Assembly: GCA_038214715.1 (NCBI GenBank)
Contig: JBBQRP010000012.1
Span: forward strand, 43,634 to 107,633
From: Thermoanaerobaculia bacterium
Lineage (GTDB): Bacteria > Acidobacteriota > Thermoanaerobaculia > UBA5066
Length of the DNA stretch: 64,000 nucleotides
Direction of reading: 5' to 3'
Shown here: positions 1 to 64,000 of the stretch, piece by piece
Layout of the letters: every line of letters begins with the position of its first letter
How positions within the stretch are numbered: position 1 is the first letter of the stretch
Notes under the pieces: model-generated
The model's database searches: none
Told to the model about the DNA's origin: nothing
The model's input: the letters and a program-made list of their open reading frames with translations, nothing else
Position numbers and translations under genes: made by a program

Positions 1-105
1 TCGTCTCGAACCCGGCACTGCGAAGCGCCTGAAGATGGATTCCGGCCCGCAGCCGGTCGCCCGTGAATCCGCTCCCGGGGAGGCGCGGGACGAGCAGGAC
101 CGCCT

Positions 106-1404
106 TCATCGTGGAGGGCGCGCCCGGTGCCAGCGCGACGGCGCGAGGAGCGCGCGGCCCGCGGCACGGATCCACATCCCGAGTGAGGCGGAGAGATCGG
201 AGAGCGAGACGGTGGGAACTTCAGGTGGGTATCCGATGACACGTCGCGTCGCGGCGAGGGAGAGCCCCTCGAGTACGAGAGCCAGCTTTGCTTCGAACGA
301 AACGAGCAGGAGAAAGATCAGGAGCACGACCGGCCGCGTTACCGCGATCGACGCATCATGGGTAGCGGCCGAGGCGCCGACACTTGCCCGCACGGCGCCA
401 GACCACTTGCCACTCATGGAAAAACACAGCATGAGGACATCCGACGCGCCCGCGAGAATCGCGAGGGAGAGCAGGACGAACAGGCGCGGCCGAAACCACA
501 AGTCGCATGCCAGCACGAACGCGCCCTTCGGGCTCCGCACCGCGATCCGCGCCAGATCGCCGATGCCGACCAGGAAAAGCCTCATGTGCCCGCCGAACCA
601 GCGCGACCGCGACCGCGCCATGCCGCCGATGTCCGAAGAGGGTTCGTCCCGGGCGAATGGAGCGTCGAGCGCCCGGATCGGGATGCCGGCCGCGAGCAGC
701 CTCAGGGTGGCTTCGGAGTCCTCCACGGTCGTCCGCGTCGCGGCCGCGGGACCGAGCCGGAACGCGCGCGGCGAGAAGCCCATCGCCTTCCCGCGCAGGC
801 GGACCGGCAGACCCTCGGCGTCACGCGCGAGGTCGTCCTGCAGAGCTTCGGCGAGAGAGAGCGCCTCGACCCGCGCGGCGCCGGCGCCGGGCGTGCCCGC
901 CGGCCTGACCGGCAGCTGGAACGCTTCGGTCCCCGGAGGGATCGCGAGATCGCGGAAGAATCCCTCCGGCAGCCGCATGTCGGCGTCGAAGACGAGGATG
1001 AAATCGTAAGCATCCAATCGGTCACCCAGGCTCGCGGCGGCAAACGCGAGCGCGTGACCCTTCGTCGGGCCGGAAGATTTCTTTGAAAAGAAAGGGATCC
1101 GGTCGCGCTCAAGGCGCGCGACCGCTTCGGTATCGGGGCCGTCCAGAAGAACGAGAACGTCGGCCACGCTCTTTACCGTCGAAACAATCTCTCTCTCCGA
1201 CTCTCTCTTCAGATCGCCCGCAATTTCTCCGACGCGCGCGCCTTCCGCCCTCGACGGGACGATCGCGAGAAGGCGCGCGGGACGCAGCCCCACGGCGGAA
1301 ACGTGCGGCGGCCCCGAAAGACGCCGCAGCCTCAGCCAGGCATCGAGCGCGGGCAGCGCTGCCGCGAAGGCCGAAAGGCCGCAGAGGACCGTCGCCTTAT
1401 CCAC
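106..1404 (-). CDS. Family 2 glycosyltransferase (GT2) with TM segments
   Basis: The translation has a GT2 fold with DxD-like motifs (VLVLLDGPD, ILVFDADMRL) and an RSRSRW (QxxRW-like) motif. Hydrophobic helices are present at the N- and C-termini. Start at 1404 is not verified. Confidence 0.6.
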   Translation of the reverse strand: MDKATVLCGLSAFAAALPALDAWLRLRRLSGPPHVSAVGLRPARLLAIVPSRAEGARVGEIAGDLKRESEREIVSTVKSVADVLVLLDGPDTEAVARLERDRIPFFSKKSSGPTKGHALAFAAASLGDRLDAYDFILVFDADMRLPEGFFRDLAIPPGTEAFQLPVRPAGTPGAGAARVEALSLAEALQDDLARDAEGLPVRLRGKAMGFSPRAFRLGPAAATRTTVEDSEATLRLLAAGIPIRALDAPFARDEPSSDIGGMARSRSRWFGGHMRLFLVGIGDLARIAVRSPKGAFVLACDLWFRPRLFVLLSLAILAGASDVLMLCFSMSGKWSGAVRASVGASAATHDASIAVTRPVVLLIFLLLVSFEAKLALVLEGLSLAATRRVIGYPPEVPTVSLSDLSASLGMWIRAAGRALLAPSRWHRARPPR

Positions 1405-1429
1405 GCGACCCGCATCGTAGCGCCGAAGG

Positions 1430-3687
<2,258 letters not shown>

Positions 3688-3883
3688 CGCTGTTCCTTTC
3701 GTTCAATCCAAACCGCGATTCTAGAACTCCTCGCGCACGTCCGAATGATGCGGACGCACTAAGACCGCCGAATCCGTTCTCCAACGGCATCGAGAGTGGC
3801 CGTAGCCCGTCCCAAGCGGGCTCTTCGCGAGCGACCTCGTGCCGCTATCCCAATGCGTGACGGAGGCGCAAACCTGAGTTAAC

Positions 3884-6064
3884 GTGTCCGCGGAGCGTGA
3901 TCCCAACATGTTCAACTCGCGCCAGGCTCTGCTGCTTCTTCTCGTCACCGCCGCCCCTCTCGCCGCCCAGCCGTTCAATGGCTACGCGGCGTTCACCCGC
4001 AACGGTGGAATGTACTTCCAGGCCGCCTCGACGACCGCGGCCCAGCCGGCAGGCCAGGGCACGTGGGAGATGTGGGTGAAACTGACGGCGCCGCTCCAGG
4101 CGGGTGACTGCGCGAGCTTCATCGGCAAGGACTACACGACGTCCTACTGGATCGGCGCGTGCGAGGGCGGCGGCGCGGCGCACTTCCGTTCGTACACGCG
4201 CGGCACCTCCAGCGAGCACGACGGGGGAACGATTCCGCCTGGGGCGTGGACCCACATCGCGGTCACAACCGACGCGGCAACGCGGCGCCACTATGTCAAC
4301 GGCGCCCTCGTCGCCACGTTCGCCGACGCGGGCCCGCCGACGGGGAGCACGAGCGCGATGCGAATCGGAAGCGACGCAAAGTGGAACTTCCAGCCTGCCG
4401 CGCAGATCGACGAGGTCCGCGTCTGGACGGTGGCCCGGACCCAGAACGAGATCCGGAGCACGATGTTCGCGCCCGTGACGCGGCCGATTCCGGGGCTGAT
4501 CTCCCTCTTCCATCTCGACGGAGACGCGCTCGATGCCGTCGGCGCCGCGGGGGCAACGGGCATCGGGGCCACGGCGTTCGGGACGACGAACACGGGCGCG
4601 CGGACGCTGTTTGTCCCTGTCGTCCTCAAGAACCAGTACTCGTCGGAGATTACGTTCACGAACCGCGGATCGACCACGGCCACGGTCTCGATGCAGTACA
4701 CCGCGACCTCGGGCGGCGGCTCGGGAACCGCTACGACCTTCTCGCTGGCGCCCGGCCGCCAACGCGTCGAACCCGACGCGATCGCCTTCCTGGGCCTGCT
4801 GGGTCTCCCGATCGACACGTCGGGCACGGCTCTCGGGACGCTCCGTGTCGCGTTCTCGGGCCTCTCGTCGAGAGACGACGCCGCCGTCACCGTCCGGACG
4901 GCGACGAACACCGCGAACCCGGTAGGACGGGCCGGCCTCTCGTACGCGGGCGTTCCCGTCGAGAAGACGTTCTCCTCGACGGTTTATCTGCCGGGCCTCG
5001 CGTTCGGCTCCTCGACCGTGCGCACGAACCTCGCGCTTCAGAATGCCGGCGCGGCGGCAGACGGGAACGTCACTCTGCGGGTCACGCTCTACAACGCCAC
5101 GGGGGGCACGGCGTTCATCCTCCCGGACGTAACGCTCGCACCGGGCGGATTCCGGCAGTTCTCGTCCCAGGAGATGGGACTTCCCGAGAGCTACTCCGGC
5201 GGCGCCAAGGTCGAGGTCGCCGGCGGCACGGCGCGTTTCTATGCCTACGCCGTCCAGAACGACCAGGTCAACAGCGATGGATCTTTCATCCTGCCGGTCG
5301 ACCCCGCAAGCGCGGCGCGAACGGCCGTCACGATCCCGTCCGTCGTCGAGGCCGGCGCGTTTCGAACGGAGTTCACGCTCTTCAACACGGGCGACGTCCC
5401 GCGCGCCATAGTCGCGACGATCCACTGCCCCTCCTGCCCTCCCGATTCCGGCATCGGGGTTTCCGTCCCCGCCAAGGGGGAGGTCTACTTCCAGGATTAC
5501 ATCGGTTTCTGCCGCGCGTCCGCGTTCGGCGGCTCCCTCCCGAACCCGCTCGGCGTCGCCGTGGTCACGCTCGACGAGCTCGACGTGACGATGAGCTCCC
5601 AGGACCTCGTCGCGGTGGCGCGTACGTCGTCGAGCGCTCCCGGACAGGGCAAGTTCGGTGTCGCCTATCCCTCCGTGCGCGCCGCGCAGGGCGCTCCTTA
5701 CACGGCCTTCCTCTACGCCGCCCGGCAGGACGCGACGAACCGCTCGAACCTCGCGTTCGTCAACCTCGGGGATCTGGATTCCGGCCCGCTCGGCCTCCAC
5801 CTCGACATCTTTGACGGGGCGACCGGCGTCCTCGCCGCGTCCGTGGACGATCCGCGTCTCGCGGCGATTCCCGCGCACGGGTTCGTCCAGATCAATGCCT
5901 TTCTGTCGACGCTGGCACCCGGCGTCACGAATGCCTACGTGTGGGTCACGCGCACGTCTGGCGTCAACGCGTTCGACGCCTACGGGGTCGTGAACGACGG
6001 TGGCAACCCCGGGGAGCGCACGGGCGACGGCGCGTTCGTGGGAATGGACGTCCCCTACCGCTGA
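3884..6064 (+). CDS. Secreted LamG/concanavalin-A-like lectin domain protein with repeated beta-sandwich domains (hypothetical)
   Basis: Signal peptide MFNSRQALLLLLVTAAPLAAQ. An N-terminal LamG-like segment (TWEMWVKLT...IDEVRVW) is followed by about 500 aa of repetitive T/S/G/A-rich beta-rich sequence containing an HCPSCPPDSG motif. Alternative ATG start at 3908. Confidence 0.65.
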   Translation: MSAERDPNMFNSRQALLLLLVTAAPLAAQPFNGYAAFTRNGGMYFQAASTTAAQPAGQGTWEMWVKLTAPLQAGDCASFIGKDYTTSYWIGACEGGGAAHFRSYTRGTSSEHDGGTIPPGAWTHIAVTTDAATRRHYVNGALVATFADAGPPTGSTSAMRIGSDAKWNFQPAAQIDEVRVWTVARTQNEIRSTMFAPVTRPIPGLISLFHLDGDALDAVGAAGATGIGATAFGTTNTGARTLFVPVVLKNQYSSEITFTNRGSTTATVSMQYTATSGGGSGTATTFSLAPGRQRVEPDAIAFLGLLGLPIDTSGTALGTLRVAFSGLSSRDDAAVTVRTATNTANPVGRAGLSYAGVPVEKTFSSTVYLPGLAFGSSTVRTNLALQNAGAAADGNVTLRVTLYNATGGTAFILPDVTLAPGGFRQFSSQEMGLPESYSGGAKVEVAGGTARFYAYAVQNDQVNSDGSFILPVDPASAARTAVTIPSVVEAGAFRTEFTLFNTGDVPRAIVATIHCPSCPPDSGIGVSVPAKGEVYFQDYIGFCRASAFGGSLPNPLGVAVVTLDELDVTMSSQDLVAVARTSSSAPGQGKFGVAYPSVRAAQGAPYTAFLYAARQDATNRSNLAFVNLGDLDSGPLGLHLDIFDGATGVLAASVDDPRLAAIPAHGFVQINAFLSTLAPGVTNAYVWVTRTSGVNAFDAYGVVNDGGNPGERTGDGAFVGMDVPYR

Positions 6065-6081
6065 GCTTCAGGGCACGAGAA

Positions 6082-7863
6082 TCAGGGCAGGAGCGTCCGG
6101 GCGCCCGCCGCGAGAGACCGCTTCACGACGTCCACGACGCGGTCGGGGGCGATTTCCGAAGCCTTCTTCTCGCGGCGCGTCGACACTTCGACGATGCCGC
6201 GGGCGAGACCCTTTCCGCCCACGACGACGCGGAGCGGAAAGCCGATGAGGTCCATGTCCTTGAACTTCACGCCGGGACGCTCGTCGCGGTCGTCGTAGAA
6301 GACCTCGACGCCATCGGCTTTCAGGGCCTCGTAGAGCTTGTCCGCCGCCTCGAGTACGGTGGCGTCGCGCTGCAGACCCGCCACGACGCAGGCGAAAGGT
6401 GCGAGCGGCACGGGCCAGACGATTCCGACGTCGTCGTGATTCTGCTCGATCGCGGCCGCGACCGTGCGCCCGAGGCCGAGGCCGTAGCAGCCCATCGCAA
6501 GAGGCACCATCTTCTGGCTCTGGTCCGCGACCTCGCATTTCATGGCCTCGGAGTACTTCGTGCCGAGCTTGAAGATGTGCCCGACCTCGATGCCCCTCTT
6601 GATCCTCAGGACTCCGCCCTTCGCGGCCGGGGAGGGATCGCCGTCACGGGCCGTCGCGACCTCGACGACTCCGGCGAACGCCGGCCGGGTCATCACATCG
6701 CGGGGAATCGACAACTGAGCGTGATGGGTTCCATCCTGGTTGGCCCCGCACCAGATGTTCCGTCCGTTTTCCAGGGAACGATCGACGAAGAGAAGAATGG
6801 GATTTTCTTCGAAAGGAAGAAGGTCGAGCGGCCCGACGAATCCGGGCATCGTTCCTGATACGTTTCTAAGAATCTCTTCCGAAACCAGCTTCGCGTGAAA
6901 CACGTCCAGAGCCTTGGGGAGCTTGACCTCGTTGATCTCGAGATCGCCGCGGATCAGGACAGCCGCGAGCCCCTCCTTGCCATCGGCCTTTGTCCATTCG
7001 TAGACCATCGTCTTGACGATGCGCGAGGAGGTCGTCCCGAGGTGTTTCGCCTGGTCCACGCACGTCGTCAGGCCCGGTGTCGGAGCGCTCGCCTTCTGGA
7101 GCGGGCTTTCTTTCTCCCCCGCCCACGGCTCGGGGAGAGGGCCGGTCACGGCCTTCTCGACGTTCGCGCCGTAATCGCCGGCCTCCGAGAAGACGAGTGC
7201 GTCCTCGCCGGTCTCGGCCACGACCATGAACTCCTGGGACGCGGACCCGCCGATGGCGCCGGAGTCGGCGTCGACGAGCGCGTATTCGAGGTTGCAGCGC
7301 TCGAAGATTCGCCGGTACGCGGCGTCCATCTTCCGGTAATGCGCGTCCAGCCCTTTCTGGTCCACGTCGAAGGAGTAGGCGTCCTTCATGAGGAACTCGC
7401 GGCCGCGCAGGAGGCCGAAGCGCGGCCGGATCTCGTCGCGGAACTTCGTGCGGATCTGATAGAGGTTGAACGGCAGCTGGCGCCAGGAGGTGACGGACCG
7501 CCGGACCATGTCCGTCACGGCCTCTTCCGCGGTCGGCGCGAGCGCGAACTCGCCGCCCTTGCGGTCCTCGAGATGGAAGAGGATGCCTTCATCCACGTAG
7601 CGATCCCAGCGACCCGATTCCACCCACAGCTCCTTCGGCTGGAGAATCGGCAGGTCCACTTCCATGGCGCCGGTCGCGTCCATCTCCTCGCGCACGATCT
7701 CGATCATCTTGCGCAGCGAGCGGAAGCCGAAAGGAGTGAAGGAATAGATTCCCGCGGCGAGCTTCTGGATCATCCCCGCGCGATAGAGGAGCTGATGCGA
7801 GACGACCTCGGCGTCGCCGGGAACCTCGCGGAGCGTGACGAGAAACGACTGGGACCAGCGCAT
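6082..7863 (-). CDS. proS: Prolyl-tRNA synthetase (bacterial type with INS editing domain)
   Basis: MRWSQSFLVTLREVP...SHQLLYRAGMI N-terminus, class II aaRS motifs and a C-terminal anticodon-binding region. ATG at 7863; the track ORF extends to 7923. Confidence 0.9.
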   Translation of the reverse strand: MRWSQSFLVTLREVPGDAEVVSHQLLYRAGMIQKLAAGIYSFTPFGFRSLRKMIEIVREEMDATGAMEVDLPILQPKELWVESGRWDRYVDEGILFHLEDRKGGEFALAPTAEEAVTDMVRRSVTSWRQLPFNLYQIRTKFRDEIRPRFGLLRGREFLMKDAYSFDVDQKGLDAHYRKMDAAYRRIFERCNLEYALVDADSGAIGGSASQEFMVVAETGEDALVFSEAGDYGANVEKAVTGPLPEPWAGEKESPLQKASAPTPGLTTCVDQAKHLGTTSSRIVKTMVYEWTKADGKEGLAAVLIRGDLEINEVKLPKALDVFHAKLVSEEILRNVSGTMPGFVGPLDLLPFEENPILLFVDRSLENGRNIWCGANQDGTHHAQLSIPRDVMTRPAFAGVVEVATARDGDPSPAAKGGVLRIKRGIEVGHIFKLGTKYSEAMKCEVADQSQKMVPLAMGCYGLGLGRTVAAAIEQNHDDVGIVWPVPLAPFACVVAGLQRDATVLEAADKLYEALKADGVEVFYDDRDERPGVKFKDMDLIGFPLRVVVGGKGLARGIVEVSTRREKKASEIAPDRVVDVVKRSLAAGARTLLP

Positions 7864-7987
7864 GGGACCGGCGAGGATAACAGGGGTCCTCTCGGACGAG
7901 GCCCGATTCGACCGGCGCGGCATTGGTCGAGCGCCCGGCGGAATGCCCGCGATTCCAAGGGTGAAAAAATAATAGACTTGCGGCGCC

Positions 7988-9307
7988 GTGGACGTGACCA
8001 GGCTCTTTCAGACGCCCGAGAAGGCCGACGCCGGCCTGTCGTCGCTCGCCCGCGGCGTCGTCGGGTCCGAGATCCTGCGCATCGCCGGGGAAATCCGCGC
8101 GCTGCAGGCGAAGGGCCATCCCGTCTGCAATCTCACGATCGGCGACTTCGATCCACGGTACTTCCCGATCCCCAGGGCGCTTCTCGAGGGCACGCGCGCG
8201 GCCCTCGAAGCCGGCCAGACGAATTACCCTCCGGCGGAAGGGATCCTCCCCCTGCGCGAGGCGGTCGTGCGACTGTACGAGCGCGACCTCGGCCTCACCT
8301 ACCCCGTCGACTCGGTCGTGATCGCGGCGGGCGCACGTCCTCTTCTCTATGGGGCGTACCGGACGCTCGTCGACCCCGGCGACACGACGATCTATCCGGT
8401 CCCGACGTGGAACAACAATCACTACGCCTACCTTTCGGGCGCGCACGGCATCCCGGTGCCGGTCACCGCGGCGTCGAACTTCTTTCCGACGCCCGACCAG
8501 TTGAGTCCCCACCTCGCGTCCGCGCGGCTCCTCATCCTCAACTCTCCGCTGAACCCCACGGGGACCGTGATCTCGAAGGAAGCCCTCACGGCGATCACAG
8601 CGATGGTCGTCGACGAGAACCGGCGACGCGACCGCGCGGGCGGCAAGCCGCTGTACTTCGTCTACGACCAGGTCTACTGGACGCTCACGTTCGGCGCAGC
8701 CACGCACCACACGCCCGTCGAGGTCGTCCCCGAGAGCGCGCCCTACGTCATCTTTCTCGACGCGATCTCGAAGGCGTTCTGCGCGACCGGAATGCGCGTC
8801 GGCTGGGGCGTCATGCCCCCGGCGATCCGCAAGCGGATGTCCGACATCCTCGGACACGTCGGCGCCTGGGCGCCGAAGGCGGAGCAGGTTGGCGTCGCCG
8901 CTCTGCTCGACGATCCCGCCGCGGTCCACGCCCACCGCGAGAAGGTCCGCCGGGCGCTCGCCGAAAGGCTCGAGGCGCTCTATCGGGGCGTGATGGAGAT
9001 GAAGGCCGAAGGCTTCCCCGTCGACGCGATCGAGCCGCAGGGAGCGATCTATCTCTCCGCGCGCTTCGATCTCTGTGGCCGGACCATCCAGGGAACGCCG
9101 GTGAAGACGAACGACGACGTGCGGCGCCTCCTCCTCGGCGCTGGGCTCGGCGTCGTACCGTTCCAGGCGTTCGGACTCTCCGGCGACACGGGCTGGTTCC
9201 GGCTCTCGGTCGGGGCCGTCTCCACGGCGGACATCGCCGAAGCGTTTCCCCGCCTGCGCGCGCTTCTCGCTCCAGCCACCGCGATAGGGTTCTCGGCCAA
9301 CCCCTGA
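7988..9307 (+). CDS. PLP-dependent aminotransferase, class I/II (aspartate aminotransferase family)
   Basis: Fold-type I aminotransferase similarity with the PLP-lysine motif (DAISKAFCATGMRVGW). GTG start. Confidence 0.8.
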   Translation: MDVTRLFQTPEKADAGLSSLARGVVGSEILRIAGEIRALQAKGHPVCNLTIGDFDPRYFPIPRALLEGTRAALEAGQTNYPPAEGILPLREAVVRLYERDLGLTYPVDSVVIAAGARPLLYGAYRTLVDPGDTTIYPVPTWNNNHYAYLSGAHGIPVPVTAASNFFPTPDQLSPHLASARLLILNSPLNPTGTVISKEALTAITAMVVDENRRRDRAGGKPLYFVYDQVYWTLTFGAATHHTPVEVVPESAPYVIFLDAISKAFCATGMRVGWGVMPPAIRKRMSDILGHVGAWAPKAEQVGVAALLDDPAAVHAHREKVRRALAERLEALYRGVMEMKAEGFPVDAIEPQGAIYLSARFDLCGRTIQGTPVKTNDDVRRLLLGAGLGVVPFQAFGLSGDTGWFRLSVGAVSTADIAEAFPRLRALLAPATAIGFSANP

Positions 9308-9330
9308 ACCGCGGCGCTACACTTCCTGAC

Positions 9331-9993
9331 GTGAAGCAGGACAAGCGGACGGAGAAGAGCCGTGCGGCGATCCTCGAGGCATCGCTGGAACTGTTCTCGA
9401 GCCACGGGTACCGCGGCACGAGCATCCGCGAGATCGCCGAGGCTGCCGGCGTCTCGACCGGCAACGTCTACCACCACTTTCCCGACAAGGAGGCGATCTT
9501 CCAGACCGTCCTCGGACAATACTGGCAGGCGATCGAGAGCCCCGATTTTCCGTTCAACAGGGCGCTCGCGTCCGGCACGTTCCCCGACAACCTCGAGGAG
9601 CTCGCCGTCGCGGCCCGCGAGAGCGTGCGCCTCTGGCGACGCCACGTGGCGCTGATCTACGTCGACGTCGTCGAGCTCTCCGGGAATCACATCCGGAAGT
9701 TCTACTCGGAAATGGCGTCGCGCTTCGAACGATTCATCGTCACGCACGGCGAAGCGGTCTCCGGAGAGATCCGGCCCGGTGTCCCGGTTGCGACCGCGGT
9801 CATGCTCGCGAGCCGCGTCTTCCTGCAGTACTACGCCGTCGAGATCCTCTTCGGCGTCCCCCAGCAGTTCGGGAAGAACAGCGGCCTCGTCGTGGGAGAG
9901 ATCGCCGAGATCCTCCGCCACGGAATGCTCCGTGAGGACGCGGCGGCGGTTACGTCCGGCGGCCCGCGGCCCCTCGCCCGCGCCCGCCGTTAG
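9331..9993 (+). CDS. TetR family transcriptional regulator
   Basis: N-terminal TetR HTH (RAAILEASLELFSSHGYRGTSIREIAEAAGVSTGNVYHHF). GTG start 24 nt after the aminotransferase stop. The longer track ORF 6895..9993 is rejected upstream of this point. Confidence 0.78.
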   Translation: MKQDKRTEKSRAAILEASLELFSSHGYRGTSIREIAEAAGVSTGNVYHHFPDKEAIFQTVLGQYWQAIESPDFPFNRALASGTFPDNLEELAVAARESVRLWRRHVALIYVDVVELSGNHIRKFYSEMASRFERFIVTHGEAVSGEIRPGVPVATAVMLASRVFLQYYAVEILFGVPQQFGKNSGLVVGEIAEILRHGMLREDAAAVTSGGPRPLARARR

Positions 9994-10007
9994 GGCTTTC
10001 GGGCGGC

Positions 10008-12398
10008 CTACGCAGGCCCAGCGCCGCGCCCGACCCGCGAGAGGAATCGTTCCACGAGGAGCACGAACTCGTCCTCGCGCTCGACGATGAGGGCATGGCC
10101 CGAGTCCGGCACGACGACGAAGTCCGCCCCCGGGATCGCATCCGCGACGGCCTTCGTCCTCTCGAGGGGCATCGCTGCGTCGAGGCTCGCAGCCAGGACG
10201 AGAACGGGGCAGGAAATTCCCGGGAGAACGGACCTCAGGTCGACCTTCGCGAGCGCCGCGAGCAGATCCCGTAGCCCCGTGAACCATCCGGCCGGGAGCA
10301 GACCGACCTGCGCCCTTCGGGATGCGATCTCTTCCGCGTGCGCGGCCTGCCATTCGGGCCGGTACGCGAGCTGAACGATCGCGTCATAGACCTCCAGGCG
10401 ATCGCCTCCGTTCGCGGCGGCGCGCACGGCCTTCGCGAGTCTCTCACCCGCGCCGCCGGGCTTCCCGTCCGCGACGTCCGTCACCGTCGCCGCGACCAGG
10501 GACCTCACGCGCGTGGGGTGCCGGGCCGCGACAAGGAGCCCCACGTATGCCCCGTAAGAGGCCGCGACGACGTCGACGCATCTTTCGCCCAGCCCGTCGA
10601 GGAGCGCCGCGACGTCGTCCGCGTGCTCTTCCATGGAAGCGCGCGCGCCGGGGGAATGCAGCTGGCCCCGAAAATCGCAGCGGAGAACGCGGTGGGTGCG
10701 TGCGAAGCGCCGGGCGATCGGCTCCCACGCCGCCATCGACATCATGCCGCCGTTCAGGAGCAGCAGCGGCGAGCCTTCCCCGTCCACGCGGTGGGCGAGA
10801 ACACCGGAGAGAGGAGGAGGAGAAGAAGAAGGCGAAAATGAGTTTTTTGGATCGGAAGAGGAATGATATGCAGCTCTGAGGTCACCCTTGACGACCTTCC
10901 CGTAGGGCGTTCGCGGCAGGCTTTCGACGAAGACGAATTCCCGGGGGATCTTGTACCGAGCGAGGCGCGCCGAAACGAACTCGGCAAGCTCGGCCGCTGC
11001 CCCCGCGGGCCGCCCCTCTTCAACCTTCGAAGAATTCCTCTCTTCTCTTTCTTCTTCCCTCCGAACGACGAACGCGACGCTGGCCTCTCCCCACTTCTCA
11101 TCCGGGACGCCGACGACCGCGACGTCCTTCACGTCCGGGTGCTGGAAGAGCACGGCCTCGATCTCGGCCGGGTAGACGTTGACACCGCCCGAGATGAACA
11201 TGTCCTTCTTCCGGCCCGCGATCGTGAAGAAGCCGTCGGCGTCCTTCTTCGCGAGGTCGCCGGTGTGGAACCAGCTCCCGGAATCGAGCGCCGCCGCGGT
11301 CGCTTCCGGATTCCGGTAATAGCCCTGGCAGACGTGAGGCCCCTTGAGGAGGAGCTCCCCGACCTCGCCCGTCGCGACCTCGCGGCCCGCCTCGTCCGTC
11401 AGCCTCGCCTCCGTGAACATCATCGGCCGGCCGATCGAGCCGGCTTTCCGTATGGAATCCTCGAGGCTCATCGCGAAGCAGTTCACGCCGACCTCCGTGA
11501 GGCCGTAGCCCTGCTTGAAACTCGCACCGCGCGCGTGCCACGTCTCGATGATGTCCATCGGGAGCGGGGCGCCCCCGCTGATGAAGTAGCGGACGCTCGA
11601 GAAGTCGGCGGTCGGAAACGCGGGATGTTCCTGGAGCATCCGGAAGATCGTGGGGACGCCGAGCACGACCGTGCAGCGCTCCTTCGCGATCGACCCGAGA
11701 AGCCCGGCGGCGTCGAAACCAGGGTGGAGGACGATCGTCCCGCCGATCGCCAAAATCGGAGTCAGGAAGGCCGCGAGACCGCCCGCGTGGTAGAGAGGAG
11801 TGTAGATGGGGGAGACGTCGTCTTCGCGCAGCTGCCACGAAACGACCGTATTCACCGCGTTCCACGCGACCATCCGGTGCGGCACCATCACGCCCTTCGG
11901 CTTGCCGGTCGTGCCGGAGGTGTAGAGCAGGCCGTAAAGGTCCTCTGGTTTCGGAGAAGAGGAAAGAGAAGAGAAGATTTCTTCGAAGGTCGAAGAATAG
12001 AGTTCGTCGAGAACCGCGCCGGAGACTCCTCTTACCCTTCTCAGCAAATCTCTTCCGATCTCCTCGAATCCTGCGCCGTAAATCAGGGCTTTCGGTTCCG
12101 CGTCCTGGATCACGGCCTCGAGCTCCCCTGCCGTCAGTCGCGTGCTGAGCGGGACGAAGACGACCCCCGTCTTCCCGCACGCGAAAAAGATGTCGAGGAA
12201 CTCCACGCAGTTGCCCGCGAGAAGCGCGACCCGGTCGCCCTTTTTCAACCCGAGACCTTCGGTGAGCCAGCGGGCCGCGTCTCGCGCCCTGGAGTCGAGG
12301 TCCGCATATGTGAAGCGCCGACTCGTCGCGGCCTCGACGAGCGCGAGCTTCTCCGGCGACAAGCGCGCCCTTTCACCGAGGACGTCTCCGGAGATCAC
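10008..12398 (-). CDS. AMP-dependent synthetase/ligase (acyl-CoA-synthetase-like) fused to a C-terminal alpha/beta-hydrolase domain
   Basis: Adenylation motifs YTSGTTGKPKGV, GYGLTE, WFHTGDLA and GRKKDMFISGG. After an S/P-rich linker (SFSPSSSPPPLS) there is an alpha/beta-hydrolase fold with an AASYG nucleophile elbow and a DSGH His motif. The GTG start at 12398 forms a GTGA overlap with the upstream hydrolase stop; the track ORF extends to 12488. Confidence 0.8.
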   Translation of the reverse strand: MISGDVLGERARLSPEKLALVEAATSRRFTYADLDSRARDAARWLTEGLGLKKGDRVALLAGNCVEFLDIFFACGKTGVVFVPLSTRLTAGELEAVIQDAEPKALIYGAGFEEIGRDLLRRVRGVSGAVLDELYSSTFEEIFSSLSSSPKPEDLYGLLYTSGTTGKPKGVMVPHRMVAWNAVNTVVSWQLREDDVSPIYTPLYHAGGLAAFLTPILAIGGTIVLHPGFDAAGLLGSIAKERCTVVLGVPTIFRMLQEHPAFPTADFSSVRYFISGGAPLPMDIIETWHARGASFKQGYGLTEVGVNCFAMSLEDSIRKAGSIGRPMMFTEARLTDEAGREVATGEVGELLLKGPHVCQGYYRNPEATAAALDSGSWFHTGDLAKKDADGFFTIAGRKKDMFISGGVNVYPAEIEAVLFQHPDVKDVAVVGVPDEKWGEASVAFVVRREEEREERNSSKVEEGRPAGAAAELAEFVSARLARYKIPREFVFVESLPRTPYGKVVKGDLRAAYHSSSDPKNSFSPSSSPPPLSGVLAHRVDGEGSPLLLLNGGMMSMAAWEPIARRFARTHRVLRCDFRGQLHSPGARASMEEHADDVAALLDGLGERCVDVVAASYGAYVGLLVAARHPTRVRSLVAATVTDVADGKPGGAGERLAKAVRAAANGGDRLEVYDAIVQLAYRPEWQAAHAEEIASRRAQVGLLPAGWFTGLRDLLAALAKVDLRSVLPGISCPVLVLAASLDAAMPLERTKAVADAIPGADFVVVPDSGHALIVEREDEFVLLVERFLSRVGRGAGPA

Positions 12399-13342
12399 GG
12401 CTTTCCGGCCGGAGGCGTCGAGATCGTCGGCGCCGGAAGCGGGTTTTTGAGGATCTTCAAGAGGGCTTCCGCGAAGCGGTCGGGGCATTCCACCTGCGGC
12501 ACGTGGCCGCAGCGCTCGATCGTCGTGAGACGCGCGGCGGGAAGCTGCGCCGCGAGGCGCTTCGCGTAGTCGACGGAAAGGAGCTTGTCCGAGGCTCCCC
12601 AGAGGAGGTCCACCGGAATGTCGAAGCCGCCGAGCTTTCCGTCGAGAAGGTATGCGGGCATGCTCTTCCCTTCCGCCGCGATGCGCGCGATCGGGCCCGT
12701 CGCCGTCGTGCGGATCACGTCGTCGATGACGAAATTCGGGATGATCGGCGCGGAGGGATCGCGAAGGGCCTCAAACGTCCGGTCCGCTTCCGCACGGGTT
12801 TTCGGCTGCAGCGTGATGTCGAACCGGTCTCCGAGGAGCGGGCCGCCGTTCACGAGCACGAGGTGGTCGACGCGGTCCGGATGTTCCCGCGCCCAGACCG
12901 TCGCGACCCATGCGCCGAGAGAGTTTCCGACGAGAGTCACCCTGCCTGCCGGCAGCGTCTTCATGGCGCCGTCGAAGCCCGCGAGAAGCGTCGCGAAGGA
13001 AATCGGGCCGGAGGCGGGCGCGCTCTCACCGTGCCCTGCGAGGTCCACGGCGACCACCGAGAAGCTCTTCGAGACCAGGGGCGCGATCTTCGCCCAACCG
13101 CCCGCCTGGTCTCCCGCTCCGTGGAGGAGGACGACGGGGGCGCCGCCGCCGCCGGAGAAGACGCACTGCGGGCCCGCGGACGACGGCAGGACGTGTCTCT
13201 CGAAACCCGACGACGAGAGCTTTCGGCGGGAAAGCCACGCGAGGGTCGCGAGGGGACGCGTTCGGAAGACGAGCCCGGCGGCCGCCCCGAGGAGGAAAAG
13301 GATGGCGACGAGAACGAGAGCGATCTTCGCGGCGCTCGGCAT
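12395..13342 (-). CDS. Alpha/beta hydrolase with N-terminal membrane anchor
   Basis: N-terminal TM helix, HGAGDQ oxyanion region, GNSLG nucleophile elbow and C-terminal GHVPQ. Confidence 0.8.
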   Translation of the reverse strand: MPSAAKIALVLVAILFLLGAAAGLVFRTRPLATLAWLSRRKLSSSGFERHVLPSSAGPQCVFSGGGGAPVVLLHGAGDQAGGWAKIAPLVSKSFSVVAVDLAGHGESAPASGPISFATLLAGFDGAMKTLPAGRVTLVGNSLGAWVATVWAREHPDRVDHLVLVNGGPLLGDRFDITLQPKTRAEADRTFEALRDPSAPIIPNFVIDDVIRTTATGPIARIAAEGKSMPAYLLDGKLGGFDIPVDLLWGASDKLLSVDYAKRLAAQLPAARLTTIERCGHVPQVECPDRFAEALLKILKNPLPAPTISTPPAGKP

Positions 13343-13355
13343 GGATTCCCCGAGA

Positions 13356-14351
13356 CTAGACCATGCGGAAGGCCGCGCCGGCCATGTTGTAGCCCACTCC
13401 GGACGCGACGAGAACCACCAGGTCGCCCGTTCGAGCCTTTCCCTGGGAACGCGCGTCGTCGAGCGCCATCGCGACGCTCGCCGAGCCGGTGTAGCCCCAC
13501 TTCTCCATCACGAGATGGGTCTTCTCCATCGAGAGGCCAAGGTCTTTCATCACGATCTCGATCGTGGGCTTGCGCACCTGCGACAGGATCAGCATGTCGA
13601 TCTCCGCGACCGCGAACCCGCCGTCGAGGGCCATCTGCCGCACGAGCTTCGGCCACCCCTCGTTGTTGAGCTCGGGCGGATAGCGCTCGTTGAGCTTGAC
13701 GGACGTGCGGCCCGCCTTCACGGACTCGATCGAAGCCGGCTCGTCGGTACCCCCCGACAGGATCGCCCAGTTCCGGTTGTACGCGCCGTCCGCGCGGAAC
13801 CCGGACGAGACGAACCCGGGCACGTCCGACGGCTCGAGGACGGCGGCGCCCGCGCCGTCGCCGAAGAAGAAGATCATGGGGTCGTTCGGGTCCGTGAGCT
13901 TATGCATCATGTACGCGCCGATCGCGACGACCGTCTTGAGGGACTTGTTCGTCGCGATGAGGCCTGCGGCGGTCGCGAGACACGTCGGGAAGGATGCGCA
14001 GGCGCAACCCACGTCGAACGTTCCGGCGTTCTTCGCGCGGAGCTTGTGCTGGACGACGACCGATGTCGCCGGCGTGACGAAGTCCGGCGAGTCCGTACCG
14101 AGGAGGATGAGGTCGACGTCCTCGGGCCTCTTCCCGGCAGCGTCGAGGGCCTTGCGCGCGGCGCGGACGGCGAGATCGGAGGTCGCCCAGTCGGAAGGCG
14201 CCCACCAGCGCGTCAGGATCCCGCTCGCGGCCTCCATCTTGTCCACGAATTCCGGCGCGATCGACCGGAAGCGCTCGCGAAGGGCGTCGTTCGAGACTTC
14301 GATCTCCGGCACGTACGAGCCGGTTGCGACGATCCGGGCCGAGCGGGTCAT
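13356..14351 (-). CDS. KAS III (FabH)-like protein with a degenerate catalytic triad (Cys retained, His/Asn replaced)
   Basis: Collinear with E. coli FabH. The FDVGCACASF motif is present (Cys aligned with C112). The HQAN region reads SQVR and GNTSAAS reads GYTGSAS. Its ATG overlaps the upstream SDR stop (ATGA). Confidence 0.85.
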   Translation of the reverse strand: MTRSARIVATGSYVPEIEVSNDALRERFRSIAPEFVDKMEAASGILTRWWAPSDWATSDLAVRAARKALDAAGKRPEDVDLILLGTDSPDFVTPATSVVVQHKLRAKNAGTFDVGCACASFPTCLATAAGLIATNKSLKTVVAIGAYMMHKLTDPNDPMIFFFGDGAGAAVLEPSDVPGFVSSGFRADGAYNRNWAILSGGTDEPASIESVKAGRTSVKLNERYPPELNNEGWPKLVRQMALDGGFAVAEIDMLILSQVRKPTIEIVMKDLGLSMEKTHLVMEKWGYTGSASVAMALDDARSQGKARTGDLVVLVASGVGYNMAGAAFRMV

Positions 14352-15112
14352 GTGCCGAGCACCAGACCACCGTCCACGGAGAGCGTGGCGCCGTGGACGA
14401 AGGACGCCGCGTCCGACGCGAGCCAGAAGTACGCCTCCGCGATGTCCTCGGGCCTGCCCATCCGGCCGACCGGCGTTTTTGCAACCATCCCGAGAACCAC
14501 CTTTTCGGGCATGGCCTTGAGAATCTCCGTCGCGATGAAACCCGGGGCGACCGCGTTCACCCGGATGCCAAACTTCCCGAGCTCCCGCGCCCAGGTCTGC
14601 GTAAAGGAGATGACACCCGCCTTCGTGGCTGCGTAGTTCGTCTGGCCGAAGTTACCGTAGAGACCGACGACCGAGGACGCGTTCAGGACGACGCCGCTCC
14701 CCTGCCCGATCATCGCGGGAGCGACGGCGCGGGTGCAGTTGAAGACCCCCCTGAGGTTCACGGCGACGACGCGGTCGAAGTCGGCGTCCGACATCGTCGA
14801 GACGACGGCGCCGTCCTTCCACTTCACGAGCTGGGAGTCCCTGACGATCCCGGCGTTGTTCACGAGGATGTCGATCCGGGAGAAACGCGTGAGGACGTCC
14901 GCCACGGCGGCTTCGACAGCGGCCGCCTCCGTGACGTCCACGCGGCGACCCTCCGCCTCGGGCGCGCCCGCGGCGGCGAGGTCGGCCGCCACGGCGGCGG
15001 CGCCCTTCTCGTCCACGTCCCAGACGGAAACGGCGCACCCGTCCCGGGCGAACCGGAGGGCCGTCGCGCGGCCGATTCCGGCCGCGCCCCCCGTCACGAT
15101 CGCGACGCGCAT
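14348..15112 (-). CDS. Short-chain dehydrogenase/reductase (FabG-like 3-oxoacyl reductase)
   Basis: TGGAAGIGRAT Rossmann motif, NNAG and an S...YAATK catalytic set. ATG at 15112 lies 2 nt after the TonB-dependent receptor stop. The track ORF 14348..17869 is rejected upstream of this. Confidence 0.85.
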   Translation of the reverse strand: MRVAIVTGGAAGIGRATALRFARDGCAVSVWDVDEKGAAAVAADLAAAGAPEAEGRRVDVTEAAAVEAAVADVLTRFSRIDILVNNAGIVRDSQLVKWKDGAVVSTMSDADFDRVVAVNLRGVFNCTRAVAPAMIGQGSGVVLNASSVVGLYGNFGQTNYAATKAGVISFTQTWARELGKFGIRVNAVAPGFIATEILKAMPEKVVLGMVAKTPVGRMGRPEDIAEAYFWLASDAASFVHGATLSVDGGLVLGT

Positions 15113-15114
15113 GG

Positions 15115-17904
15115 TCAGAACGTCAGCCGGAGGCCCAGCTGGACTTCGCGCGGCGCCAGCGTCGCGCTCGCGTTCCCGAAATTCGAATTCGGCCGGAGCG
15201 CGGCGGCCGGATTGGCGATCGTCGGGCCAGCGAGATTCTGCGCGCCATCGATCGTCGACACGTCGTAGTTCACCGTGTTGAAGAGGTTGAAGGCCTCGGC
15301 GATCACCTCGACACCCACGCCCTGGAAGGCGAGCGTCTTCGTGATCCGGAGGTTCATGTTGCTGTAGCGCGGTCCGTCCATCCCGAAGCGGTCGACGCCC
15401 GGGGCCCGGTCGCCCGTCTTGCCGTCGCCGTTGAAGTCGTAGCCGAGGCGCTGCGTCCAGGGCTGTCCCGCGCCGTACTCGAACACGGGCGCCACGGCGA
15501 TCTGGAACGGGAGCCGGAAGACTCCGGAGAGGACGAAACGGTACTTCTCGGCCGAGCGCCCGCGTCCGTACTCGGCCTCCATGTTCGCGGGATCGCTCGG
15601 ATAGCCGGTCGGAAACTCGGGGCTGAAGTCGTCGGCGATGTTCTTTTTGCTCGCGAACGTGACGGAGGCCGTGACGAGGTGGCCACCCTTGATGTTGCCG
15701 TTCAGGCTGAGGACGAGGGCCTTGTACTCGGAGCGCCCGTCGTTCGTGTACATGTTGACCTGGTCGTACGTCGTGATCGGGCGGAGGTGAGTCGCGTTTC
15801 CGCTCCAGTTGATGTCGCGGATGACGATCTCGTCGCGGCCCTTGTTGTAGACCCCCTCGACGTCGGCGAAGAGGCCCGTCTGGCCCAGCCGTGCGGTGAA
15901 GCCGAGTGTCGCCTGGGTGGACTGAGGCGCTTTCAGGTCCGGCCCGAGGAGCGCGATCGCGGGCTTGCTGGGAATGCCGGTCGTCGTCGGGTGGGCCGGG
16001 TCGAGCGTGAGCGCCGGGATGCCGAAAAGCGCCCCGTTCAGGCGCGTAAACGTCACGCGGCCACCGACCTCGCCGTTCTGCTGGAGCTCGGAGAAGAGTG
16101 GCACGAGAAGGTAGCGGCCCGTGAAGATCCCGACGCCACCCCGCGCGACGTACTGGCCGGCTCCCGTGACGTCGTACGAGAAGCCGAGGCGCGGCTGGAA
16201 GTTCGTCGTGTCCACCTTGCGCCCGTTCGGGACGAGGGAGTGGTGGAAGTCGGGATCGTTCGCGTTCAGGTCCACGTCGTAACGCAGGCCGAGCGTGACC
16301 GAGAGCCGCGACGTCGGCTTCCATTCGTCCTGGAGGAAGCCCGCGAGCCGCGTCGTGTTCGCCTTGACGTCCGCCGAGCCAACGCCATACGCGTAGGCGA
16401 GGGGGAGCGCTTTCGTGTCGGTCAGCCACAGGAAGAGCCCGTTCTGGTAAGTGTCGATGCGCGACCGGTCCACGACGCGCTGGACGCCCGCGCCCGCTTT
16501 CACGTCGTGCGAGCCCGACCCGCCCGAAAGGTGGACGTTGATCGTGTCGCGCAGTTCCCACTGGTCGCCTTCGCCGAGGAGGTCGCCGAGGATGTTCGGC
16601 CCCGTCTGCAGCGTGTTTCCGCTGGAGAACCAGTCCGCGGGTACGCCGGTCGTGTTCGTCGGCTCGAAGTACTTCCGGCTGCCGTACTGCCCGCGAAGCT
16701 CGTTCACGGCCGTCGGCGAGAGCGTTGCCGTGTCGCCGAGGGTGACGTTCCAGTTGTCCCGCTGGAGCTCCTGCCCGTACGAGATGTCCGCGACGCCGCC
16801 CACCCGGAAGTTGTTCTCGCGGTAGCGGTCGTACTCGATCTTCGCGGTGAGCTGGTTCGAGCTCGAGAAGGAGTGGTCCACGCTTCCGAAGCCGAGGCTC
16901 TGGTGGAAAGGATGAGAGACGTCCGTGGCCCGGGACACGAACGCTCCCTGGGGCCGGAACAGGATGGGAGTCGTGGAGTTGATCTGCTCGAACGACGCGA
17001 AAAAGTGCGTGAAGTCCTTTACGATCGGGCCGCCGAGCGTGAATCCAAACTGGTTCCGCTGGTAGTCGACCGACGTGTCCTGCTCGCGCGCGCCCTTCGC
17101 GCGGAGCGACGCGCCCCGGTAAAAGCCGAAAGCCGACCCCGCGAGCGTGTTCGTTCCGGACTTCGTGACGACGTTGATGGCGCCGCCCGACGAGCCACCG
17201 ACCTCCGCGTCGAACCGGTTCGAGATCACCCGGAACTCGCTGATCGCGTCCTGCGAGAACTTCGCCTTCGCGAGTCCGAGCGCCGGATCGGTGAAGTCCA
17301 CGCCGTCCACGAGAATCGTCGACTGGCTCGCGTTGCCACCTCCGCCGACGACGGGCCCTCCCGTGATGAAGCGGAAGGCCCCGCGCTCGCGCTCGACGCC
17401 CGGCGTGATGAACGCGAGGTTCTGGAAGTCGCGGTCCGGGGTCGGGAGATCCTTGATCTGCTCGGGCGTGATGTTCGTCGACGAGTCGCTCTTGAAGACG
17501 TCCACGAGCGGCACCGACGCGACGACGTTCACGCTCTCCGATCTCTGGCCCTGCAGCGTCGCGCTGATCTTTCCGCTCTGCCCGACGAGGAGGACGACGC
17601 CCTTCCGTTCGACCGGCGCGAAGCCGGAGAGCGTCACGGTCACGTCGTACGCTCCGGGCGGCAGCGCAGCGAAGGACGCCGTTCCGGCGCTTCCGGTGGT
17701 GCTCGTCCGCGAGAATCCCGTGTCGGGCCGCCTCACGCCGACCGTGGCTCCGGGCATCGGGCCACCCGAGCCGTCCAAGGCCACGACGTCGAGCGAGGCC
17801 GTCGCCGTCTGCGCGGCGGCCGGGAGGGACGCGAACGTCAGAGCCAATACAGCGGCGAGCGCGATCCACCCGTTAGGTTTCGCGAGTCTCCTGCGAGTCA
17901 CCAT
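15115..17904 (-). CDS. TonB-dependent outer-membrane receptor with N-terminal carboxypeptidase-regulatory-like domain
   Basis: Signal peptide, CarbopepD_reg-like beta-sandwich (AYDVTVTLSGFAPVERKGV), plug domain (ILVDGVDFTD, GGAINVVTKSG), a long beta-barrel and a C-terminal aromatic residue (LRLTF). AGGAGG RBS 6 nt upstream. Confidence 0.85.
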   Translation of the reverse strand: MVTRRRLAKPNGWIALAAVLALTFASLPAAAQTATASLDVVALDGSGGPMPGATVGVRRPDTGFSRTSTTGSAGTASFAALPPGAYDVTVTLSGFAPVERKGVVLLVGQSGKISATLQGQRSESVNVVASVPLVDVFKSDSSTNITPEQIKDLPTPDRDFQNLAFITPGVERERGAFRFITGGPVVGGGGNASQSTILVDGVDFTDPALGLAKAKFSQDAISEFRVISNRFDAEVGGSSGGAINVVTKSGTNTLAGSAFGFYRGASLRAKGAREQDTSVDYQRNQFGFTLGGPIVKDFTHFFASFEQINSTTPILFRPQGAFVSRATDVSHPFHQSLGFGSVDHSFSSSNQLTAKIEYDRYRENNFRVGGVADISYGQELQRDNWNVTLGDTATLSPTAVNELRGQYGSRKYFEPTNTTGVPADWFSSGNTLQTGPNILGDLLGEGDQWELRDTINVHLSGGSGSHDVKAGAGVQRVVDRSRIDTYQNGLFLWLTDTKALPLAYAYGVGSADVKANTTRLAGFLQDEWKPTSRLSVTLGLRYDVDLNANDPDFHHSLVPNGRKVDTTNFQPRLGFSYDVTGAGQYVARGGVGIFTGRYLLVPLFSELQQNGEVGGRVTFTRLNGALFGIPALTLDPAHPTTTGIPSKPAIALLGPDLKAPQSTQATLGFTARLGQTGLFADVEGVYNKGRDEIVIRDINWSGNATHLRPITTYDQVNMYTNDGRSEYKALVLSLNGNIKGGHLVTASVTFASKKNIADDFSPEFPTGYPSDPANMEAEYGRGRSAEKYRFVLSGVFRLPFQIAVAPVFEYGAGQPWTQRLGYDFNGDGKTGDRAPGVDRFGMDGPRYSNMNLRITKTLAFQGVGVEVIAEAFNLFNTVNYDVSTIDGAQNLAGPTIANPAAALRPNSNFGNASATLAPREVQLGLRLTF

Positions 17905-17974
17905 CTCGTCCTCCTGAATGCCGCTCGTGCGGCGGACCTCAACTTGCTAAATCCCGAACACTCGGTATGTTTTT

Positions 17975-18004
17975 ACGATAGCCGTGATGAAGAAGCGCTG
18001 TCAA
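17975..18004 (-). promoter_or_regulatory. Putative sigma70-like promoter (TTGACA-18-TATCGT) upstream of the TonB-dependent receptor operon
   Basis: Minus-strand reading GGCTTGACAGCGCTTCTTCATCACGGCTATCGTAAAAACA in the 135-nt gap upstream of the receptor gene. Confidence 0.3.
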
Positions 18005-18039
18005 GCCGAAAGTCCCCGCGTTAACAGGCGTTCCGGCGG

Positions 18040-19902
18040 TCAGCGCCGGTCGCGCGTCCGCGAGCGCCCGCGATTCGCGAGCTTTTCCGTGAGCTGGAGG
18101 TTCCGGCGAATCTGCTCGAGCATCTTCGCCTCGAGCCCGCGCCCGGCGGAGACCCGCGTGTCCCGCCTCTTCGCGCGGCCGAAGGCCTGCCGCGCGGCGC
18201 GTGCGTCCCCGAGCGCGAGGTACGCCAGGCCGAGATGGGTCAGGCCGGTAGGCGTCTCGCCCAGGTCCGTCGCGCGGCGCAGACATTCGACCGCGCGGTC
18301 GTATTCGCGGCGCTTGTAGTGGACCCAGCCCTTGGCGGCGAGCGGGAACTGACGCATCTCCTTCGGTGAGAGCTTGAGCGAGAGGTCCGCGAGCTCGAGG
18401 GCCGCGTCGAGGTCCTCGCCCATCTCCGCGAGCGTGGAAGCGCGCTGGAAATACGCGATCGAACGCGCGTAATTCGACTTCACGACGCCGAGCATCTCCT
18501 CGGCGACGCGGCTTCCCTCCCGGAACTTTCCCTCGGCCTTCAGCGCTTCGAGCAGCGTCGTGTAGGCGGCGGCCGCCACCATTTCGCCGGGAGCCCGGGA
18601 AAGCACGCGGCGCGTCGTCGCGACCGCCTCCGACGTTCGCCCCACGGCCGAGCACAGAAGCGCATAGGCAATCAGAAGCGTCGGGTTCTCCGGGTCCAGC
18701 TTCAGGGCCCGCCGGTAGAGCGCCATCGCCTTGCCGGGATCGCGCACCGCGGCAGCCTCGGCCTTCCGCGCGAGGACCGCGGCCTCGCCCGCGACCTTCG
18801 GGAGGGCCCGCGCGCCCGAGGGTGCAAGGAGCTTCGAGGCCTCCTGATATTCGATGCGGTTCGGGTTCAGCTCGAGGGCGGACTGGAACCTCTCGGCGGC
18901 CTTCTGCGTCCATCCGCGATCGAGATAGCAGAGCCCGAGCTGGTAGAGCGCGTCCTCGTCGTCGGGATCGAGGCGGGACGCCTTCTGGAATGCCTCGGTC
19001 GCCTCGGTGAGGCGGCCGCGCTCGTACGCGATCGTCCCGAGGAGCGAATAGGCCTGCGCGTTCTCGTCGATCGCAACGGCTTTCTTGAGGAACGTCTCCG
19101 CGCGCGCGAGCTGTCCCTTCAGCGCGAAGAGCGCGCCGAGCGTGAAGTATGGAAGGAACGCGTCGGGCTTGATCGCCACGGCCTCCTTGAGGACCTCGAG
19201 CGCACGGTCCGTGCGGCCCGCCTCGTTTTCGAGGACACCCGTGTACACGAGAGCGTCGAAGTGCTTCGGTTCCTTCGCGAGGACCGCGCGCAGCATCGTG
19301 GCGGCACGGTCGGTTTCCCCTTCGTTGAAATACGTCTCGCCGAGGAAGAACGCGAGATCAGCGTTTCGCTTGTCGAGCCGGTAAGCCTCCTCGAGGACCT
19401 TCACGGCCTTGTCCGGATCGAGCGCATAGAACGCGAATTCGGCGTCGGAGAGGAGACCCTTGAAGCGCTCCCGCCGCTCGCCCGAAAATCCGCCGAGCAC
19501 GCGTTCCTTTCTCTCGAGGAAGCGCTCGCGCTTCTCCATCGCGGTCATGTGGTGGTCGACCCGTGTCTCCCAGAGATCGAGGAGCTCCTCCTCGACGAGA
19601 AGGCCCTTCCTCTCGAGCAGGTCCTTGAGCGCGAGGAGTCCCGTCTGTGCGACGAAACCGTTCTTCTCCTGCCGGTTGAGCGCTTCGAGCAGCATCTTGA
19701 GCGTCTCGGCGCTGCGCTTGACGATTTCCTCGAGGACGCTGACTCTCTCGAGGAGGTGCTCGTCCATCGAGACGCCTTCTTCCTGCTGAGTCGCCTCCTC
19801 GTACGCGTCGGTCGCGCCCGACACGACGAGGAGCTTGCTCTGGCACTTGACGCAGTATTCCCGGTCGAGCTCGTTCGACGCCCCGCAGACCTGACAGATC
19901 AC
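18040..19902 (-). CDS. Zinc-ribbon plus multi-TPR repeat protein (cytoplasmic, hypothetical)
   Basis: N-terminal C4 motif (CQVCG...CVKCQ) followed by about 10 TPR-like repeats. The GTG start at 19902 forms a GTGA overlap with the hbd stop. A 70-nt-overlapping ATG at 19968 is the alternative. Confidence 0.65.
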
Positions 19903-20774
19903 GAGAGCTTCTCGCCTCCGGGCCCGTCGTACCGGTAGAACCCCCTCCCCGCCTTCCGCCCGTGCCATCCCGCGTCCACCATCTGGACGAGGAGCGGGCA
20001 GGGGCGGTACTTGTCGTCCCCGAGCCCGCCGTGCAGGACCCTCAGGATCGCGAGACACGTGTCGAGCCCGATGAAATCCGCGAGCGTGAGGGGCCCCATC
20101 GGGTGATTCATGCCGAGCTTCATGATGCCGTCCACCGCGTCGGGCGTCGCGACGCCTTCGTAGACGGCGAAGAATGCTTCGTTCAGCATGGGCAGCAGGA
20201 TGCGGTTCGAGACGAACCCGGGGAAGTCGCGGCACAAAAGTGGCGTCTTCCCCATCTCTTTCGCGAGCGCGAGGACGACCTCCGTCGTCTCGTCCGAGGT
20301 TGCGATTCCGCGGATCACCTCGACGAGGGCCATCACGGGAACGGGATTCATGAAGTGCATGCCGATGAAACGGTCAGGCCTCGTCGTCCGCGCGGCGAGC
20401 CTCGTGATCGAGATGGACGACGTGTTCGTCGCGAGGATCGTGTGCGGCGGGGCGAGGGCGTCGAGCCTGGCGAACAGGTCCTTCTTGACGGCCTCGTTCT
20501 CGAGGATCGCTTCGACGACGAGGCCTGCCTCCGCGAGGCGGCCGAGGTCCGCCGTCGCCGTCACGCGCCGCAGCGCGGCGTCCCGGTCGCCGGGCGTGAC
20601 ACGCCCCTTGTCCACCTGCCGCGCCAGGTTCTTCTCGATCGTGGCGAGGCCGCGTCCCGCGAGATCGGGCGTCACGTCGACGAGCACGACCCTCTTGCCC
20701 GCGAGTGCGGCGACGTGCGCGATGCCCGCTCCCATCTGTCCGGCGCCCACCACGCCGATCGTTGCCGGTGTCAT
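19899..20774 (-). CDS. 3-hydroxyacyl-CoA / 3-hydroxybutyryl-CoA dehydrogenase
   Basis: [17 protein letters not shown]-binding motif and a C-terminal 3HCDH domain. ATG at 20774; the track ORF extends to 20915. Confidence 0.85.
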
Positions 20775-20827
20775 CGGGATTTCGTCTCCTTCGCGCGGCC
20801 GCCTTTCGGCCGCTCGACGCGAGCCTA

Positions 20828-21769
20828 TCAGGAGGCGGCGGAGGCGAGGTGCGGCTCGCCGGACGTGGCGGCGGCAAGCGCGACGCCGATCCCGGCGAGG
20901 GACGAGAGGCTCCACAGGACGGGGCCCAGCGCCGGCAGGAGAGAGAGGAGCCCGAGGAGAACGAGGCCGGCGGCGAGCGCCGCGGGATCGCCGAACAGGA
21001 GGCTGCCGCGCCGGGCGCCCCTCGTGAGTCGCCGCCCGAGCGCCACGAAGACGACCGCGAGGCCGAAGATCTTGGCGGCGGCGAGGAGGACGAGGAGAAC
21101 CGCGGAAACGGCGAGCGCCGGGCGCGCCGGAAGGACGGACAGCGCGAAGGCGGCGAGGAAGAAGGCTGTCAGGACGCCGGTGGCGCCGAGCGCCGCGAGG
21201 AACGCGAGGCGCCCCGGAGCGTCGTCCGCGGCCCGGAGCAGCCGGCGCGGCGCAAGAAACAGGAGACAGAAGGAGACGACGAGCCAGGCGAAGAGGAGAA
21301 AGAGCCGGAACGACAGGATGAGCGGCGAGGTCTTTCCCGCGGCCAAAGGCGAGGTCTCGAGCTCGGAGAGGGCCGCGGCCTCGAGCGCGGAAATCGACCG
21401 GATGTGTCCCCCCACCTGTTCGCCCCCCCTATTTTCTTCGAGGGTAAGAGAGCCGCCCACCGACAGCACGTCGCCGTCGATGCGGGCGCCCCGCTCGATG
21501 GTTGCCGAGGATCCCAGAAGAATGAGATCCCGCCGAATGCGGCCCGACACGATTGCGCGGCCCCCTCCGACGAGCACCGCGCTCCCGCTCAATTCACCTT
21601 CCAAGAAAATCTTCCTTCCGAGAACAACGACATCTCCCGGGCGGACCGTGCCCTTCGGGATCACGATGGAGTTCCCGTCCCCGGGCGCGGCGGAAGCTGC
21701 GGCTCCCGCGACGATCAGGAACGAAGCCAGGATCACCCGGCATACGGTCAAGCGAGGCGAGCGACCCAA
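20828..21769 (-). CDS. Membrane protein with N-terminal bactofilin-like (polymer-forming, DUF583-type) beta-helical repeat domain and polytopic C-terminal region
   Basis: Signal/anchor segment, then repeated GxxVxGxVxxD motifs ([41 protein letters not shown]...), then 4-5 hydrophobic helices. The start is TTG in the track; a GTG slightly downstream is possible. Confidence 0.55.
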
Positions 21770-21781
21770 GTCTGTCCCGGG

Positions 21782-22309
21782 TCAGCCGCGAGGCGTGCCG
21801 AAGTCCGTGCGCGCGAGGCGCGAGGGACGACGGAAAAGCCGCCGCGCGAGCGTGGCGAAGATCGCACCCGATCCGATGAGTGCCCCCGCGAGAGCCTGCC
21901 GGGTGCCCGGAGAACCCGACAGGACCGCGCCGATGCCTTCCGCCAGGGTCGGGATCGAGGAAAGGAGGGCGGGCAGTCCGGCCGCGGTGCCAGCCGCCAT
22001 GACCCTGGCCCACATCTCGAGGGCTGTTCCGGGACCGAGCGACCAGAGAGGTGCGAGAAAGACGATGACGCTGGCCGACAGCAGAAAGGAGGCCGCCATG
22101 GCCGGAATTCGCCAGGCTCGGGCGCTCCTGACCTCCCACGGTGCGAAGGGGCGTGCAGCCATCACGCGCGCAGTCAGGCTGGCCTCCCAGACAGAAGAGG
22201 GTGTGCCTGTAACACATTCATCAAGAAGGAGTTCTAGGCGAACGTCCCTCTCCAGGTCCTCCCTGGAAGGCGACCTCTCGTCCGGGGCGCGGGGGGCGAT
22301 CTCGACCAT
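21782..22309 (-). CDS. Putative anti-sigma factor (single-pass membrane protein)
   Basis: Lies immediately downstream of the ECF sigma (10-nt gap, GAGGAAG RBS). Has a cytoplasmic N-domain and one TM helix. No recognisable family. The track ORF extends to 22366. Confidence 0.5.
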   Translation of the reverse strand: MVEIAPRAPDERSPSREDLERDVRLELLLDECVTGTPSSVWEASLTARVMAARPFAPWEVRSARAWRIPAMAASFLLSASVIVFLAPLWSLGPGTALEMWARVMAAGTAAGLPALLSSIPTLAEGIGAVLSGSPGTRQALAGALIGSGAIFATLARRLFRRPSRLARTDFGTPRG

Positions 22310-22319
22310 CCTGCTTCCT

Positions 22320-22901
22320 CTATACGATGTCCCGGGGCAAAAGATCTCGCAAAGCCTGCCGTGCACGAAACAGCTTGTTCTTGACGGTCCCGAGCGGCAT
22401 CCCTTTCAGCTCGGCAATTTCCTCGTAGGGCATCTCCCCGTAGTGGCGGAGGCTGATGAGCTCGCGGTAGTCGTCGGGAAGCCGGTCGATCGCCTCTGCA
22501 AGCGCGATTCGAAGGCGCTGACGGGTCAGCTCTTCGTGGGGGCTGGGACGCGTCTCGGGGGGGTCGACGGACCGCGCTTCGCCGTCCTCTCCGGGAGGCC
22601 GCTCGAGCGGAAGCGTCCGAACGCGCCGGCGGCGGAGATGGTCGATGGCCGCGTTCCCCGCGATCCGGAAGAGCCACGTGGAAAACTTGAAATGAGGATC
22701 GAACGAATCGAGGGCGCCGTACACTTTGATGAAGACGTCCTGGGTCACGTCGCGCGCGTCCTCGACGTCGTACGTGAAACGCTCCACGTAGCGCGAGAGG
22801 CGGGTCCGGTAGCGGTCCACGAGGACGGCGAAGAGGTCGGTATCGCCCTCGAGAATCAGTTTCACCAGCTCCGCGTCACCCCTGATTTCGGAAGACGCCA
22901 T
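22320..22901 (-). CDS. ECF (group IV) RNA polymerase sigma factor
   Basis: Sigma-70 region 2 (DVTQDVFIKVYGALDSFDPHFKFSTWLFRIAGNAAIDHLRRR) and region 4 HTH (ELISLRHYGEMPYEEIAELKGMPLGTVKNKLFRARQAL). Confidence 0.85.
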   Translation of the reverse strand: MASSEIRGDAELVKLILEGDTDLFAVLVDRYRTRLSRYVERFTYDVEDARDVTQDVFIKVYGALDSFDPHFKFSTWLFRIAGNAAIDHLRRRRVRTLPLERPPGEDGEARSVDPPETRPSPHEELTRQRLRIALAEAIDRLPDDYRELISLRHYGEMPYEEIAELKGMPLGTVKNKLFRARQALRDLLPRDIV

Positions 22902-22981
22902 GATGAGATCGTGTCATATGAATGGTTGCGCAAGCTTCTAGAATGTTCAGTCGGGCACTGACACCACGAAGGAGGATTCCC

Positions 22982-24286
22982 GTGACTTTGAGGCATGAAT
23001 CCACGTCCGGCGTTCTGAAACATACCGCCAAGGGAGAAACGCCCACCATCAATCCGTTCGAAGAAATGACGTCGCGCTTCGACCGCGCGGCCGAGCTCCT
23101 CGGGCTCGATCCCGGTCTCCGCAAGGTGCTCCGCGAACCCATGAAGGAAGTGAAGGTCGGCATCCCCGTCGTCATGGACAACGGGAAAATAGAGGTCTTC
23201 GTCGGCTACCGCGTCCACCACAACGTGGTTCGCGGGCCCGCGAAGGGCGGCATCCGCTACGACCCCGGCGTGAATCTCGACGAAGTCCGCGCGCTCGCGG
23301 CCTGGATGACGTGGAAGTGCGCCGTCATGAACATCCCGTTCGGCGGAGGCAAGGGCGGCGTGGTCTGTGATCCGCGCAAGCTCTCGCGCGGCGAGCTCGA
23401 GAGGATCACGCGGCGCTATACGGCGGAGATGATGGACGTCTTCGGCCCCGAGCGCGATGTCCCCGCGCCCGACGTAGGCACGGACTCCCAGACCATGGCG
23501 TGGCTCATGGACACGTACTCGATGCACGTCGGCCACACCGTCACTTCCGTCGTGACCGGCAAGCCCATCTCGCTCGGTGGGTCGCGCGGACGCGCGGAGG
23601 CGACGGGCCGCGGCGTCATGATCGCGGGCCGCGAAGCCTGCCGCGCGCACGGCATCCCGCTCTCGGGAGCCCGCGTCGTCGTCCAGGGCTTCGGCAACGT
23701 CGGATCGATCTCCGCGAAGATGTTCCACGAGCAGGGCGCGAAGATCGTCGCCGTCTCGGACATCAATGGCGCGATCCAGAACAAGAAGGGCCTCGACGTT
23801 CCGGCGCTCCTCGCGTACATGGTCGACAAGAAGACGGTCGTCGGTTTCCCCGGCGGGATCCCGATGGATTCGGCCGACCTCCTCACGACCGATTGCGACA
23901 TCCTCGTCCCCGCCGCGCTGGAGAACCAGATCACGAAAGAGAATGCGAACGGCATCAAGGCGAAGATCATCGTCGAGGGCGCGAACGGCCCGACGACGCA
24001 CGAAGCGGACGACATCTTCCAGAAGAAGGGCATCCTCGTCGTTCCGGACATTTACGCGAACGGCGGCGGCGTGACCGTCTCCTACTTCGAGTGGGTCCAG
24101 GACCGCATGGGCTTTTTCTGGCGCGAGAAAGAAGTCAACGAACGCCTCGAGGAGATGATGGTCCAGTCGTTCATGGACATCCGCGAGATGGCGACGAAAC
24201 ACAAGGTGACGTACCGCATCGGTGCCTACATGGTCGCGATTCAGCGCGTCGCGCACGACCTGCAGATCCGCGGCCTGTACGCCTGA
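22982..24286 (+). CDS. gdhA: Glutamate dehydrogenase (Glu/Leu/Phe/Val dehydrogenase family)
   Basis: KGGIRY lysine motif, GFGNVG Rossmann motif. GTG start preceded by an AAGGAGG RBS; the track ORF begins at 22922. Confidence 0.9.
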
Positions 24287-24302
24287 TGGACCCTCTCTAA
24301 AT

Positions 24303-24342
24303 GCGGCGGTCCAGCCGGGCCGCCGCGACTCCGGGTTCCCGG
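24303..24342 (+). terminator. GC-rich hairpins downstream of gdhA (possible intrinsic terminator without a T-tract)
   Basis: GCGGCGGTCCAGCCGGGCCGCCGC followed by CCGGGTTCCCGG, between the gdhA stop and the ABC transporter start. Confidence 0.3.
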
Positions 24343-24371
24343 CCCTTTCCGGGCGGTGAGACCATAGACGC

Positions 24372-25106
24372 GTGACCGCGATCCGCTTCGAGAGGGCCGT
24401 CAAGCGCTACGGCGAAAAGACGGCCCTCCGGGGCCTCTCTCTCGACATCGCGGCGGGCACGCTCTTCGCGCTCGTCGGGCCGAACGGCGCCGGGAAGACG
24501 ACGGCCATCGGCCTCCTCACGGGCCTCCTCTCCCCGACGTCGGGACGGACGCTTCTCGCGGACTTCGACGTCGCACGTAATCCGGTCGAGGCGAAGGCGC
24601 GGCTCGGCTTCGTGCCCGACCGTCCCTACCTCTGGCCGAAATGGACGCCGCGCGAAACGCTGCGATTCGTGGGGGCCGTGTTCGGCCGCCGCGGTGCGGC
24701 GCTCGAGGAGCGGATCGACTCCGAGCTCGACGCGTTCGGCCTCGGCCCGGTGGCGGGGCAGCGCAACGAAACCCTGTCGCACGGGACCCGCCAGCGCGTC
24801 GCCCTCGCGCAGGCCTTCCTTCACGATCCCGAGGTCCTCGTCCTCGACGAGCCGATGGTCGGTCTCGACCCCCTCGCCCAGCGCGAGTTGACCGCGCGTC
24901 TCGAGAGTCGCGTGACGGCGGGTGCCGCCGTTCTCATCACGACTCATCAGCTGGCGCTCGCCGAGGAGATCGCGACGGAAGCGGGACTCCTCGTCGACGG
25001 CGAGCTCCTGGCGCGGGGGGCTCCGGGGAGCGTCGAGACCGCGGCCGGCCTCAAGGGAACGCTGTCGGAGGTCTTCTTCCAGCTCGCGGGCGGCGAGCGG
25101 CCTTGA
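24372..25106 (+). CDS. ABC transporter ATP-binding protein
   Basis: Walker A GPNGAGKTT, signature LSHGTRQRV, Walker B LVLDEP. Confidence 0.85.
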   Translation: MTAIRFERAVKRYGEKTALRGLSLDIAAGTLFALVGPNGAGKTTAIGLLTGLLSPTSGRTLLADFDVARNPVEAKARLGFVPDRPYLWPKWTPRETLRFVGAVFGRRGAALEERIDSELDAFGLGPVAGQRNETLSHGTRQRVALAQAFLHDPEVLVLDEPMVGLDPLAQRELTARLESRVTAGAAVLITTHQLALAEEIATEAGLLVDGELLARGAPGSVETAAGLKGTLSEVFFQLAGGERP

Positions 25107-26755
25107 ACGGCGTCTTCCGCGCGAACACGCTTCGCGCTCTGGGACGAACGTTCTTCGCCGGCGGCGCCCGCGGCCGGCTCGCGGTCACGGCCGGCCTCTT
25201 CGCGATCCTGCTGTTCGCCGCGCTCGAGACGGCAGGCCTCGAGGGCGCGTTGCGGGCCTCGCGCTCGGCCCTGAAGGAGCTCCCGGAAATCCGGCCGGCG
25301 CTCCTTCTCGAGCGCCTCCTCGCGGGCGCGTTCGGCGCGGCCCTCGTCCTCGGCTTCCTCGGCTCTCTCACGACGGCGATCGGAACACTCTTCCTGTCCG
25401 ACGAGCTCGACACCCTCGCGACGCTCCCGATCCCCCACCGGCGGCTCGTGGGCCGGCAGGCGTTCCTCACGCTTGCGCTCGCATCGACCCCGACGCTTCT
25501 TCTCGCGATGCCCGCGCTCCTCGTCGCGGCGGGCGCGGGCGGGCGGCCCGCACTCGCCCTCGTGTCCGCCGCCCTCCCCCTCGCGGGAGTGATGCTCCTG
25601 GCGGGCGCGGCCGGTATCGCGGCCGCGGTCCTGTTCGTACGTGTCGTGCCCCCGAAGCGCGCTCGGCTCTTCGCCGCCTTCCTCTCGGCGACGGGTCTCG
25701 CGGCCGCTCTGCTCATGTTCAGGGCCGCCCGGCCCGAACGCCTCCTCGATCCACTCGAGGCTCTCTCCATCGTGACGCGCCTCGGAACCGCGCCGGTCCC
25801 CCCGCCCAGCCTCGATCCTTCGGCGTGGGCGGCGCGTGCCGCGACTCCCGGACTCCTCGGCGACGCCGCGGGTCTCGTGCCCGGAACCGCGCTTTTTCTC
25901 GCGGGATACGCCGCGTTTCTCCTCGTGCCGCGGGCTCTCTGGCGCATGCACCTCCGCGTGCGCCACGACGGCGGTGCGGGCGGCGCTCGCGCGATCGGTG
26001 CCTCACGGCGCGGCCCCGAGGCCCGCGGGCTCGCGGGCGTCCTCCTCCGCGCAGAGACCGCGAGTCTGTCGCGCGACGCGTCCACTCCCGCCCAGCTCGG
26101 CTCTTTGGCCGCGGTGTTCGTTCTCGACCTGATGAACGTGCGGCTCCTCCCGGGCGCGGACTCCTCGACGCGCGATCTCGTGTCCGGGCTCCAGACCGGC
26201 CTTTCCCTCTTCCTCGTCTCGGCGCTCTCGTTGCGTTTCGCCTATCCTTCCGTCTCCTCCGACGGCCGTGCGGCGCTCGTCCTGAGGACACTCCCGCTGA
26301 AGCCGGGCAGCCACCTTCTCGCGCGCTGGGCCGTCCGGACACTTCCATCGGTCGCAATCGCGCTGACCCTGACGGGCGCGAGTCTCCTCGCGCTCAGGCC
26401 GCCGGCCCCCACGTCGGCGATCGCCCTCCTCGCCGCGCTTGGCGGCGGCCTCGCGATCCCCGCCCTTCACGTCGGGCTCGGTGCGATTTTCCCCCGCTAC
26501 GACGCACCGAACGCGGTCGCCGTCGCGTTGTCGGCCGGGGGCGTTCTCGCGCTGGTCTTCTCGACGGCGCTCGCGCTGCTCTCGACTGTCGTCGTCTCCA
26601 GCGAGCTGCGCCTCCTGCTCGGCGCGCTGTCGAGGCGAAACCTGGCTCAGATGCCGCTTCTCCTGCTGTTTCTGGGCGCCGCCTCCGTCGCAGCGGTCCT
26701 CCCGATCGTTCTGGCGAGCCGGTCCCTCGCCCGGCGGGACATCTCGATCGGCTGA
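25103..26755 (+). CDS. ABC transporter permease (about 10-12 TM helices)
   Basis: Hydrophobic polytopic protein. TTG start overlapping the ATPase stop (TTGA). The track ORF 24641..26755 is rejected upstream of this. Confidence 0.65.
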   Translation: MNGVFRANTLRALGRTFFAGGARGRLAVTAGLFAILLFAALETAGLEGALRASRSALKELPEIRPALLLERLLAGAFGAALVLGFLGSLTTAIGTLFLSDELDTLATLPIPHRRLVGRQAFLTLALASTPTLLLAMPALLVAAGAGGRPALALVSAALPLAGVMLLAGAAGIAAAVLFVRVVPPKRARLFAAFLSATGLAAALLMFRAARPERLLDPLEALSIVTRLGTAPVPPPSLDPSAWAARAATPGLLGDAAGLVPGTALFLAGYAAFLLVPRALWRMHLRVRHDGGAGGARAIGASRRGPEARGLAGVLLRAETASLSRDASTPAQLGSLAAVFVLDLMNVRLLPGADSSTRDLVSGLQTGLSLFLVSALSLRFAYPSVSSDGRAALVLRTLPLKPGSHLLARWAVRTLPSVAIALTLTGASLLALRPPAPTSAIALLAALGGGLAIPALHVGLGAIFPRYDAPNAVAVALSAGGVLALVFSTALALLSTVVVSSELRLLLGALSRRNLAQMPLLLLFLGAASVAAVLPIVLASRSLARRDISIG

Positions 26756-26763
26756 CCGCAGCC

Positions 26764-27675
26764 TCACGGGACGGGATGCAGCGGCGGCTCTCCCCGGACG
26801 AAGCGGACGATCTCCTCGCAGGCGAGGCGCGCCATCGCGAGGCGTGCCTCGTGCGTCGCGGAGCCGAGGTGCGGGAGAAGGACGACGTTCGAAAGAACGG
26901 CGAGAGCCTCCTCGATCCGAGGCTCGCGCTCGAACACGTCCAGCCCGGCGCCAAAGAGATGCCTCGAATGAACGGCGGCGGCGAGCGCCTTCTCGTCGAC
27001 GATCGGACCGCGCGCGGTGTTGACGACGATCGCCCCCTCTTTCATTCGCAGAAATTCTCTCTCTCCGAATCTCCCGCGCGTGTCCGCGGTCAACGGCGCA
27101 TGAATCGAGAGGACATCCACTTTCGAGAGGAAGTCTTCCAGCTCTCCCTCTCCCCCGCCTTTCCCAAACGGAAGGACGTTCATTCCGAACGCCGCTCCGC
27201 GGTGCGCGACGGCGCGGCCGATGCGGCCCATGCCGTAGATTCCGAGAGTCTTGCCCGCGAGAGACACGCCGAGGAGCTCCCGCGGTTTCCATCCGCTCCA
27301 GTCGCCGGAGCGCGCGAGCGCCTCCCCTTCGCGCAGCCGCCTCGCCACGGCCAGGATCAGCGCCCACGTGAGGTCCGCCGTCGCGTCCGTGAGCACGTCC
27401 GGCGTATTCGTCACGAGAATGCCTCGCTTCCGGCACGCGGCAAGGTCCAGATGGTCCACGCCGGCGGAGTGGCTCGCCACGAGGACGACTCGGGGAGCCG
27501 CGGCGAGGACGGCCTCGGTCACGTGTTCGGCCGGCGTCGGAAGGAGGGCGTCGACGCCCGCAAGAAGCGGCCATTCGGAGGCCGGGAGACCGCCGCGCCC
27601 CGTGATCACGTCGTGACCGGCGAGGAGCTCTCTCGTGGACGGCTCGACGACTGGCTGGCCGACGAAGATCTTCAC
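26764..27675 (-). CDS. D-isomer-specific 2-hydroxyacid dehydrogenase (glyoxylate/hydroxypyruvate reductase-like)
   Basis: GIYGMGRIGRAVA NAD motif and a catalytic His region. GTG start in a GTGA overlap with the upstream small ORF. Confidence 0.8.
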   Translation of the reverse strand: MKIFVGQPVVEPSTRELLAGHDVITGRGGLPASEWPLLAGVDALLPTPAEHVTEAVLAAAPRVVLVASHSAGVDHLDLAACRKRGILVTNTPDVLTDATADLTWALILAVARRLREGEALARSGDWSGWKPRELLGVSLAGKTLGIYGMGRIGRAVAHRGAAFGMNVLPFGKGGGEGELEDFLSKVDVLSIHAPLTADTRGRFGEREFLRMKEGAIVVNTARGPIVDEKALAAAVHSRHLFGAGLDVFEREPRIEEALAVLSNVVLLPHLGSATHEARLAMARLACEEIVRFVRGEPPLHPVP

Positions 27676-27845
27676 GGCGTCTTGAACGGACGCACGAGCA
27701 GCCAGCCCGCCAGGAACACGCCCGCCCCCGCGAAGAACATGCGCTCCTCGTAGCGCAGGTCGTCCCGGACGAGACCCACCGCGAGACCGAGGCCGACGAG
27801 GCCGATCCCGACGAGCTGCAGCGAGCGGCCGATTGCGAACCTCAT
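27672..27845 (-). CDS. Small membrane protein (57 aa, two hydrophobic helices)
   Basis: MRFAIGRSLQLVGIGLVGLGLAVGL...FFAGAGVFLAGWLLV. ATGA overlap with the cyclophilin gene stop and GTGA overlap with the next gene. Confidence 0.45.
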   Translation of the reverse strand: MRFAIGRSLQLVGIGLVGLGLAVGLVRDDLRYEERMFFAGAGVFLAGWLLVRPFKTP

Positions 27846-29935
27846 TCCCGCGCACCGGCCGGCCGGACCGCACGGAGCTTCTCGACGACTCTCACGGACA
27901 CCAGGCGGTCGTCCTGCTCGGTGCGGTCCAGGACCGGCATCCCCTCGAGGGTGTGCCCGAAGACGGTGTAGCCGCCGTCGAGGTGGCGCTGCGGGGCGAG
28001 GGCGACGAACCACTGCGAGCCGCCGGTATCGGCACCGGACAGCGCCATTCCGACGGCGCCTCTCTCGTACCGCAGGCCGTTGATCTCGTCCCGGATCGAG
28101 AATCCCGGGCCGCCGCTTCCGTCCCCACGGGGGTCGCCCGTCTGCACGACGAAATCGGGGACGACCCGGTGGATCACGAGACCATCGAAGTAATGCTTCG
28201 CGGCGAGCGCCCGGAACGTCTCGACCGTCACGGGCGCCTCCTCCGCGTCGAGCTCCAGCCGCACGGTGCCCCGCGCCGCCACGATCTCGGCCTCGAACGT
28301 GCTCTCGTTCGCCGCGCGCGAAAGCCGGTGATAGTCCTCCACGGACAGCCGGGTTTTCACGGGGATCGGGAGGAACGATCCCGGGGCGGCGCCGAATTTC
28401 TCCACGAGAAGCGCCCGCGCCTTCCCCCGCGTGACCAAGTCCGCGTCGTTCACGTGCGCCGCGACGAGGGGCCGCCCCGCGTCGCCGCGGGCCGCTGCCG
28501 CATCGAGCGCTCCGACCGTGAAGTCCGGCTCGGCGGCGTCGAACGCCGCCCCGAACGCCGCCGACCACGCGCGCTTCAGATCCTCACCGCCGGTCTCGAG
28601 AAGCGGAGCGGCCGCCTCGAGCGCCGTGTCCCGGACAGCCGGATCCCGGTCGATCAGGCCGGCGAGAAGCCATCGGGAACGCCTCGAATTCGGACTCTTC
28701 GACAACGAAGAGAGAGCGGCCGCGCGGACCCGGGCGGCCCGGTCGGCGAGAACCGCAGTCGCGAGCGCCTCCCCAGGCCCTACAATCTCGAGAAACTGCA
28801 ATGCTTCGGCCGCACCGAGGCGAAGCTCGAGCGAACCCGTGATCTGGGCGGCCTCCAGGCGCGAGACGGCGGCTCCCGGCGCGCGCGCCGCCGCATCGAG
28901 CCGCGTGAGCGACACGAGGGCAGTCTGGCCCCTCCAGCCTTTTCGCAGAAGGTTCTCCTCGAGCAGCGCGCGCGAAGCCGGTGCGTCGGGAAGAGCGCCG
29001 AGAAGACGCAGCGCAGCGATCGCCAGGCCCGGGAGAGGATCACGTGCGCGGAGGAGGGCGACGGCCATGGCACCATGGGCGAGCGCCTCGTCCCCTGCAA
29101 AGGCGCTTTTCCTGGAGAGTGAATGCAGCGCGGTCAGGGCCTGCACGGCAATCGACACGTCCCGGTTCGCAGCGAGGTCGACGAGGTCCGAAGCGCTCTT
29201 TTCATCCTCGAGGATTCCGAGGCCGCGTGCCGCCCAGGAAACGACGACCGGTTCGTCATACCCCTTTTCAAGCACCGCGCGCAGCGCGGGCGCCGCCTCC
29301 GGCCGCGGCTTGCGCGCCAGCGAATAGACGACCGCGTGCCTCAGCTCCCGAGCAGGATTCTCCTCTCCGAACACCGAAAGCAGGGCCGCCACCGTCCGCG
29401 CCTCCGGCTTGCGGAACATCGCGAGCGCGCTCGCGGAGCACGTCGACCCGGCGACCTCTCGCTTTCCGAGCGCAGCGAGGAGCGCGTCCGTCGCTTCCTT
29501 TCCGCCGATCTTCCCGAGCGCTTCGGCCGCGTTCGCGGCGGTCTTGGAATCTGGATCTCCGAGAGAGGCGGCGAGGAACTTCACGAGGCGCGCGTCGCCG
29601 GACACCCCCGCACCGAACGCCGCCGCGCGGCGGACGCTCGCGTCGACGTCCTTCAGGAGCACCGGCAGGAAGAGGACGGAGGCCGGATCCTTCAGACGCC
29701 CGACGGCGAGAGCAGTCTTCGCCCGCAGCCAGGGATCCGGCGAGACGGCCGTGCGGCCCGCGAGGAGGGGGTCGTACGCCCTCCGATCCTCCATCCCGAG
29801 GAGCCGGGCGAAGCTCTCGATGCGCTCGCGGTACGTTCCGCGCGGCGGGCCTTTCTCGGCGCCGAACGAAAAGCAGCCGGAAAGTGCCGCGAAAGAAAGA
29901 GCGAGAAGGGACGCGTTGCGGATCGCGCGCGTCAT
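27842..29935 (-). CDS. Lipoprotein with HEAT/ARM-like repeats and C-terminal cyclophilin-type peptidyl-prolyl isomerase domain
   Basis: Lipobox LSGC. A long alpha-helical repeat region is followed by a C-terminal cyclophilin fold (FHRVVPDFVVQTGDPRGDGSGGPGF...GAVGMALSGADTGGSQWFV). Confidence 0.8.
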   Translation of the reverse strand: MTRAIRNASLLALSFAALSGCFSFGAEKGPPRGTYRERIESFARLLGMEDRRAYDPLLAGRTAVSPDPWLRAKTALAVGRLKDPASVLFLPVLLKDVDASVRRAAAFGAGVSGDARLVKFLAASLGDPDSKTAANAAEALGKIGGKEATDALLAALGKREVAGSTCSASALAMFRKPEARTVAALLSVFGEENPARELRHAVVYSLARKPRPEAAPALRAVLEKGYDEPVVVSWAARGLGILEDEKSASDLVDLAANRDVSIAVQALTALHSLSRKSAFAGDEALAHGAMAVALLRARDPLPGLAIAALRLLGALPDAPASRALLEENLLRKGWRGQTALVSLTRLDAAARAPGAAVSRLEAAQITGSLELRLGAAEALQFLEIVGPGEALATAVLADRAARVRAAALSSLSKSPNSRRSRWLLAGLIDRDPAVRDTALEAAAPLLETGGEDLKRAWSAAFGAAFDAAEPDFTVGALDAAAARGDAGRPLVAAHVNDADLVTRGKARALLVEKFGAAPGSFLPIPVKTRLSVEDYHRLSRAANESTFEAEIVAARGTVRLELDAEEAPVTVETFRALAAKHYFDGLVIHRVVPDFVVQTGDPRGDGSGGPGFSIRDEINGLRYERGAVGMALSGADTGGSQWFVALAPQRHLDGGYTVFGHTLEGMPVLDRTEQDDRLVSVRVVEKLRAVRPAGARE

Positions 29936-29951
29936 GGACGTCCGCCCCGGA

Positions 29952-30710
29952 TCAGAGCCCGACGACGAGCCGGTCGCCGAGCACCGGAGGGAGCCCCGCG
30001 CGCTGGATCTTCCGCCGCGCGGCGCCCACGTCGTACGGAACGCGGTCGAAGTGAACGACCCGGGCCGTGGCGTCGTAGATCGCGTACGCGGCCCTGGGAT
30101 TGCGGTCCCTCGGCTGGCCCACGGAACCGGGGTTGACGAGATATCTCTTTCCGGGCTCGAGCCGCAGCTTGTATCGCGCCTCGCGCACGGCCTCCACCCG
30201 GATGCCGCCGGGCTCGAGGGTGAAGATCGAGGGAATGTGGCTGTGGCCGAAAAAGCACAGGTCGATCCCCTCGGAGAAACGGTGCAGCTGCACGAAGTTC
30301 AAGGATGCGTCGAAGTCGGAAAAAATGTATGCGTCTTCGTCGAGCGGCGAGCCGTGGCACACCACGAAGATCCCGTCCACGACCTCCGGCCCGAGCGGGA
30401 GCTTCTTCAGGAAATCCATGTTCTGCTTCGAGAGCCGATCGGTGGTCCAGCGGGCCGCCTCGAGCGCGGGCGGATTGAACAGCGCACCTTCGTCGACTCC
30501 CGAGACGACCTTGTCGTGGTTTCCGCGAACGGAGATCGTCGTCTTCCGGAGAGTCCGGAAGCGGTCGAGCACCTTGTTCGGGTCCGCCGCGTAGCCCACG
30601 AAATCGCCGAGGCAGACGACCCGGTCGAACGTCTTCCGCTTCACACGGCGCAACACCGCGGTCAAGGCCTCGTCGTTCGCATGGAGGTCCGAGAGGATGA
30701 GGTAACGCAC
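29952..30710 (-). CDS. Calcineurin-like metallophosphoesterase
   Basis: ILSDLHAN, GDFVGYA and GNHD motifs. GTG start 1 nt after the aroK stop. The track ORF extends to 31001. Confidence 0.75.
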   Translation of the reverse strand: MRYLILSDLHANDEALTAVLRRVKRKTFDRVVCLGDFVGYAADPNKVLDRFRTLRKTTISVRGNHDKVVSGVDEGALFNPPALEAARWTTDRLSKQNMDFLKKLPLGPEVVDGIFVVCHGSPLDEDAYIFSDFDASLNFVQLHRFSEGIDLCFFGHSHIPSIFTLEPGGIRVEAVREARYKLRLEPGKRYLVNPGSVGQPRDRNPRAAYAIYDATARVVHFDRVPYDVGAARRKIQRAGLPPVLGDRLVVGL

Positions 30711-30711
30711 G

Positions 30712-31233
30712 TCAGCAGCCCCCGGCGATGCGTGGGTCGAGCAGGAGAGCCAGCCTGCCGGCGACGTCGCCGGGATTCGCGTGTTGATCCACTTCCAGAG
30801 TCCGGTCCGCCATTTTATAGAAGGCGCGGCGCGCTTCCCACAGCAATCGGGCGGAATCCAGAGAATCGAACAGGGGGCGATCGGCCGCCTTGTCGCGGAG
30901 CCGGGCCGCGAGGACCTCGAACGGAGGGTCCAGGAAGACCGAAACCCCGTGTTCCCGCACGAAACGCACGTTCTCGGGGAACGTGAACGTGCCGCCTCCA
31001 AGGGCGATTACCGCGTGAGAGAGGGTAGCGGTCCCCCGGAGCAGCTCAGCCTCCCGCTCGCGGAAGTACGCTTCTCCGTGCGTTTCGAACGTCTCGCGGA
31101 TCGTCCGGCCCGAGATCGACTCGAACGCGAGGTCGAGGTCCACGAACGGCACGCCCCATCGGTCCGCAAGGATGCGTCCGCTCGTCGTCTTTCCGCTTCC
31201 CATGAACCCGACGAGGTACACGCGCCCGGGCAT
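30712..31233 (-). CDS. aroK: Shikimate kinase
   Basis: VYLVGFMGSGKTT P-loop and shikimate-kinase length (about 173 aa). The track ORF extends to 31635. Confidence 0.8.
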   Translation of the reverse strand: MPGRVYLVGFMGSGKTTSGRILADRWGVPFVDLDLAFESISGRTIRETFETHGEAYFREREAELLRGTATLSHAVIALGGGTFTFPENVRFVREHGVSVFLDPPFEVLAARLRDKAADRPLFDSLDSARLLWEARRAFYKMADRTLEVDQHANPGDVAGRLALLLDPRIAGGC

Positions 31234-31262
31234 CCGGGCTTCCCCGGAAGCGGAACGGCCGA

Positions 31263-32633
31263 TCAGCGTGGCGGGAAGCTCTTCAGCCACCGCTCGAGCC
31301 ACTTCGTGGAAACGCGGCCGCGGCGCACGTCGGGGTCGTCCAGGAGCCTGAGGTGCAGCGGGATCGTGGTCTTGACGCCTTCCACGATGAAGAGCTCCAG
31401 CGCGCGCCGTCCGCGGCTCAGTGCTTCCTCGCGGTCGCGGCCGTGCACGATGAGCTTCGCGATGAGGGAGTCGTAGTAGGGCGGGATCTTCCATCCCGAG
31501 TACGCCGCCGTGTCGACGCGGACGCCGGGGCCGCCCGGAAGATGGAGCGTCGTGATGGTTCCCGGCGAGGGCGAGAACGTGACCGGATCCTCGGCGTTGA
31601 TCCGGAATTCGATCGCGTGCCCTTGAGGCCTCCATCCCAGCCCGTCACCCGGCGGCGTCGGCCCGAACGAAAGCGGCTCTCCGGCCGCCACACGGATCTG
31701 CTCCTTCACGAGGTCGAAGCCGGTCACCATCTCGGTCACGGGGTGCTCGACCTGGATCCGCGTGTTCATCTCCATGAAGTAGAAGGAGCCGTCGTCGTCG
31801 AGCAGGAACTCCACGGTTCCCGCGCCGACGTAATCGACGGCCCGCGCGACGGCGATCGCGGCCGCGCCCATCTTCGCGCGCAGGGCGTCCGTGAGCGCGG
31901 GCGAGGGAGACTCCTCGAGGACTTTCTGATGCCGCCGCTGCAGCGAGCACTCGCGCTCGCCGAGATGCACGATCCGGCCCGCGCGGTCCCCGAAGATCTG
32001 GATCTCGATGTGGCGCGGCTCGGCGAGGTACTTCTCGAGATAGACGCTGCCGTTCCCGAAGGCGCGCTCGGCCTCCGCGGTCGCGAGATCGAATGCCGCC
32101 GCGAGCTCCTTGTCGGACCTCGCGACGCGCATGCCGCGCCCGCCGCCACCGGCCACCGCCTTCAGGAGAACCGGGTACCCGACGCCCTCGGCGAGGTTCA
32201 TCGCGTCCTCGATGGAATCGAGCGGTCCGGGGCTGCCGGGAACCGTGGGCACGCCCACCTTCCGGACCGTCTCCTTCGCGACCGCCTTGTCGCCCATCCG
32301 CCGGATCGCGTCCGGTGAGGGCCCGATCCACTTCAGGCCGACCTCCTCGAGGATTTCGGCGAAGTGCGCGTTCTCGGCCAGGAACCCGTAGCCCGGATGC
32401 ACGGCGTCGGCGCCCGTAATCTCCGCGGCGGCGACGAGCGACGTGATGTTCAGGTAGGACCCCGACGGCGCCGCAGGCCCGATGCAGACGGACTCGTCCG
32501 CCGCGCGCACGTGCAGCGAGTCGCGGTCCGCCTCCGAGTGGACCGCCACCGTGGCGATCGACAGCTCCTTGCACGCCGCGATGACACGCAGCGCGATTTC
32601 TCCGCGATTGGCGACGAGGATCTTCTGAAACAT
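31263..32633 (-). CDS. accC: Acetyl-CoA carboxylase biotin carboxylase subunit
   Basis: [20 protein letters not shown]... ATP-grasp domain and a biotin-carboxylase C-domain. Confidence 0.92.
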
Positions 32634-32643
32634 CGGTCGATTT

Positions 32644-33135
32644 TCAGCGCGGCTGGATCGCGAAGAGCTTCTCTCCGAACTCCACGGGCTGCGCGTTCTG
32701 CGGGAAGATGGAGATCACCGTTCCCGCGACGTCCGCCTCGATTTCGTTCATGAGCTTCATCGCCTCGACGATGCAAAGGGTCTTGCCCTTCTCCACGACG
32801 TCGCCGACCTTCACGAAGGGATCGGAGTCCGGATTCGCCGAACGGTAGAACGTCCCGACGATCGGCGCGGTGATGACGTGGAAGCCCTCGCGCTCGCCGG
32901 AGCCCGTCGGGCCGGGCGACACGTGCGGGGCGGCCAACGCGCCCTGCGAGGCAGGCGGCAGCGCGGGCGCTTCCTGCGGAATCGGCTCGGCGACCGCGTG
33001 CGTGAAGACCGGAGCCGCGCGTTGGGCGGGCGCGCCCTCGATGCGAAGGCGGAAGCCCGCCCGCTCGATCTCGAGGCCCGCAAGGCCCCGGCGCGACACC
33101 AGTTCGACGAGTTCCTTGATCTCCTTGACGTTCAT
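32644..33135 (-). CDS. accB: Biotin carboxyl carrier protein
   Basis: Biotinyl-lysine motif [15 protein letters not shown] and a Pro/Ala linker. Confidence 0.9.
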
Positions 33136-33175
33136 CGTTCCCTTTCGGTTCCTTTCGGCCGTCCCGTCGTTCCGT

Positions 33176-34825
33176 TCACCGGACCGCCGGCCGGAGCGCG
33201 CGCGCCGTACGCGCCGCTTCCCAACGGATCTCGCCCAGCACCGCGTCCGGGTCGACCTGCAGGATGAGAGAGTAGTCGGCGTTCACCCGCGAGACGACCG
33301 CGGCTCCGGTGGGGCCCGCGACAGCGAACGATTCGAGCTCGCCCGCTCCCGTCTCGGAGGTCGTCCGGCGGACGTTCTTCAGGAACGAGCTCAGCTCCGC
33401 GACGAGGACTTCCATTCCGGCGTCGCGCGAGGCCGTTCCGGCCATCACCACCGGAAGACCCTCGAGATCCGTCAGGGTCGCGGCGCGGATGCCCTCCGTG
33501 CCTTCGACGAGATTCGAGATGACGCCGTGGAGATGATCGACGGTCACCTCCATCCGGTTGGGGAACCGCCTTGCAAGGCGTCGCAGCCGGGGATGATCCG
33601 TCCGTTCGCCTCCCGGAACCGACGCCGCCTTTTCGCGAAGGGTGCGCGCACGCTCTTCGTCGGCGGCCGCCTCCGCGAGCGTTCGATAGGTCTCGCGCGC
33701 GTCCGCCATGTGCCCCTGCGCGCGGTAGAGATCGCCGAGGGTCTCGGAGACGAGAGGCTCCTCGGGCACACGCACCGGGGCCGCCGCGGCCCGCTGGAGA
33801 AGAGGCTCGGGAGCTCCGAGACGCGCGGCCGGCGTTTCCTCCGGCTCGACCGGGATGTCGAACGGCGCCGTCTCGACGGGTTCGGGTGGCCGCGCCTGGG
33901 CTTCCGTGCGGTAGAGATCCACCGGGAACGTGAAGGGGGCGGTTGCCTCTTCCTCCGGGACGTCGGACTCGCCGCCCGCGTCACCGAACGTGAACGGGGG
34001 CATTTCCGGCCCGGCCTCCTCGCGTACCGCCCGAATGGGCGCCGTGAAAGGCGAGAGCGCCGGCGGCGAGATCGCCTTCGCCGGGGGTTCCGGCGGCTGA
34101 ACGATGGTTTCTTCGAGCGCCGCGGGCGTCTCGAGGCGGGCTGGCTCCGCGGGGCCGGACCGGGCGGCCTTGACGGCCCTCGCGAGGACACCCCCGTCAT
34201 ACGTCATCGCCATGAGGTCCGGCGCCGTCTCGCGGGGAAGAGGCGGTGCCGCTTCGGGCGGGGCCGGCGTGCGGTCGAGCCGCGGAATCATCGCGACGCG
34301 GCGGACGCCGCTCGCGTAGTGCGATGGGCGCGGGGTCTCGCCGGATTCGGAAAGCGCCTGATGAACGCCGGAGCGGGGCCGCTCGGCCACCGCGGCCGAC
34401 ATCTCCCCTTCGAGCCGCTGGATGATCTCGGATACGTCGCGATCGCCGGCCTTCAGGCCCCTGTAGAGCTTCAGTTTCTTGATCGCCTCGATCTTGTCGC
34501 CCTTCGCGAGGTAGACCTCCGCGAGCTGCCGGATCGCGACGAGGTTCTCACGGTCGATCCGGAGGGCATTCGTGAACGCACGAATCGCGTCCTCGAGCCG
34601 GTCCAGCTGCTGATAGGTCCTTCCGAGAGCGACGAAGGCCGCCACGGACGTCGAGTGCATTTGAAGGCCGCGTTCGAGCGTGATGACCGCGTCGCGGTAC
34701 TTGCCGTGGCGCCGGTATTCCTCCGCGAGCGCGAGGAACTGGCGGGACGTCGGGTCCTTCTGGAGGAGCCTCTTGAGCTCCTCCAGGCGAGAGACCGGGG
34801 TGGAAGGACCGCCGAAGAGCGCCAT
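33176..34825 (-). CDS. TPR-repeat protein with Pro-rich linker and C-terminal roadblock/LC7 domain
   Basis: N-terminal TPRs (about 130 aa), a roughly 250-aa Pro/Ala/Glu-rich region and a second TPR, then a C-terminal roughly 110 aa matching the Robl/LC7 (MglB-like) pattern ([20 protein letters not shown]...[28 protein letters not shown]). Confidence 0.7.
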
Positions 34826-34873
34826 GTGCGTTAGCTCGACTCCGAAGTCTACGGCATTGGGTTCCGGAGACAG

Positions 34874-34900
34874 TTCGGGCCGCCCGGAGGCGGCCCGAAC
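34874..34900 (-). terminator. Perfect GC hairpin (12-bp stem) between the IPT/TIG gene and the TPR-roadblock gene
   Basis: GTTCGGGCCGCC-TCCG-GGCGGCCCGAAC on the transcribed strand with no T-tract, which is common in high-GC genomes. Confidence 0.45.
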
Positions 34901-34921
34901 GAGACTGGCTGAAATCGGTTC

Positions 34922-37516
34922 TCAGTTCACCACGAGTGAGTAGACCCTCGACGCCGTATTGGCCGCCGAGTCGGCGACGTTGATCGTGACGCTGACCGTG
35001 CCGGCTACCGCGGGCGTTCCGGAAATGACTCCGCCGGCGCTGATGACCATCGCCGCGGGGAGTCCGGACGCCGACCAGACGTAGCCGACTCCCGTGCCGC
35101 CGACCGCCGTCATCGCCACGGGACCGTAAGCCACAGTTGCGGTGCCGGAGGGAAGAGACCCGGTCGTGATCGTGACCGGCGCTCGACAGGACGTGTCGAT
35201 CGGGTTGTACACGAGGACGTTCGGCAGGTCGACCGTGCAGCCCGTGCGCGCGCTCTTCAGGCGGATTCCGAACGACGTCGGCACGTACTTGACGCCCGAA
35301 ACCGTCCCTCCGATCAGGCAGTTCTGCTGGTTGAGAGAAATGTTCTGGACGGCGGGCGCGCTGAACGTGAGGCTGGACGAGTTCGAGACGGTGGCGTTGT
35401 TGATCGGTGTGTTCGGAACCGGGACCCCGTCCTTGATGATCTGCACCGTCATCGGATCCGTGAAGTTGCTTCCCGTGACCGTGACGACGACGGGCGTCGT
35501 TCCCGTCGGCCCGGGGAACGCCGAGCCATCCTGGTTCAGGTTGTTCGGCGACGCGTTCGTCGCGACGGGGGGATCGATCCGGTACGTGAACGGCACGATG
35601 AGCGGGGACGGCGTGCACGCGAGGTTCAGGAACGTGATCTCGATCGCCCCGATGAGGTCGGCGCAAACCGGGCTGCCGCCGAGGATCTGGTTGACCGGGG
35701 GCATGTTGACGAGGATCGCGTTGGACGAGACGGAGGGCGCGTTCAGGGGCACGAGAATCCCGCCCGTCCGGAAGTTCGCGACGATCGGCTCCTCGAAGTT
35801 CGCGCCAGAAATCGTAACGGTCGTCGCGACGGTGCCGTTCCCGGCGCTCGGCGAGGCGTTTCCGATGGTCGGACACGAGTAGTACTTGAACGCGGCGGGA
35901 ATGTTCGCCGTCTTTCCCGTGCTCGGATTCACGATGACGATGTCGACGAGCTGGTTCAGGAGACACACGTTGTTCGAGGCGATTGGCGTCTTGAAGACGA
36001 TCGTGTTCACCGAGATGTCAGAAACCTGGCCCTCGACGCGCTGCGCGCCGCAGTTGCCGCCGGTCATGAAGACCTGCATCGGGAACTGGAACCCGGTGCC
36101 AAAGATCGAAACCCGCGTCGAAGAGTCGTTCGGGCCGGTGCGCGGCGAGACCGAGTAGATGACCGGATCGAGGGGTTTTGCCGTGTAGGCGAAGGCGTTC
36201 GCGACCCGCGCGCATCGCTGGTTGACGCTCCCGAGGTCCGTCACGGTCACGTCTACCGTCTCCGGCACGTCCGGGTTGGCCAGCACGCGCCTTGGGCTCG
36301 ACACGACGATCGTCGTGTTCGAGACGTTCCCGACGATCGTGGCCGGGATGCCGCCGAAATCCACCTTGAGGAGAGCCGCATTCGTCCCGAAGCCGCTGCC
36401 TGTAATCGTGACGGTGAGGCCTCCGTCGGAGACGCCGCTGTTCGGCGCAATGCTGGACACGAAGAAGCTCGGGTCCGTATTGCACGCCGCGTTTCCGCCC
36501 GTGCCGCTGTAGGTGAACGGCTTCGGAGCGGTGGCCGATTGCTGAGAGACGAGGCCGATGTCCCGCGTGACGATGACGTCGCACGCCTCGGAAACTGCCG
36601 GGTTCGCGAGGATGTGCGTCGGCGTCGACACCGTGATCAGCGAATCCACCTGGGCGACGATCTGCGCGGACTTTCCGCAGAACGTGACCTGGGTCGTGGC
36701 GAGGTTCGTGCCGAAGTTACGGCCGAGGATCTGGACCGAGTCTCCGCCCGCCGGCGAGCCCGCAACCGGAGAGATCGACGAGATGGACATTTTCTGGGCG
36801 TCCGGAATGCACGCGTAAGTGAAGAGCGTCGCCGCGGGCGGCGAGGGGACGCCGTTCACGACGACGATGACCGGTACCGATTCCGGAACCGCAGGGTTCT
36901 TGAGGGTGCGCGCGGGCGTCAGCACCTTGATCTGTGTGTTCCCCGCGGTCGCCACAGACCCTTCGATGCCGCCAAAGAAGACGCGGACGTTCGTGCCGTT
37001 CCCGAGACGCACGCCCTGGATCGTCACGGAGTCGCCGCCAGCGCACGAGCCGTTCGTCGGAAGGAACGAAGTGATGATCGGGCCGACGTCCTGGACGCCC
37101 TGGAACTGGAGATTCTTCTGCGCGCGGGCGCAGTCGAAGACCGCGGTGACTTGCGCTGTTCCGGAGGCGTTCGTCGAGACGACCGTCACGTCCGCAACGC
37201 CGCCGATGGTCGTCTTCGAGACCGCGTTGAGCCCGTTTTCGTTGAAGAACCCGAGCGTCGTCGAGAATTGCACGGATCCGCCGTCCGGCACGGGCACGCC
37301 GTTCTTCGTGACCGTCGCGCGCACGATCGAACCGGAGCCCACGAAGGGGTTGTCCGTCGTTGCCGTGAGCGTGACGAGCGTCGTGCACGAGCCGCCCGGG
37401 ATCTGGCCGGGCGGGGTCGCGGTACCGGGCGCCGTCGGCGTCTCGCCGGAGCAGCCGCTCAGGAGAACGGCAAGGCCCGCGACCAACGCGGCGTTCGAAA
37501 TCTGAAAACGTCGCAT
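34922..37516 (-). CDS. Large lipoprotein with multiple IPT/TIG-like Ig-fold domains and a C-terminal putative Ig (He_PIG-like) domain
   Basis: Lipobox LLSGC. At least 6 repeated IPT-like units (SIAPNSGVSDGGLTVTITGSGFG... and similar). C-terminal TGSLPSGT...ASGLPAAMVISAGGVISGTPA. ATG at 37516; the track ORF extends to 37540. Confidence 0.72.
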   Translation of the reverse strand: MRRFQISNAALVAGLAVLLSGCSGETPTAPGTATPPGQIPGGSCTTLVTLTATTDNPFVGSGSIVRATVTKNGVPVPDGGSVQFSTTLGFFNENGLNAVSKTTIGGVADVTVVSTNASGTAQVTAVFDCARAQKNLQFQGVQDVGPIITSFLPTNGSCAGGDSVTIQGVRLGNGTNVRVFFGGIEGSVATAGNTQIKVLTPARTLKNPAVPESVPVIVVVNGVPSPPAATLFTYACIPDAQKMSISSISPVAGSPAGGDSVQILGRNFGTNLATTQVTFCGKSAQIVAQVDSLITVSTPTHILANPAVSEACDVIVTRDIGLVSQQSATAPKPFTYSGTGGNAACNTDPSFFVSSIAPNSGVSDGGLTVTITGSGFGTNAALLKVDFGGIPATIVGNVSNTTIVVSSPRRVLANPDVPETVDVTVTDLGSVNQRCARVANAFAYTAKPLDPVIYSVSPRTGPNDSSTRVSIFGTGFQFPMQVFMTGGNCGAQRVEGQVSDISVNTIVFKTPIASNNVCLLNQLVDIVIVNPSTGKTANIPAAFKYYSCPTIGNASPSAGNGTVATTVTISGANFEEPIVANFRTGGILVPLNAPSVSSNAILVNMPPVNQILGGSPVCADLIGAIEITFLNLACTPSPLIVPFTYRIDPPVATNASPNNLNQDGSAFPGPTGTTPVVVTVTGSNFTDPMTVQIIKDGVPVPNTPINNATVSNSSSLTFSAPAVQNISLNQQNCLIGGTVSGVKYVPTSFGIRLKSARTGCTVDLPNVLVYNPIDTSCRAPVTITTGSLPSGTATVAYGPVAMTAVGGTGVGYVWSASGLPAAMVISAGGVISGTPAVAGTVSVTINVADSAANTASRVYSLVVN

Positions 37517-37529
37517 GGAAGTCACCTCG

Positions 37530-38123
37530 TCACTGGGCACGCTTCAGCTCGATGCGTCCAGCGGTCGGATTAAAGAAGAAGATCAGATCGAAGGTCGCCA
37601 CGTTGGAGACGACGGGCTGGCCGGAGAGCGTGTGACCGTACCAGGTCACTTTCCCGGCCTGCCGGATTTCCGCGCGCCCGGTTTCCTTGTCGACTCCCCC
37701 GTTGAACGGGAAGAGCTGGTCGAGGGGAGGACGAATGAGGCTGTCCCCCGACATGTACGGGTAGTTCGCGAGAGTCGAGCTCCCGCCGGCGGGAACGATC
37801 ACGTTGCCGCCGAACGTCTGCTGGGGGGATGCCGTCTTTCCTCCGTCGATCCGGGCCCACACGACGATGTACTGGTCGATCTGGACGTCCAGGAACTGGA
37901 GCGACGTCCCTCCCGGACTCTTGAGGCGGCAGGTGAGAGTCGTCGTCGCGAACTGGACGGGAACGTTCGACGCCACGTTCACGGAGAGCGGCAACAGCGT
38001 GAAGTTCCCGAAGAGGAACACCGGAGTTGCGCTGTCTCCCTGTGTGTTCGTCGAGCAACCCGGGAGCGCGACGAGCGCCGCCGCCGCCGTGGCCGCGAGA
38101 AGGGACTGTGTGAGTTTTTTCAT
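37530..38123 (-). CDS. Lipoprotein, hypothetical
   Basis: Signal peptide plus lipobox ALPGCS. No recognisable domain. Confidence 0.6.
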   Translation of the reverse strand: MKKLTQSLLAATAAAALVALPGCSTNTQGDSATPVFLFGNFTLLPLSVNVASNVPVQFATTTLTCRLKSPGGTSLQFLDVQIDQYIVVWARIDGGKTASPQQTFGGNVIVPAGGSSTLANYPYMSGDSLIRPPLDQLFPFNGGVDKETGRAEIRQAGKVTWYGHTLSGQPVVSNVATFDLIFFFNPTAGRIELKRAQ

Positions 38124-38133
38124 CGTCCGCTCC

Positions 38134-41034
38134 TCAGCGAATGATCCGCGGCGTAATGAAGATCATGAGCTCGTCCGTGCTCTCGGTCTGTGTCCGGCTC
38201 CGGAACAGGTTGCCGAGGATCGGAATTTTCCAAAGGCCCGGAATCATGGACTGGCCGTCGTTCGTCGTGATCTTGAAGATGCCGCCGATCACGGCGGTAC
38301 CGCCGTCGCGCACCATGAGCCGCGTCTTGGCGTCGCGTGTCGTGAGCGGGATGTTCTGGCCGCCCGCGATGTTGATGCCGACCGCCGGCTCGCGCTTCTG
38401 GATCGTGACGTCCATGATGACGGTCCCCTCGTTCGTGATCTGGGGCGTGACGTCGAGGCGGAGCGTCGCGTTGATGTAGAGGACGGACGTCGTGTTGTTG
38501 ACCGTCGTCTGCACCGGGATCTGGAAGCCCGACTGGATCGACGCGAGCTCGCCGGTCTGCGTCTGGACCTTCGGGGTCGAGATGACCTTGACGAGGCCGC
38601 GGGACTCGGCGGCGTGGATCGACGCGTCCAGGTTGAACGTGTTGAGCACGTTCGCGAGGCTGAGCCTCAGCACTTGCGGCGCGCCGCTCGGGAGCGAGAC
38701 GTTCCCGGCAACGTCACCCGAGTTCGGGAAGACGAGACCCGTCGTGTTGCCGTGGGAGGCGTCCGCGAGCCCGTTGAACCCCCACACGATTCCGATCTCG
38801 TTCGAGAACGTGCGGTTCGCCTCGATGATCCGCGCCTCGATCATGACCTGCGGGCTCGCGATGTCGAGGTTCTTGATGAGGTCGAGGACCGTCGGGAGGT
38901 AGTCCGGAAGTTCCTTGATGACGAGCGTGTTCGAGCGCGTGTCGATGAAGATGTCGCCCCGGGCCGACATGACCTTCCGCGCCGTGGCCGCCATCTCCTG
39001 GGCGTTGCCGTAGGAGATCTTCTGGAGGACAGTGCGGAGCGGGCGGTTCTTGTCCTGCGCCTGGATGAACTGGAGCCGGGAGCTCTCCTCCTGCGTCAGC
39101 TTCGCGGTGGACGCGATCCGCATGATGTTCCCCTCAAGGACGTACCCGAGCTGGTTGATCTTGAGGATCAGCTCGAGCGCCTGGTCCCAGGGGATGTCCT
39201 GAAGGCTCACGGTGACCGTGCCGCGGACGTCCGGGTCGAGGACGATGTTCAGCTGCGTCAGTTCGCTGAAGCGCTGAAGCGTGTCCTTGATGTCCGCGTC
39301 CTTGAGGTTGAGCGTGATCGGCTCGCCCGTGTACTGCTTGTCCCCGGAGCCGAGCGTGCGCGCCTCGTAAGGGTTCGCGATCTCGCGCGGGCGCGACGAG
39401 TTGTCCTGCTGCACGAGAAGTGCCTCGGCCGCCTCGATGAGGGCCTTGTCCTCCGCCGTCGCCGTCTTCTTGCGCCGGGGCTCGACGGAGGCGGCGCGGA
39501 CGGGAGCGGACGGGGGGGCCGGCGCTTTGACCTCGGCTTTGACCTCGGGCTTTGCTTCCGGCTTCACGTCAGCCTTCACCTGGTGGAACTCGGGCGGGGC
39601 CTGGACGAGACGGGGCGCCTCCCTCTCGGACGCGGGCTTCGTGTCGAGAGGCCTCGTGTCGAAAGGCTTCGTGTCGAAAGGCTTCGTCTCTTTCGCCTGT
39701 TTCGCCACCGCGGCCGTCGTCGAGGCGGTCGTCACGTCGATGGCTCGGCCCTCGCGGACGACCGGTTCCTTCGGATCGTCGACTTCGTGCTTCTCGTAAG
39801 AGCCTCCCGCGGGAACCGCCGAGGCGGACGCGAGTCTCTCGGGCGCCGCGCGCACGGGCGCCGCACGCACGGGCGCCGCGGCCCTCACGGGCGCCACGGC
39901 GGTTGCCGGAGCGGATTCCGAGATCATGGCCGGAGCCGGCGGCGCGGCCGGGGCGGGAGAGAGAGCGGCGGTTCGCGACGCCTGGCCGAATGAAAGTGCG
40001 AGCGAGGAGGTCGTGTTCCTCGCCGCGGGCTCCGCGGGAGAGACGAGGTCGAACACGACTCTCGTGACGGGCTCGCTGCCGCCCTTGAACTGGGAGACAC
40101 GGACGCGGCTCACGGACTCGTGGTGGACTTCCTGCGACTTCTTCGGTGTCGCAAGGAGAACGCCGGGAAGGTCGACGACGTACCGGGGCGGGTTTTCGAG
40201 CGCGAACGTCTCCCAGGTGAAGCTTCCGTTGCCCGCGAGCGTCGCGACGAGCTTTCCGTCGACCGTCCGGACGCCAACCGCCGAAAGGCGCGTCGCGGGG
40301 CGGCCCACCGCCGCATGCCGGACGGGCACGGGCGGGCCGTCGGAGACGACCGTCGACGGCTTCGCGGCCGGCCCGGGCGCGGAAACGGTTGCGACCGGGG
40401 ACGCCGCAGCGAGGGCCGGTGTGGTCATATTGGCGGACGCCGTCTTGGCGGACGTGGCGGACGCGGCGTCTTCGACCTTCACGAGAGGCTCGGCGGCCGG
40501 CGGAGCGGTTTCCGGAGTGCGCGCGGCCTCGACGGGTAGGACCGCGGCGAGCGTCGCTGCCGGCGCGGACGCCCTGGCGGCAGGCTTTCCGAGCGCGATC
40601 GCCATGGCGGGTGAGCCCGAATCGGAGGTGATGGCAGGTTCGATCGGCCCGCGCCCGGTGAGCTCGAACTGAATGTGGGGCTTGCCCATTTCCGTGAACG
40701 ACTTCATGTCGAGCCGCGACAGGACGACGCCGTCGGCGCGGGGCGGCTCGAGCCCGGGCGACATCACGGCGTTCGCGACGTCGATGACGACCTTCGTCGA
40801 CCCTTCGCGGTTGTAGAGCGTCGGAGCGAGAGGGCCGTTTCCGGTCAGAAGGAGCCGGGGCGTCTCCCCATCGGTCAGGAGCGTGGCTCCCGTGAGCGTT
40901 GCGGGCGCGGCTCCAGCCGCGGACGGATCCCCCGCGGCGACCCGGTCGCTGCGCGACGCGCAGGCGCCCATCACGGGGACGATCAACGCGAACGCCGCGA
41001 AACGGGACGCGACTCCCCTTCGGTTTCGCCGCAT
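38134..41034 (-). CDS. pilQ: Type IV pilus secretin PilQ with extended low-complexity N-terminal region
   Basis: C-terminal secretin domain (VISTPKVQTQTGELASIQSG, IPGLWKIPILGNLF), N0/N1-like domains, and an N-terminal Ala/Pro-rich region with KPFDT and KAEVK repeats. ATG at 41034 has a GGAGG RBS. The track ORF extends to 41124. Confidence 0.9.
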   Translation of the reverse strand: MRRNRRGVASRFAAFALIVPVMGACASRSDRVAAGDPSAAGAAPATLTGATLLTDGETPRLLLTGNGPLAPTLYNREGSTKVVIDVANAVMSPGLEPPRADGVVLSRLDMKSFTEMGKPHIQFELTGRGPIEPAITSDSGSPAMAIALGKPAARASAPAATLAAVLPVEAARTPETAPPAAEPLVKVEDAASATSAKTASANMTTPALAAASPVATVSAPGPAAKPSTVVSDGPPVPVRHAAVGRPATRLSAVGVRTVDGKLVATLAGNGSFTWETFALENPPRYVVDLPGVLLATPKKSQEVHHESVSRVRVSQFKGGSEPVTRVVFDLVSPAEPAARNTTSSLALSFGQASRTAALSPAPAAPPAPAMISESAPATAVAPVRAAAPVRAAPVRAAPERLASASAVPAGGSYEKHEVDDPKEPVVREGRAIDVTTASTTAAVAKQAKETKPFDTKPFDTRPLDTKPASEREAPRLVQAPPEFHQVKADVKPEAKPEVKAEVKAPAPPSAPVRAASVEPRRKKTATAEDKALIEAAEALLVQQDNSSRPREIANPYEARTLGSGDKQYTGEPITLNLKDADIKDTLQRFSELTQLNIVLDPDVRGTVTVSLQDIPWDQALELILKINQLGYVLEGNIMRIASTAKLTQEESSRLQFIQAQDKNRPLRTVLQKISYGNAQEMAATARKVMSARGDIFIDTRSNTLVIKELPDYLPTVLDLIKNLDIASPQVMIEARIIEANRTFSNEIGIVWGFNGLADASHGNTTGLVFPNSGDVAGNVSLPSGAPQVLRLSLANVLNTFNLDASIHAAESRGLVKVISTPKVQTQTGELASIQSGFQIPVQTTVNNTTSVLYINATLRLDVTPQITNEGTVIMDVTIQKREPAVGINIAGGQNIPLTTRDAKTRLMVRDGGTAVIGGIFKITTNDGQSMIPGLWKIPILGNLFRSRTQTESTDELMIFITPRIIR
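39636..39690 (-). repeat. 15-bp coding tandem repeat (about 3.5 copies) inside the pilQ N-terminal region
   Basis: gcttcgtgtcgagag / gcctcgtgtcgaaag / gcttcgtgtcgaaag / gcttcgtctc. On the coding strand this encodes KPFDTKPFDTRPLDTKP. Confidence 0.8.
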
Positions 41035-41120
41035 GCTTCCTCCCCCGGACGACACGACATCTCCCGTGTCCTTCGAGTTCCTCGAGCCCATCAGCATCGT
41101 CGTCATGGACATCCCTTCGG

Positions 41121-41618
41121 TCACGACTTCTTCGAGAGCGTGAGCGCCTTGACCACTTCCCGGAACGGTTTCGGATTCGTGGGATCGTTGACGTTCTGCC
41201 GGAACGTCACTTCCGTAGCGGAAACTTCGACGACTTCGCCATCGAAGAGCGTGGTTCCCTTCCGGATCAGGTGCGACTTGTTGTCCGGGCCCCGCATCAT
41301 GGCGATCCAGCCCTGCTTGACCTTGATCGTGCCCTGGAGCTCGAGCTCGTCCACCATCACGCCGGCAAGGCCCGGCGGGCGAACGCGATCCTTGTCCGAC
41401 GGATTGCGAACGAGGAGCGAGCGGAACGGATCGCGGCGGCCCCCGACCTCGTACGTGTAAACCGACGGAACGAAATCCTGTTCGGTGACCTTCCCCGCGC
41501 CCGCGTCGGGCGGCGCGCCGGACGAAGTCGCGGGGGGGGCCTGTGCGAAGGCGGACGCCGTCCCGAGGCAGACGGCCAGGGAGAGGAATGCGGCGGGAAG
41601 ACTTCGGATTCTCATCAT
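41121..41618 (-). CDS. pilP: Type IV pilus assembly protein PilP (lipoprotein)
   Basis: Signal peptide plus Cys (LAVCLG) and the PilP beta-domain. The ATGATG start overlaps the pilO stop (ATGA). The track ORF 41121..42446 is rejected upstream of this. Confidence 0.8.
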   Translation of the reverse strand: MMRIRSLPAAFLSLAVCLGTASAFAQAPPATSSGAPPDAGAGKVTEQDFVPSVYTYEVGGRRDPFRSLLVRNPSDKDRVRPPGLAGVMVDELELQGTIKVKQGWIAMMRGPDNKSHLIRKGTTLFDGEVVEVSATEVTFRQNVNDPTNPKPFREVVKALTLSKKS

Positions 41619-42283
41619 TCGAGCGAATCCTTCTTGCCGGACGAAGCGACGGGCGCCTTTTTCGGCGCCGCGGCTGCGGCTGCGGCTGTCGCTCCGGTCG
41701 CGTCCGTGTCGCCGAGGTAAATGAAGGTCTTCATCGTGAAGTTCGCGCCGAGGGTCCGTCCACCCGCCGCGTCGGGGTAGCCCACCATCACGAGATCCTC
41801 GATGTTGATGATCCGCGAGAAGCGCGCGACCTTCTCGAAGAAGAGCGCGAGGTTGTGATACGTCCCGTCGACCTGGAGGTCGATGGGCCACTCCGCGTAG
41901 AAGTCCTTGTTGATGTATTCCTTCGGCGCCCACTTCTTCAGGAAAAACTCTCCCTGACCCGCGAGCGCCTGGATCTTCTTGATGAGCTCTTCGGCGTTGC
42001 GGGCGGTGGGGAGGATCTGCAGGAGCCTCTGAAGGTCGAGCTCGGTCCGGCGGACCTCCTCGCGCAGCTGGGGCAGGCGGCGCTCGGCCGCGCGGCCCTG
42101 GTTGATCTTCGCGTTGAGCTGATCGAGCTCGTTCTTCTTGTTCTCCAGCGTCTGCTTCATCTCGCCGAAATTCGGGAGCTGGTAATACGCCGCCGCGTAG
42201 AGTGCGATCGCGATCGCGAGACCGATGCCCAGTCCGTAGTACCAGGGCTTGCCTTCGAGCTGCTTGAGGTCGAGCGACGCCAT
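41615..42283 (-). CDS. pilO: Type IV pilus assembly protein PilO
   Basis: Single N-terminal TM helix, coiled coil, and a PilO-like periplasmic domain. Gene order pilM-N-O-P-Q. Confidence 0.82.
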   Translation of the reverse strand: MASLDLKQLEGKPWYYGLGIGLAIAIALYAAAYYQLPNFGEMKQTLENKKNELDQLNAKINQGRAAERRLPQLREEVRRTELDLQRLLQILPTARNAEELIKKIQALAGQGEFFLKKWAPKEYINKDFYAEWPIDLQVDGTYHNLALFFEKVARFSRIINIEDLVMVGYPDAAGGRTLGANFTMKTFIYLGDTDATGATAAAAAAAPKKAPVASSGKKDSLE

Positions 42284-42286
42284 GGC

Positions 42287-42946
42287 CTATATCCCCGCCA
42301 CGGCGGAACCGGGTCTTCCCGCTTCCGCCTTGTTCGGCGCTTCGGCCGGTTTCGCGGCCCCGGCATCGGGCTGCGTCCTGTCGATGTTCGAGAACACGAA
42401 GTTCGTCTTGAAGCAGTAGAGCGCCGAGCCCCCTGGACCTCCGCACGCCGAGAACTCGACCTTCGGTTCCTGGAAGGCGGGCACGAGCTTCAGGTTCGCC
42501 ACGAAGTTCGCGACCGCGGGCGGGTTGAAGGCCTTTCCGTCGATCGCGATGGCGTTCCCGTGATACTCCATTCGCTCGATCCAGACGAGGTCCGGGAGAG
42601 CCTTCGAAACCTCGTCCATCAGCCGGACGGGCCCACGCTGGTTCTGCTTGAGCTGGTTGATGAGGTCGACCTTGCGCTGGACGCGGGCCTTTTTCGCCTC
42701 GTAGTCCTTCACTTCCTTGAGGACCGCCTCGAGGCGCGCGACCTCGATCTGCGCGATCCGGATCTTCTCTTCCTGGGCCTTGATCTGCGACCGCAGCACC
42801 CAGTAATGGACGATCCCGATGAGGATGGCGAGACCGATGACGCCGCCCATGAGGAGCGTGTTGAGCCGCCCCGCGCCGCCCAGCGCCGAAACGCCCCTCT
42901 TCTTGCGCTGCGGCCGGGCCTCGGAGAGCAGGTTGATGCGAATCAT
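42287..42946 (-). CDS. pilN: Type IV pilus assembly protein PilN
   Basis: MIRINLL N-terminus, TM helix and coiled coil. Confidence 0.85.
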   Translation of the reverse strand: MIRINLLSEARPQRKKRGVSALGGAGRLNTLLMGGVIGLAILIGIVHYWVLRSQIKAQEEKIRIAQIEVARLEAVLKEVKDYEAKKARVQRKVDLINQLKQNQRGPVRLMDEVSKALPDLVWIERMEYHGNAIAIDGKAFNPPAVANFVANLKLVPAFQEPKVEFSACGGPGGSALYCFKTNFVFSNIDRTQPDAGAAKPAEAPNKAEAGRPGSAVAGI

Positions 42947-42950
42947 GCCG

Positions 42951-44006
42951 CTACTCCCCGATCTTCCGGACGCCGAGGCCGACGGCGATCGCGAGCGAGG
43001 GCGACGCCTCGGAGAGCCACGCCGCGTCGACGGCCCGGTCGTCCGTGAAGATCGAGCGGAACGGGTTGAGGACCTCGACCGGCAGGCCGAACTTGTCCTT
43101 GAGGACGTCTTCGAGGTGCGCGGCCTTCGCGCCGCCGCCGGAGATCATGATCGAGTCGACCCGGTCCGCGCCCGAAGTCGCCTGGAAGAAATCCAGCGTC
43201 TTTTGAAGCTCGGCGGCCGCGTCCTCGGCGACACCCGTGAGCACGGGCTGGATCGTCTGGGCCGTCTGTCCCGCCACAGGCTCGCCCCGTTTCAGCGACT
43301 CGGCCTGCTCGAAGTTGAGCGAATAGGCCTTCTGGAGGGCGTCCGTGAACTGGTTTCCGCCGAACGTGATGTCGCGCCAGAAGACCGTCTGCCCCTGGGC
43401 GAGAATGTTGACGTTCATCACGGACGCGCCCACGTTCACGAGGGCCACGACGCGGCCCGGGTCGGCGCCGTAATTCACCTCGTAACAGTTCTGGAGAGCG
43501 AAGGCGTCCACGTCGACGAGCGACGGCGTGCGCCCGGCCTGCGTGACGACGTTCTTGAAGTCGTCGACCTTTTCCTTCTTCGCGGCCACGAGAAGAACGC
43601 CCATGGTCTCGCCCACCGCGCCCGGGTCGAGCACGACGTAGTCGAGGTAGACGTCGTTGATGTCGAAGGGGACGTACTGCTCGGCCTCCCAGCGGATGGA
43701 CTCCGAGAGCTCCTCTTCCGGCATCGTCGGAAGCATGATCTTCTTGACGATGACCGAGTGGCCCGACACGGATACGGCCACGTTCGGGTTCTTTACGTTG
43801 GTGGACGCCAGGAGCCGCGAGATCGTCTCCACCACGAGGGAGGAGTCCATGATCGCGCCGTCCACGATCGCCTCCGGAGAAAGCACCTCCAGGCCCGCCT
43901 TGACGAGCTGAAACGTGCCCTCCTTGCCCTCCTTCAGCTCGACGAGCTTCACAGCCGACGAGCCGATGTCGAGACCGACCAGGTTTTTCGCCTTTCGGAA
44001 CAGCAC
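42951..44006 (-). CDS. pilM: Type IV pilus assembly ATPase-like protein PilM (actin-like)
   Basis: VLFRKAKNLVGLDIGSSAVKLVEL... actin-fold PilM. GTG start at 44006 with a GAGGGAGGG RBS. The track ORF 42951..45002 is rejected upstream of this. Confidence 0.85.
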   Translation of the reverse strand: MLFRKAKNLVGLDIGSSAVKLVELKEGKEGTFQLVKAGLEVLSPEAIVDGAIMDSSLVVETISRLLASTNVKNPNVAVSVSGHSVIVKKIMLPTMPEEELSESIRWEAEQYVPFDINDVYLDYVVLDPGAVGETMGVLLVAAKKEKVDDFKNVVTQAGRTPSLVDVDAFALQNCYEVNYGADPGRVVALVNVGASVMNVNILAQGQTVFWRDITFGGNQFTDALQKAYSLNFEQAESLKRGEPVAGQTAQTIQPVLTGVAEDAAAELQKTLDFFQATSGADRVDSIMISGGGAKAAHLEDVLKDKFGLPVEVLNPFRSIFTDDRAVDAAWLSEASPSLAIAVGLGVRKIGE

Positions 44007-44126
44007 GATAGGGTTGCCCTCCCTCGACCCGGACCCCCGGGGGCTTGACGCGAAAAGGGATTGACTCGCCTTATTTTGTCGCCCCCCTCGGGAGGGTGTC
44101 AAGTTGTTAGCTCCGCACGATTTCCC

Positions 44127-44155
44127 TTGCCCCTGTGCAACGTTGTTGGTATAAG
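44127..44155 (+). promoter_or_regulatory. Strong sigma70-like promoter with extended -10 (TTGCCC-17-TGgTATAAG) and no plus-strand ORF downstream
   Basis: TTGCCCctgtgcaacgttgttggTATAAG. The transcript would run antisense into the 3' end of rel. Possible sRNA or antisense RNA. Confidence 0.3.
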
Positions 44156-44293
44156 TGCGCCCCATCGCGAGCTTGATGATGAGGGGCGTAGGGGCGTAGC
44201 CACGCTCGCCTCGTGCCGAAGGGACCCACCGGACCCGCGTCTCCCGCTCCAAAAAACAGCACGGAAAATCGGCAATCCGGCGCGGGCGCGCCG

Positions 44294-46492
44294 TCAGCCG
44301 GCCTCGACATCCGTGTCGCGCAGCTTGCGGCGCACGTCCATCACACCCGGCAGGGCCCGGAGGGAGACGAGGAGCCGCTCGAGGTGCCGCCGGTCCCGGG
44401 TCGTGACGCTCGCCTCGATCGAGGCGTTCCCGTCGTGACTCGTGCGGGCCTCGATCGAACGGATGTTCGAGTTCGCGGCCGAAAGCACCTGCGTGATGCG
44501 GGCGAGCATTCCCTGCCGGTCTTCCGTCCGAATCTCGAGGTCGACGGTGACAGTCGCGTCCTTCGCGGTCTGCCACTCGACGGGAATCTCGCGGCCGGGG
44601 TCGAAGAGAAGCGCCCGGACGTTCGAACAGGTGGTCGTGTGCACGGAGACGCCGCGCCCCCGCGTGACGTAGCCGACGACGTCGTCCCCCGGCACGGGCT
44701 GGCAGCATTTCGCGAGCGTCGCGAGAAGATCGTTCTCCCCCTTCACACGGATCCCGGTCGTTGCGCCGAAGGGAAGAACGCGCCGAACTGCGCTCGAGAT
44801 CGCCGCGACGCGGGAGGGCGGCGGCGGCGCGCCCTCGGGGGGCGAGGCGGCCTCGGGCAGGAGCTTCGCGACGAGAGCGCGCGGGGCGATCTTTCCGGAG
44901 CCCACGTCGGCGATCAGGTCTTCGACCTTGGCGACCCCGAAATCCCCGAGCACGGTGTCGAGAGCCTTCGACTCGAGGAGCTTCGCGAGGCTCTTCTTCC
45001 ACTTCTTGAGCTCGCGCTCCAGGAGGCGCCGGCCGATCTCGACAGACTGCTCCTTCTCGGCCGCATGAATGAAGCCCTTGATCTTGTTGCGGGCCCGCGA
45101 GGTGACGGCGAAGGAGAGCCAGTCCCGCGACGGATGCGCCGACGGCGCCGTCAGGATCTCGACGATGTCTCCGTTCTCGAGGGGAGACTTGAGCGGCACG
45201 AGGCGGCCGTTCACCCGCGCGCCGACGCAGTGGTGTCCGACGTCCGTGTGGACCCGGAAGGCGAAGTCCACGGGGGTCGCTCCCCTCGGGAACGCGTAGA
45301 CGGCTCCCTTCGGGCTGAAGGTGTAGACGTCGTCCGGGTAGAGGTCGATCCTGAGAGACGACAGGAACTCCCTCGGGTCCGAGACGTCCTTCGTCGTCTC
45401 GAGGATCTGGCGGAGGACCCCGACGTGCTCCTCGTGCCGCGCGTCCGTCCGCACGAGCTTCCCCTCTTTGTACTTCCAGTGGGCCGCGATGCCGTTTTCG
45501 GCCACGAGGTCCATCTCGCGCGTCCGGATCTGCACCTCGAACGGGGGCGCGCCCTCGGGCACGAGCGTCGTGTGGAGGGACTGATAGAAGTTGCGCTTCG
45601 GCATCGCGATGTAGTCCTTGATCCGGCCCGGCACGGGGCGCCAGGACTGATGGACGATTCCGAGCACGGTGTAGCAGTCGGGAATCGTGTCCACGAGCAC
45701 CCGGAACGCGAGGACGTCGTAGAGCTGTTCGAGAGGGATGGCCTGCCGGATGAGCTTCTGCCGGATCGACCAGTAGCGCTTGACGCGTCCCGTGATCTCG
45801 GCCTCGATGCCCATCGCCTTCGTCTTCGCGACGAGTTCGAGCCGGATCTTCTCGACGTTCGCGGCCGAGGCGGCCATCCGCTCGTCCACGGCGGCGCGCA
45901 GGGCGGCGAACTCCTCTGGATGGAGGAATCGGAACGAGAGGTCCTCGAGGTCGCCCTTCATCTTTCCCATGCCGAGGCGGTTCGCGAGCGGGGCGTAGAT
46001 CTCGAGCGTCTCGGCCGCCGTGGCGCGCTGCCGCTCCTCGGGCACGTGCTCGAGCGTCTGCATGTTGTGGAGGCGGTCCGCGAGCTTGACGAGGATGACC
46101 CTGAGATCGTCCGTCATCGCGAGGAGCATCTTGCGGAACGTCTCGGCCTGCTGGGCTTCCCGCGACGTGAACGCGTACTTGCCGATCTTCGTGACGCCGT
46201 CCACGAGGTGCGCGACGTCCGCGCCGAACAGCTCGCCGATGCGCTCCTTCGAGACCGACCCGTCCTCGAGGACGTCGTGAAGAAGGCCCGCGGCGATCGA
46301 TGCGTCGTCGAGCTTCATCTCCGCGAGCGTCATCGCGACCGCGAGCGGATGGACGAGGTACGGCTCTCCCGACGACCGGAGCTGGTTGCGGTGCTCGTGC
46401 GCGGACACGACGTACGCGCGGCGCAGCAGGTCCTCGTCCACCGAGGAGTGGTAGGACTCGACCTTCTCGAGGATGTCCTCGAACCGCAGCAC
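44294..46492 (-). CDS. rel: Bifunctional (p)ppGpp synthetase/hydrolase (RelA/SpoT homologue)
   Basis: HD domain (HPLAVAMTLAEMKLD), synthetase domain, TGS and ACT C-terminal domains. Confidence 0.92.
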   Translation of the reverse strand: MLRFEDILEKVESYHSSVDEDLLRRAYVVSAHEHRNQLRSSGEPYLVHPLAVAMTLAEMKLDDASIAAGLLHDVLEDGSVSKERIGELFGADVAHLVDGVTKIGKYAFTSREAQQAETFRKMLLAMTDDLRVILVKLADRLHNMQTLEHVPEERQRATAAETLEIYAPLANRLGMGKMKGDLEDLSFRFLHPEEFAALRAAVDERMAASAANVEKIRLELVAKTKAMGIEAEITGRVKRYWSIRQKLIRQAIPLEQLYDVLAFRVLVDTIPDCYTVLGIVHQSWRPVPGRIKDYIAMPKRNFYQSLHTTLVPEGAPPFEVQIRTREMDLVAENGIAAHWKYKEGKLVRTDARHEEHVGVLRQILETTKDVSDPREFLSSLRIDLYPDDVYTFSPKGAVYAFPRGATPVDFAFRVHTDVGHHCVGARVNGRLVPLKSPLENGDIVEILTAPSAHPSRDWLSFAVTSRARNKIKGFIHAAEKEQSVEIGRRLLERELKKWKKSLAKLLESKALDTVLGDFGVAKVEDLIADVGSGKIAPRALVAKLLPEAASPPEGAPPPPSRVAAISSAVRRVLPFGATTGIRVKGENDLLATLAKCCQPVPGDDVVGYVTRGRGVSVHTTTCSNVRALLFDPGREIPVEWQTAKDATVTVDLEIRTEDRQGMLARITQVLSAANSNIRSIEARTSHDGNASIEASVTTRDRRHLERLLVSLRALPGVMDVRRKLRDTDVEAG

Positions 46493-46554
46493 GATCCCAT
46501 TATCGCGGTACCCGTACGTTTGCGGATAATCTCCGCGCGACCAAAGGAGCCCCG

Positions 46555-47205
46555 ATGGATCTCTTGAAGCAGTTCGTGGACGTCTTCCTGCACCTCGACG
46601 TGCATCTCGCCGAGGTGACGCGGAACTACGGAACGTTCACGAACCTCATCCTCTTCGCGATCGTCTTCGCGGAGACCGGGCTCGTCGTGACCCCCTTTCT
46701 TCCGGGCGACTCGCTGCTCTTCACGGCGGGCGCGCTCGCCTCGCTCGGCAGCCTCAACGTCTGGGTCCTCTTCCTCCTGCTGTCTCTCGCGGCGGTCCTG
46801 GGCGATACCGCGAACTACTGGATTGGAAAGAGGATCGGGCCCCGCGCGTTCGACGGGTCGATCCGCTTCCTCAAGCTCGAGCATCTCCGAAAGACCGAAG
46901 CCTTCTACGAGCGGCACGGGAAAAAGACGATCATCCTCGCGCGCTTCGTCCCGATCGTGAGGACGTTCGCGCCCTTCGTCGCCGGCATCGGCTCGATGAC
47001 CTACAGGACTTTCATCGCCTACAACCTCATCGGCGGCGTCCTCTGGGTCGGAATCTGCGTCTTCTCGGGCTACTTCTTCGGGAACATCCCCGTCGTGAAG
47101 AAGAACTTCTCACTCGTGGTCCTCGCGATCATCGGCATCTCGATCGTTCCCCTCCTCTGGGAGTGGGGAAAGGCCGTCCGGGCCGGCCGGAGCGTGCGCG
47201 CGTGA
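46555..47205 (+). CDS. DedA family membrane protein
   Basis: DedA/SNARE-associated motif (TPFLPGDSLLFTAGALA, ILARFVPIVRTFAPFVAG). AAAGGAG RBS. Confidence 0.85.
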   Translation: MDLLKQFVDVFLHLDVHLAEVTRNYGTFTNLILFAIVFAETGLVVTPFLPGDSLLFTAGALASLGSLNVWVLFLLLSLAAVLGDTANYWIGKRIGPRAFDGSIRFLKLEHLRKTEAFYERHGKKTIILARFVPIVRTFAPFVAGIGSMTYRTFIAYNLIGGVLWVGICVFSGYFFGNIPVVKKNFSLVVLAIIGISIVPLLWEWGKAVRAGRSVRA

Positions 47206-48449
47206 GCGGCGGGCGCGCGCGCAGCCGCTTGCTCTCCTCGACGGCCCTCATCTTCTACGCACTCTTCCTCGGTGTTCTCCTCGGGCACTTCCTCCCCGCC
47301 GAAACGTACCCGTGGGCCTACGAGTCCTTCCGGTTCCTGTCGAAGGCGTTCATCAGCCTGATCAAGATGCTCGTCGTTCCGCTCATCTTCGCGACGATCG
47401 TTCTCGGCATCGGCAAGACGGGCGACGTGAAGGCGGTCGGCCGCATGGGCGTCAAGGCGCTCATCTATTTCGAGATCGCGACGACGATCGCGCTCGTCAT
47501 CGGGCTCGCGTTCGCGAACCTCGTCAAGCCGGGTCTCGACCTCAAGCTGCCCCCCACCGGCGAGACCGGTCTTGCGAAACCGAAGACGCTCGTCGAGACG
47601 CTTCTCCACCTCTTTCCTTCGAATCCCGTCGACGCGATGGCGAAGCAGGACATCCTGCAGATCGTCATTTTCGCGACGCTCCTCGGGGTCGCCGCGGCCC
47701 ACGTCGGCGCCGAGAGGGCAAAACCCTTCGTCGATTTCTTCGAGGCGGCGGTCGCCGTCCTCTTCAAGCTCACGGACTACGTCATGTCCCTGACCCCCCT
47801 CGGCGTCTTCGGGGCGATGGCGGGCGCCGTGTCGCATCACGGCATCACCGTCCTCGGGAGTTACGCGAAGCTCGTCCTCTCCCTTTACGCGGCTCTCGTC
47901 GTCTTCGCGCTGATCGTGCTCGTGCCCGCGCTCAAGATCGCGGGAGTCTCGGTCCGGCGCTTCGTCGGGAAGATCCGCGAACCGTTTCTGATCGCGTTCT
48001 CGACGGCGTCCTCGGAGGCGGCCCTCCCCCGCGCCCTCGAGCGCATCGTCGAGTTCGGCGTCCCGAAGGGCGTCGCGGGCTTCGTCCTCCCCGCCGGCTA
48101 CAGCTTCAACCTGGACGGCTCGACTCTCTACATCGTCCTCGCGACGCTGACGATCGCGCAGGCCGCGGGCCGCCACCTTTCGCTCCTCGAGCAGGTCACG
48201 ATGTGCCTCGTCTTCATGCTCACGTCGAAGGGGGTCGCGGCGGTGCCCCGGGCTTCGCTCGTGATCATCGCGGCGGGGTGTGCGTCGTTCAACCTGCCCG
48301 GTGAAGCCGGCGTGGCCATGATCCTCGCCGTGGACGAGCTCATGGACATGGGCCGCACGTCGATCAACCTCGCGGGAAACTGCGTCGCGGCCGTCGTGGT
48401 CGCGAAATGGGAAGGTGTCCTCGGCCCGGAGGCGAAGATCGCGAACTAG
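47202..48449 (+). CDS. Dicarboxylate/amino acid:cation symporter (DAACS family, GltP/DctA-like)
   Basis: Eight or more TM segments plus DAACS motifs. GTG start in a GTGA overlap with the dedA stop. The track ORF begins at 47163. Confidence 0.85.
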   Translation: MSGGRARSRLLSSTALIFYALFLGVLLGHFLPAETYPWAYESFRFLSKAFISLIKMLVVPLIFATIVLGIGKTGDVKAVGRMGVKALIYFEIATTIALVIGLAFANLVKPGLDLKLPPTGETGLAKPKTLVETLLHLFPSNPVDAMAKQDILQIVIFATLLGVAAAHVGAERAKPFVDFFEAAVAVLFKLTDYVMSLTPLGVFGAMAGAVSHHGITVLGSYAKLVLSLYAALVVFALIVLVPALKIAGVSVRRFVGKIREPFLIAFSTASSEAALPRALERIVEFGVPKGVAGFVLPAGYSFNLDGSTLYIVLATLTIAQAAGRHLSLLEQVTMCLVFMLTSKGVAAVPRASLVIIAAGCASFNLPGEAGVAMILAVDELMDMGRTSINLAGNCVAAVVVAKWEGVLGPEAKIAN

Positions 48450-48465
48450 GGCCGCGGACGGGTAC

Positions 48466-48493
48466 CGGAGCGGCCGTGAGACGCGCCGCTCCG
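48466..48493. terminator. Hairpin between convergent genes (DAACS transporter and secF), possible bidirectional terminator
   Basis: CGGAGCGGC-cgtgagacgc-GCCGCTCCG. Confidence 0.35.
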
Positions 48494-48509
48494 AACCCGC
48501 CTCGAAAAC

Positions 48510-49736
48510 TCAACGGCTCTTGGCCGCCGCGGGCTTGCCCTTCGGAGCGGGAGCGGAAGCCTGGGGCTTCAGCGCGGCGCGCTTCTGCTTCGCCTCCTCC
48601 CACACGACGACGAGCGGCGCCGCGATGAAGATCGACGAGTACGTCCCGACGATGATTCCGATCATCATCACGAACGCGAACCCGCGCAGGACCTCCCCCC
48701 CGAGAAAAAAGAGGACGACGACGACGACGAACGTGAGCACCGAGGTCAGCACCGTCCGCGACAGCGTCTGGTTGATCGACGTGTTCACGAGCTCGGGGAG
48801 CGGCGTGCGCTTCGACTTCTCGCGGTTCTCGCGGATGCGGTCGAAGACGACGACCGTGTCGTTCACGGAATAGCCGATGAGAGTCAGGAACGCCGCCACG
48901 ACCGTGAGCGAGATCTCGACGTTCAGGAGCGAGCAGATTCCGAGGGTCGCCCACGTGTCGTGAATGAGAGCGACGACCGCGGCCGAGCCGAAGGAGGCCG
49001 ACTTGAACCTCCACGCGATGTACAGGAGCATCGCGGCCCACGAGAACAGGATCGCCCAGGTCCCCTTCTCGCGCAGGTCTTTTCCGACCTGAGGACCGAC
49101 GTTTTCAGCCGAGAGGAGCGTGAACGGGCCGGAGACCGTCTTTGCCTTGAGCCACTCGCCGGTCGCCGGTGAGACTCCCTCGGTTTTCGAGGCTTCGTCG
49201 ACGGAATGGAAGAGCCCCTTCTCCGATCGCGCCGCGATCAGGGCCTCGACTTCGCGCCCGTATTCGACCTTGGGGTCTGCGTTCGGGCGCGTCGAGAGCT
49301 TCTCGGGATCGTCGGCGATCAGCTTCATGAGGAGCGTGTCCGCTCCGTTCAGGTTCAGGTCGAAGGCAGAGGGGCTCGCGCCCTCGGGGAACAGCGCCTT
49401 CGTGAGCGCGGCCGTCACTTCCTTCGAGAGGTCGCGGCCTTCCTTCTTCTCGAGTGGAACACGGAGGAGAACCTGGTTCTTCTCGGGCTTGTCGAACCGC
49501 TGCACGGACACCACGTTGACGTTCGCGGCTTCGACGATCTTCCTCACCTCGTCCTCGTCGGGGGACTTCGCAAACCCGTAGACGATCTGGGCCCCGCCCG
49601 TGAAGTCGATGCCGAGCTTCGGGCCGCCCTTCGCGACCAGCGAGATCGTGCCGATGACGATCGTGAGAATCGAGATCGAGATCGCGATCCACTTGACCTT
49701 GAGGAAGTCGATGTTCGTGTTGTGAAACAGGCGCAC
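48510..49736 (-). CDS. secF: Protein translocase subunit SecF (with C-terminal basic extension)
   Basis: NIDFLKVKWIAISISIL...GIDFTGG and a SecD/SecF TM bundle. Confidence 0.9.
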   Translation of the reverse strand: MRLFHNTNIDFLKVKWIAISISILTIVIGTISLVAKGGPKLGIDFTGGAQIVYGFAKSPDEDEVRKIVEAANVNVVSVQRFDKPEKNQVLLRVPLEKKEGRDLSKEVTAALTKALFPEGASPSAFDLNLNGADTLLMKLIADDPEKLSTRPNADPKVEYGREVEALIAARSEKGLFHSVDEASKTEGVSPATGEWLKAKTVSGPFTLLSAENVGPQVGKDLREKGTWAILFSWAAMLLYIAWRFKSASFGSAAVVALIHDTWATLGICSLLNVEISLTVVAAFLTLIGYSVNDTVVVFDRIRENREKSKRTPLPELVNTSINQTLSRTVLTSVLTFVVVVVLFFLGGEVLRGFAFVMMIGIIVGTYSSIFIAAPLVVVWEEAKQKRAALKPQASAPAPKGKPAAAKSR

Positions 49737-49752
49737 GTTTTTCCGCTCCGTG

Positions 49753-51384
49753 TCAGATGGAAAGTGTCTCGACGCGCTCCTTCGGACCGTAGATCAGGTC
49801 GAAGAGCAGGTGCGACACGAAGACCGCGGTGAAGACCGAGGCCAGGAGTCCGATGACGAGGGTCACGGCAAAGCCCTTCACGGGACCGGTGCCGAACTGG
49901 AACAGGAAAAGGGCCGCCATGATCGTCGTGACGTGCGTGTCGACGATCGTTCCCCACGCGCGCTTGAAGCCGAGGTCGATCGCAGCCTTCGGCGCCTTGC
50001 CGTTGCCCATCTCCTCGCGGATGCGCTCGAAGATGAGGACGTTCGAGTCCACCGCCATGCCGATCGTGAGGATGAACCCCGCGATCCCCGGCAGCGTGAG
50101 CGTCGCGTTGATGTACGCCATCGCGCCGAGAAGGATCAGAGAATTCAGGATCAGCGCGACGACGGCGTTCACGCCCGAGAGCCTGTAGTAGAGGACGACC
50201 GCGATGAAGACGCAGATCATTCCGACGACCGAGGCAAGGACGCCCTTCTTGATCGAGTCGAGGCCGAGCGACGGCCCGACCGTGCGCTCCTCGAGAATGA
50301 TCATCTCCGCGGGGAGAGCGCCCGAGCGGAGCACGAGCGACAGGGCGTCAGCCTTCTCCGGGGTGAAGTTTCCCTCGATGATGCCGCTTTCCTTGATCTG
50401 GCTGTTGATGTTCGGCGCGGACTGGACTCGCTTGTCGAGCACGATCGCGAGGTGCTTGTTGATGTTCTCGCCCGTGACCTTCGCGAACTTCGTGGCACCG
50501 GCCGCGTTCAGGAAGAACATGACGGCCGGCTGGTTGAACTTGTCGCGATCCACGCGGGCGTTCTTCATGTCCCGCCCCGTGACGGCGGCGGCCCGCTTGA
50601 GGACGTACCAGACGGGAGTCCGCGTGCGCGCGTCGGCGTCCTCATTGAAGCCTTCGACGATCTCGAGGTCGTCCGGCACCGTTCCGCCGTAGGCCGAGCG
50701 GGCCCCCTCCATCGTCGGATAGGGGCCGCCCCGGTCGTCCACGAGCTTCAGCTCCAGGAGACCGGTCGTTCCAATGATCTCCTTGACGCGGCTGGGATCG
50801 TCCACGCCCGGGATCTCGACCACGATCCGGTCGTTGCCCTGACGCTGGATGACGGGCTCGGCGACGCCGAGCGCGTCGACGCGATTCCGGATCGTCTCGA
50901 CCGCCTGGCGCGTCGCCTGGTCTTCGATCGTGATCCTCTCGGAGTCCTTGAACGAGATCTTCCACTCCCGCCCGCGCTGGTCGACGGCCCACGCGTTCGG
51001 CGGGAGGACCGCCGAGACGAGATCCTTCAGCTTCGCGGCGTCCGTCTTCTCGTCGATCTTCAGCGTGAAACCCGTACCGTCCGCGGGTCCGGCCGGGGCG
51101 AGGACCACGCCGCGCTTGCCGCCTTCGTCCTTGAGACGCTCGAGCGCGTCCTGCGCTTCGACGCGCAGCGCGTCGGCCGTCTTTACCTGCATGACGAGGT
51201 GAATGCCCCCGCGAAGGTCGAGGCCGAGCTTGAGGCCGTTCTTGAGAACGTCCGAAATCGTCGGATTCGGGGGCGCTGTCGGAGACTTCTTCAGCGCCTC
51301 GTGGCCCCGCCACCAGTACGCCCCGATCGAACCGAGAAGGACGGCCAACGTCACGCCGACGCGCCATCCGGTGGGCTTGTTCAC
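49753..51384 (-). CDS. secD: Protein translocase subunit SecD
   Basis: SecD periplasmic domain and TM bundle. GTG start at 51384 has a GGAGG RBS. The 182-aa Arg-rich N-terminal extension in the track is rejected. Confidence 0.85.
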   Translation of the reverse strand: MNKPTGWRVGVTLAVLLGSIGAYWWRGHEALKKSPTAPPNPTISDVLKNGLKLGLDLRGGIHLVMQVKTADALRVEAQDALERLKDEGGKRGVVLAPAGPADGTGFTLKIDEKTDAAKLKDLVSAVLPPNAWAVDQRGREWKISFKDSERITIEDQATRQAVETIRNRVDALGVAEPVIQRQGNDRIVVEIPGVDDPSRVKEIIGTTGLLELKLVDDRGGPYPTMEGARSAYGGTVPDDLEIVEGFNEDADARTRTPVWYVLKRAAAVTGRDMKNARVDRDKFNQPAVMFFLNAAGATKFAKVTGENINKHLAIVLDKRVQSAPNINSQIKESGIIEGNFTPEKADALSLVLRSGALPAEMIILEERTVGPSLGLDSIKKGVLASVVGMICVFIAVVLYYRLSGVNAVVALILNSLILLGAMAYINATLTLPGIAGFILTIGMAVDSNVLIFERIREEMGNGKAPKAAIDLGFKRAWGTIVDTHVTTIMAALFLFQFGTGPVKGFAVTLVIGLLASVFTAVFVSHLLFDLIYGPKERVETLSI

Positions 51385-51506
51385 GAACGCAACCTCCGGA
51401 CGCGGGCCCGTCCGGAAGGCGGCAGGAGCCACCCGTTCGTCAGGAAACCGCGGGATGCGCCCGGCTTCTCCGGGCGAACCGGCGGAGTCTACCAGAAGCC
51501 CCGTGC

Positions 51507-54416
51507 TTAAGGTTCCTCTGGACGCGGAAGGGACGGCCGGGACGAATAAGGAGCAAGGGACACACGCGTCAGCCTCTGAACGATCTCGGGAGGGAGCGAG
51601 GCGAAGAGCCGCTCGTGCCTCCAGGCGTGACACGACACGACGAGGACGGGGCGCTCCCCGAGAACGTCCGTCGCGAGGAACCGCATCACGGCGAGAAAGC
51701 GCTCGTCGTCCGCGCCCACGAGGGGATCGTCGAGCAGGAGGGGCACGCCCGCGACCCCCGTCCCGAGATAACGCAGGGTCGCGAGGCGCGCCGTCAGGTG
51801 CAGCTGTTCTCGCGCCCCGGTCGAGAGGCCGGACCGGATCTCGCCCTTCGTCGCGACGCGCCCTCCGCGGACGAGCACCGAGAGGGAAAGGTCGTCGCCG
51901 AACTCGAGAGCCTCGTACGGCGTCTGCCACGTCGCGAGGATCTCCTTCGAAGCGGCCTGCAGCCCGCGCCGAAAGTCGCCGTAGACGGACGAAGCCGCGG
52001 AGAGAAGAGTCGTCCGGGCGAGCTCGAGCGCGTCCCGGAAGAGGATCGCGCGGGCCTGCGACGCCTCGGCGGACGCGAGATCCTCCTCCACGGAGCGCGC
52101 CATCTCCCCGCCCTCGCGCGCGGCGTCTGCGAGCTCCCGCTCTGCCGCGACGCGGGCGTTCTCGGCGGCGGCCATCGCAGACCGCGCCGCGTCCGCGGCC
52201 CGGCGCGCCGCCTCTGGTGTCTCGGGGAGTGTGAGCGCCTGTGAGTCGACGCCGAGTTGCGCCGCGCGCCGCGCGCCTTCGTCGTCGAGACTCGCGAGAC
52301 GCGCGGCGAGATCGGCCTCCTCGCCTTCGCCACCGCCTTCGCGGCGGGCCGGAAGCTCGTGTTCAACGAGCCGTTTCAGGCGCGCGGCCTTACGCCGGCC
52401 GGCTTCCGCCGCGACGAGCCCCTCGAGAAGGGGCAAAGAGCCCGGAATCCCCATCCGCGAAAGGGCGTCGCGGAGCCGCCCCTCGATCTCACGGATGTCC
52501 CCGTCCTCGCGCAGGAGCCGCTCCGCCTCCCGGGCGAGGACCTCGTCCCCCATTCGCGCGTCCTGATGACAGCGCCCGAGGTCCGCGAGGAACGAGAGCG
52601 CACGCTCGGACTCCTCGGGAGCAGGAAGCCCTTCCGGAAGCGACAGCATCGTGCGATGCGGCCGGAGAGCCTCTCCCAGCGCCTGCAGGCGCTTGATCGC
52701 GGCGTCGCGACGGGCCGTCAAGGCGACCATGTGGCGGCGGGGCTCTTCCGCCCCGCGCGCGCGCCGATTAGCCTTGAGCATCGCGGACGCGTCGCGATAG
52801 CCGGCTCCCCGCGCGAGCCGGTCGAGCCGGAGACGCAGGCCGGACAGGCGTTTCCGAAGCTCCACGGCCTTGCGCCGGCAGCTGCCCTCGTCTTCGCGGG
52901 CGCGCGCTTCGTCCGAGAGGCGATGGCGCACGGCGCGCGCCCACGCGATTCCTCCGAAGAGTCCGAGCGAGAGGACGAATACGGCGAGCGATGCGACCAT
53001 GTAGACGGGCGCGCCCGCGGCGCGGAGCGCGAGCCACGCCACGAAGGGAACGCAGACGGCAGCCGCGACGACGAGGGAGCGCGCGAGCCGCACGCGCTGT
53101 TTCCGCTCGCCCGCGGCGATGGCCGCCGTCGCGCCTGCGTCGGCCACGCGCCGGTCCAGCTTCACGCCTTCGAGCTCGAGCCCCGCCCTCTCCTCCTCCG
53201 CGCCCGCGAGAAACGCCCGATCCTCGGGGGAGAGCGCATCGAGGCGGACGAAATCCTCCGCGAGCCCGTCCCGTCTGAGGACGCTCCAGCGCTCCTCCAG
53301 GAGCTCTTCCGCCTCCGAGCGATCCCGCGCGGCCGAGACTTCTCCACGCAGCGTCTCCTCCAGCGCCGCGCGCTCGGATTCACCGAGCCGGAACGCGGGC
53401 CCGAAGCGGCGCGCGAGCTCCTCTGCCTCCCGGGCCGCGCCGCGCACGCTCTCCGCCAGCGCCACCCGGGCCGTTTCGAGAGCCTGTGGCCTGTTCCCGC
53501 GCTCCTCGCGAAGGCGGTCCACGGCAGCGAGTGCGGTCTCCGAGAAGAGCTCCGCTTCGGGCGCGAGTTCGCGGACCTCGTCCTCGGCGGCCCGTCGCTT
53601 CCTGATCGCGGTGCCGAGCGTCTCGCGCCGCCGCGCGAGCGCGCGGCGATGGGCGAGAACCTCCGCGAGCGCGGCGATCTCGGCGGCGCGCCCTGCCTCG
53701 TCGCGGGCCCGCGCGCACCCCGAGAGACGCGCGGAGGCCTGAGCGGCCGCGGCGCGCCGGGCCGCGAGCTCCGCGCGCCTCTGGCGAAGCGCTTCCACGC
53801 GCTTGCCGAGCCTCGCGATTTCCGTATCCACTGAAATTTTCATGCCGGCCGAGGGTTCCGGCATTTCGGCCCGGACGGCCTCGAGAGCCTTGAGGGCGCG
53901 GACGACGGAGGCCTCTCCTCCCCCCGAGTCCGCGATGCGCGCGAGCTCGACCGTCAGGCCCGAATCGAGGGAATCCCGGTCGAGGACGTTCTGCGAGACG
54001 TAGGCGGTCGCGCGGAAGAGCGCTTCCGTCAACCCACCCGTCACCGTCTGGCCGAACACGTCGCGCCCGCCCGCGCGCAGGAACTCCTGCGTGCAGTCGA
54101 GGCCCTGGTCGCGGTCGACGACACGGAGCGTTCCCGCATCGAGGTCGCGGTCGACGGACCAGCGCGTTGTCCCGGCGGTCACGTCGAGCCCGACGCGCAG
54201 GGGTGCGCCGCTCCGCGGCCTTCTCACTTCGCGCACGCGCCCCGCGATGCCGCGCGTCGACGGGAGGCCGTAAAGCGCCGTGACGATCGCCTCGCAGAGC
54301 GTCGTCTTGCCCGTTTCGTTCGGATCGACGGCGAGGAGGACGCGCCCTTCCGGCCACGCGAGATCGAGATCGCGAAGAGCGCCGAACCCGTCGATCCGGA
54401 TGCGTTCGATCTTCAC
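51507..54416 (-). CDS. SbcC/Rad50-like ATPase with central transmembrane hairpin (YhaN/SbcE-like)
   Basis: N-terminal Walker A (RIDGFGAL...VDPNETGKTTLCEAIVTALYG), long coiled coils, two adjacent hydrophobic helices near the middle, and a C-terminal signature/Walker B (LSTGAREQLHLTARLA...VPLLLDDP). GTG start in a GTGA overlap with the nuclease gene stop. Confidence 0.8.
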   Translation of the reverse strand: MKIERIRIDGFGALRDLDLAWPEGRVLLAVDPNETGKTTLCEAIVTALYGLPSTRGIAGRVREVRRPRSGAPLRVGLDVTAGTTRWSVDRDLDAGTLRVVDRDQGLDCTQEFLRAGGRDVFGQTVTGGLTEALFRATAYVSQNVLDRDSLDSGLTVELARIADSGGGEASVVRALKALEAVRAEMPEPSAGMKISVDTEIARLGKRVEALRQRRAELAARRAAAAQASARLSGCARARDEAGRAAEIAALAEVLAHRRALARRRETLGTAIRKRRAAEDEVRELAPEAELFSETALAAVDRLREERGNRPQALETARVALAESVRGAAREAEELARRFGPAFRLGESERAALEETLRGEVSAARDRSEAEELLEERWSVLRRDGLAEDFVRLDALSPEDRAFLAGAEEERAGLELEGVKLDRRVADAGATAAIAAGERKQRVRLARSLVVAAAVCVPFVAWLALRAAGAPVYMVASLAVFVLSLGLFGGIAWARAVRHRLSDEARAREDEGSCRRKAVELRKRLSGLRLRLDRLARGAGYRDASAMLKANRRARGAEEPRRHMVALTARRDAAIKRLQALGEALRPHRTMLSLPEGLPAPEESERALSFLADLGRCHQDARMGDEVLAREAERLLREDGDIREIEGRLRDALSRMGIPGSLPLLEGLVAAEAGRRKAARLKRLVEHELPARREGGGEGEEADLAARLASLDDEGARRAAQLGVDSQALTLPETPEAARRAADAARSAMAAAENARVAAERELADAAREGGEMARSVEEDLASAEASQARAILFRDALELARTTLLSAASSVYGDFRRGLQAASKEILATWQTPYEALEFGDDLSLSVLVRGGRVATKGEIRSGLSTGAREQLHLTARLATLRYLGTGVAGVPLLLDDPLVGADDERFLAVMRFLATDVLGERPVLVVSCHAWRHERLFASLPPEIVQRLTRVSLAPYSSRPSLPRPEEP

Positions 54417-55624
54417 CGGTCCTCCGCGTCCGGCGGGCGGACCGGCCTTCCGAGGAGCGCGTCGCGTCCCAGGCGGAGGGCGAGATCCACGACGCGCCGC
54501 CGCGCGTCGCCTTCGGCCGCGGCGCGGAGGGTCGCGAGGTCGGACGCGAAGCGGCCCTCCGCCGAGCGGGGACCGGGCTCGGGCGCGGGCGGTTCCGTTT
54601 CGTCGCGCACGGCAAGGTGCTTCACGCGCAACCCAACCGGCCTCAGGATGTCCGCCGGACGGGCTCCGAACGTCTGCGTCCCCGTGAGCGTGACGCGCAC
54701 GAGGTCCGCGGCCGCGACGCCCGCGTCCCGGAACGCGGCCTCGACTCTCTCGACGAGGGGGCCGGCTTCGAGCTCCGTCACGTCCACCGTCAGATCCCGG
54801 ATGACGCGCGCGTCGGCCGGGACCCTCTCGACGACGATCGGAGATCCGTCCGCGGGCAGGGTCACGCGCAGGAAGAAACGCGGCCCGGCCTCGTCCAGAC
54901 CGCGCCCCGTCGGACATCCCGAATAGGCGCCGCGCGGGCGCCCGTCGTCACCCACGACGACGTGCGCGTGGTGGTGGTGTCCGAGCGCGGCCCACGAGAA
55001 GCCCGCCCCGAAGAGCTCGCCCGCGGAGAATGGCGCCGTACGCTTCGTGCCGCGCGGAGAATCGGCGCCGGTGTAGGACTCGAGCGATCCGTGCAGGAGG
55101 AGCAGCGCGTGCGGCGTCGGGGGCCGCGCGGGCGGAGGCGCGAGCGGGCGCTCGACAACGACGGCGGAGGAGAGGAACGCGCGCCCGACGACCGTCACGT
55201 CGTCACGCCCCGGGAAGGGGACGGCCGCCCACTCCGGGCCGCGAAAGACGACGACGTTCTCGGGCCACGGCCTCATTCCGAGCGCGGCGAGGAGCGCCGG
55301 GTCGTAGTAGCCGCCCGGCCCCGCGAAATCGTGGTTTCCGGGCGCCACGAAGACGGGCCGCGGCGCGAACGAGGCGAACGCCTCGAGCAGCCTGTGAATC
55401 GTCGCGGGCGGAACGTTCTCGGCGTCCCACAGGTCCCCCGGAACGAGAAGCGCTTCCGCACCGCAGGAGACCGCGGCGGCCACCGCACGCTCCGCGGCGG
55501 CGTCCACTTCGTCGCGGCGCGCCGCCCGCGTTTCGGGCGTGAACGAGAGTCCGCCCCCGGTCAGCGCGGAGCCCAGGTGCCAGTCCGAGGACTGCAGAAA
55601 CGTCAGGGGGCGCCCGGAGGTCAC
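54413..55624 (-). CDS. SbcD/Mre11-like calcineurin-type nuclease (YhaO/SbcF-like)
   Basis: SDWHLG, PGDLWD, GNHD and GHHHH metallophosphoesterase motifs, followed by a C-terminal extension. Confidence 0.8.
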   Translation of the reverse strand: MTSGRPLTFLQSSDWHLGSALTGGGLSFTPETRAARRDEVDAAAERAVAAAVSCGAEALLVPGDLWDAENVPPATIHRLLEAFASFAPRPVFVAPGNHDFAGPGGYYDPALLAALGMRPWPENVVVFRGPEWAAVPFPGRDDVTVVGRAFLSSAVVVERPLAPPPARPPTPHALLLLHGSLESYTGADSPRGTKRTAPFSAGELFGAGFSWAALGHHHHAHVVVGDDGRPRGAYSGCPTGRGLDEAGPRFFLRVTLPADGSPIVVERVPADARVIRDLTVDVTELEAGPLVERVEAAFRDAGVAAADLVRVTLTGTQTFGARPADILRPVGLRVKHLAVRDETEPPAPEPGPRSAEGRFASDLATLRAAAEGDARRRVVDLALRLGRDALLGRPVRPPDAEDR

Positions 55625-55638
55625 CCCCTAGTTTCGCA

Positions 55639-55965
55639 CTACGTGGCGGATTCCTTCGAGTCAGCCTCGCCGGTGGTCCCGCCTATGGCGCTACGGTTCA
55701 CCTTGATCTTCACCGTGTCGGCGATCTTCAGCCAGACGATCTGGTCCTCGACCTGCGCGATCGTGCCGTGAATGCCGCCGCTCGTGACCACGCGATCTCC
55801 CTTTTTCAGGGCCGCGAGGAGCTCCTTCTGCTTCTTCTGCTGCTTGCGCATCGGCGCGAGAAGAACGAAGTAGAAGATCACGAACATGAGGACGTACGGG
55901 ACCATCTGGACGAGCGGCGAGGCCGCCGCCGAGGGCGCCGCCTGCAGGAGGTGGAACGGGTTCAT
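55639..55965 (-). CDS. yajC: Preprotein translocase subunit YajC
   Basis: Single TM helix plus the YajC motif (KGDRVVTSGGIHGTIAQVED). ATG overlaps the tgt stop (ATGA). Confidence 0.8.
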   Translation of the reverse strand: MNPFHLLQAAPSAAASPLVQMVPYVLMFVIFYFVLLAPMRKQQKKQKELLAALKKGDRVVTSGGIHGTIAQVEDQIVWLKIADTVKIKVNRSAIGGTTGEADSKESAT

Positions 55966-57101
55966 GGGACGTCCTTTCCGATGGTCCGCGACCACTTCGG
56001 GAGCGCTTCCGCCGCCCAGGCCGCGAACCGTTTCGCATCGAGAGCCTCACGGATTCCCCGCATCAAGTCAAGGATCGCCGTCAGGTTGTGAACCGTCATG
56101 AGCGTCGCGGCGGTGGGCTCCCCCGCGACGAAGAGATGGCGCAGGTACGCTCGCGAGTGCCGGCGGCAGGTCGGACAGCCGCACGCCGGGTCGGGCGGCG
56201 CGGCGTCTTCCCGGTACCTTGCGTGCTTGATCGCGAGGGCGCCTTCCGACGTGTAGAGGAGGCCGTGACGCGCGGCGCGTGTCGGAAGGACGCAATCGAA
56301 CATGTCGAATCCCTGCGCGACCGCGTCGATGAGGTCGTCCGGCCGCCCGACCCCCATGAGGTAGCGGGGCCGGTCCACCGGAAGAAGAGGCGCCGTATGC
56401 GCGACCATCGCGCGCATTTCCTCCTTCGGCTCGCCGACCGAGAGGCCCCCGCAGGCGATCCCGTCGAACGGGAGAGCCGCGATCGTGGCGGCGCTCTCGG
56501 CCCGGAGAGACGGGAACATCCCGCCCTGCACGATTCCGAAGAGCGCGCCGCGCGTTCCCGAGATCGCGTCCCGGCGTTCGGCCGCTCTCTTCGCCCAGCG
56601 GTGGGTGAGGTCCATGGACGCGCGGGCGGCGTCCTCGGTCGCCGGATACGGGGTACATTCGTCGAGGACCATCGCCACGTCCACGCCGAAGTCGGCGAGC
56701 TGGAGGTCGACGGCGCGCTCGGGGGTGAGGGCATGGGCCGACCCGTCGATGTGGCTCCTGAAAAGGACTCCGTCCTCGGAGAGCGTCCGGTTTCCCGCGA
56801 GGGACATGACCTGATAGCCGCCGGAGTCGGTCAGGATGGGCCGGTCCCAGCCGATGAAGCGATTGAGTCCGCCGAGTTTTTTCACGACGTCGCCGCCCGG
56901 CCGGAGCATCAGGTGGTACGTGTTCGCGAGCACGATCTCCGCCCCGGCCGCCTCGAGGTCGCCCCACCGGGCGGCCTTCACGGTGCCCGCGGTTCCCACC
57001 GGCATGAACGCGGGAGTCTCGACGGTTCCGTGGTCCAGTGTGAGGCGTCCGCGGCGCGGTCCTGAGCCGCCCGAAGGGGACCGCAGCTCGAAGCCCAGCA
57101 T
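55962..57101 (-). CDS. tgt: Queuine tRNA-ribosyltransferase
   Basis: TPAFMPVGTAGTVK, a zinc site (CGCPTCRRHSRAYLRHL) and a TIM barrel. ATG at 57101; the track ORF extends to 57293. Confidence 0.9.
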   Translation of the reverse strand: MLGFELRSPSGGSGPRRGRLTLDHGTVETPAFMPVGTAGTVKAARWGDLEAAGAEIVLANTYHLMLRPGGDVVKKLGGLNRFIGWDRPILTDSGGYQVMSLAGNRTLSEDGVLFRSHIDGSAHALTPERAVDLQLADFGVDVAMVLDECTPYPATEDAARASMDLTHRWAKRAAERRDAISGTRGALFGIVQGGMFPSLRAESAATIAALPFDGIACGGLSVGEPKEEMRAMVAHTAPLLPVDRPRYLMGVGRPDDLIDAVAQGFDMFDCVLPTRAARHGLLYTSEGALAIKHARYREDAAPPDPACGCPTCRRHSRAYLRHLFVAGEPTAATLMTVHNLTAILDLMRGIREALDAKRFAAWAAEALPKWSRTIGKDVP

Positions 57102-57106
57102 CCCGG

Positions 57107-58300
57107 CTAAATGCCGACGCGCGCCGTCAGGGTGAGCCCGAGCGCGCTCTTGTCGGTTCGGTACCAGCCCCCGAGATCCACCTTCGCGGGCCCGATGACG
57201 ACGCCCGCTCCCCCCGTGAAGGCGGGGGTCTTGTCCGGCGATTCGAGGTTCACCGAAGCGCCGCCGCGCACGACGACGACGAGAAGCGTCCACTCGATTC
57301 CCGCTCCGAGCTGCCGCACGCGAAGGTTGTCGACGAGCGTCTCGTTCGCGGTGAGGTCGTAGTCCGCGGCGACGAGGATTCCCAGGATAGGGACCTTCAC
57401 GGACGCCCCGATGCGGGCCTGGCGGCCCCAGGCGACGGAGCGGCCGCGGTCCGCCGCGGGGCCGTCGTCGGCGAAGGGAAACGAAGGCTTGTTGATTCCG
57501 CGCACGACGCCGCCGACGTGGACGGGCCCGAGAGACACCAGACCCCCGACGTCGATCGAAAAGTCCGTGTGAGAGCGCGTACGGCCCGTGAGGGCGCGCT
57601 GTGCGAGGTTCCAGGGATCTCCGACCTCGGTCGTGAACGCGGACTCCTCTTTCGTGTACGTCGAGCCGAACAGCGCGTGAACCGAAGCGCCGACCGTGAC
57701 GCGTCCAAGGAAGAACGACATCGACTTGCCGAGGGCGACGTCTTTGAGCTCGAGACCCCGGAAGAGCGCGCCCGAATCGTTGAAGGCGATCGAGGTGGCC
57801 GGGTTCGATCCGAGCGCCGTGTGCACGAGGTCCGTCCGCGCCGTGAGGCCGCTGAAACCCCAGTCCGTGAACGAAAGCTCCCAGCCGCTGTGCGCGAGCG
57901 CGAGGCCGACCACGCCGGTTCCCGTGACGCCGTTTCCAGGATCGCCGAGCGTGCGGAGGGCTTGCACGACGTCCGCGTAGCTCTGCGGCTGCGACCCGGA
58001 CGCGAGCGACAGGGGGCTGTTTCCCGAGACGACGCGGAGCGGGCCGAGGAAGTCGCCGCTCTCCCGGGTGAGGAGCCCGGCCGAAACCGCGAACGCGAAG
58101 TTCCGGGCCGGGACGGCGGCGGGATTGTCGATTCCGGCGGCGACGTCAGACCCGAGACCCACGGACGCTCCGCCGAGAGCGACCGAGCGCGCTCCGAAGG
58201 GTGAGAAGGGCATCTGCGCCAGGCCCGCCCCCGCCCACAGGACCGTGGCCGCGAGAGAGGCGAGGACCCTCCGTGGGAACGAGGAGGACCGCGTCGGCAT
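57107..58300 (-). CDS. Putative outer-membrane beta-barrel protein (hypothetical)
   Basis: Signal peptide (VLASLAATVLWAGAGLAQ) and alternating amphipathic beta-strand pattern rich in Gly/Ser/Thr. No family assignment. Confidence 0.55.
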   Translation of the reverse strand: MPTRSSSFPRRVLASLAATVLWAGAGLAQMPFSPFGARSVALGGASVGLGSDVAAGIDNPAAVPARNFAFAVSAGLLTRESGDFLGPLRVVSGNSPLSLASGSQPQSYADVVQALRTLGDPGNGVTGTGVVGLALAHSGWELSFTDWGFSGLTARTDLVHTALGSNPATSIAFNDSGALFRGLELKDVALGKSMSFFLGRVTVGASVHALFGSTYTKEESAFTTEVGDPWNLAQRALTGRTRSHTDFSIDVGGLVSLGPVHVGGVVRGINKPSFPFADDGPAADRGRSVAWGRQARIGASVKVPILGILVAADYDLTANETLVDNLRVRQLGAGIEWTLLVVVVRGGASVNLESPDKTPAFTGGAGVVIGPAKVDLGGWYRTDKSALGLTLTARVGI

Positions 58301-58354
58301 CGGGCTCCAGTGTACGGTGAGAGGGTGCGTTGACCGTGAAAAAGCAAGGGTGCT

Positions 58355-58717
58355 ATGTTCCGGCCTCGTTTTGCAGGAGGCGAATTGCCCGATCTCGGAA
58401 ACAAACACAACTGCTTCAAGTGCGGAACGAAGTTCTACGACCTGAGGAAAACGCCCGTGCACTGCCCGAAGTGCGGCGCCGACCAGAAGGACGCTCCTCC
58501 GCAGCCGACGTCTCCCGTCGTGCTCCACGCCGCGCGCCGCGCGAAACGCGACGAGTTCGCGGATCCCGACGTCTTCGACCGCAACCGCGAGGACGAAGAC
58601 GTGGCCACCGGCGAGCCCGAGGACCCGGCCGCAAAGCGCGTGGATGACGACGAGGAGCTTCCGCTCGGTGAAGCCAAGACGCTCGAAGGCACGGAAAGCG
58701 GCGAAGACGACTACTGA
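58355..58717 (+). CDS. Small C4 zinc-ribbon protein with acidic C-terminal tail (FYDLN-type)
   Basis: LGNKHNCFKCGTKFYDL...CPKCG plus a D/E-rich tail. An in-frame alternative TTG start at 58385 has a GGAGG RBS. Confidence 0.6.
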   Translation: MFRPRFAGGELPDLGNKHNCFKCGTKFYDLRKTPVHCPKCGADQKDAPPQPTSPVVLHAARRAKRDEFADPDVFDRNREDEDVATGEPEDPAAKRVDDDEELPLGEAKTLEGTESGEDDY

Positions 58718-59297
58718 GGTCGCGGCGCGCCCGCGATCCGTCTTCGTCGCGATCGGGCTGGGCTCGAATCTGGGAGACCGGAGAGAAATTCTCCAAAAGG
58801 CGACGAGAGCGCTGGCGGCCCTCCTGGAAGGCGCCCGTTCTTCATTTCTTTATGAAACGTCCCCGGTTGGCGGCCCTCCCGGCCAGGCCGACTACCTCAA
58901 CGCCGTCGTCGTGGGGCGATCGAGATTCTCCGCGCAGGCTCTCTTCACCCTTCTAAGAAAATCCGAATCCATCGCCGGCCGAAAGAGAGAGCGTGGCAAG
59001 CGAAACGCGCCCCGCACGCTGGATCTCGATCTCCTCCTCTACGGAACAGAACGAATCTCGACCCGCCGCCTCACCGTGCCGCACCCGCGCATGACGACCC
59101 GCCTCTTCGTCCTCGTACCTCTCGCGGACGTCGCGCCGCGGCGCGTCGTCCCCGGGACCGGGAAGACGGTGACCCGTCTCCTCGCCGAAGCCCGGCCGAC
59201 CTCGGCGGAGCGCGTCACGCGCTTCCGGCCTGTCAGGACGCGGGGGCGAGGGGCAGGAGCCGCGCCTCGACACGCAGCTGGTCGTTCGGCAGGGTGA
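58668..59297 (+). CDS. folK: 6-hydroxymethyl-7,8-dihydropterin pyrophosphokinase (HPPK)
   Basis: VAIGLGSNLGD and RTLDLDLLLYG HPPK motifs. The start is uncertain: GTG 58668 or ATG 58644, both overlapping the upstream gene. The 3' end overlaps convergent cysE by 65 nt. Confidence 0.65.
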   Translation: MKPRRSKARKAAKTTTEVAARPRSVFVAIGLGSNLGDRREILQKATRALAALLEGARSSFLYETSPVGGPPGQADYLNAVVVGRSRFSAQALFTLLRKSESIAGRKRERGKRNAPRTLDLDLLLYGTERISTRRLTVPHPRMTTRLFVLVPLADVAPRRVVPGTGKTVTRLLAEARPTSAERVTRFRPVRTRGRGAGAAPRHAAGRSAG

Positions 59298-60132
59298 CGC
59301 GCGTGCCCGGAGGAACCGAGGCCGTGAGCCAGACGCTTCCGCCGATGACGCAGCCCTTTCCGATGACGGTCTCGCCGCCGAGGATCGTCGCCCCCGCGTA
59401 AATGACGACGTCGTCCATCACCGTCGGATGGCGCTTCGTTCCTCGAATGAGCTCGCCGCGCTCGTTTTTCGGGAACGAGACGGCCCCGAGCGTGACGCCC
59501 TGGTAGAGCTTCACGCGGTCGCCGATGTCCGTCGTCTCCCCGATCACGGTTCCGGTCCCGTGGTCGATGAAGAAGGACGATCCGATTCGCGCCCCCGGAT
59601 GGATGTCCACACCCGTTTCGAGGTGCGCGAACTCGGTCATGATGCGCGGAATCAGCGGCACGCGAAGCTCGAAAAGGGCGTGCGCGAGGCGATAGGTGAA
59701 CACTGCCCTGAGACCCGGGTAGGCGAGGATGATTTCGTCGAGACCGGTCGCCGCGGGGTCTCCGTCGAACGCGGCGCGCACGTCCGCCGCGAGGAGATCC
59801 GAAATAAGGGGAAGCGTCTCGAAGAAACGAGTCGCGAGATCCTGCGCCGTCTCGCGCGTGCGCGACTCAACGGGCAGGGCCTTCTCGATCTCGCACGCGA
59901 GCCGCAGGTGGAGGCGGAAGAGGACGTCCCCGAGGTGGTCGCGGAAATTCGCCCGGTAGAGCACCGTGTGGCCGAAGTAGCCGGGGTACACGACCTCCTC
60001 CAGCATCCTCAGGATCTCGATGATCTCCTTCTTCTGCGGCTTCGGCTGTGCGTCGACCGCCGAGAGGAGCGGCCTGTTTTCCGCGCCCGCCACGATCCGG
60101 TCGATGGCCTCCCTCAGGCGCGCGTCTTCCAT
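59233..60132 (-). CDS. cysE: Serine O-acetyltransferase
   Basis: SATase N-domain and left-handed beta-helix hexapeptide repeats (IHPGARIGSSFFIDHGTGTVIGETTDIG...). Confidence 0.85.
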   Translation of the reverse strand: MEDARLREAIDRIVAGAENRPLLSAVDAQPKPQKKEIIEILRMLEEVVYPGYFGHTVLYRANFRDHLGDVLFRLHLRLACEIEKALPVESRTRETAQDLATRFFETLPLISDLLAADVRAAFDGDPAATGLDEIILAYPGLRAVFTYRLAHALFELRVPLIPRIMTEFAHLETGVDIHPGARIGSSFFIDHGTGTVIGETTDIGDRVKLYQGVTLGAVSFPKNERGELIRGTKRHPTVMDDVVIYAGATILGGETVIGKGCVIGGSVWLTASVPPGTRVTLPNDQLRVEARLLPLAPAS

Positions 60133-60144
60133 CGCGTCATTCTC

Positions 60145-61020
60145 TCATTTGGAGGCCCAGACCTTCAGGAGCTGCGCGGCCTCTTCCTGCGTCTTCCGGT
60201 TCTCCACGAGGTACTCCGGGTCCGGTGTTTCCGCGACGATCTTCTCGAGCATGGCGCGGGCCTCCGCGCGGCGGGCGCTCTCGTAGTCCCAAATCGCCTC
60301 GGCGAGGAACTGGCGCCCGACGAGGTTGTGCGGCCCAACCTCGACGCCGAGACGGAGGTTCTTCAACGCCTCCGTCCGCGACGCCCAGCCCGTGAGGAAC
60401 GGCACGGAGGGGGTCTGGTGATGCAGCCGTCCGAGCACGCGGTACCCTCCCCCTCCGTCGTACGCAGGGTCGAGAAGGATCACCGCCTGCGCATAGTCGC
60501 GGATTTTCGCGGCCGCCCCCTGTTTCACGGCCGCGCCTTTCCCGAAGGCGAGCGCCCACTTTCCCCAGTCCACGGACGCCCACAGGAACGTCGGGACGAC
60601 GGACGAATTGCCCACGAGGTAGGGGACGAGCTCGACCGGCGTCGCCTTCGCGAGGTCCCGGCTGGAATGGCGGGCGGCCTCGCGGCGGAGAATCGCGAGC
60701 GACTGCTCGGCCACCGTGCGCCCCTCGTCGAAGATCGTCTTTTTCACCGCGGAATCGTCCGTCGTGTGCTCACCCTTGAAGTAGAGCGCACGCATGAGGC
60801 GCCACCGCACCTCGAGCGAGTCCGGCTCCGCGGCGAGGGCGGTGCGACAGGCGGCGATCGCAAGGTCGATCGGCGCCGAAAGGGCGTGCCCGCCCGTCGA
60901 GCCTTCGGCGCGGTGGCTCCACAAGCGGTCTAGATCGGCGTTCCTCGGGGCGGACCCTTCCGCCGCGAGCAGGCACGGCAGGAGGACGACGAGCGCGAGA
61001 AGGCGGGAGAGTCGTCGCAT
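60145..61020 (-). CDS. Secreted hypothetical protein (helical, TPR-like?)
   Basis: Signal peptide MRRLSRLLALVVLLPCLLAAEG. No confident family. The track ORF extends to 61065. Confidence 0.5.
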   Translation of the reverse strand: MRRLSRLLALVVLLPCLLAAEGSAPRNADLDRLWSHRAEGSTGGHALSAPIDLAIAACRTALAAEPDSLEVRWRLMRALYFKGEHTTDDSAVKKTIFDEGRTVAEQSLAILRREAARHSSRDLAKATPVELVPYLVGNSSVVPTFLWASVDWGKWALAFGKGAAVKQGAAAKIRDYAQAVILLDPAYDGGGGYRVLGRLHHQTPSVPFLTGWASRTEALKNLRLGVEVGPHNLVGRQFLAEAIWDYESARRAEARAMLEKIVAETPDPEYLVENRKTQEEAAQLLKVWASK

Positions 61021-61082
61021 GGGTCCACTATACTGGCGCGCCTCTTGCGAAGAAGGCTCACCCACGAATTCGAGGTGCCTCC

Positions 61083-61403
61083 GTGGCCGATCAGGATCCC
61101 AAACCCGACTCCCAGCCTCCGCCCCTCCAGTTCTCGATCGACGACACGGTCGCGAACGGGGTCTACGTGAATTTTGCGAACATCATCCACAATCCGGCGG
61201 AGTTCGTCCTCGACTTCGGGCGCGTCGTTCCGGGACGGAACGACGTCCGCGTCCTCTCGCGCGTGCTGACGACTCCCGTCCACGCAAAACAGCTCCTCAA
61301 CGCCCTCGCGCAGAACGTCGCGCTCTACGAGAAGACGTTCGGGGCGATCCGGACGGACTTCGAAACGCAGCGCGCCGGCACCGACTCCTTCCGTCCCAAC
61401 TGA
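61083..61403 (+). CDS. DUF3467-like small protein
   Basis: YVNFANIIHNPAEFVLDFG motif characteristic of DUF3467. GTG start. Confidence 0.55.
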   Translation: MADQDPKPDSQPPPLQFSIDDTVANGVYVNFANIIHNPAEFVLDFGRVVPGRNDVRVLSRVLTTPVHAKQLLNALAQNVALYEKTFGAIRTDFETQRAGTDSFRPN

Positions 61404-61424
61404 CCCACAAGGAAGACCAGACCG

Positions 61425-61940
61425 ATGAACCCGAGAAGTTTCCCGATCCTCGCCCTCGCCCTCTCTCTCGGCTTCGTGGCGGGCGCGGCCCCCGCGGCCG
61501 CCGGCGCCTCTCCCGTCCGGCCGAAGCCGGTCGCCCCCGAGGTGCCCATCTTCGACGGCGACGCGATCGGAGTGAAACAGGTCGTCGACTACCAGAAAGT
61601 GGCCCAGGACTCCGGACGCCGCCTCCTTCTGGTGTTCGGCACGAACGATTGCGCCCCTTGCCGCGCGTTCAACAAGGCGATTCACCAGAAGCAGTTCTTC
61701 TCCGCTTTCATCAACCAGTTCGTCCCCGTGTACATCGACGTCTCGAGCGGCACGAACGCGTCGCTCCTCGTCGACTACAACATCAATCCCGCGGCCCCGC
61801 AGCCCGGCATCGTCATCCTGATGCCCGACGCCCGGATCACGGACGTTCTCGCGCAGGGCGAGATGGCGACGCTCGCGAAGAAGGGCGACGCCGCCGTGCA
61901 GGAATTCTTTCTCGCGCGGTTCGCGAAGTCGGAAAAGTAG
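61425..61940 (+). CDS. Secreted thioredoxin-fold protein (CxxC)
   Basis: Signal peptide, CAPC redox motif within LLVFGTNDCAPCRAF, and an AAGGAAG RBS. Confidence 0.7.
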   Translation: MNPRSFPILALALSLGFVAGAAPAAAGASPVRPKPVAPEVPIFDGDAIGVKQVVDYQKVAQDSGRRLLLVFGTNDCAPCRAFNKAIHQKQFFSAFINQFVPVYIDVSSGTNASLLVDYNINPAAPQPGIVILMPDARITDVLAQGEMATLAKKGDAAVQEFFLARFAKSEK

Positions 61941-61988
61941 CGCTCCCCGATCCACTTTAGTCCCCTGGCCTCTGGCAGAATCGGCGCG

Positions 61989-62573
61989 GTGGCATCCCCG
62001 CGAAGCGCGCCTCAGCTCGAGCCCGACTCCGGCGATCTCCTGCTCGTCGCCGCGAGTGACGGCGCCGCGTTGACGCGCCTCGTCACGCGCTGGAGCCAGC
62101 CTGTCTACGCGTTCTTCGAGCGTACCCGTGAGCCTTCGGCCGCGACGGAAGCCGCGCTCTCCACGTTCGAGCGTCTCGTGTCGAGCGCGCCGCGCTATGC
62201 GCCCGACGTCCGGTTCCCGGCGTTCCTCTGGGAAATCGCGGTGAAGGTCGCGCAGGACGGCACGTCGAGCCGGGTCCTCGAGATTCCCTCGGCGAAGCTC
62301 GCCGAGTCCGCGGCCGCGAGGACCGCGCTCGTGCGCTCCGCGATCGCGGCCCTCCCCCCCGCCGAGCGGGCGGCGTTCCTCCTGACACGCGTCGTCCGGC
62401 TCTCGACGTCCGCTGCCGCCGAGGCGCTTGGCACCACGGACGCGGACGTGAGGCGCCGCCTCGTGAACGCGCTCGAGCTCCTGCGCGAATCCCTCGCCCC
62501 CCTCCTCGAGGGCCCCGCCGCGGCGTCCGCTCCGGCCGGGCCTCCCGGCGGGCGAGAGGAGGCGGAACCGTGA
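61989..62573 (+). CDS. ECF-type RNA polymerase sigma factor
   Basis: Sigma-70 region 2-like and region 4 HTH (ERAAFLLTRVVRLSTSAAAEALGTTDADVRRRL). GTG start. Confidence 0.72.
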   Translation: MASPRSAPQLEPDSGDLLLVAASDGAALTRLVTRWSQPVYAFFERTREPSAATEAALSTFERLVSSAPRYAPDVRFPAFLWEIAVKVAQDGTSSRVLEIPSAKLAESAAARTALVRSAIAALPPAERAAFLLTRVVRLSTSAAAEALGTTDADVRRRLVNALELLRESLAPLLEGPAAASAPAGPPGGREEAEP

Positions 62574-63538
62574 CGTGCGCCGAGCTCCGCGAGAGGATCG
62601 TCGACTCGGCGTCCGGCTCGCAGGGCGGGCACGCGCCGGTCGTCGCCCACCTCGAGGAATGCGCGGACTGCCGTGCCGCCGCGCGCGAGTACGGGGCCCT
62701 CGACCGGCTCGTCCGTCCGGCCACGCCTCCCGCGCCGCCGCCGGATTTCGAGAGACGTCTCCGCCAGCGCCTTTCCGTCGGATCCCGGCACGCCGTCTCG
62801 AGCGCGTGGATGCTGGGCGGCGCGGCCAGCGTCCTCGCGCTCGCGGCGCTCCTGGCCCCGCGTCTCTTCCGTGACGCCCCGAAGTCCCGGCCCGTCGCGC
62901 CCCCATCGCGCGCCGAGGCGAGACCGTCGCCCGTGCCCGCGCCCTCTCCGGAAGCGCCGCCGCCGGACATCGTCGCCGTGCGCTCGACGCCGATCTCCTT
63001 TCAGGCACCGCCGCTGAGCGCGGAGGAGAAGGCCGAGGCCGCTTCCCTTCACGATTTTGAATTCCTCAATTCGTTCCAGATGCTCGCGCGTCTCGACGCC
63101 TTCTTCCCGGAGCCCGTCGGACCTCGCGCGCCCGTGTCGATGCCGGCCGGCGGCTTCCCCTCGCGCCCCCCCGATTCGCCCGACGCGACGACCGGCCGCT
63201 TCCTCGACTGGCAGCGGGCGTCGCGCGCCGAGCGCGCCAGACTCTCCGCGCTCGAGAAGTCGTTTCGCGACCGCCCCGAGGACGAGCGTTCCCTCCTGGA
63301 AGCGCGCTGGGCTCTCGTCCGCGACTTCTCCGAGGACCAGCGTTCGGGGCTGCGCCGGCTCGCGAGCCGGATGGACGAACTCGACTCGCGCGCCCACGCC
63401 CGGCTCGAATCCGAGATCCGGCTCATCGGACACCTCCCCAGGGAGCAGCGCCCGGCGCGCTGGCGGGTCCTTCCGTTCGCGAAGCCGCTCACGGGCCAGG
63501 AGCTCGCAAGCGCGGAGCGTCTGCTGCTTTCCCGCTGA
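62570..63538 (+). CDS. Anti-sigma factor with ZAS-type zinc motif (HxxxCxxC) and TM helix
   Basis: [14 protein letters not shown] near the N-terminus, one TM helix ([16 protein letters not shown]), and a Pro-rich periplasmic region with an RW-rich C-terminus. GTG start in a GTGA overlap with the sigma-factor stop. Confidence 0.68.
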
Positions 63539-63587
63539 CGACTCCTTCTCCCTCTTTCACGCCGATCGTCCCGTAGACTCCCGGGTC

Positions 63588-64000
63588 ATGGCCGAAAGAG
63601 CGCCTGCTCCCGCGTTCCAGCCCTGGATTCCGGCGACCGAGTCACCCGCCGAGTTCACGTTTCGAGCGGTGGCGCTCGGATCGGTCCTCGGAATCGTCTT
63701 CGGCGCCGCGTCCGTCTACCTCGGCTTGAAGGTGGGCCTGACGACGTCGGCCTCGATCCCGATCGCCGTCATGGCGATCACGATCCTGAAGAAGCTCGGG
63801 AACTCGACGATCCTCGAGAACAACATCGTGCAGACGACGGGATCGGCCGGCGAGTCCGTGGCTGCCGCCGTGGTGTTCACGATCCCCGCCCTGATCTTCC
63901 TCGGGTTCCCCATGAAGATACCCGTGACCTTCCTCATCGCGCTCACGGGAGGCGTTCTCGGAGTCCTTCTCATGATCCCGCTTCGGCGCTATCTGATCGT
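63588..64000 (+). CDS. OPT-family oligopeptide transporter (N-terminal fragment; continues beyond the window)
   Basis: [15 protein letters not shown]...[27 protein letters not shown], typical of the OPT/TIGR00728 N-terminus. The open frame runs to the window end. Confidence 0.7.

Follow-up and report, generated by a model that had tools for sequence, protein, structure and literature searches.

TonB-dependent receptors head catabolic loci in the SusC-type polysaccharide utilisation loci and in the receptor-linked uptake of aromatic acids by sphingomonads, and siderophore loci include clusters which combine a receptor with biosynthetic genes for an adenylating enzyme, an SDR and an esterase. 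A precedent for a TetR protein repressing an esterase and beta-oxidation gene cluster, and being released by acyl-CoA, comes from Sulfolobus acidocaldarius, where the cluster encodes full beta-oxidation with acyl-CoA dehydrogenase and hydratase (PMC6449355). The window analysed here (the whole 64,000 nucleotide stretch of Thermoanaerobaculia DNA) carries ten minus-strand open reading frames, all in the same direction and with coding-type GC3, between 10008 and 22901, bearing out the ten head-to-tail genes and the junctions described in an earlier sequence-only reading. That reading took them as a single cluster headed by an ECF sigma factor, but the ten genes are two units, of which only the one from the receptor to the acyl-CoA ligase is conserved; the genes upstream of it are lineage-restricted, whereas this cassette is served by a footprinted promoter and operator of its own and by a conserved TetR regulator. 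On balance we think it probable that positions 9310-18004 are a self-contained, TetR-repressed operon which imports an ester-bearing organic acid into CoA metabolism.

The first gene of the conserved cassette, all of which is on the minus strand, encodes an outer-membrane TonB-type receptor of 929 amino acids (15115..17904; Pfam PF13620, PF25183 and PF00593), in which a signal peptide is followed by a CarboxypepD_reg domain, about 125 amino acids at the plug site and a TonB-type beta-barrel (OMP_b-brl_4/TonB_dep_Rec). Pfam found neither a match to the Plug HMM nor a signalling domain in it. In most of the 80 acidobacterial loci (species-level genomes) used for comparison, the gene immediately upstream of the SDR gene is an orthologue of this receptor gene (52-63% identity). 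The SDR gene (14348..15112; Pfam adh_short) starts 2 nt after the receptor stop codon, a spacing which the sequence-only reading had missed, and encodes a classical, NAD(H)-type relative of FabG that scores 265 bits against FabG models, under the NCBIfam cut-off of 298 bits, and is closely related to the solved structure PDB 4NBW (E = 1e-92), with which it shares an NAD-type Asp and a nine-residue insertion. This Asp, which ends beta2, was found in every SDR of the module, and the protein is likely to be a 3-hydroxyacyl/3-oxoacyl-CoA dehydrogenase. An ATGA overlap (14348-14351) joins the SDR gene to that of a FabH-fold protein (13356..14351; ACP_syn_III N and C domains in Pfam), after which comes alpha/beta hydrolase “b” (12395..13342; Pfam), with an N-terminal membrane anchor, a GNSLG nucleophile motif and a catalytic His. 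The best PDB match of hydrolase “b”, whose orthologous lineage spans phyla, is 6i8w, which we take to be the phospholipase PlaF, and the alignment runs from residue 11, N-terminal helix included. A GTGA overlap (12395-12398) leads into the last gene (10008..12398; Pfam AMP-binding and alpha/beta-hydrolase), encoding an acyl-CoA synthetase (about 10863-12398) and, fused to it by a Ser/Pro-rich linker, hydrolase “a” (about 10008-10823); in relatives the two are separate adjoining genes. The synthetase is nearest to 8weu, 8wev and FadD13, and also to the feruloyl-CoA synthetase type, while hydrolase “a” is nearest to the carboxylesterases 4uhc and 4q3l and the enol-lactonase 2xua. The receptor-to-ligase genes are tightly coupled (junctions of 2, -4, 13 and -4 nt), with their own promoter and palindromic operator candidate.

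These two elements lie in the 135 nt gap between the end of the neighbouring TPR gene (18040) and the receptor start (17904). The sigma-70-type promoter TTGACA-18-TATCGT (17975..18004, minus strand) is the sole promoter-like site within 9800-23300, and directly downstream of its -10 box is the operator candidate ACCGAGTGTTCGGG (17953..17966, minus strand; CCGA-N4-TCGG), which occurs once in the window. Neither had been noted in the sequence-only reading, nor had the gene for a TetR-family regulator (9310..9993, plus strand; PF00440, E = 3e-19) which is convergent with the cassette end. The TTGAC and TA...T positions of the promoter were invariant in an alignment of 19 upstream regions, taken from loci whose KAS identity is 67-90%, and the half-sites of the palindrome were invariant in alignment A3, both elements being footprinted across distant relatives. 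The strict palindrome was found no more than 150 nt upstream of the receptor start in 14 of 55 loci (0.35 expected from motif density) and, in loci with the TetR gene ahead of the receptor gene, it sits upstream of TetR. Of about 80 loci, 44 have a TetR orthologue next to the cassette, on its upstream or its downstream side. As judged from these comparisons, the conserved regulator of the cassette is TetR, with which the operator candidate travels.

The coupling of the receptor to the SDR, KAS III-like, hydrolase and AMP-ligase genes, to which the sequence-only reading had drawn attention, is real and strongly conserved: about 80 acidobacterial genomes at species level keep this core (with or without the fused hydrolase), and a relative occurs in 388 species. 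In remote lineages the Cys-Thr-Tyr KAS is linked to an esterase and a CoA-activating enzyme, and across phyla this set of genes turns up again with one importer exchanged for another. Liv-type ABC systems serve as the importers of remote loci; they include a binding protein, work in the inward direction only, and point to uptake, not biosynthesis. An alternative layout (TetR-TBDR-ABH-KAS-ligase-ABH-MFS, TBDR being the receptor) ends with an MFS protein from an organic-anion symporter family. A butyryl-CoA:acetate-type CoA-transferase replaces the ligase in several homologous modules, so that the role of the ligase is CoA activation of a free acid, and Lipase_2 or PGAP1-like hydrolases are non-orthologous replacements for the esterases. 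Thiolases are frequent in the module, with SCP2- or PhaA-type enzymes in many relatives; the window clade has no thiolase gene, and neither acyl-CoA dehydrogenase nor hydratase was found in the module.

The FabH-fold protein was earlier described as having a degenerate FabH triad. The substitutions themselves were confirmed, with the Cys kept and with Ser and Tyr in place of the His and Asn of FabH, but across the clade Cys and Tyr are present in 197 of 197 sequences and the remaining position is Thr in 196 and Ser in 1, so that on these sequences Cys-Thr/Ser-Tyr is an invariant alternative signature and not a degenerate triad; we call the protein CTY-KAS. The clade is wide and FabH-like, reaching Caldisericia, Anaerolineales and the archaeon Thermofilum, where the ABC and MFS layouts described above are found. 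None of the cassette proteins reaches an NCBIfam equivalog cut-off, and no description of the clade or the module was found in NCBIfam or the searchable literature, in agreement with the earlier remark that the arrangement had not been described. A plain esterase-ligase-dehydrogenase-thiolase route could run without CTY-KAS, the best-conserved enzyme of the module, which counts against the import reading.

From gene context, we infer that flux through the module is in the direction of import and catabolism. The receptor would carry the compound across the outer membrane, the membrane-anchored and the ligase-fused hydrolases would cut its ester or lactone bond(s), the FadD13/MenE-like ligase would turn the freed acid into a CoA thioester and the NAD-dependent FabG-like SDR would oxidise a 3-hydroxyacyl-CoA to the 3-oxo form. 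CTY-KAS may then act without ACP and without decarboxylation via an acyl-Cys intermediate, either passing the acyl group to CoA or cleaving a beta-dicarbonyl (retro-Claisen), and the SCP2- or PhaA-type thiolase would complete the route in many relatives. The CoA ester product, or the substrate itself, presumably releases TetR from the operator. The lack of acyl-CoA dehydrogenase and hydratase is a weak hint that the substrate is already a 3-hydroxylated acid, and another weak hint is that, among PDB entries, the L118 lipase matches the PHB depolymerase PhaZ7 best (E = 4e-7, partial length). If one type of substrate is to be named, oligomers or esters of 3-hydroxyalkanoates come first, a weak candidate which we think unlikely to be correct.

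Some observations count against the import reading. KAS, SDR and thiolase have 68-89% identity across acidobacterial classes, a level of conservation out of the ordinary for peripheral catabolism and one that would suit a core role in anabolism too; a thiolase with a FabG-like reductase is also the set proposed for archaeal ACP-independent fatty-acid synthesis; Oar-type receptors, which share the architecture of the window receptor, are tied to export in Myxococcus; and the receptor plug is not recognised and the window clade is without a thiolase. The module might instead be anabolic or serve salvage, which we consider unlikely. In that case CTY-KAS and the FabG-like reductase would build a CoA-activated imported or endogenous acid into a lipid or another component of the cell, and the hydrolases would be acyltransferases or remodelling lipases. 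Besides the very high conservation, this would suit the closeness of the SDR to FabG homologues acting as 3-oxoacyl-thioester reductases, the resemblance of the membrane-anchored hydrolase to 6i8w, the ligase-hydrolase fusion (which could couple activation to acyl transfer) and weak matches to the alpha/beta-fold O-acyltransferases OlsI and MetX. However, the SDR is of NAD type, a fermentative-type CoA-transferase can stand in for the ligase, the regulator is a TetR repressor, the module has no ACP, dehydratase or enoyl reductase and occurs also in an archaeon with ether lipids, and the lipase-type replacements show that ester hydrolysis is the conserved role.

The neighbouring unit, also on the minus strand, comprises an ECF-type sigma factor (22320..22901; Pfam and NCBIfam), a protein presumed from its position alone to be an anti-sigma factor (21782..22309), a membrane protein (20828..21769), the 3-hydroxybutyryl-CoA dehydrogenase Hbd (19899..20774; 426 bits against NF004474 of NCBIfam, cut-off 408 bits) and a Zn-ribbon/TPR protein (18040..19902; TPR families) in which CxxC...CxxC can be read at the N-terminus and whose gene is coupled to hbd by a GTGA overlap (19899-19902). 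Pfam agreed with nearly all the earlier domain calls (ECF sigma, 3-hydroxyacyl-CoA dehydrogenase, TPR, TonB-dependent receptor, classical SDR, KAS III-like, alpha/beta hydrolase and ligase::hydrolase fusion), but the anti-sigma candidate and the “bactofilin-like” membrane protein matched no family in Pfam or NCBIfam. Among the 80 genomes the sigma-to-TPR genes accompany the cassette in close relatives only, about 13 of which keep the full ten-gene layout; the sigma gene is near the cassette only where KAS identity is at least 81%, and no locus at or below 71% KAS identity has any of the five genes. They are thus a separate, lineage-specific neighbour. No terminator was found 3' of the TPR gene, so sigma-unit read-through into the cassette may occur, and this, with the co-directional genes and the layout kept in close relatives, would fit a single ECF-sigma regulon of ten genes in the window clade, for envelope stress or lipid remodelling, working by read-through or a second promoter. 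We regard this as quite improbable, since common descent alone predicts synteny at such KAS identity, all more distant carriers are without the sigma unit, the conserved promoter and operator candidate intervene, and the presumed anti-sigma protein is not FecR-like, with no STN or FecR signalling parts found by Pfam.

We think it very improbable that the cassette is biosynthetic, its product being a small molecule such as a metallophore or signal that is secreted and then recaptured by the receptor; the enzyme types are those combined in siderophore clusters, but no NRPS, NIS synthetase, carrier protein or exporter accompanies them, regulation is by TetR and not by a Fur-type protein, homologous modules carry ABC importers, CoA-transferase and thiolase, and the ligase is of fatty-acyl/feruloyl-CoA type. 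The earlier analogy with OleABCD, in which head-to-head condensation would give a beta-lactone or olefin, is scarcely credible and already largely refuted, as the thiolase-fold, SDR, alpha/beta hydrolase and ANL adenylating superfamilies are shared but every cassette enzyme belongs to another subfamily (the KAS is outside the OleA clade, with E = 7e-44 to FabH against 4e-15 to OleA over 80 residues, and is without the His/Asn pair; the SDR is classical, not extended; the hydrolases are carboxylesterase/enol-lactonase-like with weak haloalkane-dehalogenase scores; and a CoA-transferase, which cannot make a beta-lactone, can stand in for the ANL ligase), and importers and TetR accompany the module.

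The proposed import operon shares with the TetR (FadR) cluster of S. acidocaldarius a TetR repressor, a semi-palindromic operator, esterases/lipases, thiolase-superfamily genes and acyl-CoA metabolism, but no Cys-Thr-Tyr KAS or dedicated importer is reported for that cluster (PMC6449355), whereas the window module has an integral transporter and is without dehydrogenase and hydratase. Like the receptor-led catabolic loci, it has the receptor first in a degradative operon, a substrate-responsive regulator and the CarboxypepD_reg extension typical of SusC/Oar-type receptors, but in place of a SusD partner or glycoside hydrolases it has esterases and CoA-dependent enzymes. The SDR resembles the NADH-dependent FabG homologues of the PDB 4NBV-4NBW series, which were reportedly studied by Javidpour et al. 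in 2014 as isolated reductases for engineering. PMC5627680 confirms the reference for 4NBV only. CTY-KAS is like FabH/KAS III in fold (AlphaFold model with pLDDT 91; TM 0.88-0.90 to FabH structures), in its two Pfam domains and in the position of the nucleophilic Cys. It differs in that the malonyl-decarboxylating His-Asn pair is Thr/Ser-Tyr throughout the clade, the position of Arg249, which docks ACP in FabH, is Pro, it scores under the NCBIfam FabH cut-offs, a clade member occurs in an archaeon, and its genes lie in transporter/esterase operons and not in fab operons. If the import reading is true, this would be an undescribed uptake and catabolism module using an undescribed FabH-like Cys-Thr/Ser-Tyr enzyme.

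The window has a G+C content of approximately 68%, so lists of open reading frames drawn from it are full of spurious frames, and the ten genes of the cluster, all on the minus strand, were called by third-position G+C together with inspection of start codons. They are a sigma factor gene (22320-22901), genes for a 175-amino-acid protein (21782-22309) and a 313-amino-acid membrane protein (20828-21769), hbd (19899-20774), a Zn-ribbon/TPR protein gene (18040-19902), a TonB-type receptor gene (15115-17904), an SDR gene (14348-15112), a gene for a KAS III-like protein (13356-14351), an alpha/beta hydrolase gene (hydrolase b, 12395-13342) and an acyl-CoA-ligase::hydrolase fusion gene (10008-12398; its hydrolase part is hydrolase a). 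The overlaps GTGA, ATGA and GTGA and the 135-nt gap were as given by the sequence-only reading, which had missed that the receptor stop lies only 2 nt from the SDR start. Its domain calls were upheld by Pfam and NCBIfam apart from the 175- and 313-amino-acid proteins, which it had named anti-sigma and bactofilin-like and which had no family match. No enzyme among the lower five genes (receptor to ligase) reached an NCBIfam equivalog cut-off, and no thiolase, CoA-transferase or ABC genes were found elsewhere in the window. A TetR gene (9310-9993, plus strand, PF00440) is convergent with the receptor-to-ligase cassette and ends 15 nt from the ligase stop. Directly upstream of it and co-directional is a class I/II aminotransferase gene (7988-9307, plus strand), with which it may be co-transcribed; the same pair is present in L001, a comparison locus. 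At the other end of the cluster a glutamate dehydrogenase ORF (22922-24286, plus strand; ELFV_dehydrog in the L001 counterpart) lies 20 nt (22902-22921) from the divergent sigma gene, and translation probably begins at a Met further in, leaving space for a shared divergent promoter region.

Eighty loci from species-representative genomes, those named all being Acidobacteriota (Thermoanaerobaculia, Holophagae, Sulfomarinibacteraceae and Vicinamibacterales), were compared by tblastn and ORF clustering; a relative is encoded in 388 species in total. The KAS was present in 78 of the 80 loci, the ligase in 71, hydrolase b in 69, the SDR in at least 66 and the receptor in 58; TetR was counted in 44, hydrolase a as a gene of its own in 38, and an SCP2-type thiolase and a third alpha/beta hydrolase in 33 each. 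The sigma, 175-amino-acid, membrane, hbd and TPR genes were limited to approximately 13-15 loci with KAS identity of at least 81%, a level at which common descent alone would give their synteny, and Pfam-annotated example loci showed the same split. Thus, by these gene counts and the footprinted promoter/operator described below, the conserved unit is promoter/operator, receptor, SDR, KAS, hydrolase and ligase::hydrolase, with TetR. The sequence-only reading had taken all ten genes as one ECF-sigma-headed unit and had named conservation in relatives as a check; such conservation was found for the receptor-to-ligase part, which has its own conserved promoter and candidate operator, and the single unit is not supported. 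A terminator scan gave fewer matches than shuffled sequence, all of them inside genes and none following the TPR gene, so read-through into the cassette is possible. The third alpha/beta hydrolase (approximately 290 amino acids, enol-lactonase-like), absent from the window, follows the ligase::hydrolase gene in many relatives (for example at 14471-15334 of L001).

A single sigma-70-like promoter, TTGACA-18-TATCGT (18004-17975), was found between 9800 and 23300; it lies within the 135-nt gap, and after it comes the CCGA-N4-TCGG palindrome ACCGAGTGTTCGGG. In alignment A3, of 19 upstream regions from loci with 67-90% KAS identity, both promoter boxes (-35 and -10) and the half-sites of the palindrome were invariant and the flanks variable. 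Of 55 loci, 14 had strict CCGA-N4-TCGG no more than 150 nt from the start of the receptor gene, where 0.35 would be expected. At loci where TetR precedes the receptor, the motif is found upstream of TetR, and so moves with it. An adjacent TetR_N regulator together with a palindromic candidate operator overlapping the promoter would be typical of a TetR-repressed operon, as which the cassette is therefore a candidate. Loci without CCGA-N4-TCGG (L002, L019-L021, L025, L027, L035 and others) carry a G+C-rich hairpin, GGGCGC-N3-5-GCGCCC, positioned 15-45 nt upstream of the receptor start and directly before its ribosome-binding site, which may be a different regulatory element. Beside Cys-Thr-Tyr KAS modules (defined below) of non-acidobacterial lineages the TetR is of double length (388-456 amino acids; L085 16684-17910, L090 11764-13134, L118 7984-9207 and L127 8795-9961), with two TetR_N stretches in the last three. 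A riboswitch or other RNA in the leader was rejected, as there was no Rfam or tRNA match anywhere in the window, and so was Fec-type trans-envelope signalling, as there are no STN or FecR domains and the conservation of the receptor does not extend to the sigma unit.

The window KAS has a thiolase/FabH fold with the nucleophilic Cys present. Against solved structures it gave a full-length FabH alignment (E 7e-44), and its AlphaFold model (pLDDT 91) matched FabH structures with TM 0.88-0.90, OleA being absent from the best 50 fold matches; its NCBIfam scores were under the cut-offs (195 vs 249 for NF006829; 167 vs 292 for TIGR00747). The Cys-His-Asn triad with which FabH carries out decarboxylative condensation is, however, replaced by Cys-Ser-Tyr. 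All 197 family members examined have the Cys and the Tyr; at the His position 196 have Thr, and the window protein alone has Ser (positions follow E. coli FabH numbering; the same columns emerge independently from PDB alignments). When 1.8 billion representatives were searched, this signature proved to mark a broad clade (31-55% identity; motifs FTQ(V/I)N and GYTGSAC) separate from canonical Cys-His-Asn FabH sequences and with named members in Caldisericia, Anaerolineales and the archaea Thermofilum and Infirmifilum. The triad had been called degenerate, but its conservation across so broad a clade points to a stable alternative active site rather than decay. A Pro occupies the position of Arg249 of E. 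coli FabH, the ACP-docking residue, and from this, the loss of the His/Asn pair and the occurrence of the protein in an archaeon we argue that the KAS would be ACP-independent and would not perform decarboxylative condensation. Given the invariant Cys-Thr-Tyr site, thousands of "3-oxoacyl-ACP synthase III" annotations are probably not fatty-acid synthases, which bears on how metabolism is reconstructed from soil, sediment and hot-spring genomes. Some modules have tandem KAS gene pairs (L089-L094; L087 10001-12026), suggesting heterodimers; the second KAS of L087 is PRK06840-type (487 bits, above cut-off) with a Cys-His-His pattern.

The receptor has a C-terminal beta-barrel of TBDR type (PF25183, E 1e-71; PF00593, E 1e-12) and no Plug match up to E 10, with approximately 125 residues between its CarboxypepD_reg domain and the barrel; the receptor type of locus L134 gave a borderline Plug match (22.9 bits vs a 23.9-bit cut-off). 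To our knowledge, CarboxypepD_reg-type TonB receptors are very many in Acidobacteriota and almost none has a known substrate; here one is linked, in hundreds of species, to a set of enzymes that is defined and under a regulator, which makes its substrate experimentally approachable. The SDR is classical (254 amino acids), its nearest relatives are FabG homologues and it matches PDB 4NBW at E 1e-92, which belongs to the 4NBT-4NBW series of FabG homologues, reportedly chosen for NADH dependence. An acidic residue at the end of beta2 denotes NAD(H) preference in SDR classification; every module SDR has Asp there. In the alignment the window SDR also has the catalytic Ser-Tyr-Lys and a Gly motif free of basic residues, which would make it an NAD(H)-dependent FabG-like enzyme. 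The reference for 4NBV, of the same series, was confirmed (PMC5627680). The ligase has both ANL domains (PF00501, E 8e-92, and PF13193) and, in translation, the motifs YTSGTTGKPKG and GYGLTE and a C-terminal GK; its nearest relatives, among references other than OleC, were fatty-acyl/feruloyl-CoA synthetases and FadD13 (E 1e-97 to 1e-103). Its C-terminal domain contains a Glu/Arg-rich insertion, RREEEREERNSSKVEEGR (approximately 10930-11010, minus strand), and a Ser/Pro-rich linker, SSSDPKNSFSPSSSPPPLSG (approximately 10824-10900, minus strand), lies in the fusion; third-position G+C collapses locally at just one place in the cluster, 10801-11100, which coincides with the two. Hydrolase b is nearest to 6i8w, aligning from the N-terminal helix, with a membrane anchor in Acidobacteriota, and hydrolase a to short-chain carboxylesterases and 3-oxoadipate enol-lactonase.

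The same enzyme set occurs with other importers. Thermofilum adornatum, which is a cultured archaeon, has thiolase-SDR, then ligase-hydrolase-hydrolase, ABC ATPases and permeases, and KAS with a binding protein; Caldisericia have hydrolase-hydrolase-KAS-SDR, then binding protein and ABC genes, a double TetR, CoA-transferase and thiolase; one Anaerolineales locus has KAS-ligase-hydrolase-SDR-ligase-hydrolase, then binding protein and ABC genes; and a Firmicute-like locus has SDR, binding protein and ABC genes, then hydrolase-KAS-KAS'-CoA-transferase. In Thermofilum the SDR gene (L084 1282-2256) overlaps the thiolase gene before it, and the SDR is extended at its N-terminus by approximately 75 residues that have no Pfam match and might be a DUF35-like OB module joining reductase to thiolase. 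Eighty metagenome loci found by the pattern GYTG[SN][AGP]C gave the same picture: of the 23 flanked on each side by 3 kb or more, 19 had a hydrolase within 6 kb, 17 had a ligase or CoA-transferase within 6 kb, and 11 had ABC importer genes. A large soil lineage has TetR, a 1112-amino-acid receptor (with the architecture of the window receptor), hydrolase, KAS, ligase, hydrolase and an MFS carrier of an organic-anion symporter family (MFS in approximately 14 contigs, receptor in approximately 20). Orthology across these phyla holds for both hydrolase lineages, for the SDR (39-60% identity) and for the ligase (38-49%), and loci without the usual hydrolases have a Lipase_2 or PGAP1-like hydrolase instead. 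The CoA-transferases resemble butyryl-CoA:acetate transferase (290-316 bits, under cut-off), the thiolases of relatives are SCP2/archaeal-type, and a comparison of the binding proteins yielded only uncharacterised or aromatic-acid-type relatives. The versions with soluble binding proteins, in archaea and other bacterial phyla, offer an easy route to ligand identity; such proteins are encoded at 11088-12617 of the Thermofilum adornatum locus L084 and at 11776-13350 of the Caldisericia locus L085.

Uptake and CoA-dependent breakdown fit the module better than biosynthesis does, because binding-protein-dependent ABC systems and anion symporters bring compounds into the cell, the candidate TetR operator overlaps the promoter, the dehydrogenase is NAD-type, the ligase can be replaced by a fermentative CoA-transferase, thiolases are frequent in modules and the esterase function is swapped between unrelated hydrolase families. 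An anabolic role, to which these features run counter, is kept alive by the very high conservation of the KAS. For a breakdown module, the lack of acyl-CoA dehydrogenase or hydratase suggests that the substrate acid is already 3-hydroxylated or 3-oxo. Oligomers of 3-hydroxyalkanoates (anionic, ester-linked and R-configured) are a candidate rather than a conclusion, hinted at by i_nPHAscl matches of 50-105 bits (cut-off 300 bits) and a PhaZ7 match at E 4e-7. We tentatively propose, at rather less than even confidence, that Cys-Thr/Ser-Tyr FabH-like proteins are a new catalytic class of the thiolase superfamily, performing ACP-independent, non-decarboxylative ester-to-thioester transacylation or beta-dicarbonyl retro-Claisen cleavage as the key step of a widespread, undescribed route for an abundant natural ester (3-hydroxyalkanoate oligomers, for example), common to Acidobacteriota, Chloroflexota, Caldisericota and Thermoproteota archaea, with the importer varying with the cell envelope. 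The pairing of the enzymes with a receptor and an ECF sigma/anti-sigma had been thought undescribed; NCBIfam and the searchable literature yielded no description of the module or of the Cys-Thr-Tyr clade, an absence which is no proof of novelty. The operon is best filed as a regulator-controlled, receptor-led catabolic type built around an undescribed FabH-like enzyme class.

Complete beta-oxidation does not suit a module lacking acyl-CoA dehydrogenase and hydratase in a window with no thiolase elsewhere; menaquinone (MenE/MenH) and biotin (BioZ/BioH/FabG) readings, suggested by sub-threshold HMM matches, were dropped for want of other men or bio genes and for the wrong triad for BioZ; and a PhlACB-like or archaeal thiolase/HMG-CoA-synthase/DUF35 complex is unsuitable as bacterial loci have no DUF35 gene and KAS and thiolase are not adjacent. 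The likeness to OleABCD drawn by the sequence-only reading fails for the KAS, the SDR and the hydrolases and is improbable for the ligase. OleA has the thiolase fold with Cys-His-Asn and a Glu base, and its structures (3row, 3s21) match the window KAS at 4e-15 over residues 245-325 only. OleD is an extended SDR of 3-beta-HSD type, whereas the window SDR is classical with no PF01073 match. OleC is an ANL beta-lactone synthetase; that homologous modules can carry a CoA-transferase in place of the ligase speaks for plain CoA activation. OleB is haloalkane-dehalogenase-like, whereas in the window the haloalkane dehalogenase model scored 50 bits against a 241-bit cut-off and the best structures for the hydrolases are carboxylesterases and enol-lactonase. 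A worked precedent for the catabolic arrangement is an esterase/beta-oxidation cluster repressed by a TetR regulator, in which acyl-CoA releases the repressor (PMC6449355).

Follow-up and report, generated by a model that had tools for sequence, protein, structure and literature searches.

What might a FabH-like protein be doing in its operon if it has kept the active-site cysteine of the catalytic triad and lost the histidine and the asparagine? We considered this question for a 331-aa open reading frame that runs from ATG to TAG and fills exactly its interval on the minus strand (Table 1) of the window, as we call the whole 64-kb stretch of DNA analysed here. A preliminary description had read the product as a FabH paralogue with a non-canonical role, possibly that of an acyltransferase or of a PqsB-type partner.

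Active-site residues of the FabH-like protein

The protein matches the Pfam families ACP_syn_III (7e-16) and ACP_syn_III_C (5e-21), the N- and C-terminal domains of the KAS III (FabH) thiolase fold, and its fold is that of a canonical KAS III. The motifs FDVGCACASF, SQVRK and GYTGSAS, which the preliminary description had picked out, are all found in the translation. In HMMER alignments with three solved FabHs (4ryb, 4dfe and 4ylt), the Cys motif is in register, 'lsqvrk' lies opposite 'phqan(r/i/l)', and 'wgyt' lies opposite 'hgnt'. A profile-profile comparison by hhalign of the clade described below with 72 Cys-His-Asn FabHs plus E. coli FabH (probability 100%, 316 columns) bears out the collinearity with E. 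coli FabH and equates C118 with Cys112, S257 with His244 and Y287 with Asn274, with no gap near either replaced motif. The retention of the Cys and the loss of the His and Asn were thereby confirmed, and no shifted His or Asn that restores the triad appeared in a proper alignment. Asn229, which is invariant, is at most a possible relocated substitute; it lies opposite E. coli Ala216 in the hhalign comparison, although MAFFT alignments disagree in that segment. His279, considered as a relocated His, is not conserved across the clade. A pseudogene or sequencing error was also set aside, the reading frame being intact and the residue pattern conserved.

In FabH-type enzymes, His244 and Asn274 are needed for decarboxylation, and both are dispensable for formation of the acyl-enzyme (PMC4807248). 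Could the protein nevertheless be a genuine FabH that starts fatty-acid synthesis (FAS) with an unusual active site? Its fold and best matches are those of FabH, accB and accC are encoded in the window, so that the organism makes malonyl-CoA, and no second fabH was found within the 64 kb analysed of the 125.6-kb contig. However, both residues required for decarboxylation are replaced, and the protein stays below every curated NCBIfam FabH cutoff (PRK09352 / TIGR00747, 194.6 bits against 249 and 167.4 against 292.1). The ACP-docking Arg249 of E. coli FabH is also lost, the position being Pro in 120/120 close homologues and Ser, Asn or Gln in a second subfamily. In the loci examined, a fab cluster never surrounds the gene (fabD, acpP and fabF are absent from the window and from 85 loci, L001-L085), and members of the clade are found in an archaeon, Thermofilum, that to our knowledge has no ACP-based FAS. 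We regard a genuine FabH as extremely improbable.

Conservation and distribution of the Cys-Thr-Tyr clade

The substitutions are neither chance nor a sequencing artefact: all of the 120 closest homologues (67-100% identity) have the Cys and the Tyr (120/120 each), and 119 carry Thr where FabH has its His. The relatives thus share the Tyr of this protein but not its Ser, which occurs in this protein only; the family consensus is Cys-Thr-Tyr, and Ser257, encoded by TCG where relatives have ACG, is a conservative change private to this protein. In the second subfamily, 118 of 119 members are Cys-Thr-Tyr and Thr/Ser plus Tyr is fixed in 119/119, and when the clade is clustered at 50% identity the pattern is seen in every cluster, including those as distant as 30% identity. 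Cys-Thr-Tyr proteins form a single clade apart from the Cys-His-Asn FabHs, and this monophyly persists when the triad columns are masked. The substitution is not private decay. The clade motifs TD(T/S)PD, FDV(N/G)xaCA, (F)(T/S)Q(V/I)(N/R), GYTGS(A)(C/S) and SG(V/G/A)G are all present in the protein studied here. A genome scan with the close-family alignment found a clade member in at least 553 species genomes, of which the best 80 are almost all labelled Acidobacteriota; because of this choice of query, the 80 loci cover close relatives only. Members were also found in a number of further bacterial phyla and, as noted, in Thermofilum. Full-text searches found no literature on a Cys-Thr-Tyr KAS III or its operon, and the clade is large and uncharacterised.

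The clade departs from FabH at further positions. Where FabH/KAS III enzymes (the family of E. coli 1hnj, with 2ebd of A. aeolicus, BioZ 6kue and PqsD 3h76) carry His244 and Asn274, it has Thr/Ser and Tyr; in addition, Asn247 is replaced by Arg/Asn, Phe304 by Ser, Thr81 by Asp, Arg151 by Pro and Phe87 by Ser/Thr, and the entrance segment 207-220 is rebuilt (RYPPE..N...WP) with a 7-residue insertion. A second, clade-specific Cys at the position of E. coli S279 is a candidate acid/base, but it is Ser in the subclade to which our protein belongs.

The loss of two of the three triad residues might also mark a non-catalytic structural or regulatory partner, a PqsB-like pseudoenzyme that serves, for example, as a scaffold for the adjacent SDR or for an SCP2-type thiolase. 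KAS III/HMGCS-fold partners of SCP2-type thiolases occur in solved complexes (6esq, 5m3k and 9vbo), and roughly half of the loci from the genome scan, nearly all of them labelled Acidobacteriota, have such a thiolase adjoining the gene. Against this, the Cys is invariant in every member examined (120 + 119 homologues and all representatives of the clade), the replacement residues are fixed rather than drifting, conservation across acidobacterial classes is very high (65-89% identity), and most modules have no thiolase partner. PqsB, an obligate partner, lacks all three triad residues (PMC4807248), and no adjacent catalytic KAS III paralogue with which to form a heterodimer was found: the window and most loci hold a single KAS gene, with tandem copies of identical type in L013 and L016 only. 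A pseudoenzyme is therefore very improbable, and the PqsB-type reading of the preliminary description did not survive.

PqsBC as a whole offers a likeness, in that it is FabH-like, has an incomplete triad, is acylated at its Cys by acyl-CoA, as would be predicted here, and does not use malonyl-ACP (PMC4807248). PqsC loses only the Asn (Val299) and keeps His269, which is essential for turnover (PMC4807248), whereas our clade keeps the Cys, has hydroxyl residues in place of both His and Asn, and is normally encoded by a single gene. The similarity to PqsC is weak (1.8e-8), and no catalytic His is retained, the position being Ser/Thr.

Operon and gene neighbourhoods

The operon begins with the TonB-dependent-receptor-like gene, which stops 2 nt short of the SDR gene; the stop of the SDR gene overlaps the start of the KAS gene (ATGA), suggesting translational coupling. 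The SDR matches Pfam adh_short and, below the cutoff, NCBIfam FabG (2e-77); its best PDB match is 4nbw (1e-92), it also matches the (3R)-hydroxyacyl-CoA dehydrogenase 2et6 (2e-56), and it is closest to FabG, PhaB and (3R)-hydroxyacyl-CoA dehydrogenases. Because an acidic residue follows strand beta-2 (VWDVD), we read it as probably preferring NAD(H). The first alpha/beta-hydrolase, ABH1, carries a hydrophobic anchor at its N-terminus and the serine motif GNSLG, and its best PDB match (3e-20, residues 11-293) is 6i8w, which is PlaF, a membrane-bound phospholipase A1 (PMC9132575). In the fusion gene, which matches Pfam AMP-binding (9e-92) and Abhydrolase_1, the longest reading frame begins at 12488, and the start is likely GTG 12398, giving a 4-nt overlap with the ABH1 stop. 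Its ligase domain matches 8weu/8wev/FadD13 (1e-103 to 4e-97) and is nearest to fatty-acyl and feruloyl-CoA synthetases; its hydrolase domain matches the esterases 4uhc and 4q3l, has PcaD as its best NCBIfam family (6e-32), and is putatively carboxylesterase/enol-lactonase-like. The TetR gene is convergent with the end of the operon, and its product matches through the DNA-binding domain only, with no substrate indicated.

Table 1. Positions of the operon genes, the adjoining regulator and the three active-site codons in the window
Feature	Coordinates	Strand	Evidence
TonB-dependent-receptor-like outer-membrane protein (CarboxypepD_reg + OMP_b-brl_4)	15115..17904	-	Domain matches
FabG-like classical SDR, ~254 aa	14348..15112	-	Pfam adh_short, NCBIfam FabG, PDB matches
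KAS III (FabH)-fold protein, Cys-Thr/Ser-Tyr clade, 331 aa	13356..14351 (read 14351..13356)	-	Pfam, alignments, homologues
Cys118 codon	14000..13998	-	
Ser257 codon	13583..13581	-	
Tyr287 codon	13493..13491	-	
Alpha/beta-hydrolase 1 (ABH1), PlaF-like, 315 aa	12395..13342	-	Pfam Abhydrolase_1/6, PDB 6i8w
AMP-binding acyl-CoA synthetase + C-terminal alpha/beta-hydrolase 2 fusion	10008..12398	-	Pfam, PDB, NCBIfam
TetR-family regulator	9331..9993	+	TetR_N 2e-18

How constant is this company? Across the 80 loci (the best of at least 553 genomes), the recurrent neighbours are limited to the SDR, KAS, alpha/beta-hydrolases (about two per locus), AMP-ligase, TonB-dependent receptor and TetR regulator, and this set stays together through rearrangements. 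In the 62 long loci, which are nearly all labelled Acidobacteriota, an SDR (62-87% identical) adjoins the KAS gene in 57, a TonB-dependent-receptor-like gene is present in 49, a TetR gene in 46, and a separate SCP2-type thiolase in 28. We also compared nine modules of more distant clade members (30-50% identity to our protein), which come from seven bacterial phyla, from Pyrinomonadaceae as a second acidobacterial lineage, and from an archaeon; in 9/9 no thiolase-superfamily member other than the KAS-like gene is present. In every locus examined, an acid-activating enzyme, either a FadD13-like ligase or a CoA-transferase, accompanies the KAS gene; usually there are PcaD/PlaF-like alpha/beta-hydrolases as well, together with a regulator, a FabG-like SDR and a transporter for uptake. 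This gene set, combined with importers (ABC systems with binding proteins, SSF or MFS, in place of the TonB-dependent receptor of our operon), was found again in Thermofilum, Caldisericia, Anaerolineales, Calditrichaeota, Bdellovibrionales and Pyrinomonadaceae. Minimal pairs are found in Spirochaetia (ligase and KAS, adjoining ACAD/ETF) and Saprospiraceae (CoA-transferase and KAS); in these two groups and in Pyrinomonadaceae, where a MaoC (R)-hydratase takes the place of the SDR, the KAS gene is kept without an SDR.

Among NCBIfam families, the PcaD enol-lactonase ranks first or close to first (6e-32 to 1e-42) for the seven cytoplasmic hydrolases tested; an identity as PHA depolymerases was rejected, since the NF050089 hits are weak, at 52-85 bits where the cutoff is 300, and come after PcaD. 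The binding protein of the Anaerolineales module matches only unannotated or aromatic-acid-type binding proteins of R. palustris, none of which names a substrate. A role in phospholipid re-acylation (the Lands cycle), prompted by the PlaF-like hydrolase, was set aside because that member is absent outside acidobacterial-type modules while the rest of the module persists.

The clustering of a KAS III-fold protein with an SDR, an AMP-ligase-family enzyme and an alpha/beta-hydrolase recalls OleABCD, and the protein might accordingly be an OleA, with the hydrolase, AMP-ligase and SDR taking the parts of OleB, OleC and OleD, respectively, in making a beta-lactone or olefin from activated fatty acids. 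The same four superfamilies are clustered, fusion or tight adjacency of ligase and hydrolase recurs, as in the OleBC fusions of Actinobacteria, and OleA is among the structural and sequence matches; like OleA, our enzyme would use CoA thioesters without decarboxylation. But OleA retains the His/Asn pair plus a Glu base, and our protein has neither His nor Asn; OleA proteins are not its closest neighbours in sequence or structure, and the similarity is weak (1e-15) and mostly confined to the C-terminal 80 residues. OleD is a 3-beta-HSD-type extended SDR, whereas the SDR here is of the classical FabG type, and the ligase finds its nearest matches among fatty-acyl and feruloyl-CoA synthetases. 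Embedded importers (binding-protein ABC, SSF and TonB receptors) and repressors, and CoA-transferases in place of the ligase, would also be ill-suited to beta-lactone synthesis. We consider an Ole-like pathway quite improbable. As far as the aligned residues can tell, the protein belongs to none of the known PqsB-, PqsC-, OleA- and FabH-type classes.

Proposed function of the module

The functional interpretation in the preliminary description thus stands in part: its PqsB-type class fails on the residues, but a non-canonical role outside FAS is very likely, and we expect it, with the same high confidence, to be a Cys-acyl-enzyme role within a catabolic CoA-thioester module. Because the family sits in nutrient-uptake operons with a ligase, esterases and a dehydrogenase, the KAS-like protein most likely breaks down imported acids or esters. 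As the best explanation as a whole, we tentatively propose an active, non-decarboxylating KAS III-fold enzyme that carries out the retro-Claisen step of a catabolic uptake module; thiolytic C-C cleavage specifically is put forward a little more guardedly still.

In this proposal, the imported compound would most likely be a carboxylic acid of the 3-oxo or (R)-3-hydroxy type, or else the ester or lactone of such an acid, and it would enter through the TonB-dependent receptor here and through ABC, SSF or MFS importers elsewhere. The PlaF-like and PcaD-like alpha/beta-hydrolases would free the acid, and the CoA thioester would be formed by the FadD13-like ligase, which in our operon is joined to one of the hydrolases and in whose place some phyla have a CoA-transferase. 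The coupled FabG-type SDR would then convert (R)-3-hydroxyacyl-CoA into 3-oxoacyl-CoA. A preprint on archaeal FAS, in which no KAS III is involved, documents archaeal SDRs of the FabG type that act on (R)-3-hydroxyacyl-CoA (bioRxiv 10.1101/2024.07.05.601840). Cys118 would attack the 3-oxo thioester, forming an acyl-S-enzyme and releasing acetyl-CoA, and the acyl group would be handed to CoA. This would be a thiolase-type retro-Claisen reaction, analogous to that of PcaF or AtoB after PcaD/PcaIJ or AtoDA; in PcaD-PcaIJ-PcaF and AtoDAEB, a lactonase or esterase, CoA activation and a thiolase-superfamily enzyme likewise follow one another, together with a transporter and a repressor, and the analogy is functional only. 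The hydroxyls of Ser/Thr257 and Tyr287 might act as hydrogen-bond donors and a proton shuttle in place of His/Asn. Such a Thr/Tyr oxyanion hole is an argument from chemical plausibility: we know of no characterised C-C-forming or C-C-cleaving enzyme of the thiolase superfamily that lacks a His or the Asn/His pair for enolate stabilisation. In the 28/62 loci with their own SCP2-type thiolase, a thiolase role of the KAS-like enzyme would be partly redundant. The modules without an SDR count against this explanation, as does the Ser that our protein's own subclade has in place of the second Cys, the candidate acid/base.

The main rival is an acyl-transferase that works between O-esters and CoA thioesters without C-C chemistry. 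Either the Cys would be acylated by acyl-CoA and the acyl group passed to a hydroxyl acceptor, or an internal ester (e.g., of an oligo-(R)-3-hydroxyalkanoyl-CoA) would be thiolysed and its acyl group transferred to CoA, with Tyr287 as general acid/base for the alcohol. The loss of the enolate-stabilising His/Asn suits O-acyl better than C-C chemistry. Acylation of the Cys is independent of both residues (PMC4807248), and the most invariant set in the modules is ligase or CoA-transferase, KAS and hydrolase, with SDR, MaoC and thiolase varying. KAS III-fold O-acyltransferases, in which a non-condensing acyl-enzyme serves a hydroxyl acceptor, are also among the matched structures (CerJ 3s3l and ChlB3 7eqi); this class shares the fold of our protein and is much less similar to it, and no close relationship was found. 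We consider an acyl-transferase unlikely, and still the strongest competitor of the retro-Claisen enzyme.

If the catabolic reading is true, thousands of database entries named 'ketoacyl-ACP synthase III' would be mis-annotated; among them is a single entry from each of at least 553 species-level genomes, and of these genomes the 80 best are almost all Acidobacteriota. Such proteins would instead mark a carbon-acquisition module, which would bear on the metabolism of this abundant and poorly cultured soil phylum. A conserved Cys-Thr-Tyr site on a FabH scaffold would widen the known chemistry of the thiolase superfamily, and the clade would offer a clean natural experiment on what His and Asn contribute. 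With fixed operon partners (ligase, esterases, SDR and binding proteins) at hand, the question lends itself directly to in vitro tests. It is possible, though rather doubtful, that Bacteria and Archaea share a so far unrecognised catabolic route for imported 3-oxo or (R)-3-hydroxy acids and their esters or lactones, with this enzyme as its signature catalyst. The enzyme would then be a degradative thiolase, the first to be built on a KAS III scaffold, or else an energy-conserving enzyme that thiolyses esters to CoA thioesters, and the route would be widespread in Acidobacteriota.

A KAS III fold in which conserved hydroxyl residues replace His and Asn

The ORF of the KAS-like protein (the query) is intact, runs from ATG to TAG over 331 codons and encodes both Pfam KAS III domains. 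Its product had been described by eye as collinear with E. coli FabH, with the active-site Cys kept and the His and Asn lost, and this was borne out by two kinds of alignment. In HMMER alignments to solved FabHs (top match 4ryb, 6.6e-44), Cys118 falls on the catalytic Cys, 'LSQVRK' is paired with 'PHQAN.' and 'WGYT' with 'HGNT'. A profile of the query's clade, Cys-Thr-Tyr at the positions of Cys112, His244 and Asn274 of E. coli FabH, was also aligned with one built from 72 Cys-His-Asn FabHs and E. coli FabH. The two profiles matched with a probability of 100% over 316 columns, both motifs were free of nearby gaps, and C118, S257 and Y287 were equated with Cys112, His244 and Asn274; the sole indel nearby was a 7-residue insertion ahead of the rebuilt 207-220 segment.

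The proposal to look for the substitutions in relatives was followed. In the 120 database proteins nearest to the query (67-100% identity), Cys and Tyr are invariant (120/120 each), and the His244 position holds Thr in 119 and Ser in the query only, a single-base difference (TCG versus ACG; codon 13581-13583, minus strand). In a wider search of 1.84 billion cluster representatives, full-length matches to ~30% identity are Cys-Thr-Tyr, with one Cys-Asn-Tyr; the remaining full-length matches are nearly all Cys-His-Asn. A handful differ from this at one residue (CHH, SHN, CSN), and there are also some matches that are chimeric or fragmentary. The pattern switches sharply between the two types, and masking the three triad columns leaves the Cys-Thr-Tyr sequences monophyletic in a neighbour-joining tree. 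Of 119 proteins in a second subfamily (35-48% identity to the query), all but one are Cys-Thr-Tyr; the exception is Cys-Ser-Tyr. The active-site substitutions are a family trait, not decay, and a pseudoenzyme is unlikely. The family has a KAS III fold, an invariant nucleophile position and fixed hydroxyl residues replacing His and Asn.

Clade-specific positions are T81D, H244T, N274Y, F304S, S279C and L269M (E. coli numbering), together with a rebuilt entrance segment, RYPPE..N...WP. Phe87 of FabH is replaced by Ser/Thr, Arg249 by Pro or Ser and Arg151 by Pro; in FabH the two arginines are ACP- and CoA-contact residues, and ACP-contact residues have been lost in the clade. In the query's subclade (at least 76% identity), Ser occupies the position (codon 13476-13478, minus strand) of a further, clade-specific Cys (GYTGSAC), which is thus not essential for this lineage.

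The operon and its counterparts in other genomes

The minus-strand operon is tightly packed, from the OMP through the SDR, the KAS-like gene and hydrolase 1 to the fusion gene. The closest solved relative of the SDR is 4nbw (1e-92), whose PDB neighbours 4nbt-4nbv are NADH-dependent FabGs; other matches are a (3R)-hydroxyacyl-CoA dehydrogenase (2et6, 2e-56) and PhaB-type acetoacetyl-CoA reductases. Hydrolase 1 matches 6i8w (3e-20), in an alignment running from the N-terminal helix onward; this structure is PlaF, a membrane-bound phospholipase A1 (PMC9132575). The ligase is closest to fatty-acyl and feruloyl-CoA synthetases (8weu/8wev, FadD13), and the fused hydrolase resembles short-chain carboxylesterases and PcaD. 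In other phyla, ligase and hydrolase are encoded by two neighbouring genes that overlap by 4 nt, and the pair occurs twice in an Anaerolineales locus (L089), which suggests that acyl-CoA synthetase and alpha/beta-hydrolase form a functional couple.

Features of the window
Feature	Position	Strand	Remark
TonB-dependent-receptor-like OMP	17904..15115	-	first in operon order
FabG-like SDR	15112..14348	-	start 2 nt after OMP stop
KAS-like gene	14351..13356	-	start overlaps SDR stop in ATGA
Hydrolase 1	13342..12395	-	N-terminal anchor
Acyl-CoA-synthetase/hydrolase fusion	about 12398..10008	-	ORF 10008-12488, 826 aa; likely 796 aa from GTG 12398; hydrolase C-terminal
TetR gene	9331..9993	+	convergent with operon
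TPR-repeat protein, 3-hydroxybutyryl-CoA dehydrogenase	18040-20915	-	directly upstream of operon
accC (biotin carboxylase), accB (biotin carboxyl carrier protein)	31263-33135	-	adjoining
Type IV pilus genes	38134-42946	-	PilQ secretin with AMIN domain, PilO, PilN
Malic enzyme fused to phosphate acetyltransferase-like domain	1430-3790	-	MaeB-type, 786 aa
Protein with three IPT/TIG domains	34922-37540	-	872 aa
525-aa ORF	52257-53834	+	coding-like composition, no Pfam match

The upstream dehydrogenase scores over its NCBIfam cutoff (PRK05808, 425.6 bits), and its pairing with the TPR gene is kept only in the closest relatives (L001, L006-L011). No homologues of fabH, fabD, acpP or fabF were found elsewhere in the 64-kb window. 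Since accC and accB are present, the organism makes malonyl-CoA; it presumably runs type II fatty-acid synthesis with the initiating KAS encoded elsewhere.

Neighbourhoods were compared in two ways: the window's proteins were searched by tblastn against the 85 loci fetched, and all ORFs of the 62 long loci were clustered. The only recurrent neighbours, counted in the long loci, were SDR (57/62), KAS (53/62), hydrolases (53/62, 99 copies), AMP-ligase (52/62), TonB receptor (49/62), TetR (46/62) and SCP2-type thiolase (28/62). The set persists while its order varies, for example SDR-ligase-hydrolase-KAS or a divergent ligase-hydrolase / KAS-SDR-thiolase. Among distant members, Thermofilum has SDR, ligase, two hydrolases and a binding-protein ABC importer, with KAS within the transporter genes; Caldisericia, hydrolase-hydrolase-KAS-SDR-ABC importer-TetR-butyryl-CoA:acetate-type CoA-transferase; Anaerolineales, KAS-ligase-hydrolase-SDR-ligase-hydrolase-ABC importer; Calditrichaeota, MarR-hydrolase-SSF symporter-ligase-SDR-KAS-TonB receptor; Bdellovibrionales, hydrolase-hydrolase-SDR / KAS-ligase; Pyrinomonadaceae, TetR-TonB receptor-hydrolase-KAS-ligase-hydrolase-MaoC-MFS; Spirochaetia, ligase-KAS, adjoining ACAD/ETF; and Saprospiraceae, CoA-transferase-KAS. 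The partners are orthologous across domains: the Thermofilum ligase is 37% identical to the ligase of the window, and the Caldisericia SDR 51% identical to the SDR of the window. The PcaD enol-lactonase family is the best or near-best NCBIfam match for 7/7 cytoplasmic hydrolases tested. The KAS-like gene is obligatorily associated with an acid-activating enzyme; importers, hydrolases of the esterase/lactonase-like kind and either an (R)-type 3-oxo/3-hydroxyacyl SDR or a MaoC hydratase are frequent companions. In the Pyrinomonadaceae locus (L093:12271-12678) the SDR is replaced by a MaoC-type (R)-specific hydratase together with an MFS transporter, which hints at (R)-3-hydroxyacyl-CoA as a pathway intermediate.

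Two loci (L013 and L016, about 7800-9990) carry the Cys-Thr-Tyr gene in tandem duplicate, both copies ~69-70% identical to the query. Another (L038:1505-4847) has, a short way upstream of the main module, a second, divergent one of hydrolase, KAS III-like and AMP-ligase genes. The KAS-like protein encoded there (26% identity) retains the Cys; its residue at the Asn274 position is His, and Leu-His is found near the His244 position. It seems to represent a further non-canonical KAS III type that is linked to ligase and hydrolase.

Candidate reactions

What might this enzyme do? In FabH-type enzymes, acylation of the Cys proceeds unaided by the His, and His and Asn drive decarboxylation of the second substrate (PMC4807248). 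We infer that a CoA thioester acylates the Cys of the KAS-like protein, giving an acyl-S-Cys intermediate, and that the protein is unable to use malonyl units. FabG-type SDRs use (R)-3-hydroxyacyl-CoA in ACP-free archaeal metabolism (bioRxiv 10.1101/2024.07.05.601840). In the proposed order, hydrolase, ligase or CoA-transferase, and SDR would precede the KAS-like protein, the sole thiolase-superfamily enzyme of the series, accompanied by a transporter and a repressor; no second thiolase-superfamily gene was found in nine modules of more distant clade members. Because this operon logic mirrors PcaD-PcaIJ-PcaF and AtoDAEB, the reaction that we tentatively rank first is thiolase-type cleavage of 3-oxoacyl-CoA, in which the Thr/Ser and Tyr hydroxyls would act as oxyanion and proton-shuttle residues. 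This reading is weakened in that we know of no precedent in the thiolase superfamily for enolate chemistry without His or an Asn/His pair, that 28 of the 62 long loci from the genome scan, nearly all of them labelled Acidobacteriota, also carry an SCP2-type thiolase, and that modules without SDR exist. The main rival, ester-to-thioester acyl transfer, is somewhat less likely; it fits the chemistry of the active-site residues at least as well as thiolase-type cleavage does, and accounts for KAS, ligase and hydrolase being the trio that varies least.

Relation to known families and distribution

A true FabH is unlikely: the query shares the scaffold, but lacks the defining triad and the genomic context and lies under all curated NCBIfam FabH cutoffs (top, PRK09352, 194.6 bits versus 249). 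PqsB is defined by loss of all three residues and PqsC keeps the His, so that the query fits neither, and a PqsB-type non-catalytic partner, one of the options in the preliminary description, is unlikely. OleA retains His/Asn, the closest neighbours of the query are not OleA, and an Ole-like biosynthetic role is likewise unlikely; CerJ and ChlB3 are distant. Our literature search brought up no account of a Cys-Thr-Tyr KAS III, nor of this operon; an earlier description is possible, a review of KAS III homologues lying outside the search.

The window is chromosomal, Thermoanaerobaculia-like DNA with housekeeping genes (proS, gdh, accBC, relA, secDF, tgt, pilNOQ), and its nearest relatives are Thermoanaerobaculia MAGs. 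In a genome scan, the close family occurred in at least 553 species-level genomes, and nearly all of the best 80 carry the label Acidobacteriota (Thermoanaerobaculia, Holophagae, Vicinamibacterales, Terriglobia, Sulfomarinibacteraceae). More distantly related ones are assigned to Caldisericia, Anaerolineales, Saprospiraceae, Spirochaetia, Calditrichaeota, Bdellovibrionales, KSB1 and Pyrinomonadaceae, and cultured archaea with members are Thermofilum adornatum and T. pendens; Infirmifilum also carries members. What emerges is a family of KAS III-fold enzymes, predicted to be non-decarboxylating, whose active site is distinct and conserved and whose genes belong to a conserved, probably catabolic module; the function itself we infer. 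Given how widely it is spread, over at least 553 species genomes and into several bacterial phyla as well as Archaea, a fixed Cys-Thr-Tyr site should be notable to specialists in the thiolase superfamily, and the defined partner set makes this enzyme family directly testable.

Follow-up and report, generated by a model that had tools for sequence, protein, structure and literature searches.

In many Proteobacteria, aroK is located downstream of the type IV pilus secretin gene pilQ. In the 64-kb stretch of DNA analyzed here (the window), aroK is still found downstream of pilQ, and genes for a 197-aa lipoprotein, an 864-aa IPT/TIG lipoprotein, a TPR-roadblock protein, AccB, and AccC lie between the two. 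This arrangement raises the question of which interposed genes, if any, belong to the pilus machinery. The reading that we favor, and to which we give about even chances, is that two separate units lie side by side: a pil operon extended by genes for two putative PilQ-accessory lipoproteins, and an accB-accC-aroK unit that would be headed by the gene for a TPR-roadblock scaffold.

Gene content and order

The minus strand carries, in order, relA/spoT, pilM-N-O-P-Q, the small lipoprotein gene, the IPT/TIG lipoprotein gene, a hairpin, the TPR-roadblock gene, and accB-accC-aroK (Table 1). The placement and orientation of these genes, the 10-13-nt junctions, and the hairpin before the TPR-roadblock gene, as given in the preliminary description, were confirmed by gene calls, domain searches, and reading of the junctions. 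A promoter-like sequence (TTGACA-18-CAAAAT) was located at 44102-44073, upstream of pilM. PilM, PilN, PilO, and PilQ matched their family models and are predicted to represent a type IVa system in PilMNOPQ order. The pilP-like gene, whose start overlaps the pilO stop codon, encodes a 165-aa product with a signal peptide, and its size and position fit PilP.

The type IVa pilMNOPQ operon of Pseudomonas, Neisseria, and Myxococcus has these five genes in identical order, and the PilQ encoded here passed the TIGR02515 model (346.7 bits, cut-off 284.35). In contrast to that operon, two lipoprotein genes are appended here, five genes separate pilQ from aroK, no aroB follows aroK, and PilQ has a lipobox-like signal peptide (...VPVMGAC), the lipobox being a feature of PilQ across the clade. 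The junction between pilQ and the small lipoprotein gene (10 nt) contains GGAG and the junction between the two lipoprotein genes (13 nt) contains GAGG, both Shine-Dalgarno-like. The TIG gene is separated from the TPR-roadblock gene by 96 nt, which hold the hairpin, and the TPR-roadblock gene from accB by 40 nt. GC3 was 0.83-0.90 in all ORFs, typical for coding sequence here.

Table 1. Positions of genes, protein domains, and regulatory elements in the window
Feature	Position	Strand	Description
pilM	42951..44006	-	PilM_2 1e-76; ~351 aa; start inferred from orthologue length (orthologues 351 aa)
pilN	42287..42946	-	PilN 4e-11
pilO	41615..42283	-	PilO 1.4e-29
pilP-like	41121..41618	-	PilP (PF04351) 25.0 bits, gathering score 25.6
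pilQ secretin	38134..41034	-	966 aa; Secretin, AMIN, STN, Secretin_N
197-aa lipoprotein	37530..38123	-	Lipobox LPGC|S; no Pfam/NCBIfam family
864-aa multi-IPT/TIG lipoprotein	34922..37516	-	From MRRFQ; lipobox LSGC|SGETPTAP; TIG 1e-48, six matches
Predicted terminator hairpin	34866..34900	-	12-bp GC-rich stem GTTCGGGCCGCC-TCCG-GGCGGCCCGAAC, tail TGTCTCC
TAGACT motif	34846..34851	-	20 nt upstream of TPR-roadblock start codon; possible -10 element (inferred)
TPR/Pro-rich/roadblock gene	33176..34825	-	549 aa
TPR domain	34385..34789	-	aa 13-147; TPR_2 5e-12 and other TPR models; pLDDT ~85
Disordered acidic Pro/Ala/Glu-rich linker	33758..34384	-	aa 148-356; pLDDT <50; four x-P-F-x motifs
Conserved TPR-like helical hairpin	33620..33757	-	aa 357-402; weak TPR_21 and TPR_6 matches
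Roadblock/LC7 domain	33194..33541	-	aa 429-544; Robl_LC7 19.1 bits (cut-off 23)
accB	32644..33135	-	Biotin_lipoyl 4e-20
accC	31263..32633	-	CPSase_L_D2, Biotin_carb_N, Biotin_carb_C
aroK	30712..31266	-	SKI 5e-37; start inferred from orthologues; overlaps accC stop codon

Conservation among relatives

The region downstream of pilQ was compared across roughly 45 related loci from Thermoanaerobaculia/Acidobacteriota MAGs and metagenome contigs (including 34 species-representative genomes), all carriers being uncultured. The order pilQ, lipoprotein, TIG, TPR(-roadblock), accB, accC was invariant, and the three genes followed pilQ in every relative. The pilQ-lipoprotein-TIG linkage was maintained down to 30% identity in the small lipoprotein, in contigs of differing GC content, which excludes a random insertion. 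Since the roadblock domain was also confirmed (see below), neither of the two observations that had been named in advance as counting against the preliminary description (failure of the roadblock profile, absence or variability of the three genes in relatives) was made. The two extra lipoprotein genes in the pilus operon are real and conserved in this uncultured soil Acidobacteria group.

Collinearity extended over the whole neighborhood of about 20 kb in all relatives, including relA, the pil and acc genes, aroK, and genes for a metallophosphatase and a HEAT-cyclophilin protein. With synteny reaching from relA past aroK, adjacency by itself does not tell a functional link apart from a frozen gene order. 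The adjacency of accBC and aroK was as invariant as that of the TPR-roadblock gene, which abuts accB by 12-40 nt across loci. A link of the extra lipoproteins and the TPR-roadblock protein to pilus function is suggested by gene order only.

Probable transcription units downstream of pilQ

The hairpin after the TIG gene has a perfect 12-bp stem (z = -3.4), and a hairpin with a T-rich tail was present at this point in 27 of 28 informative loci. Its stem sequence differs entirely among clades at a constant position, the closing pairs show compensatory changes, and the tails elsewhere read TTTTTCG or TTTTCTG. In the window the tail is weakly T-rich, so that read-through into the TPR-roadblock gene is possible, and a consensus terminator scan did not flag the hairpin in this window. 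Four of the six columns of the TAGACT motif were invariant in a 16-sequence alignment, and conservation reached at least 90% in the remaining two.

Retention of the hairpin in nearly all informative loci makes it the most likely end of the pil operon, with the TPR-roadblock gene opening a new unit together with accBC. The short junctions, together with the lack of a terminator before the end of the TIG gene, argue for co-transcription of both lipoprotein genes with pilQ. The first unit would consist of pilMNOPQ and two further genes close-packed translationally with pilQ, ending at the predicted intrinsic terminator; after it, the gene for the cytoplasmic TPR-roadblock protein would start the accB-accC-aroK unit, to which it more probably belongs. 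All three genes had been described as lying in line with the pil genes, which holds for the two lipoprotein genes but not simply for the TPR-roadblock gene, which the hairpin sets apart and which abuts accB.

The two lipoproteins

The 197-aa lipoprotein is strongly conserved and represents an uncharacterized family with a beta-sandwich fold of a generic sandwich type, and the module is also part of larger proteins with several domains, such as P0359 (1715 aa). Among the loci examined, none showed a stand-alone member of this family at a distance from a secretin gene. The small lipoprotein diverges at about the rate of PilQ (73% versus 75% in the related locus L001). The TIG protein, of multi-Ig (Big_1/TIG) type, changes faster than the small lipoprotein, with orthologues of 533-1973 aa. 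Its LSGC|S lipobox is conserved, and the tether C-x-G-E-[ST]-P-T-[AS]-P is present in seven of the eight orthologues whose N-terminus shows a lipobox. The IPT/TIG domains claimed for the 864-aa protein were substantiated by the six Pfam matches (PF01833), and by lipobox and repeats this protein fits a predicted IPT/TIG surface lipoprotein. Serine at +2 after the lipidated cysteine in both lipoproteins suggests outer-membrane targeting under the E. coli sorting rule, here extrapolated to this phylum.

The two proteins would most likely serve the outer-membrane complex of PilQ as accessory subunits specific to this lineage. As a partner of the secretin, the small lipoprotein may form a ring or belt or act like a pilotin; the long TIG protein may form a stalk or, as proposed in the preliminary description, an adhesin anchored beside the pore. 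Given the lipobox on PilQ in this clade, a pilotin may be unneeded, which counts against the pilotin-like role. Lipoproteins are also part of the Deinococcus radiodurans secretin complex (PDB 8CO1, PMC10828601), namely DR_1364 (the IPT/TIG "belt", GspP) and the 208-aa DR_0940 (the "cap", GspT). No sequence-level similarity was found between these and the proteins of the locus, and Foldseek recovered no match (chain Q3 is DR_1364 or DR_0940). The Deinococcus genes lie away from the secretin gene whereas those described here are adjacent to pilQ, and the Deinococcus IPT/TIG protein has one TIG domain against at least six here.

The TPR-roadblock protein

The 549-aa protein has no signal peptide and is thus predicted to be cytoplasmic. 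From the N-terminus, it comprises a domain of three to four TPRs, an acidic Pro-rich disordered linker of about 200 aa in which the PF motifs lie, and a helical hairpin, and it ends in the roadblock domain. Although the window protein fell below the Robl_LC7 (PF03259) gathering cut-off, an orthologue (L011) scored 26.2 bits, and PF03259 is assigned to many homologues in precomputed annotation. The family profile matched PDB entries 7f8f (3.4e-8), 7f8m (8.7e-6), 9jue (1.3e-4), and MglC (8e-4), so that the closest sequence-level matches were Asgard roadblocks and MglC. AlphaFold2 predicted the roadblock topology alpha-beta-beta-alpha-beta-beta-beta-alpha (pLDDT ~90), for which Foldseek returned 9jue, MglB, and LAMTOR (TM 0.77-0.87). 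The roadblock/LC7 domain originally proposed is thus a genuine fold.

Identity in the TPR domain was 70-96% among fused orthologues and 39-48% in the deepest clades, and linker length varied among homologues. The fusion reported for the window protein was found there as described, but it is lineage-specific: two neighboring genes in deeper sister clades encode the TPR protein and, separately, a roadblock protein of 116-122 aa. By cluster counts, the free-roadblock family numbered 2094 and the fused form 169. The division of the same function over two proteins in sister clades suggests that the two parts work together. Roadblock domains are known to dimerize, as established for MglB, LAMTOR, and LC7, and the TPR-roadblock protein would accordingly be a scaffold that displays two TPR heads as a dimer. 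It is best read as a putative orphan cytoplasmic scaffold, and any link to the pilus is conjectural. Its partner might be a GTPase of the MglA type encoded elsewhere in the genome, a component of the pilus, or neither of these.

Relationship to MglB and Ras-like GTPases

In agreement with the preliminary description, no MglA/Ras-like gene was detected in the window by tblastn with Myxococcus xanthus MglA (query sequence validated against PDB) and HRas or by Pfam scans of the ORFs. The same two tblastn queries also found no mglA within the flanks of about 10 kb at any of the 45 related loci. A comparison of the family profile with M. xanthus MglB using hhalign was not significant (E 0.23 over 27 columns), and MglB was absent from the PDB matches of the profile search. 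In the predicted model, the similarity of the roadblock domain to MglB is at the fold level only. Assignment as an MglB-type GAP was supported neither by sequence homology nor by gene coupling, for which mglA is expected within four genes (Wuichet 2014) and none was found there.

The domain shares its topology with MglB and MglC of M. xanthus and T. thermophilus, and its gene, being uncoupled from mglA, falls in the large "orphan MglB" class (Wuichet and Sogaard-Andersen 2014). Unlike MglB and MglC, it is fused to TPRs through a long disordered linker, with no neighboring GTPase. Nothing tied the TPR-roadblock protein to a Ras-like GTPase, and the partnership originally suggested was not upheld.

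Alternative explanations

The boundary between the two units depends on the hairpin, which might instead be an mRNA-stabilizing or processing element or a REP-like repeat within one long operon from pilM through aroK, TPR-roadblock gene included. We consider this quite improbable. The core of the hairpin (CGGGCCGC...GCGGCCCG) is sequence-invariant within the close clade, which is unusual for a simple terminator, and the T-poor tail and silent terminator scan in the window point the same way. In other clades, however, unlike stems with T-rich tails occupy the same position, and a conserved TAGACT follows the hairpin, in the window some 20 nt ahead of the start codon, as expected of a new promoter. 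It is also unlikely that all three products are passengers, the lipoproteins being general surface or adhesion proteins and the TPR-roadblock protein a housekeeping scaffold, placed beside pilQ only by frozen gene order. This would agree with the extended collinearity, with multi-TIG lipoproteins being common surface proteins, and with the generic sandwich fold shared with P0359. Against it stand the predicted co-transcription with pilQ, the linkage that persists to 30% identity across contigs of differing GC, and the restriction of the stand-alone small lipoprotein to secretin loci among those examined.

Somewhat doubtful, in turn, is a role of the TPR-roadblock protein in controlling the polarity or activity of the neighboring pili, as a GAP or partner, similar to MglB, of a distal Ras-like GTPase. 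Foldseek similarity to MglB (E 2e-6, TM 0.77-0.86), the JGI annotation of homologues as "predicted regulator of Ras-like GTPase activity", and the fact that the gene was never parted from the pil block in the loci compared all favor such a role. So do the presence of Group 1 MglA in Acidobacteria and the frequency of orphans, which make up 328 of 749 MglB homologues (PMC4316618), and TPR proteins reported as partners of MglA in Bdellovibrio (PMC3983030). The GTPase searches of the window and flanks and the MglB profile comparison argue against it, as do sequence-level matches to Asgard roadblocks and MglC, an adaptor rather than a GAP. The gene also lies close against accB, with the conserved predicted terminator between it and the pil genes, and accBC and aroK are equally invariant neighbors.

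Resemblance to pilotins and RomR

The TPR pilotins PilF/PilW/Tgl are likewise TPR proteins encoded near PilQ or needed for it. The TPR-roadblock protein scored 41.9 bits on TIGR02521 (cut-off 154), and a split orthologue weakly matched Tgl (cut-off 225). Identity as a T4P pilotin (TIGR02521, NF033762) was ruled out by these scores, far below the cut-offs, and by an N-terminus with neither hydrophobic signal nor lipobox. RomR, a polarity scaffold of M. xanthus whose disordered region is rich in Pro and Glu, belongs to a system in which roadblock proteins take part too. The TPR-roadblock protein differs from RomR in having no receiver domain; by analogy only, both combine a folded interaction domain with acidic Pro-rich disorder.

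Gene order and conservation

Gene calls, domain assignments and junctions confirmed the arrangement proposed in the preliminary description, in which pilMNOPQ is followed by two lipoprotein genes, a hairpin, a TPR-roadblock gene and then accB-accC-aroK (see table). Junction lengths read from the sequence were likewise as described, with 10 nt between pilQ and the gene for the small (197-aa) lipoprotein and 13 nt between that gene and the one for the TIG (864-aa) lipoprotein; a Shine-Dalgarno-like GGAG or GAGG is present in each. The spacer between the TIG and TPR-roadblock genes is 96 nt long and holds a perfect 12-bp GC hairpin. GC content across the window is 65-74%, and the neighbouring genes are housekeeping genes (including relA/spoT, secDF-yajC, tgt, proS, gdh and accBC). 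An Rfam search of the window returned zero matches.

Features of the pil-acc region in the window, with selected counterparts in related loci (L numbers)
Feature	Position	Strand	Remarks
relA/spoT	44294-46492	-
pilM	about 42951-44006	-
pilN	42287-42946	-
pilO	41615-42283	-
pilP-like gene	41121-41618	-
pilQ	38134-41034	-	Secretin, AMIN, STN domains; above NCBIfam PilQ cut-off
PilQ N-terminus	40960-41034	-	Lipoprotein-type signal peptide, ...FALIVPVMGAC/ASRSD (slash, cleavage)
Small lipoprotein, 197 aa	37530-38123	-
IPT/TIG lipoprotein, 864 aa	34922-37516	-
TIG lipoprotein in relatives	L005:3991-9912; L004:7304-9981; L046:7276-8877
Hairpin	34866-34900	-	12-bp GC-rich stem
TAGACT motif	34846-34851	-
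TPR / Pro-rich / roadblock protein, 549 aa	33176-34825	-
TPR domain	residues 13-147		Identity 70-96% among fused-gene orthologues, 39-48% in deepest clades
Disordered linker (predicted)	residues 148-356; 33758-34384	-	Acidic, Pro/Ala/Glu-rich, length varies
TPR-like hairpin	residues 357-402		Conserved; roadblock domain next
Free roadblock gene, examples	L009:5295-5663; L046:10001-10351
accB, accC, aroK, then metallophosphatase and HEAT-cyclophilin protein	after TPR-roadblock gene	-

Related loci were collected by scanning one genome per GTDB species with a profile from a narrower small-lipoprotein alignment, since the broad family alignment was too divergent for this use. The scan yielded 34 loci, all from uncultured metagenome-assembled genomes and nearly all with Thermoanaerobaculia, Acidobacteriota or Acidobacteria in the record title. 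The window proteins were then mapped onto these loci and onto metagenome contigs reached via individual homologues. Homologous clusters numbered 169 for the TPR-roadblock protein and 329 for the small lipoprotein; the named ones were nearly all Thermoanaerobaculia or Acidobacteriota, and the few other labels probably come from mis-binned contigs.

Wherever a locus extended far enough, the order pilM to pilQ, small lipoprotein, TIG lipoprotein, TPR(-roadblock), accB, accC was identical, and it was still kept in a distant subfamily (GC 62%) with a small lipoprotein only about 30% identical. Given that the order holds down to this level of identity, the three genes are an old, fixed feature of the lineage and not an insertion in a single genome; loss or variability among relatives would have pointed to the latter, and the genes were invariably present after pilQ in every sufficiently long locus. 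None of the carriers identified was cultured or genetically tractable, and a literature search on Thermoanaerobaculia and pilQ yielded no paper connecting the two.

Two further differences among the loci were observed. Several of them (L004:513-707, L010:571-765, L011:3551-3745 and L046:534-749) have rpmB (ribosomal protein L28) in the relA-pilM interval, oriented opposite to its neighbours; this gene was not called in the 287-nt relA-pilM spacer of the window or in L001 and L003. A thiamine-phosphate synthase (TMP-TENI) domain stands ahead of aroK or fused to it, within the acc-aroK unit, at L011:18416-19060 and L046:12538-13488.

Hairpin and proposed transcription units

Of 28 informative loci, 27 have a hairpin at this position; at a 29th, L046, the coordinate used was probably off, and only an in-gene hairpin was seen. 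Members of the close clade share an invariant core, with compensatory changes in the closing pairs (TTCGGG/CCCGAA, CTCGGG/CCCGAG, GTACGGG/CCCGTAC), and distant clades have other stem sequences, GCCGCCCCCC/GGGGGGCGGC or GCGAACCGCCCC/GGGGCGGTTCGC. The tails that follow it, 3' of the TIG gene, read TGTCTC, TTTCTC or TTTTTCG. A consensus terminator scan of the window did not flag the hairpin there, owing to its weak T-tract, and direct folding revealed it instead. The hexamer TAGACT, located between hairpin and TPR-roadblock start codon, is nearly invariant in L001-L041; in the window it stands 20 nt before the ATG, with a TG three bases 5' of it. This hexamer is a possible -10 element for a promoter of the accBC unit. 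Another promoter-like site lies upstream of pilM.

The most economical reading is of two transcription units, one running from pilMNOPQ through the small and TIG lipoprotein genes to the hairpin, and the other comprising TPR-roadblock, accB, accC, aroK and onward. This reading strengthens the case for the two lipoproteins as pilus genes and weakens that for the roadblock protein. On this reading, the earlier proposal that all three genes stand in line with the pil genes holds for the lipoproteins, but probably not for the TPR-roadblock gene, which lies past a conserved hairpin and 12-40 nt from accB.

PilQ and the two lipoproteins

The lipobox at the PilQ N-terminus is kept in close relatives (LGGC, LAGC, TVAC, AAGC, AFGC) and is missing in three deeper clades. 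These sequences suggest that PilQ is a lipidated "liposecretin" for which a pilotin may be unneeded. With such a lipobox, a classic pilotin role is not required of the small lipoprotein, and a role as structural ring or belt partner seems at least as likely. The protein is 180-200 aa long in most full-length representatives (50% identity), carries the invariant motifs RxDGG and NGGxDxETG, and has no family in Pfam or NCBIfam. It was modelled as a beta-sandwich (pLDDT 76.8), and a sequence-profile search of the PDB with it returned nothing. In our view it makes a specific candidate for a new partner of the secretin, in a family tied to pilQ throughout a class of abundant uncultured soil Acidobacteria.

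At the N-terminus of the TIG lipoprotein are a conserved tether (C-x-G-E-[ST]-P-T-[AS]-P) and a Big_1-like domain; at least six TIG domains follow, in keeping with its original assignment. Orthologues vary in length between 533 and 1973 aa and evolve faster than the products of neighbouring genes, a pattern that fits an exposed or spacer-like protein. The L004 copy is split into three called ORFs, possibly through a frameshift or an assembly error.

Taken with the predicted structures, the gene data best support a variant outer-membrane module of the type IV pilus, specific to this lineage and carrying two additional lipoproteins, adjoined by an orphan TPR-roadblock scaffold that is probably transcribed separately. 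Detailed knowledge of type IV pilus machines comes from few phyla only, and outer-membrane partners of secretins are still emerging: the Deinococcus belt and cap lipoproteins (GspP and GspT) were reported in 2023 (PMC10828601), followed by the Slk plug proteins of Pseudomonas in 2026. A more ambitious proposal, which we think improbable, is a stoichiometric three-protein pilus portal of lipidated PilQ, ring lipoprotein and Ig-domain stalk, analogous and possibly anciently related to Deinococcus GspD-GspP-GspT, with the TPR and roadblock parts acting in the cytoplasm as a so far unrecognised adaptor for polarity or assembly that needs no GTPase encoded nearby. If true, portal and adaptor would constitute a distinct "Acidobacteriota-type" pilus machine. 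All functional readings given here derive from gene order and predicted structure. When the PDB was queried with the TIG protein, no chain of the Deinococcus complex (8co1) was among the matches.

The TPR-roadblock protein

In the window copy the Pfam roadblock match is sub-threshold (19.1 vs 23 bits). A family profile built from the C-terminal 200 residues of 12 homologues matched solved structures (7f8f, 3.4e-8; 7f8m, 8.7e-6; 9jue, 1.3e-4; Myxococcus xanthus MglC, 8e-4), and AlphaFold2 predicted an alpha-beta-beta-alpha-beta-beta-beta-alpha roadblock topology for residues 429-544 (pLDDT about 90). Foldseek matches for this model were Asgard roadblocks, MglB and LAMTOR subunits (target TM-scores 0.77-0.87). 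Profile and structure prediction together settle the low Pfam score and establish the C-terminal domain as a member of the roadblock superfamily, bearing out the original Robl_LC7 assignment. At L011:13712-16465, a 917-aa version with a much longer middle has a roadblock domain above the Pfam cut-off (26.2 bits).

Membership in the MglB GAP family was not established by sequence comparison; hhalign of the family profile against M. xanthus MglB (sequence verified against PDB 6h5b) was not significant. Hand placement of the MglB A64/G68 interface positions on helix alpha-2 was discarded because the register was too uncertain. No MglA- or Ras-like gene occurs in the window, as previously noted, and none lies in the related loci, each covered as a slice of about 20 kb (MglA query verified against the PDB). 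The protein is therefore an "orphan" roadblock by the criterion of Wuichet and Sogaard-Andersen (PMC4316618), who counted 328 orphans among 749 MglB homologues, none then characterised. For the less likely suggestion that it is a pilus-polarity adaptor, the positive support is limited to the roadblock fold and the pil neighbourhood.

The protein lacks a signal peptide and is hence predicted to be cytoplasmic, for which reason a role as PilF/PilW/Tgl-type pilotin was rejected; NCBIfam scores were also far under the respective cut-offs. In the window the linker has a net charge of -10, is 19% Pro and contains four x-P-F-x motifs (LSPFTA, MPPFTF, TAPFTF, TAPFDI), which, judged by sequence, may be short linear binding motifs. 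Distant clades have comparable [ED][ES]PF motifs in their split TPR proteins.

The loci of deeper clades (L009, L042-L046) have the two parts as distinct genes, one for a 297-400-aa TPR protein and, after it, one for a roadblock protein of 116-122 aa immediately upstream of accB. The free roadblock family comprises 2094 clusters (90% identity) vs 169 for the fused form. That the parts are split there and fused here argues that they act together, and the fused form is probably the derived state, a direction that we infer. Separate in most lineages and fused in this one, the pair makes a clean "Rosetta-stone" example for orphan roadblocks, a large class that is unstudied. The ideas on the small lipoprotein and the TPR-roadblock protein are hypotheses and do not overturn current understanding.

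Other regions of the window

The highest-GC region (0.72-0.74), at 51507-55624 (-), encodes an AAA_27 protein of 1136 aa and a metallophosphatase of 403 aa in overlapping ORFs, with the look of an SbcC/SbcD-type pair. Long ORFs on opposite strands at 24922-27753 (+) and 26003-27574 (-) have no Pfam match (GC 0.70-0.71); at the corresponding place, relatives have an ABC_tran_2 permease adjoining an ABC ATPase.

Follow-up and report, generated by a model that had tools for sequence, protein, structure and literature searches.

Two genes lie between yajC and secD on the minus strand of the window, the stretch of 64,000 nucleotides that was analysed. The first (54413..55624, with a GTG start at 55622-55624) encodes a 403-residue nuclease of the Mre11/SbcD type, similar to YhaO/SbcF. 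The second (51507..54416) encodes a Rad50/SbcC-like ATPase of 969 residues, similar to YhaN/SbcE, with a predicted membrane hairpin at the apex of its coiled coil. The stop codon of the nuclease gene overlaps the start codon of the ATPase gene in the sequence GTGA, and the two genes are evidently coupled in translation, as in SbcCD and Mre11-Rad50. Upstream of the pair is the open reading frame of yajC (55639..55965, minus strand, stop codon at 55639-55641), whose orthologues carry PF02699. Its stop codon is separated from the nuclease gene by 14 nt (55625..55638, minus strand), two more than the sequence-only reading had counted, and the gene calls of relatives give a gap of 28 nt. Downstream are the open reading frames of secD (49753..51384, minus strand, GTG start at 51384) and then secF (48510-49736), with Pfam SecD and SecF domains on the respective orthologues. 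The spacer between the ATPase gene and secD was correctly given as 122 nt (51385-51506), and the reading frames, coordinates, GTGA overlap and motifs quoted earlier are all present. The G+C content of the pair, 73-75% compared with 63-68% in the neighbours, is raised by the first and second codon positions, as the proteins are rich in Ala and Arg, and its GC3 (0.85-0.88) is close to that of the neighbours (0.86-0.92).

The nuclease contains the motifs SSDWHLG, PGNHDF and LGHHHHAH and matches Pfam Metallophos with an E-value of 7e-9. The nearest solved sequence is that of Thermotoga maritima Mre11/SbcD (E 5e-9), and Mre11/SbcD accounts for all 50 of the PDB matches listed by Foldseek for the AF2 model of the nuclease (pLDDT 85). 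Residues D14, H16, D64, N97, H98, H178, H216 and H218 are invariant among 37 homologues. We take these eight to be the metal-binding and catalytic positions, as mapped from Pyrococcus furiosus Mre11, and the nuclease is predicted to retain the full two-metal active site of Mre11. Two C-terminal helices of the model (355-369 and 373-390) probably resemble the helix pair that binds Rad50.

The ATPase retains the head of Rad50, with Walker A, Q-loop, signature, Walker B and H-loop. Its motifs NETGKTT, LSTGAREQ and LLLDDP are all found. Walker A (VDPNETGKT, residues 30-38, 54303..54329, minus strand) aligns to the Rad50 P-loop, and N33, E34, G36 and K37 are conserved in at least 90% of sequences. 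The ABC signature LSTGAREQ, Walker B LLLDDP and the D-loop (residues 864-898, 51723..51827, minus strand) align to LSGGERIA and LILDEP of P. furiosus Rad50. In at least 90% of the family, aspartate (D897) occupies the position of the catalytic glutamate in Walker B, so that DD stands where Rad50 has DE, and the ATPase cycle may therefore differ from that of Rad50. A profile of the family matches both lobes of archaeal Rad50 with E ~1e-15. Pfam AAA_27 (PF13514) is matched with 35.3 bits (cutoff 22) over positions 1-56 of its 206-position profile, and distant relatives match AAA_23 equally well or better. In the AF2 model (pLDDT 85), the two head lobes are separated by long helices, and the structural matches found by Foldseek are Rad50, Smc5/6, condensin, MukB, JetC and LmuB. 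The T. maritima Mre11, archaeal Rad50 and Foldseek matches bear out the original assignment of the pair as Mre11/SbcD and Rad50/SbcC-like.

Where Rad50 and SbcC carry a zinc hook, the apex of this ATPase is formed by two hydrophobic helices (residues ~447-464 and 473-493; 52938..53078, minus strand) that a short turn connects into a hairpin. The hairpin had been noticed in the sequence, and its two segments have Kyte-Doolittle means over 19 residues of 2.18 and 2.23. The model places one helix at 397-464, a turn at 465-470 and a second helix at 471-497. Sequence rich in Arg and Lys lies on either side. No C-x-x-C occurs anywhere in the 969 residues. Of 99 homologues, distant ones included, 98 have the central hydrophobic stretch, the exception being a fragment of 549 residues. 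Among full-length cluster representatives of the family it is present in 114 of 116, and none of the 116 has a central CxxC. A hydrophobic hairpin without a hook is thus a family trait. Conserved residues in it are P457 (43 of 60 sequences), L484 (58 of 60), G488 and W492 (54 of 60). Hydropathy and the predicted structure suggest that the hairpin most likely crosses the inner membrane twice, which would place both arms and the nuclease-ATPase head on the cytoplasmic side, the head being an estimated few tens of nanometres away from the membrane.

A comparable architecture has been described in Bacillus subtilis. SbcE has a hydrophobic, proline-containing central domain without CxxC, is partnered by YhaO/SbcF, functions both in double-strand-break repair and in transformation, and is seen in polar foci (PMC2811018; Krishnamurthy et al. 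2010). The pair described here has the same arrangement of nuclease followed by ATPase in overlapping or adjacent genes, and its ATPase likewise combines a length of ~960 residues and an SMC/Rad50-like head with a hookless, hydrophobic central domain that contains a conserved proline. The connection runs through Paenibacillus proteins, to which YhaN is applied as a database name, and not through the B. subtilis sequences themselves: one distant homologue of the ATPase (P0099) comes from Paenibacillus, and its close relatives bear the name YhaN in NCBI, UniRef and JGI. In hhalign, the N lobe of the ATPase matches an alignment of Paenibacillus YhaN with a probability of 99.5% (E 1.3e-22) and the C lobe with 97.4% (E 1.2e-11). 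Head motifs shared with Paenibacillus YhaN are GFG, NEaGKsTL, the GGG box, LSxGxxEQLxL, PLLLDD and CH. The nuclease aligns to the product of the gene upstream of a Paenibacillus YhaN-type gene with 99.1% probability (E 5.9e-19, 292 columns), so that the homology extends over ~290 residues. Since these profile comparisons tie both proteins to the Paenibacillus pair, the resemblance to YhaN/SbcE, which the sequence-only reading had raised, proves to be right. The head lobes are ~29-30% identical to those of Paenibacillus, but the coiled coils and hairpins can hardly be aligned in sequence, and the central regions of the Acidobacteriota and Paenibacillus clades align with a probability of 27%. 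The pair also differs in its setting between yajC and secD, instead of upstream of yhaM, and in its host, as it is found in Thermoanaerobaculia-type MAGs of the Acidobacteriota, whereas SbcEF has been discussed in the literature for Gram-positives/Firmicutes. The ATPase family comprises 7,843 cluster representatives at E <= 1e-30. Database labels for YhaO/YhaN are PF13514 (AAA_27) and COG4717. These comparisons place the two genes in the YhaO/YhaN (SbcF/SbcE) family of repair proteins, which has been little studied and is a bacterial relative of Mre11-Rad50/SbcCD.

Every fetched locus of close relatives (Thermoanaerobaculia-type MAGs) that spans that side has the order tgt-yajC-nuclease-ATPase. 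Across loci, the identity of yajC ranges from 52 to 96%, and that of the ATPase falls to ~50%. The dN/dS of the pair is 0.08-0.13, similar to that of tgt and secF, and purifying selection on it is strong. No full-length relatives were found on 72,556 plasmids or among 50,697 phage records. Taken together, the shared gene order, native GC3, dN/dS of ~0.1 and lack of plasmid or phage relatives make a defence island or a recent insertion unlikely, and the description of the pair as inserted is not supported. The pair is evidently an old, vertically inherited core module of this acidobacterial class, fixed directly behind tgt-yajC.

Its position inside a single tgt-yajC-secDF operon, as had been proposed, is doubtful as well. 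Immediately after the ATPase stop codon is a promoter-like extended -10 element, TGgTAGACT (51486..51494, minus strand), which a generic consensus promoter scan missed. Each of the 34 distinct loci contains TA[G/A]ACT. In 18 of these it is preceded by TGn and no -35 box is found; the other 16 have no TGn but carry a -35 box (TTGACG, TTGCCG or TTGACC) 17-18 nt upstream, 15 of them as scored by script and the sixteenth, offset by 2 nt, with the same boxes by eye. The two features thus occur in a complementary pattern. The spacer downstream of this element (51385..51485, minus strand) appears to form a structured secD leader of three hairpins, the last of which overlaps the GGAGG ribosome-binding site. 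Among 42 loci, the spacer measures 109-150 nt in all but L047, where it has 65 nt, and in every one it leads to a GTG-initiated secD. A covariance model (R1) locates the leader in 35 loci and at this position only, with 90% of cells paired and a conserved structured part of ~95 nt. Its covariation is 0.203, compared with 0.097 after shuffling (the observed value was reached by 0 of 500 shuffles) and at most 0.079 when slid, and hairpin 2 has compensatory changes at six of six pairs. No Rfam family matches the leader. The description of the spacer as rich in hairpins therefore holds for covariation across relatives but not for single-sequence folding, which is not significant (z = -1.8; 9 of 200 shuffles fold equally well). 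Thus, a separate promoter and a conserved structured leader appear to serve secDF, and in one lineage (L026) tgt-yajC-nuclease-ATPase is followed by icd instead of secDF. The pair more likely belongs to the tgt-yajC unit than to the secDF transcript and is probably co-transcribed with tgt-yajC. The GTGA overlap and the short upstream gap support this placement. No terminator was detected downstream of the ATPase gene, and read-through into secDF is therefore possible.

By combining these data, it is possible to outline how the complex might work. With good confidence, the pair can be considered a YhaO/YhaN-type, membrane-tethered complex for ATP-driven processing of DNA ends, inherited vertically as a core module behind tgt-yajC. 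End processing is the most likely function, its DNA substrate and repair role being deduced by analogy. The two long coiled-coil arms of the ATPase would end in the helical hairpin held in the membrane. By analogy with SbcCD/MR, binding of ATP would close the pair of heads around a DNA end or hairpin, and its hydrolysis would then license the bound nuclease dimer to cut. As cutting would take place on a membrane tether, the complex would act on DNA at the membrane or entering through it. Candidate substrates are chromosome ends that have broken close to the envelope, or else incoming DNA, in line with what has been proposed for B. subtilis SbcE.

The pair could instead be canonical SbcCD in disguise, the ordinary hairpin/DSB nuclease of the genome, with the hydrophobic stretch serving as a protein-protein dimerisation element. 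The heads and the nuclease are clearly of the MR/SbcCD type: the nuclease has the Mre11 fold, the full metal-binding set and the probable Rad50-binding helices, and the ATPase has a bipartite Rad50-type ABC head with an antiparallel coiled coil. JGI annotations label relatives 'SbcCD subunit'. However, the ATPase has no CxxC hook, and with the curated NCBIfam models for SbcD, SbcC and Rad50 the scores fall far short of the cutoffs (for instance, 30 bits where 77.65 are required and 17 where 700 are required). Two segments of ~20 residues with hydropathy above 2.1 and Arg-rich flanks are typical of a membrane hairpin, and in B. subtilis SbcE exists alongside SbcC (PMC2811018). This possibility is improbable. 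The earlier reading had regarded a uniformly conserved, canonical SbcCD with a non-membrane segment as evidence against itself; relatives do carry the pair as a core feature at the same position, but it is not canonical SbcCD and its hairpin scores as membrane-spanning by hydropathy.

Equally, it is unlikely that the membrane-tethered ATPase-nuclease destroys entering foreign DNA as an anti-phage or anti-plasmid system like Lamassu, Gabija, Septu or Wadjet, a function that had also been suggested. Several defence systems are indeed built on ATPase-nuclease pairs, a membrane position would suit the interception of incoming DNA, and weak PADLOC matches to GajA, PtuA and LmuB were obtained. These matches are confined to a P-loop region of ~55 residues of the ATPase (best E 2.8e-6), with none for the nuclease. 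The SMC-type LmuB and JetC share the fold but are generic Foldseek matches ranked under Rad50, and with them, as with the P-loop/OLD-type GajA and PtuA, the sequence similarity is at the level of the P-loop. The pair stays at one fixed housekeeping locus in all the fetched loci of close relatives, no other defence genes adjoin it, and it has neither an island nor a mobile context; a defence function is thus unsupported. We know of no description of a membrane hairpin in the Lamassu, Wadjet, Gabija or Septu ATPases.

Coupling to the Sec machinery is very unlikely. In such a scheme, the complex would cooperate with YajC/SecDF, for instance in resolving DNA-membrane tethers that arise from coupled transcription, translation and insertion, or the hairpin would need YajC/SecDF/YidC for its own insertion, which would keep the genes together. 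The predicted membrane insertion of the ATPase, the tight junction with yajC and an order tgt-yajC-pair-secDF kept across the whole class, with ATPase identity down to ~50%, are in its favour. However, FYDLN_acid, relA, VTT and TerC in the wider neighbourhood are equally syntenic in relatives, so that conserved order need not mean coupling. The separate promoter-like element of secDF and the locus with icd also argue against it, as does the absence of yajC and secD within up to 6 kb on each side in the fetched distant relatives from other phyla. In two distant lineages, the pair instead lies directly behind genes for an AddB/AddA-like helicase-nuclease, neighbours that link it to DNA repair; sbcDC of B. 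subtilis follows addBA in a like manner.

The nuclease and the ATPase encoded between yajC and secD add a new and phylogenetically distant member to the known, barely studied family of YhaO/YhaN (SbcF/SbcE). The genes follow one another on the minus strand in the order tgt (an open reading frame at about 55962-57095), yajC (55639-55965), the 403-aa Mre11/SbcD-type nuclease (54413-55624), the 969-aa Rad50/SbcC-like ATPase (51507-54416), secD (49753-51384) and secF (48510-49736). The location of the pair, noticed in the sequence-only reading, is confirmed, and all the nuclease and ATPase motifs which that reading quoted are found in the translated ORFs. The two ORFs share a GTGA overlap with a GGAGGA box upstream, and a spacer of 122 nt separates the ATPase from secD. 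The junction between yajC and the nuclease had been described as tight and 12 nt in size; it is tight, but measures 14 nt by the ORF coordinates.

The nuclease gives a Pfam match to Metallophos, and among proteins of solved structure it is closest in sequence to T. maritima Mre11/SbcD and P. furiosus Mre11. When its AlphaFold2 model (pLDDT 85, pTM 0.77) is compared with the PDB by Foldseek, all 50 matches listed are Mre11/SbcD chains. All of 37 homologues keep residues D14, H16, D64, N97, H98, H178, H216 and H218 unchanged; by the P. furiosus Mre11 numbering these eight correspond to the metal-binding and catalytic positions. The nuclease is thus similar to that of canonical SbcCD and Mre11-Rad50 in its phosphoesterase motifs with all of these residues, as well as in its fold. 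Two C-terminal helices (355-369 and 373-390) appear to be placed like the helix pair with which Mre11 binds Rad50. The nuclease does not reach a curated SbcD threshold, scoring 30.3 bits with TIGR00619 against a cutoff of 77.65, and a homologue search with the nuclease returned close relatives alone.

The ATPase matches Pfam AAA_27 (PF13514), the YhaN-type N-terminal domain, with 35.3 bits against a cutoff of 22, the match spanning the first 56 profile positions and no more. The curated SbcC, Rad50 and RecF models are all far under threshold, the Rad50 model PRK03918 scoring 16.8 bits with a threshold of 700. A profile of 60 members of the ATPase family matches both lobes of archaeal Rad50 (E about 1e-15), and in this alignment NETGKT corresponds to the P-loop, LSTGAREQ to LSGGERIA, LLLDDP to the LILDEP of P. 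furiosus Rad50, and SCH to the H-loop. Because LLLDDP (residues 893-898, window 51723-51740) aligns with LILDEP, the Walker B motif has an Asp at the position of the catalytic Glu, as it does in at least 90% of the family. Here the ATPase differs from canonical SbcCD and Mre11-Rad50, having DD and not DE, and this might slow or alter the ATPase cycle. The YhaN of Paenibacillus likewise has an Asp in Walker B for the catalytic Glu of Rad50/SbcC. The AlphaFold2 model of the ATPase (pLDDT 85) consists of two head lobes linked by long helices, which span residues 196-830 and include an unbroken helix (397-464), a turn (465-470) and a further helix (471-497). The Foldseek matches of this model, namely Rad50, Smc5/6, condensin, MukB, JetC and LmuB, represent the general SMC/Rad50 fold.

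The apex of the coiled coil is formed by two hydrophobic helices, residues ~447-464 and 473-493, with 19-residue Kyte-Doolittle means of 2.18 and 2.23. There is no C-x-x-C anywhere in the 969 residues; the apex, unlike that of canonical SbcCD and Mre11-Rad50, is a hydrophobic hairpin without a zinc hook. Of the 99 ATPase homologues from the first search, 98 have the central hydrophobic stretch, among them those of 23-29% identity; the exception is a 549-aa fragment. None of the 99 has a CxxC. Full-length representatives of different 50%-identity clusters behave in the same way: 114 of 116 have the stretch, at a median relative position of 0.49, and a central CxxC is found in none. The conserved positions of the hairpin are P457 (kept in 43 of 60 sequences), L484, G488 and W492, and Arg and Lys abound in the flanks on either side. 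Positively charged flanks are expected on the cytoplasmic side according to the positive-inside rule, and the hairpin is for this reason predicted to cross the membrane twice, with both arms of the coiled coil in the cytoplasm. Residues 433-518 (window ~52863-53120) give marginal family-profile matches (E ~0.02) to the hydrophobic helical-hairpin region of the ClyA-family pore-forming toxins MakA, VCA0883 and Nhe L1, in which the tip of a bundle of helices likewise carries a hairpin that inserts into the membrane; these matches are probably compositional.

In the literature searched, the YhaN/SbcE-type family is the subject of a single study, a 2010 paper on B. subtilis, and a search for PF13514 or AAA_27 gave nothing relevant. 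SbcE (YhaN) is described there as an SMC-like protein, nearest to SbcC, that lacks a CxxC, with N- and C-terminal head lobes set apart by heptad regions of ~300 residues and a unique central domain, the first half of which is hydrophobic and holds a conserved proline (Krishnamurthy et al. 2010, PMC2811018). The protein is insoluble on expression, its gene adjoins the SbcD-like yhaO (SbcF), and it has roles in double-strand break (DSB) repair and transformation and forms polar foci; membrane anchoring is not addressed in that paper (PMC2811018). The acidobacterial ATPase resembles this description in matching both Rad50 lobes, in the long helices modelled between them, in its hydrophobic center with a conserved proline and no CxxC, and in the position of its gene directly downstream of an SbcD/Mre11-like nuclease gene.

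The link to YhaN is provided by P0099, a weak match in the first homologue search, which is a Paenibacillus protein whose close relatives are labelled 'Uncharacterized protein YhaN' or 'YhaN AAA domain-containing protein' in NCBI, UniRef and JGI. In hhalign the ATPase profile aligns with the Paenibacillus YhaN over the N lobe (99.5%, E 1.3e-22, 199 columns) and the C lobe (97.4%, E 1.2e-11), the latter taking in LSxGxxEQLxL, PLLLDD and CH. The hairpin region aligns weakly (27%), with the proline of the first transmembrane segment nevertheless in register. The nuclease profile aligns with the product of the gene upstream of P0099 (99.1%, E 5.9e-19, 292 columns). Because of these matches for both proteins and the published description of SbcE, the pair is best filed, on sequence comparison, in the YhaO/YhaN family, the homology being established through Paenibacillus proteins that databases name YhaN. 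An exact 24-mer and a degenerate pattern derived from B. subtilis primers gave nothing or chance matches in metagenome contigs. The likeness to YhaN (SbcE) suggested in the sequence-only reading is correct, with PF13514 above its gathering cutoff and hhalign connecting both proteins.

The ATPase family is large, with 7,843 cluster representatives at E <= 1e-30, and the relatives fetched come from Acidobacteriota, Eisenbacteria, Chloroflexota, Planctomycetota, Methylomirabilota and Firmicutes. Among close relatives (about 45 loci fetched, ATPase identity 87% to about 50%; labelled Thermoanaerobaculia, Holophagales or Acidobacteriota, and one Acidithiobacillales), the order tgt-yajC-nuclease-ATPase is found in every locus that spans the upstream side, and secD-secF are next wherever the contig continues. 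The sole exception is L026, an acidobacterial MAG locus (8862-9300) with an ATPase 50% identical, where the ATPase is followed by an isocitrate-dehydrogenase-like gene (icd, identified from its translated N-terminus) in place of secDF; the pair therefore travels with tgt-yajC and not with secDF. Distant relatives (26-40% identity; Eisenbacteria, Polarisedimenticolia, Limnocylindria, Chloroflexi, Methylomirabilota, Verrucomicrobiia and Planctomycetota) mostly keep the pairing of nuclease and ATPase, and neither yajC nor secD lies beside their pairs within flanks of up to 6 kb on each side. In two distant lineages, L008 (1-8883) and L087 (1-9357), the pair is directly downstream of AddB/AddA-like helicase-nuclease genes, with a UvrD-type helicase and, in L008, a PDDEXK nuclease domain. 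In B. subtilis, sbcDC comes after addBA in the same manner. The AddAB-like neighbourhood is a hint, though an indirect one, of a role in DSB repair or transformation. Four Clostridia relatives (L078, L079, L083 and L085) have far shorter ATPase ORFs of 599-753 aa, that of L085 coming after a 315-aa nuclease. They may represent a subfamily with a truncated coiled coil and were left out of the family evidence because of this length.

Comparison of the loci also changes the picture of the spacer before secD. All but one of 42 loci have a spacer of 109-150 nt, the exception being L047 with 65 nt, and its 3' end in the relatives is always GGAGGT, 5-7 nt and GTG. In all 34 distinct loci the spacer opens with TA[G/A]ACT. 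In 18 of them, the window included, TGn stands just upstream and there is no -35, whereas TGn is missing from the remaining 16, where TTGACG, TTGCCG or TTGACC lies 17-18 nt upstream (15 scored by script; the sixteenth, offset by 2 nt, has the same boxes by eye). An extended -10 and a -35 box are complementary alternatives typical of real sigma-70-type promoters, and because of this pattern the element is read as the promoter of secDF itself, abutting or overlapping the stop codon of the ATPase. A generic promoter/terminator scan found no promoter, and the element emerged from the comparative alignment alone. Together with a structured leader it occupies 51385-51494 on the minus strand, and the same position in L001-L048.

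The leader (51385-51485, minus strand) is roughly 95 nt long and has three hairpins; a covariance model built from the window's own subgroup finds it in 35 loci, at this position only. The spacer had been called hairpin-rich. Its single-sequence fold is unexceptional (z = -1.8), and it is covariation across relatives that supports the structure: 90% of the alignment cells pair, and in this model-fitted alignment the covariation score is 0.203 versus 0.097 for shuffled alignments (0 of 500 reach 0.203) and at most 0.079 with slid partners. Hairpin 2 has compensatory changes at all six of its pairs, and hairpin 3 overlaps the ribosome-binding site. Rfam gives no match at the gathering threshold, either for the leader or elsewhere in the 64 kb. 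The leader could be a cis-regulator of secDF in this class, as yet undescribed. Pairing of an invariant ACTCC box with the GGAGG ribosome-binding site was considered and dropped, as the box shares positions with the -10 hexamer and no covariation is seen at the inner pair. Likewise, a SecM/VemP-like arrest peptide at the C-terminus of the ATPase was rejected, the last ~15 residues being variable, of low confidence and about 100 nt from the ribosome-binding site. Considering the promoter-like element and leader, L026 and the tight upstream junctions, it is more fitting to regard the pair as the end of a tgt-yajC unit, followed by secDF with an apparent promoter of its own. Read-through from the pair into secDF is possible, since the generic scan showed no minus-strand terminator after the ATPase gene.

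The original interpretation had the pair inserted into the operon, with defence against phages as one possible function. The higher G+C of the pair could suggest a recent horizontal insertion, but the excess is at codon positions 1 and 2, the two proteins being 43-46% Ala, Arg, Gly and Pro, and GC3 is neighbour-like (0.85-0.88 vs 0.86-0.92). Both genes have dN/dS values of 0.08-0.13 against four close relatives, a range shared by tgt and secF. This, the native-like GC3 and the fixed gene order contradict a recent insertion. That the pair is a defence system is unlikely: the PADLOC matches of the ATPase are confined to residues 1-58 (best E 2.8e-6), the nuclease has none, and no full-length model of the known families (Lamassu, Gabija, Septu, Wadjet, PARIS) is matched, the similarity being at the level of the P-loop. 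No full-length relative occurs in 72,556 plasmids or 50,697 phage records, where weak partial matches were found on 8 plasmids and on no phage, and a patchy, island-like or mobile distribution is at odds with the one fixed locus in all close-relative loci fetched. That interpretation is supported in part: the SbcD/SbcC-like nature of the pair, the hydrophobic hairpin and the link to YhaN stand.

Another alternative, for this class, is a functional link between the pair and the translocon components YajC-SecDF, in which case the conserved secD leader would be a new cis-regulator that keeps the two units in balance. The complex might remove or process DNA that is kept at the membrane when transcription, translation and insertion are coupled, or co-expression with yajC might be needed to insert the hairpin at the coiled-coil tip. 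This tie has little support and is very unlikely.

The pair may act in a manner analogous to SbcCD/MR. ATP would bring two ATPase heads together so that they clamp a DNA end or hairpin, and on its hydrolysis the nuclease dimer would be placed for cutting. At their tips the coiled coils would sit in the membrane instead of being linked by zinc. As each arm has about 250 residues, the head, if the arms are extended, would hang below the membrane at an estimated distance of a few tens of nanometres. DNA that is broken or forms hairpins close to the envelope would be a likely substrate, as would incoming DNA. There is no second SbcCD or paralogue of the pair within the 64-kb window.

YhaN/SbcE-type proteins can be regarded as Rad50 relatives in which the zinc hook is replaced by an apparent membrane anchor. 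The family has thousands of diverged clusters. Taken alone, this locus contributes little, but three points do come out of it: the gene pair is a core one under selection in a phylum of Gram-negative type, the family as a whole shares the hydrophobic hairpin and the DD Walker B, and the module is able to adjoin AddAB-like genes; together these sharpen the question of the role of a membrane-tethered MR complex. The conserved promoter and structured leader of secDF may be the more testable new item.

Upstream of tgt there are a gene for a TraF_2-like outer-membrane beta-barrel (minus strand, within 57107-58717), which is missing from L003 and L005, and a small FYDLN_acid zinc-ribbon gene (58355-58717, plus strand), both assigned by position relative to the genes called in L001, which has the same neighbourhood. 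Very long ORFs run antisense or out of frame to real genes such as relA and secD (44213-46567, plus; 49750-51510, plus; 60930-63008, minus; and others). Such ORFs are artefacts that ~68% G+C commonly produces, and not genes.
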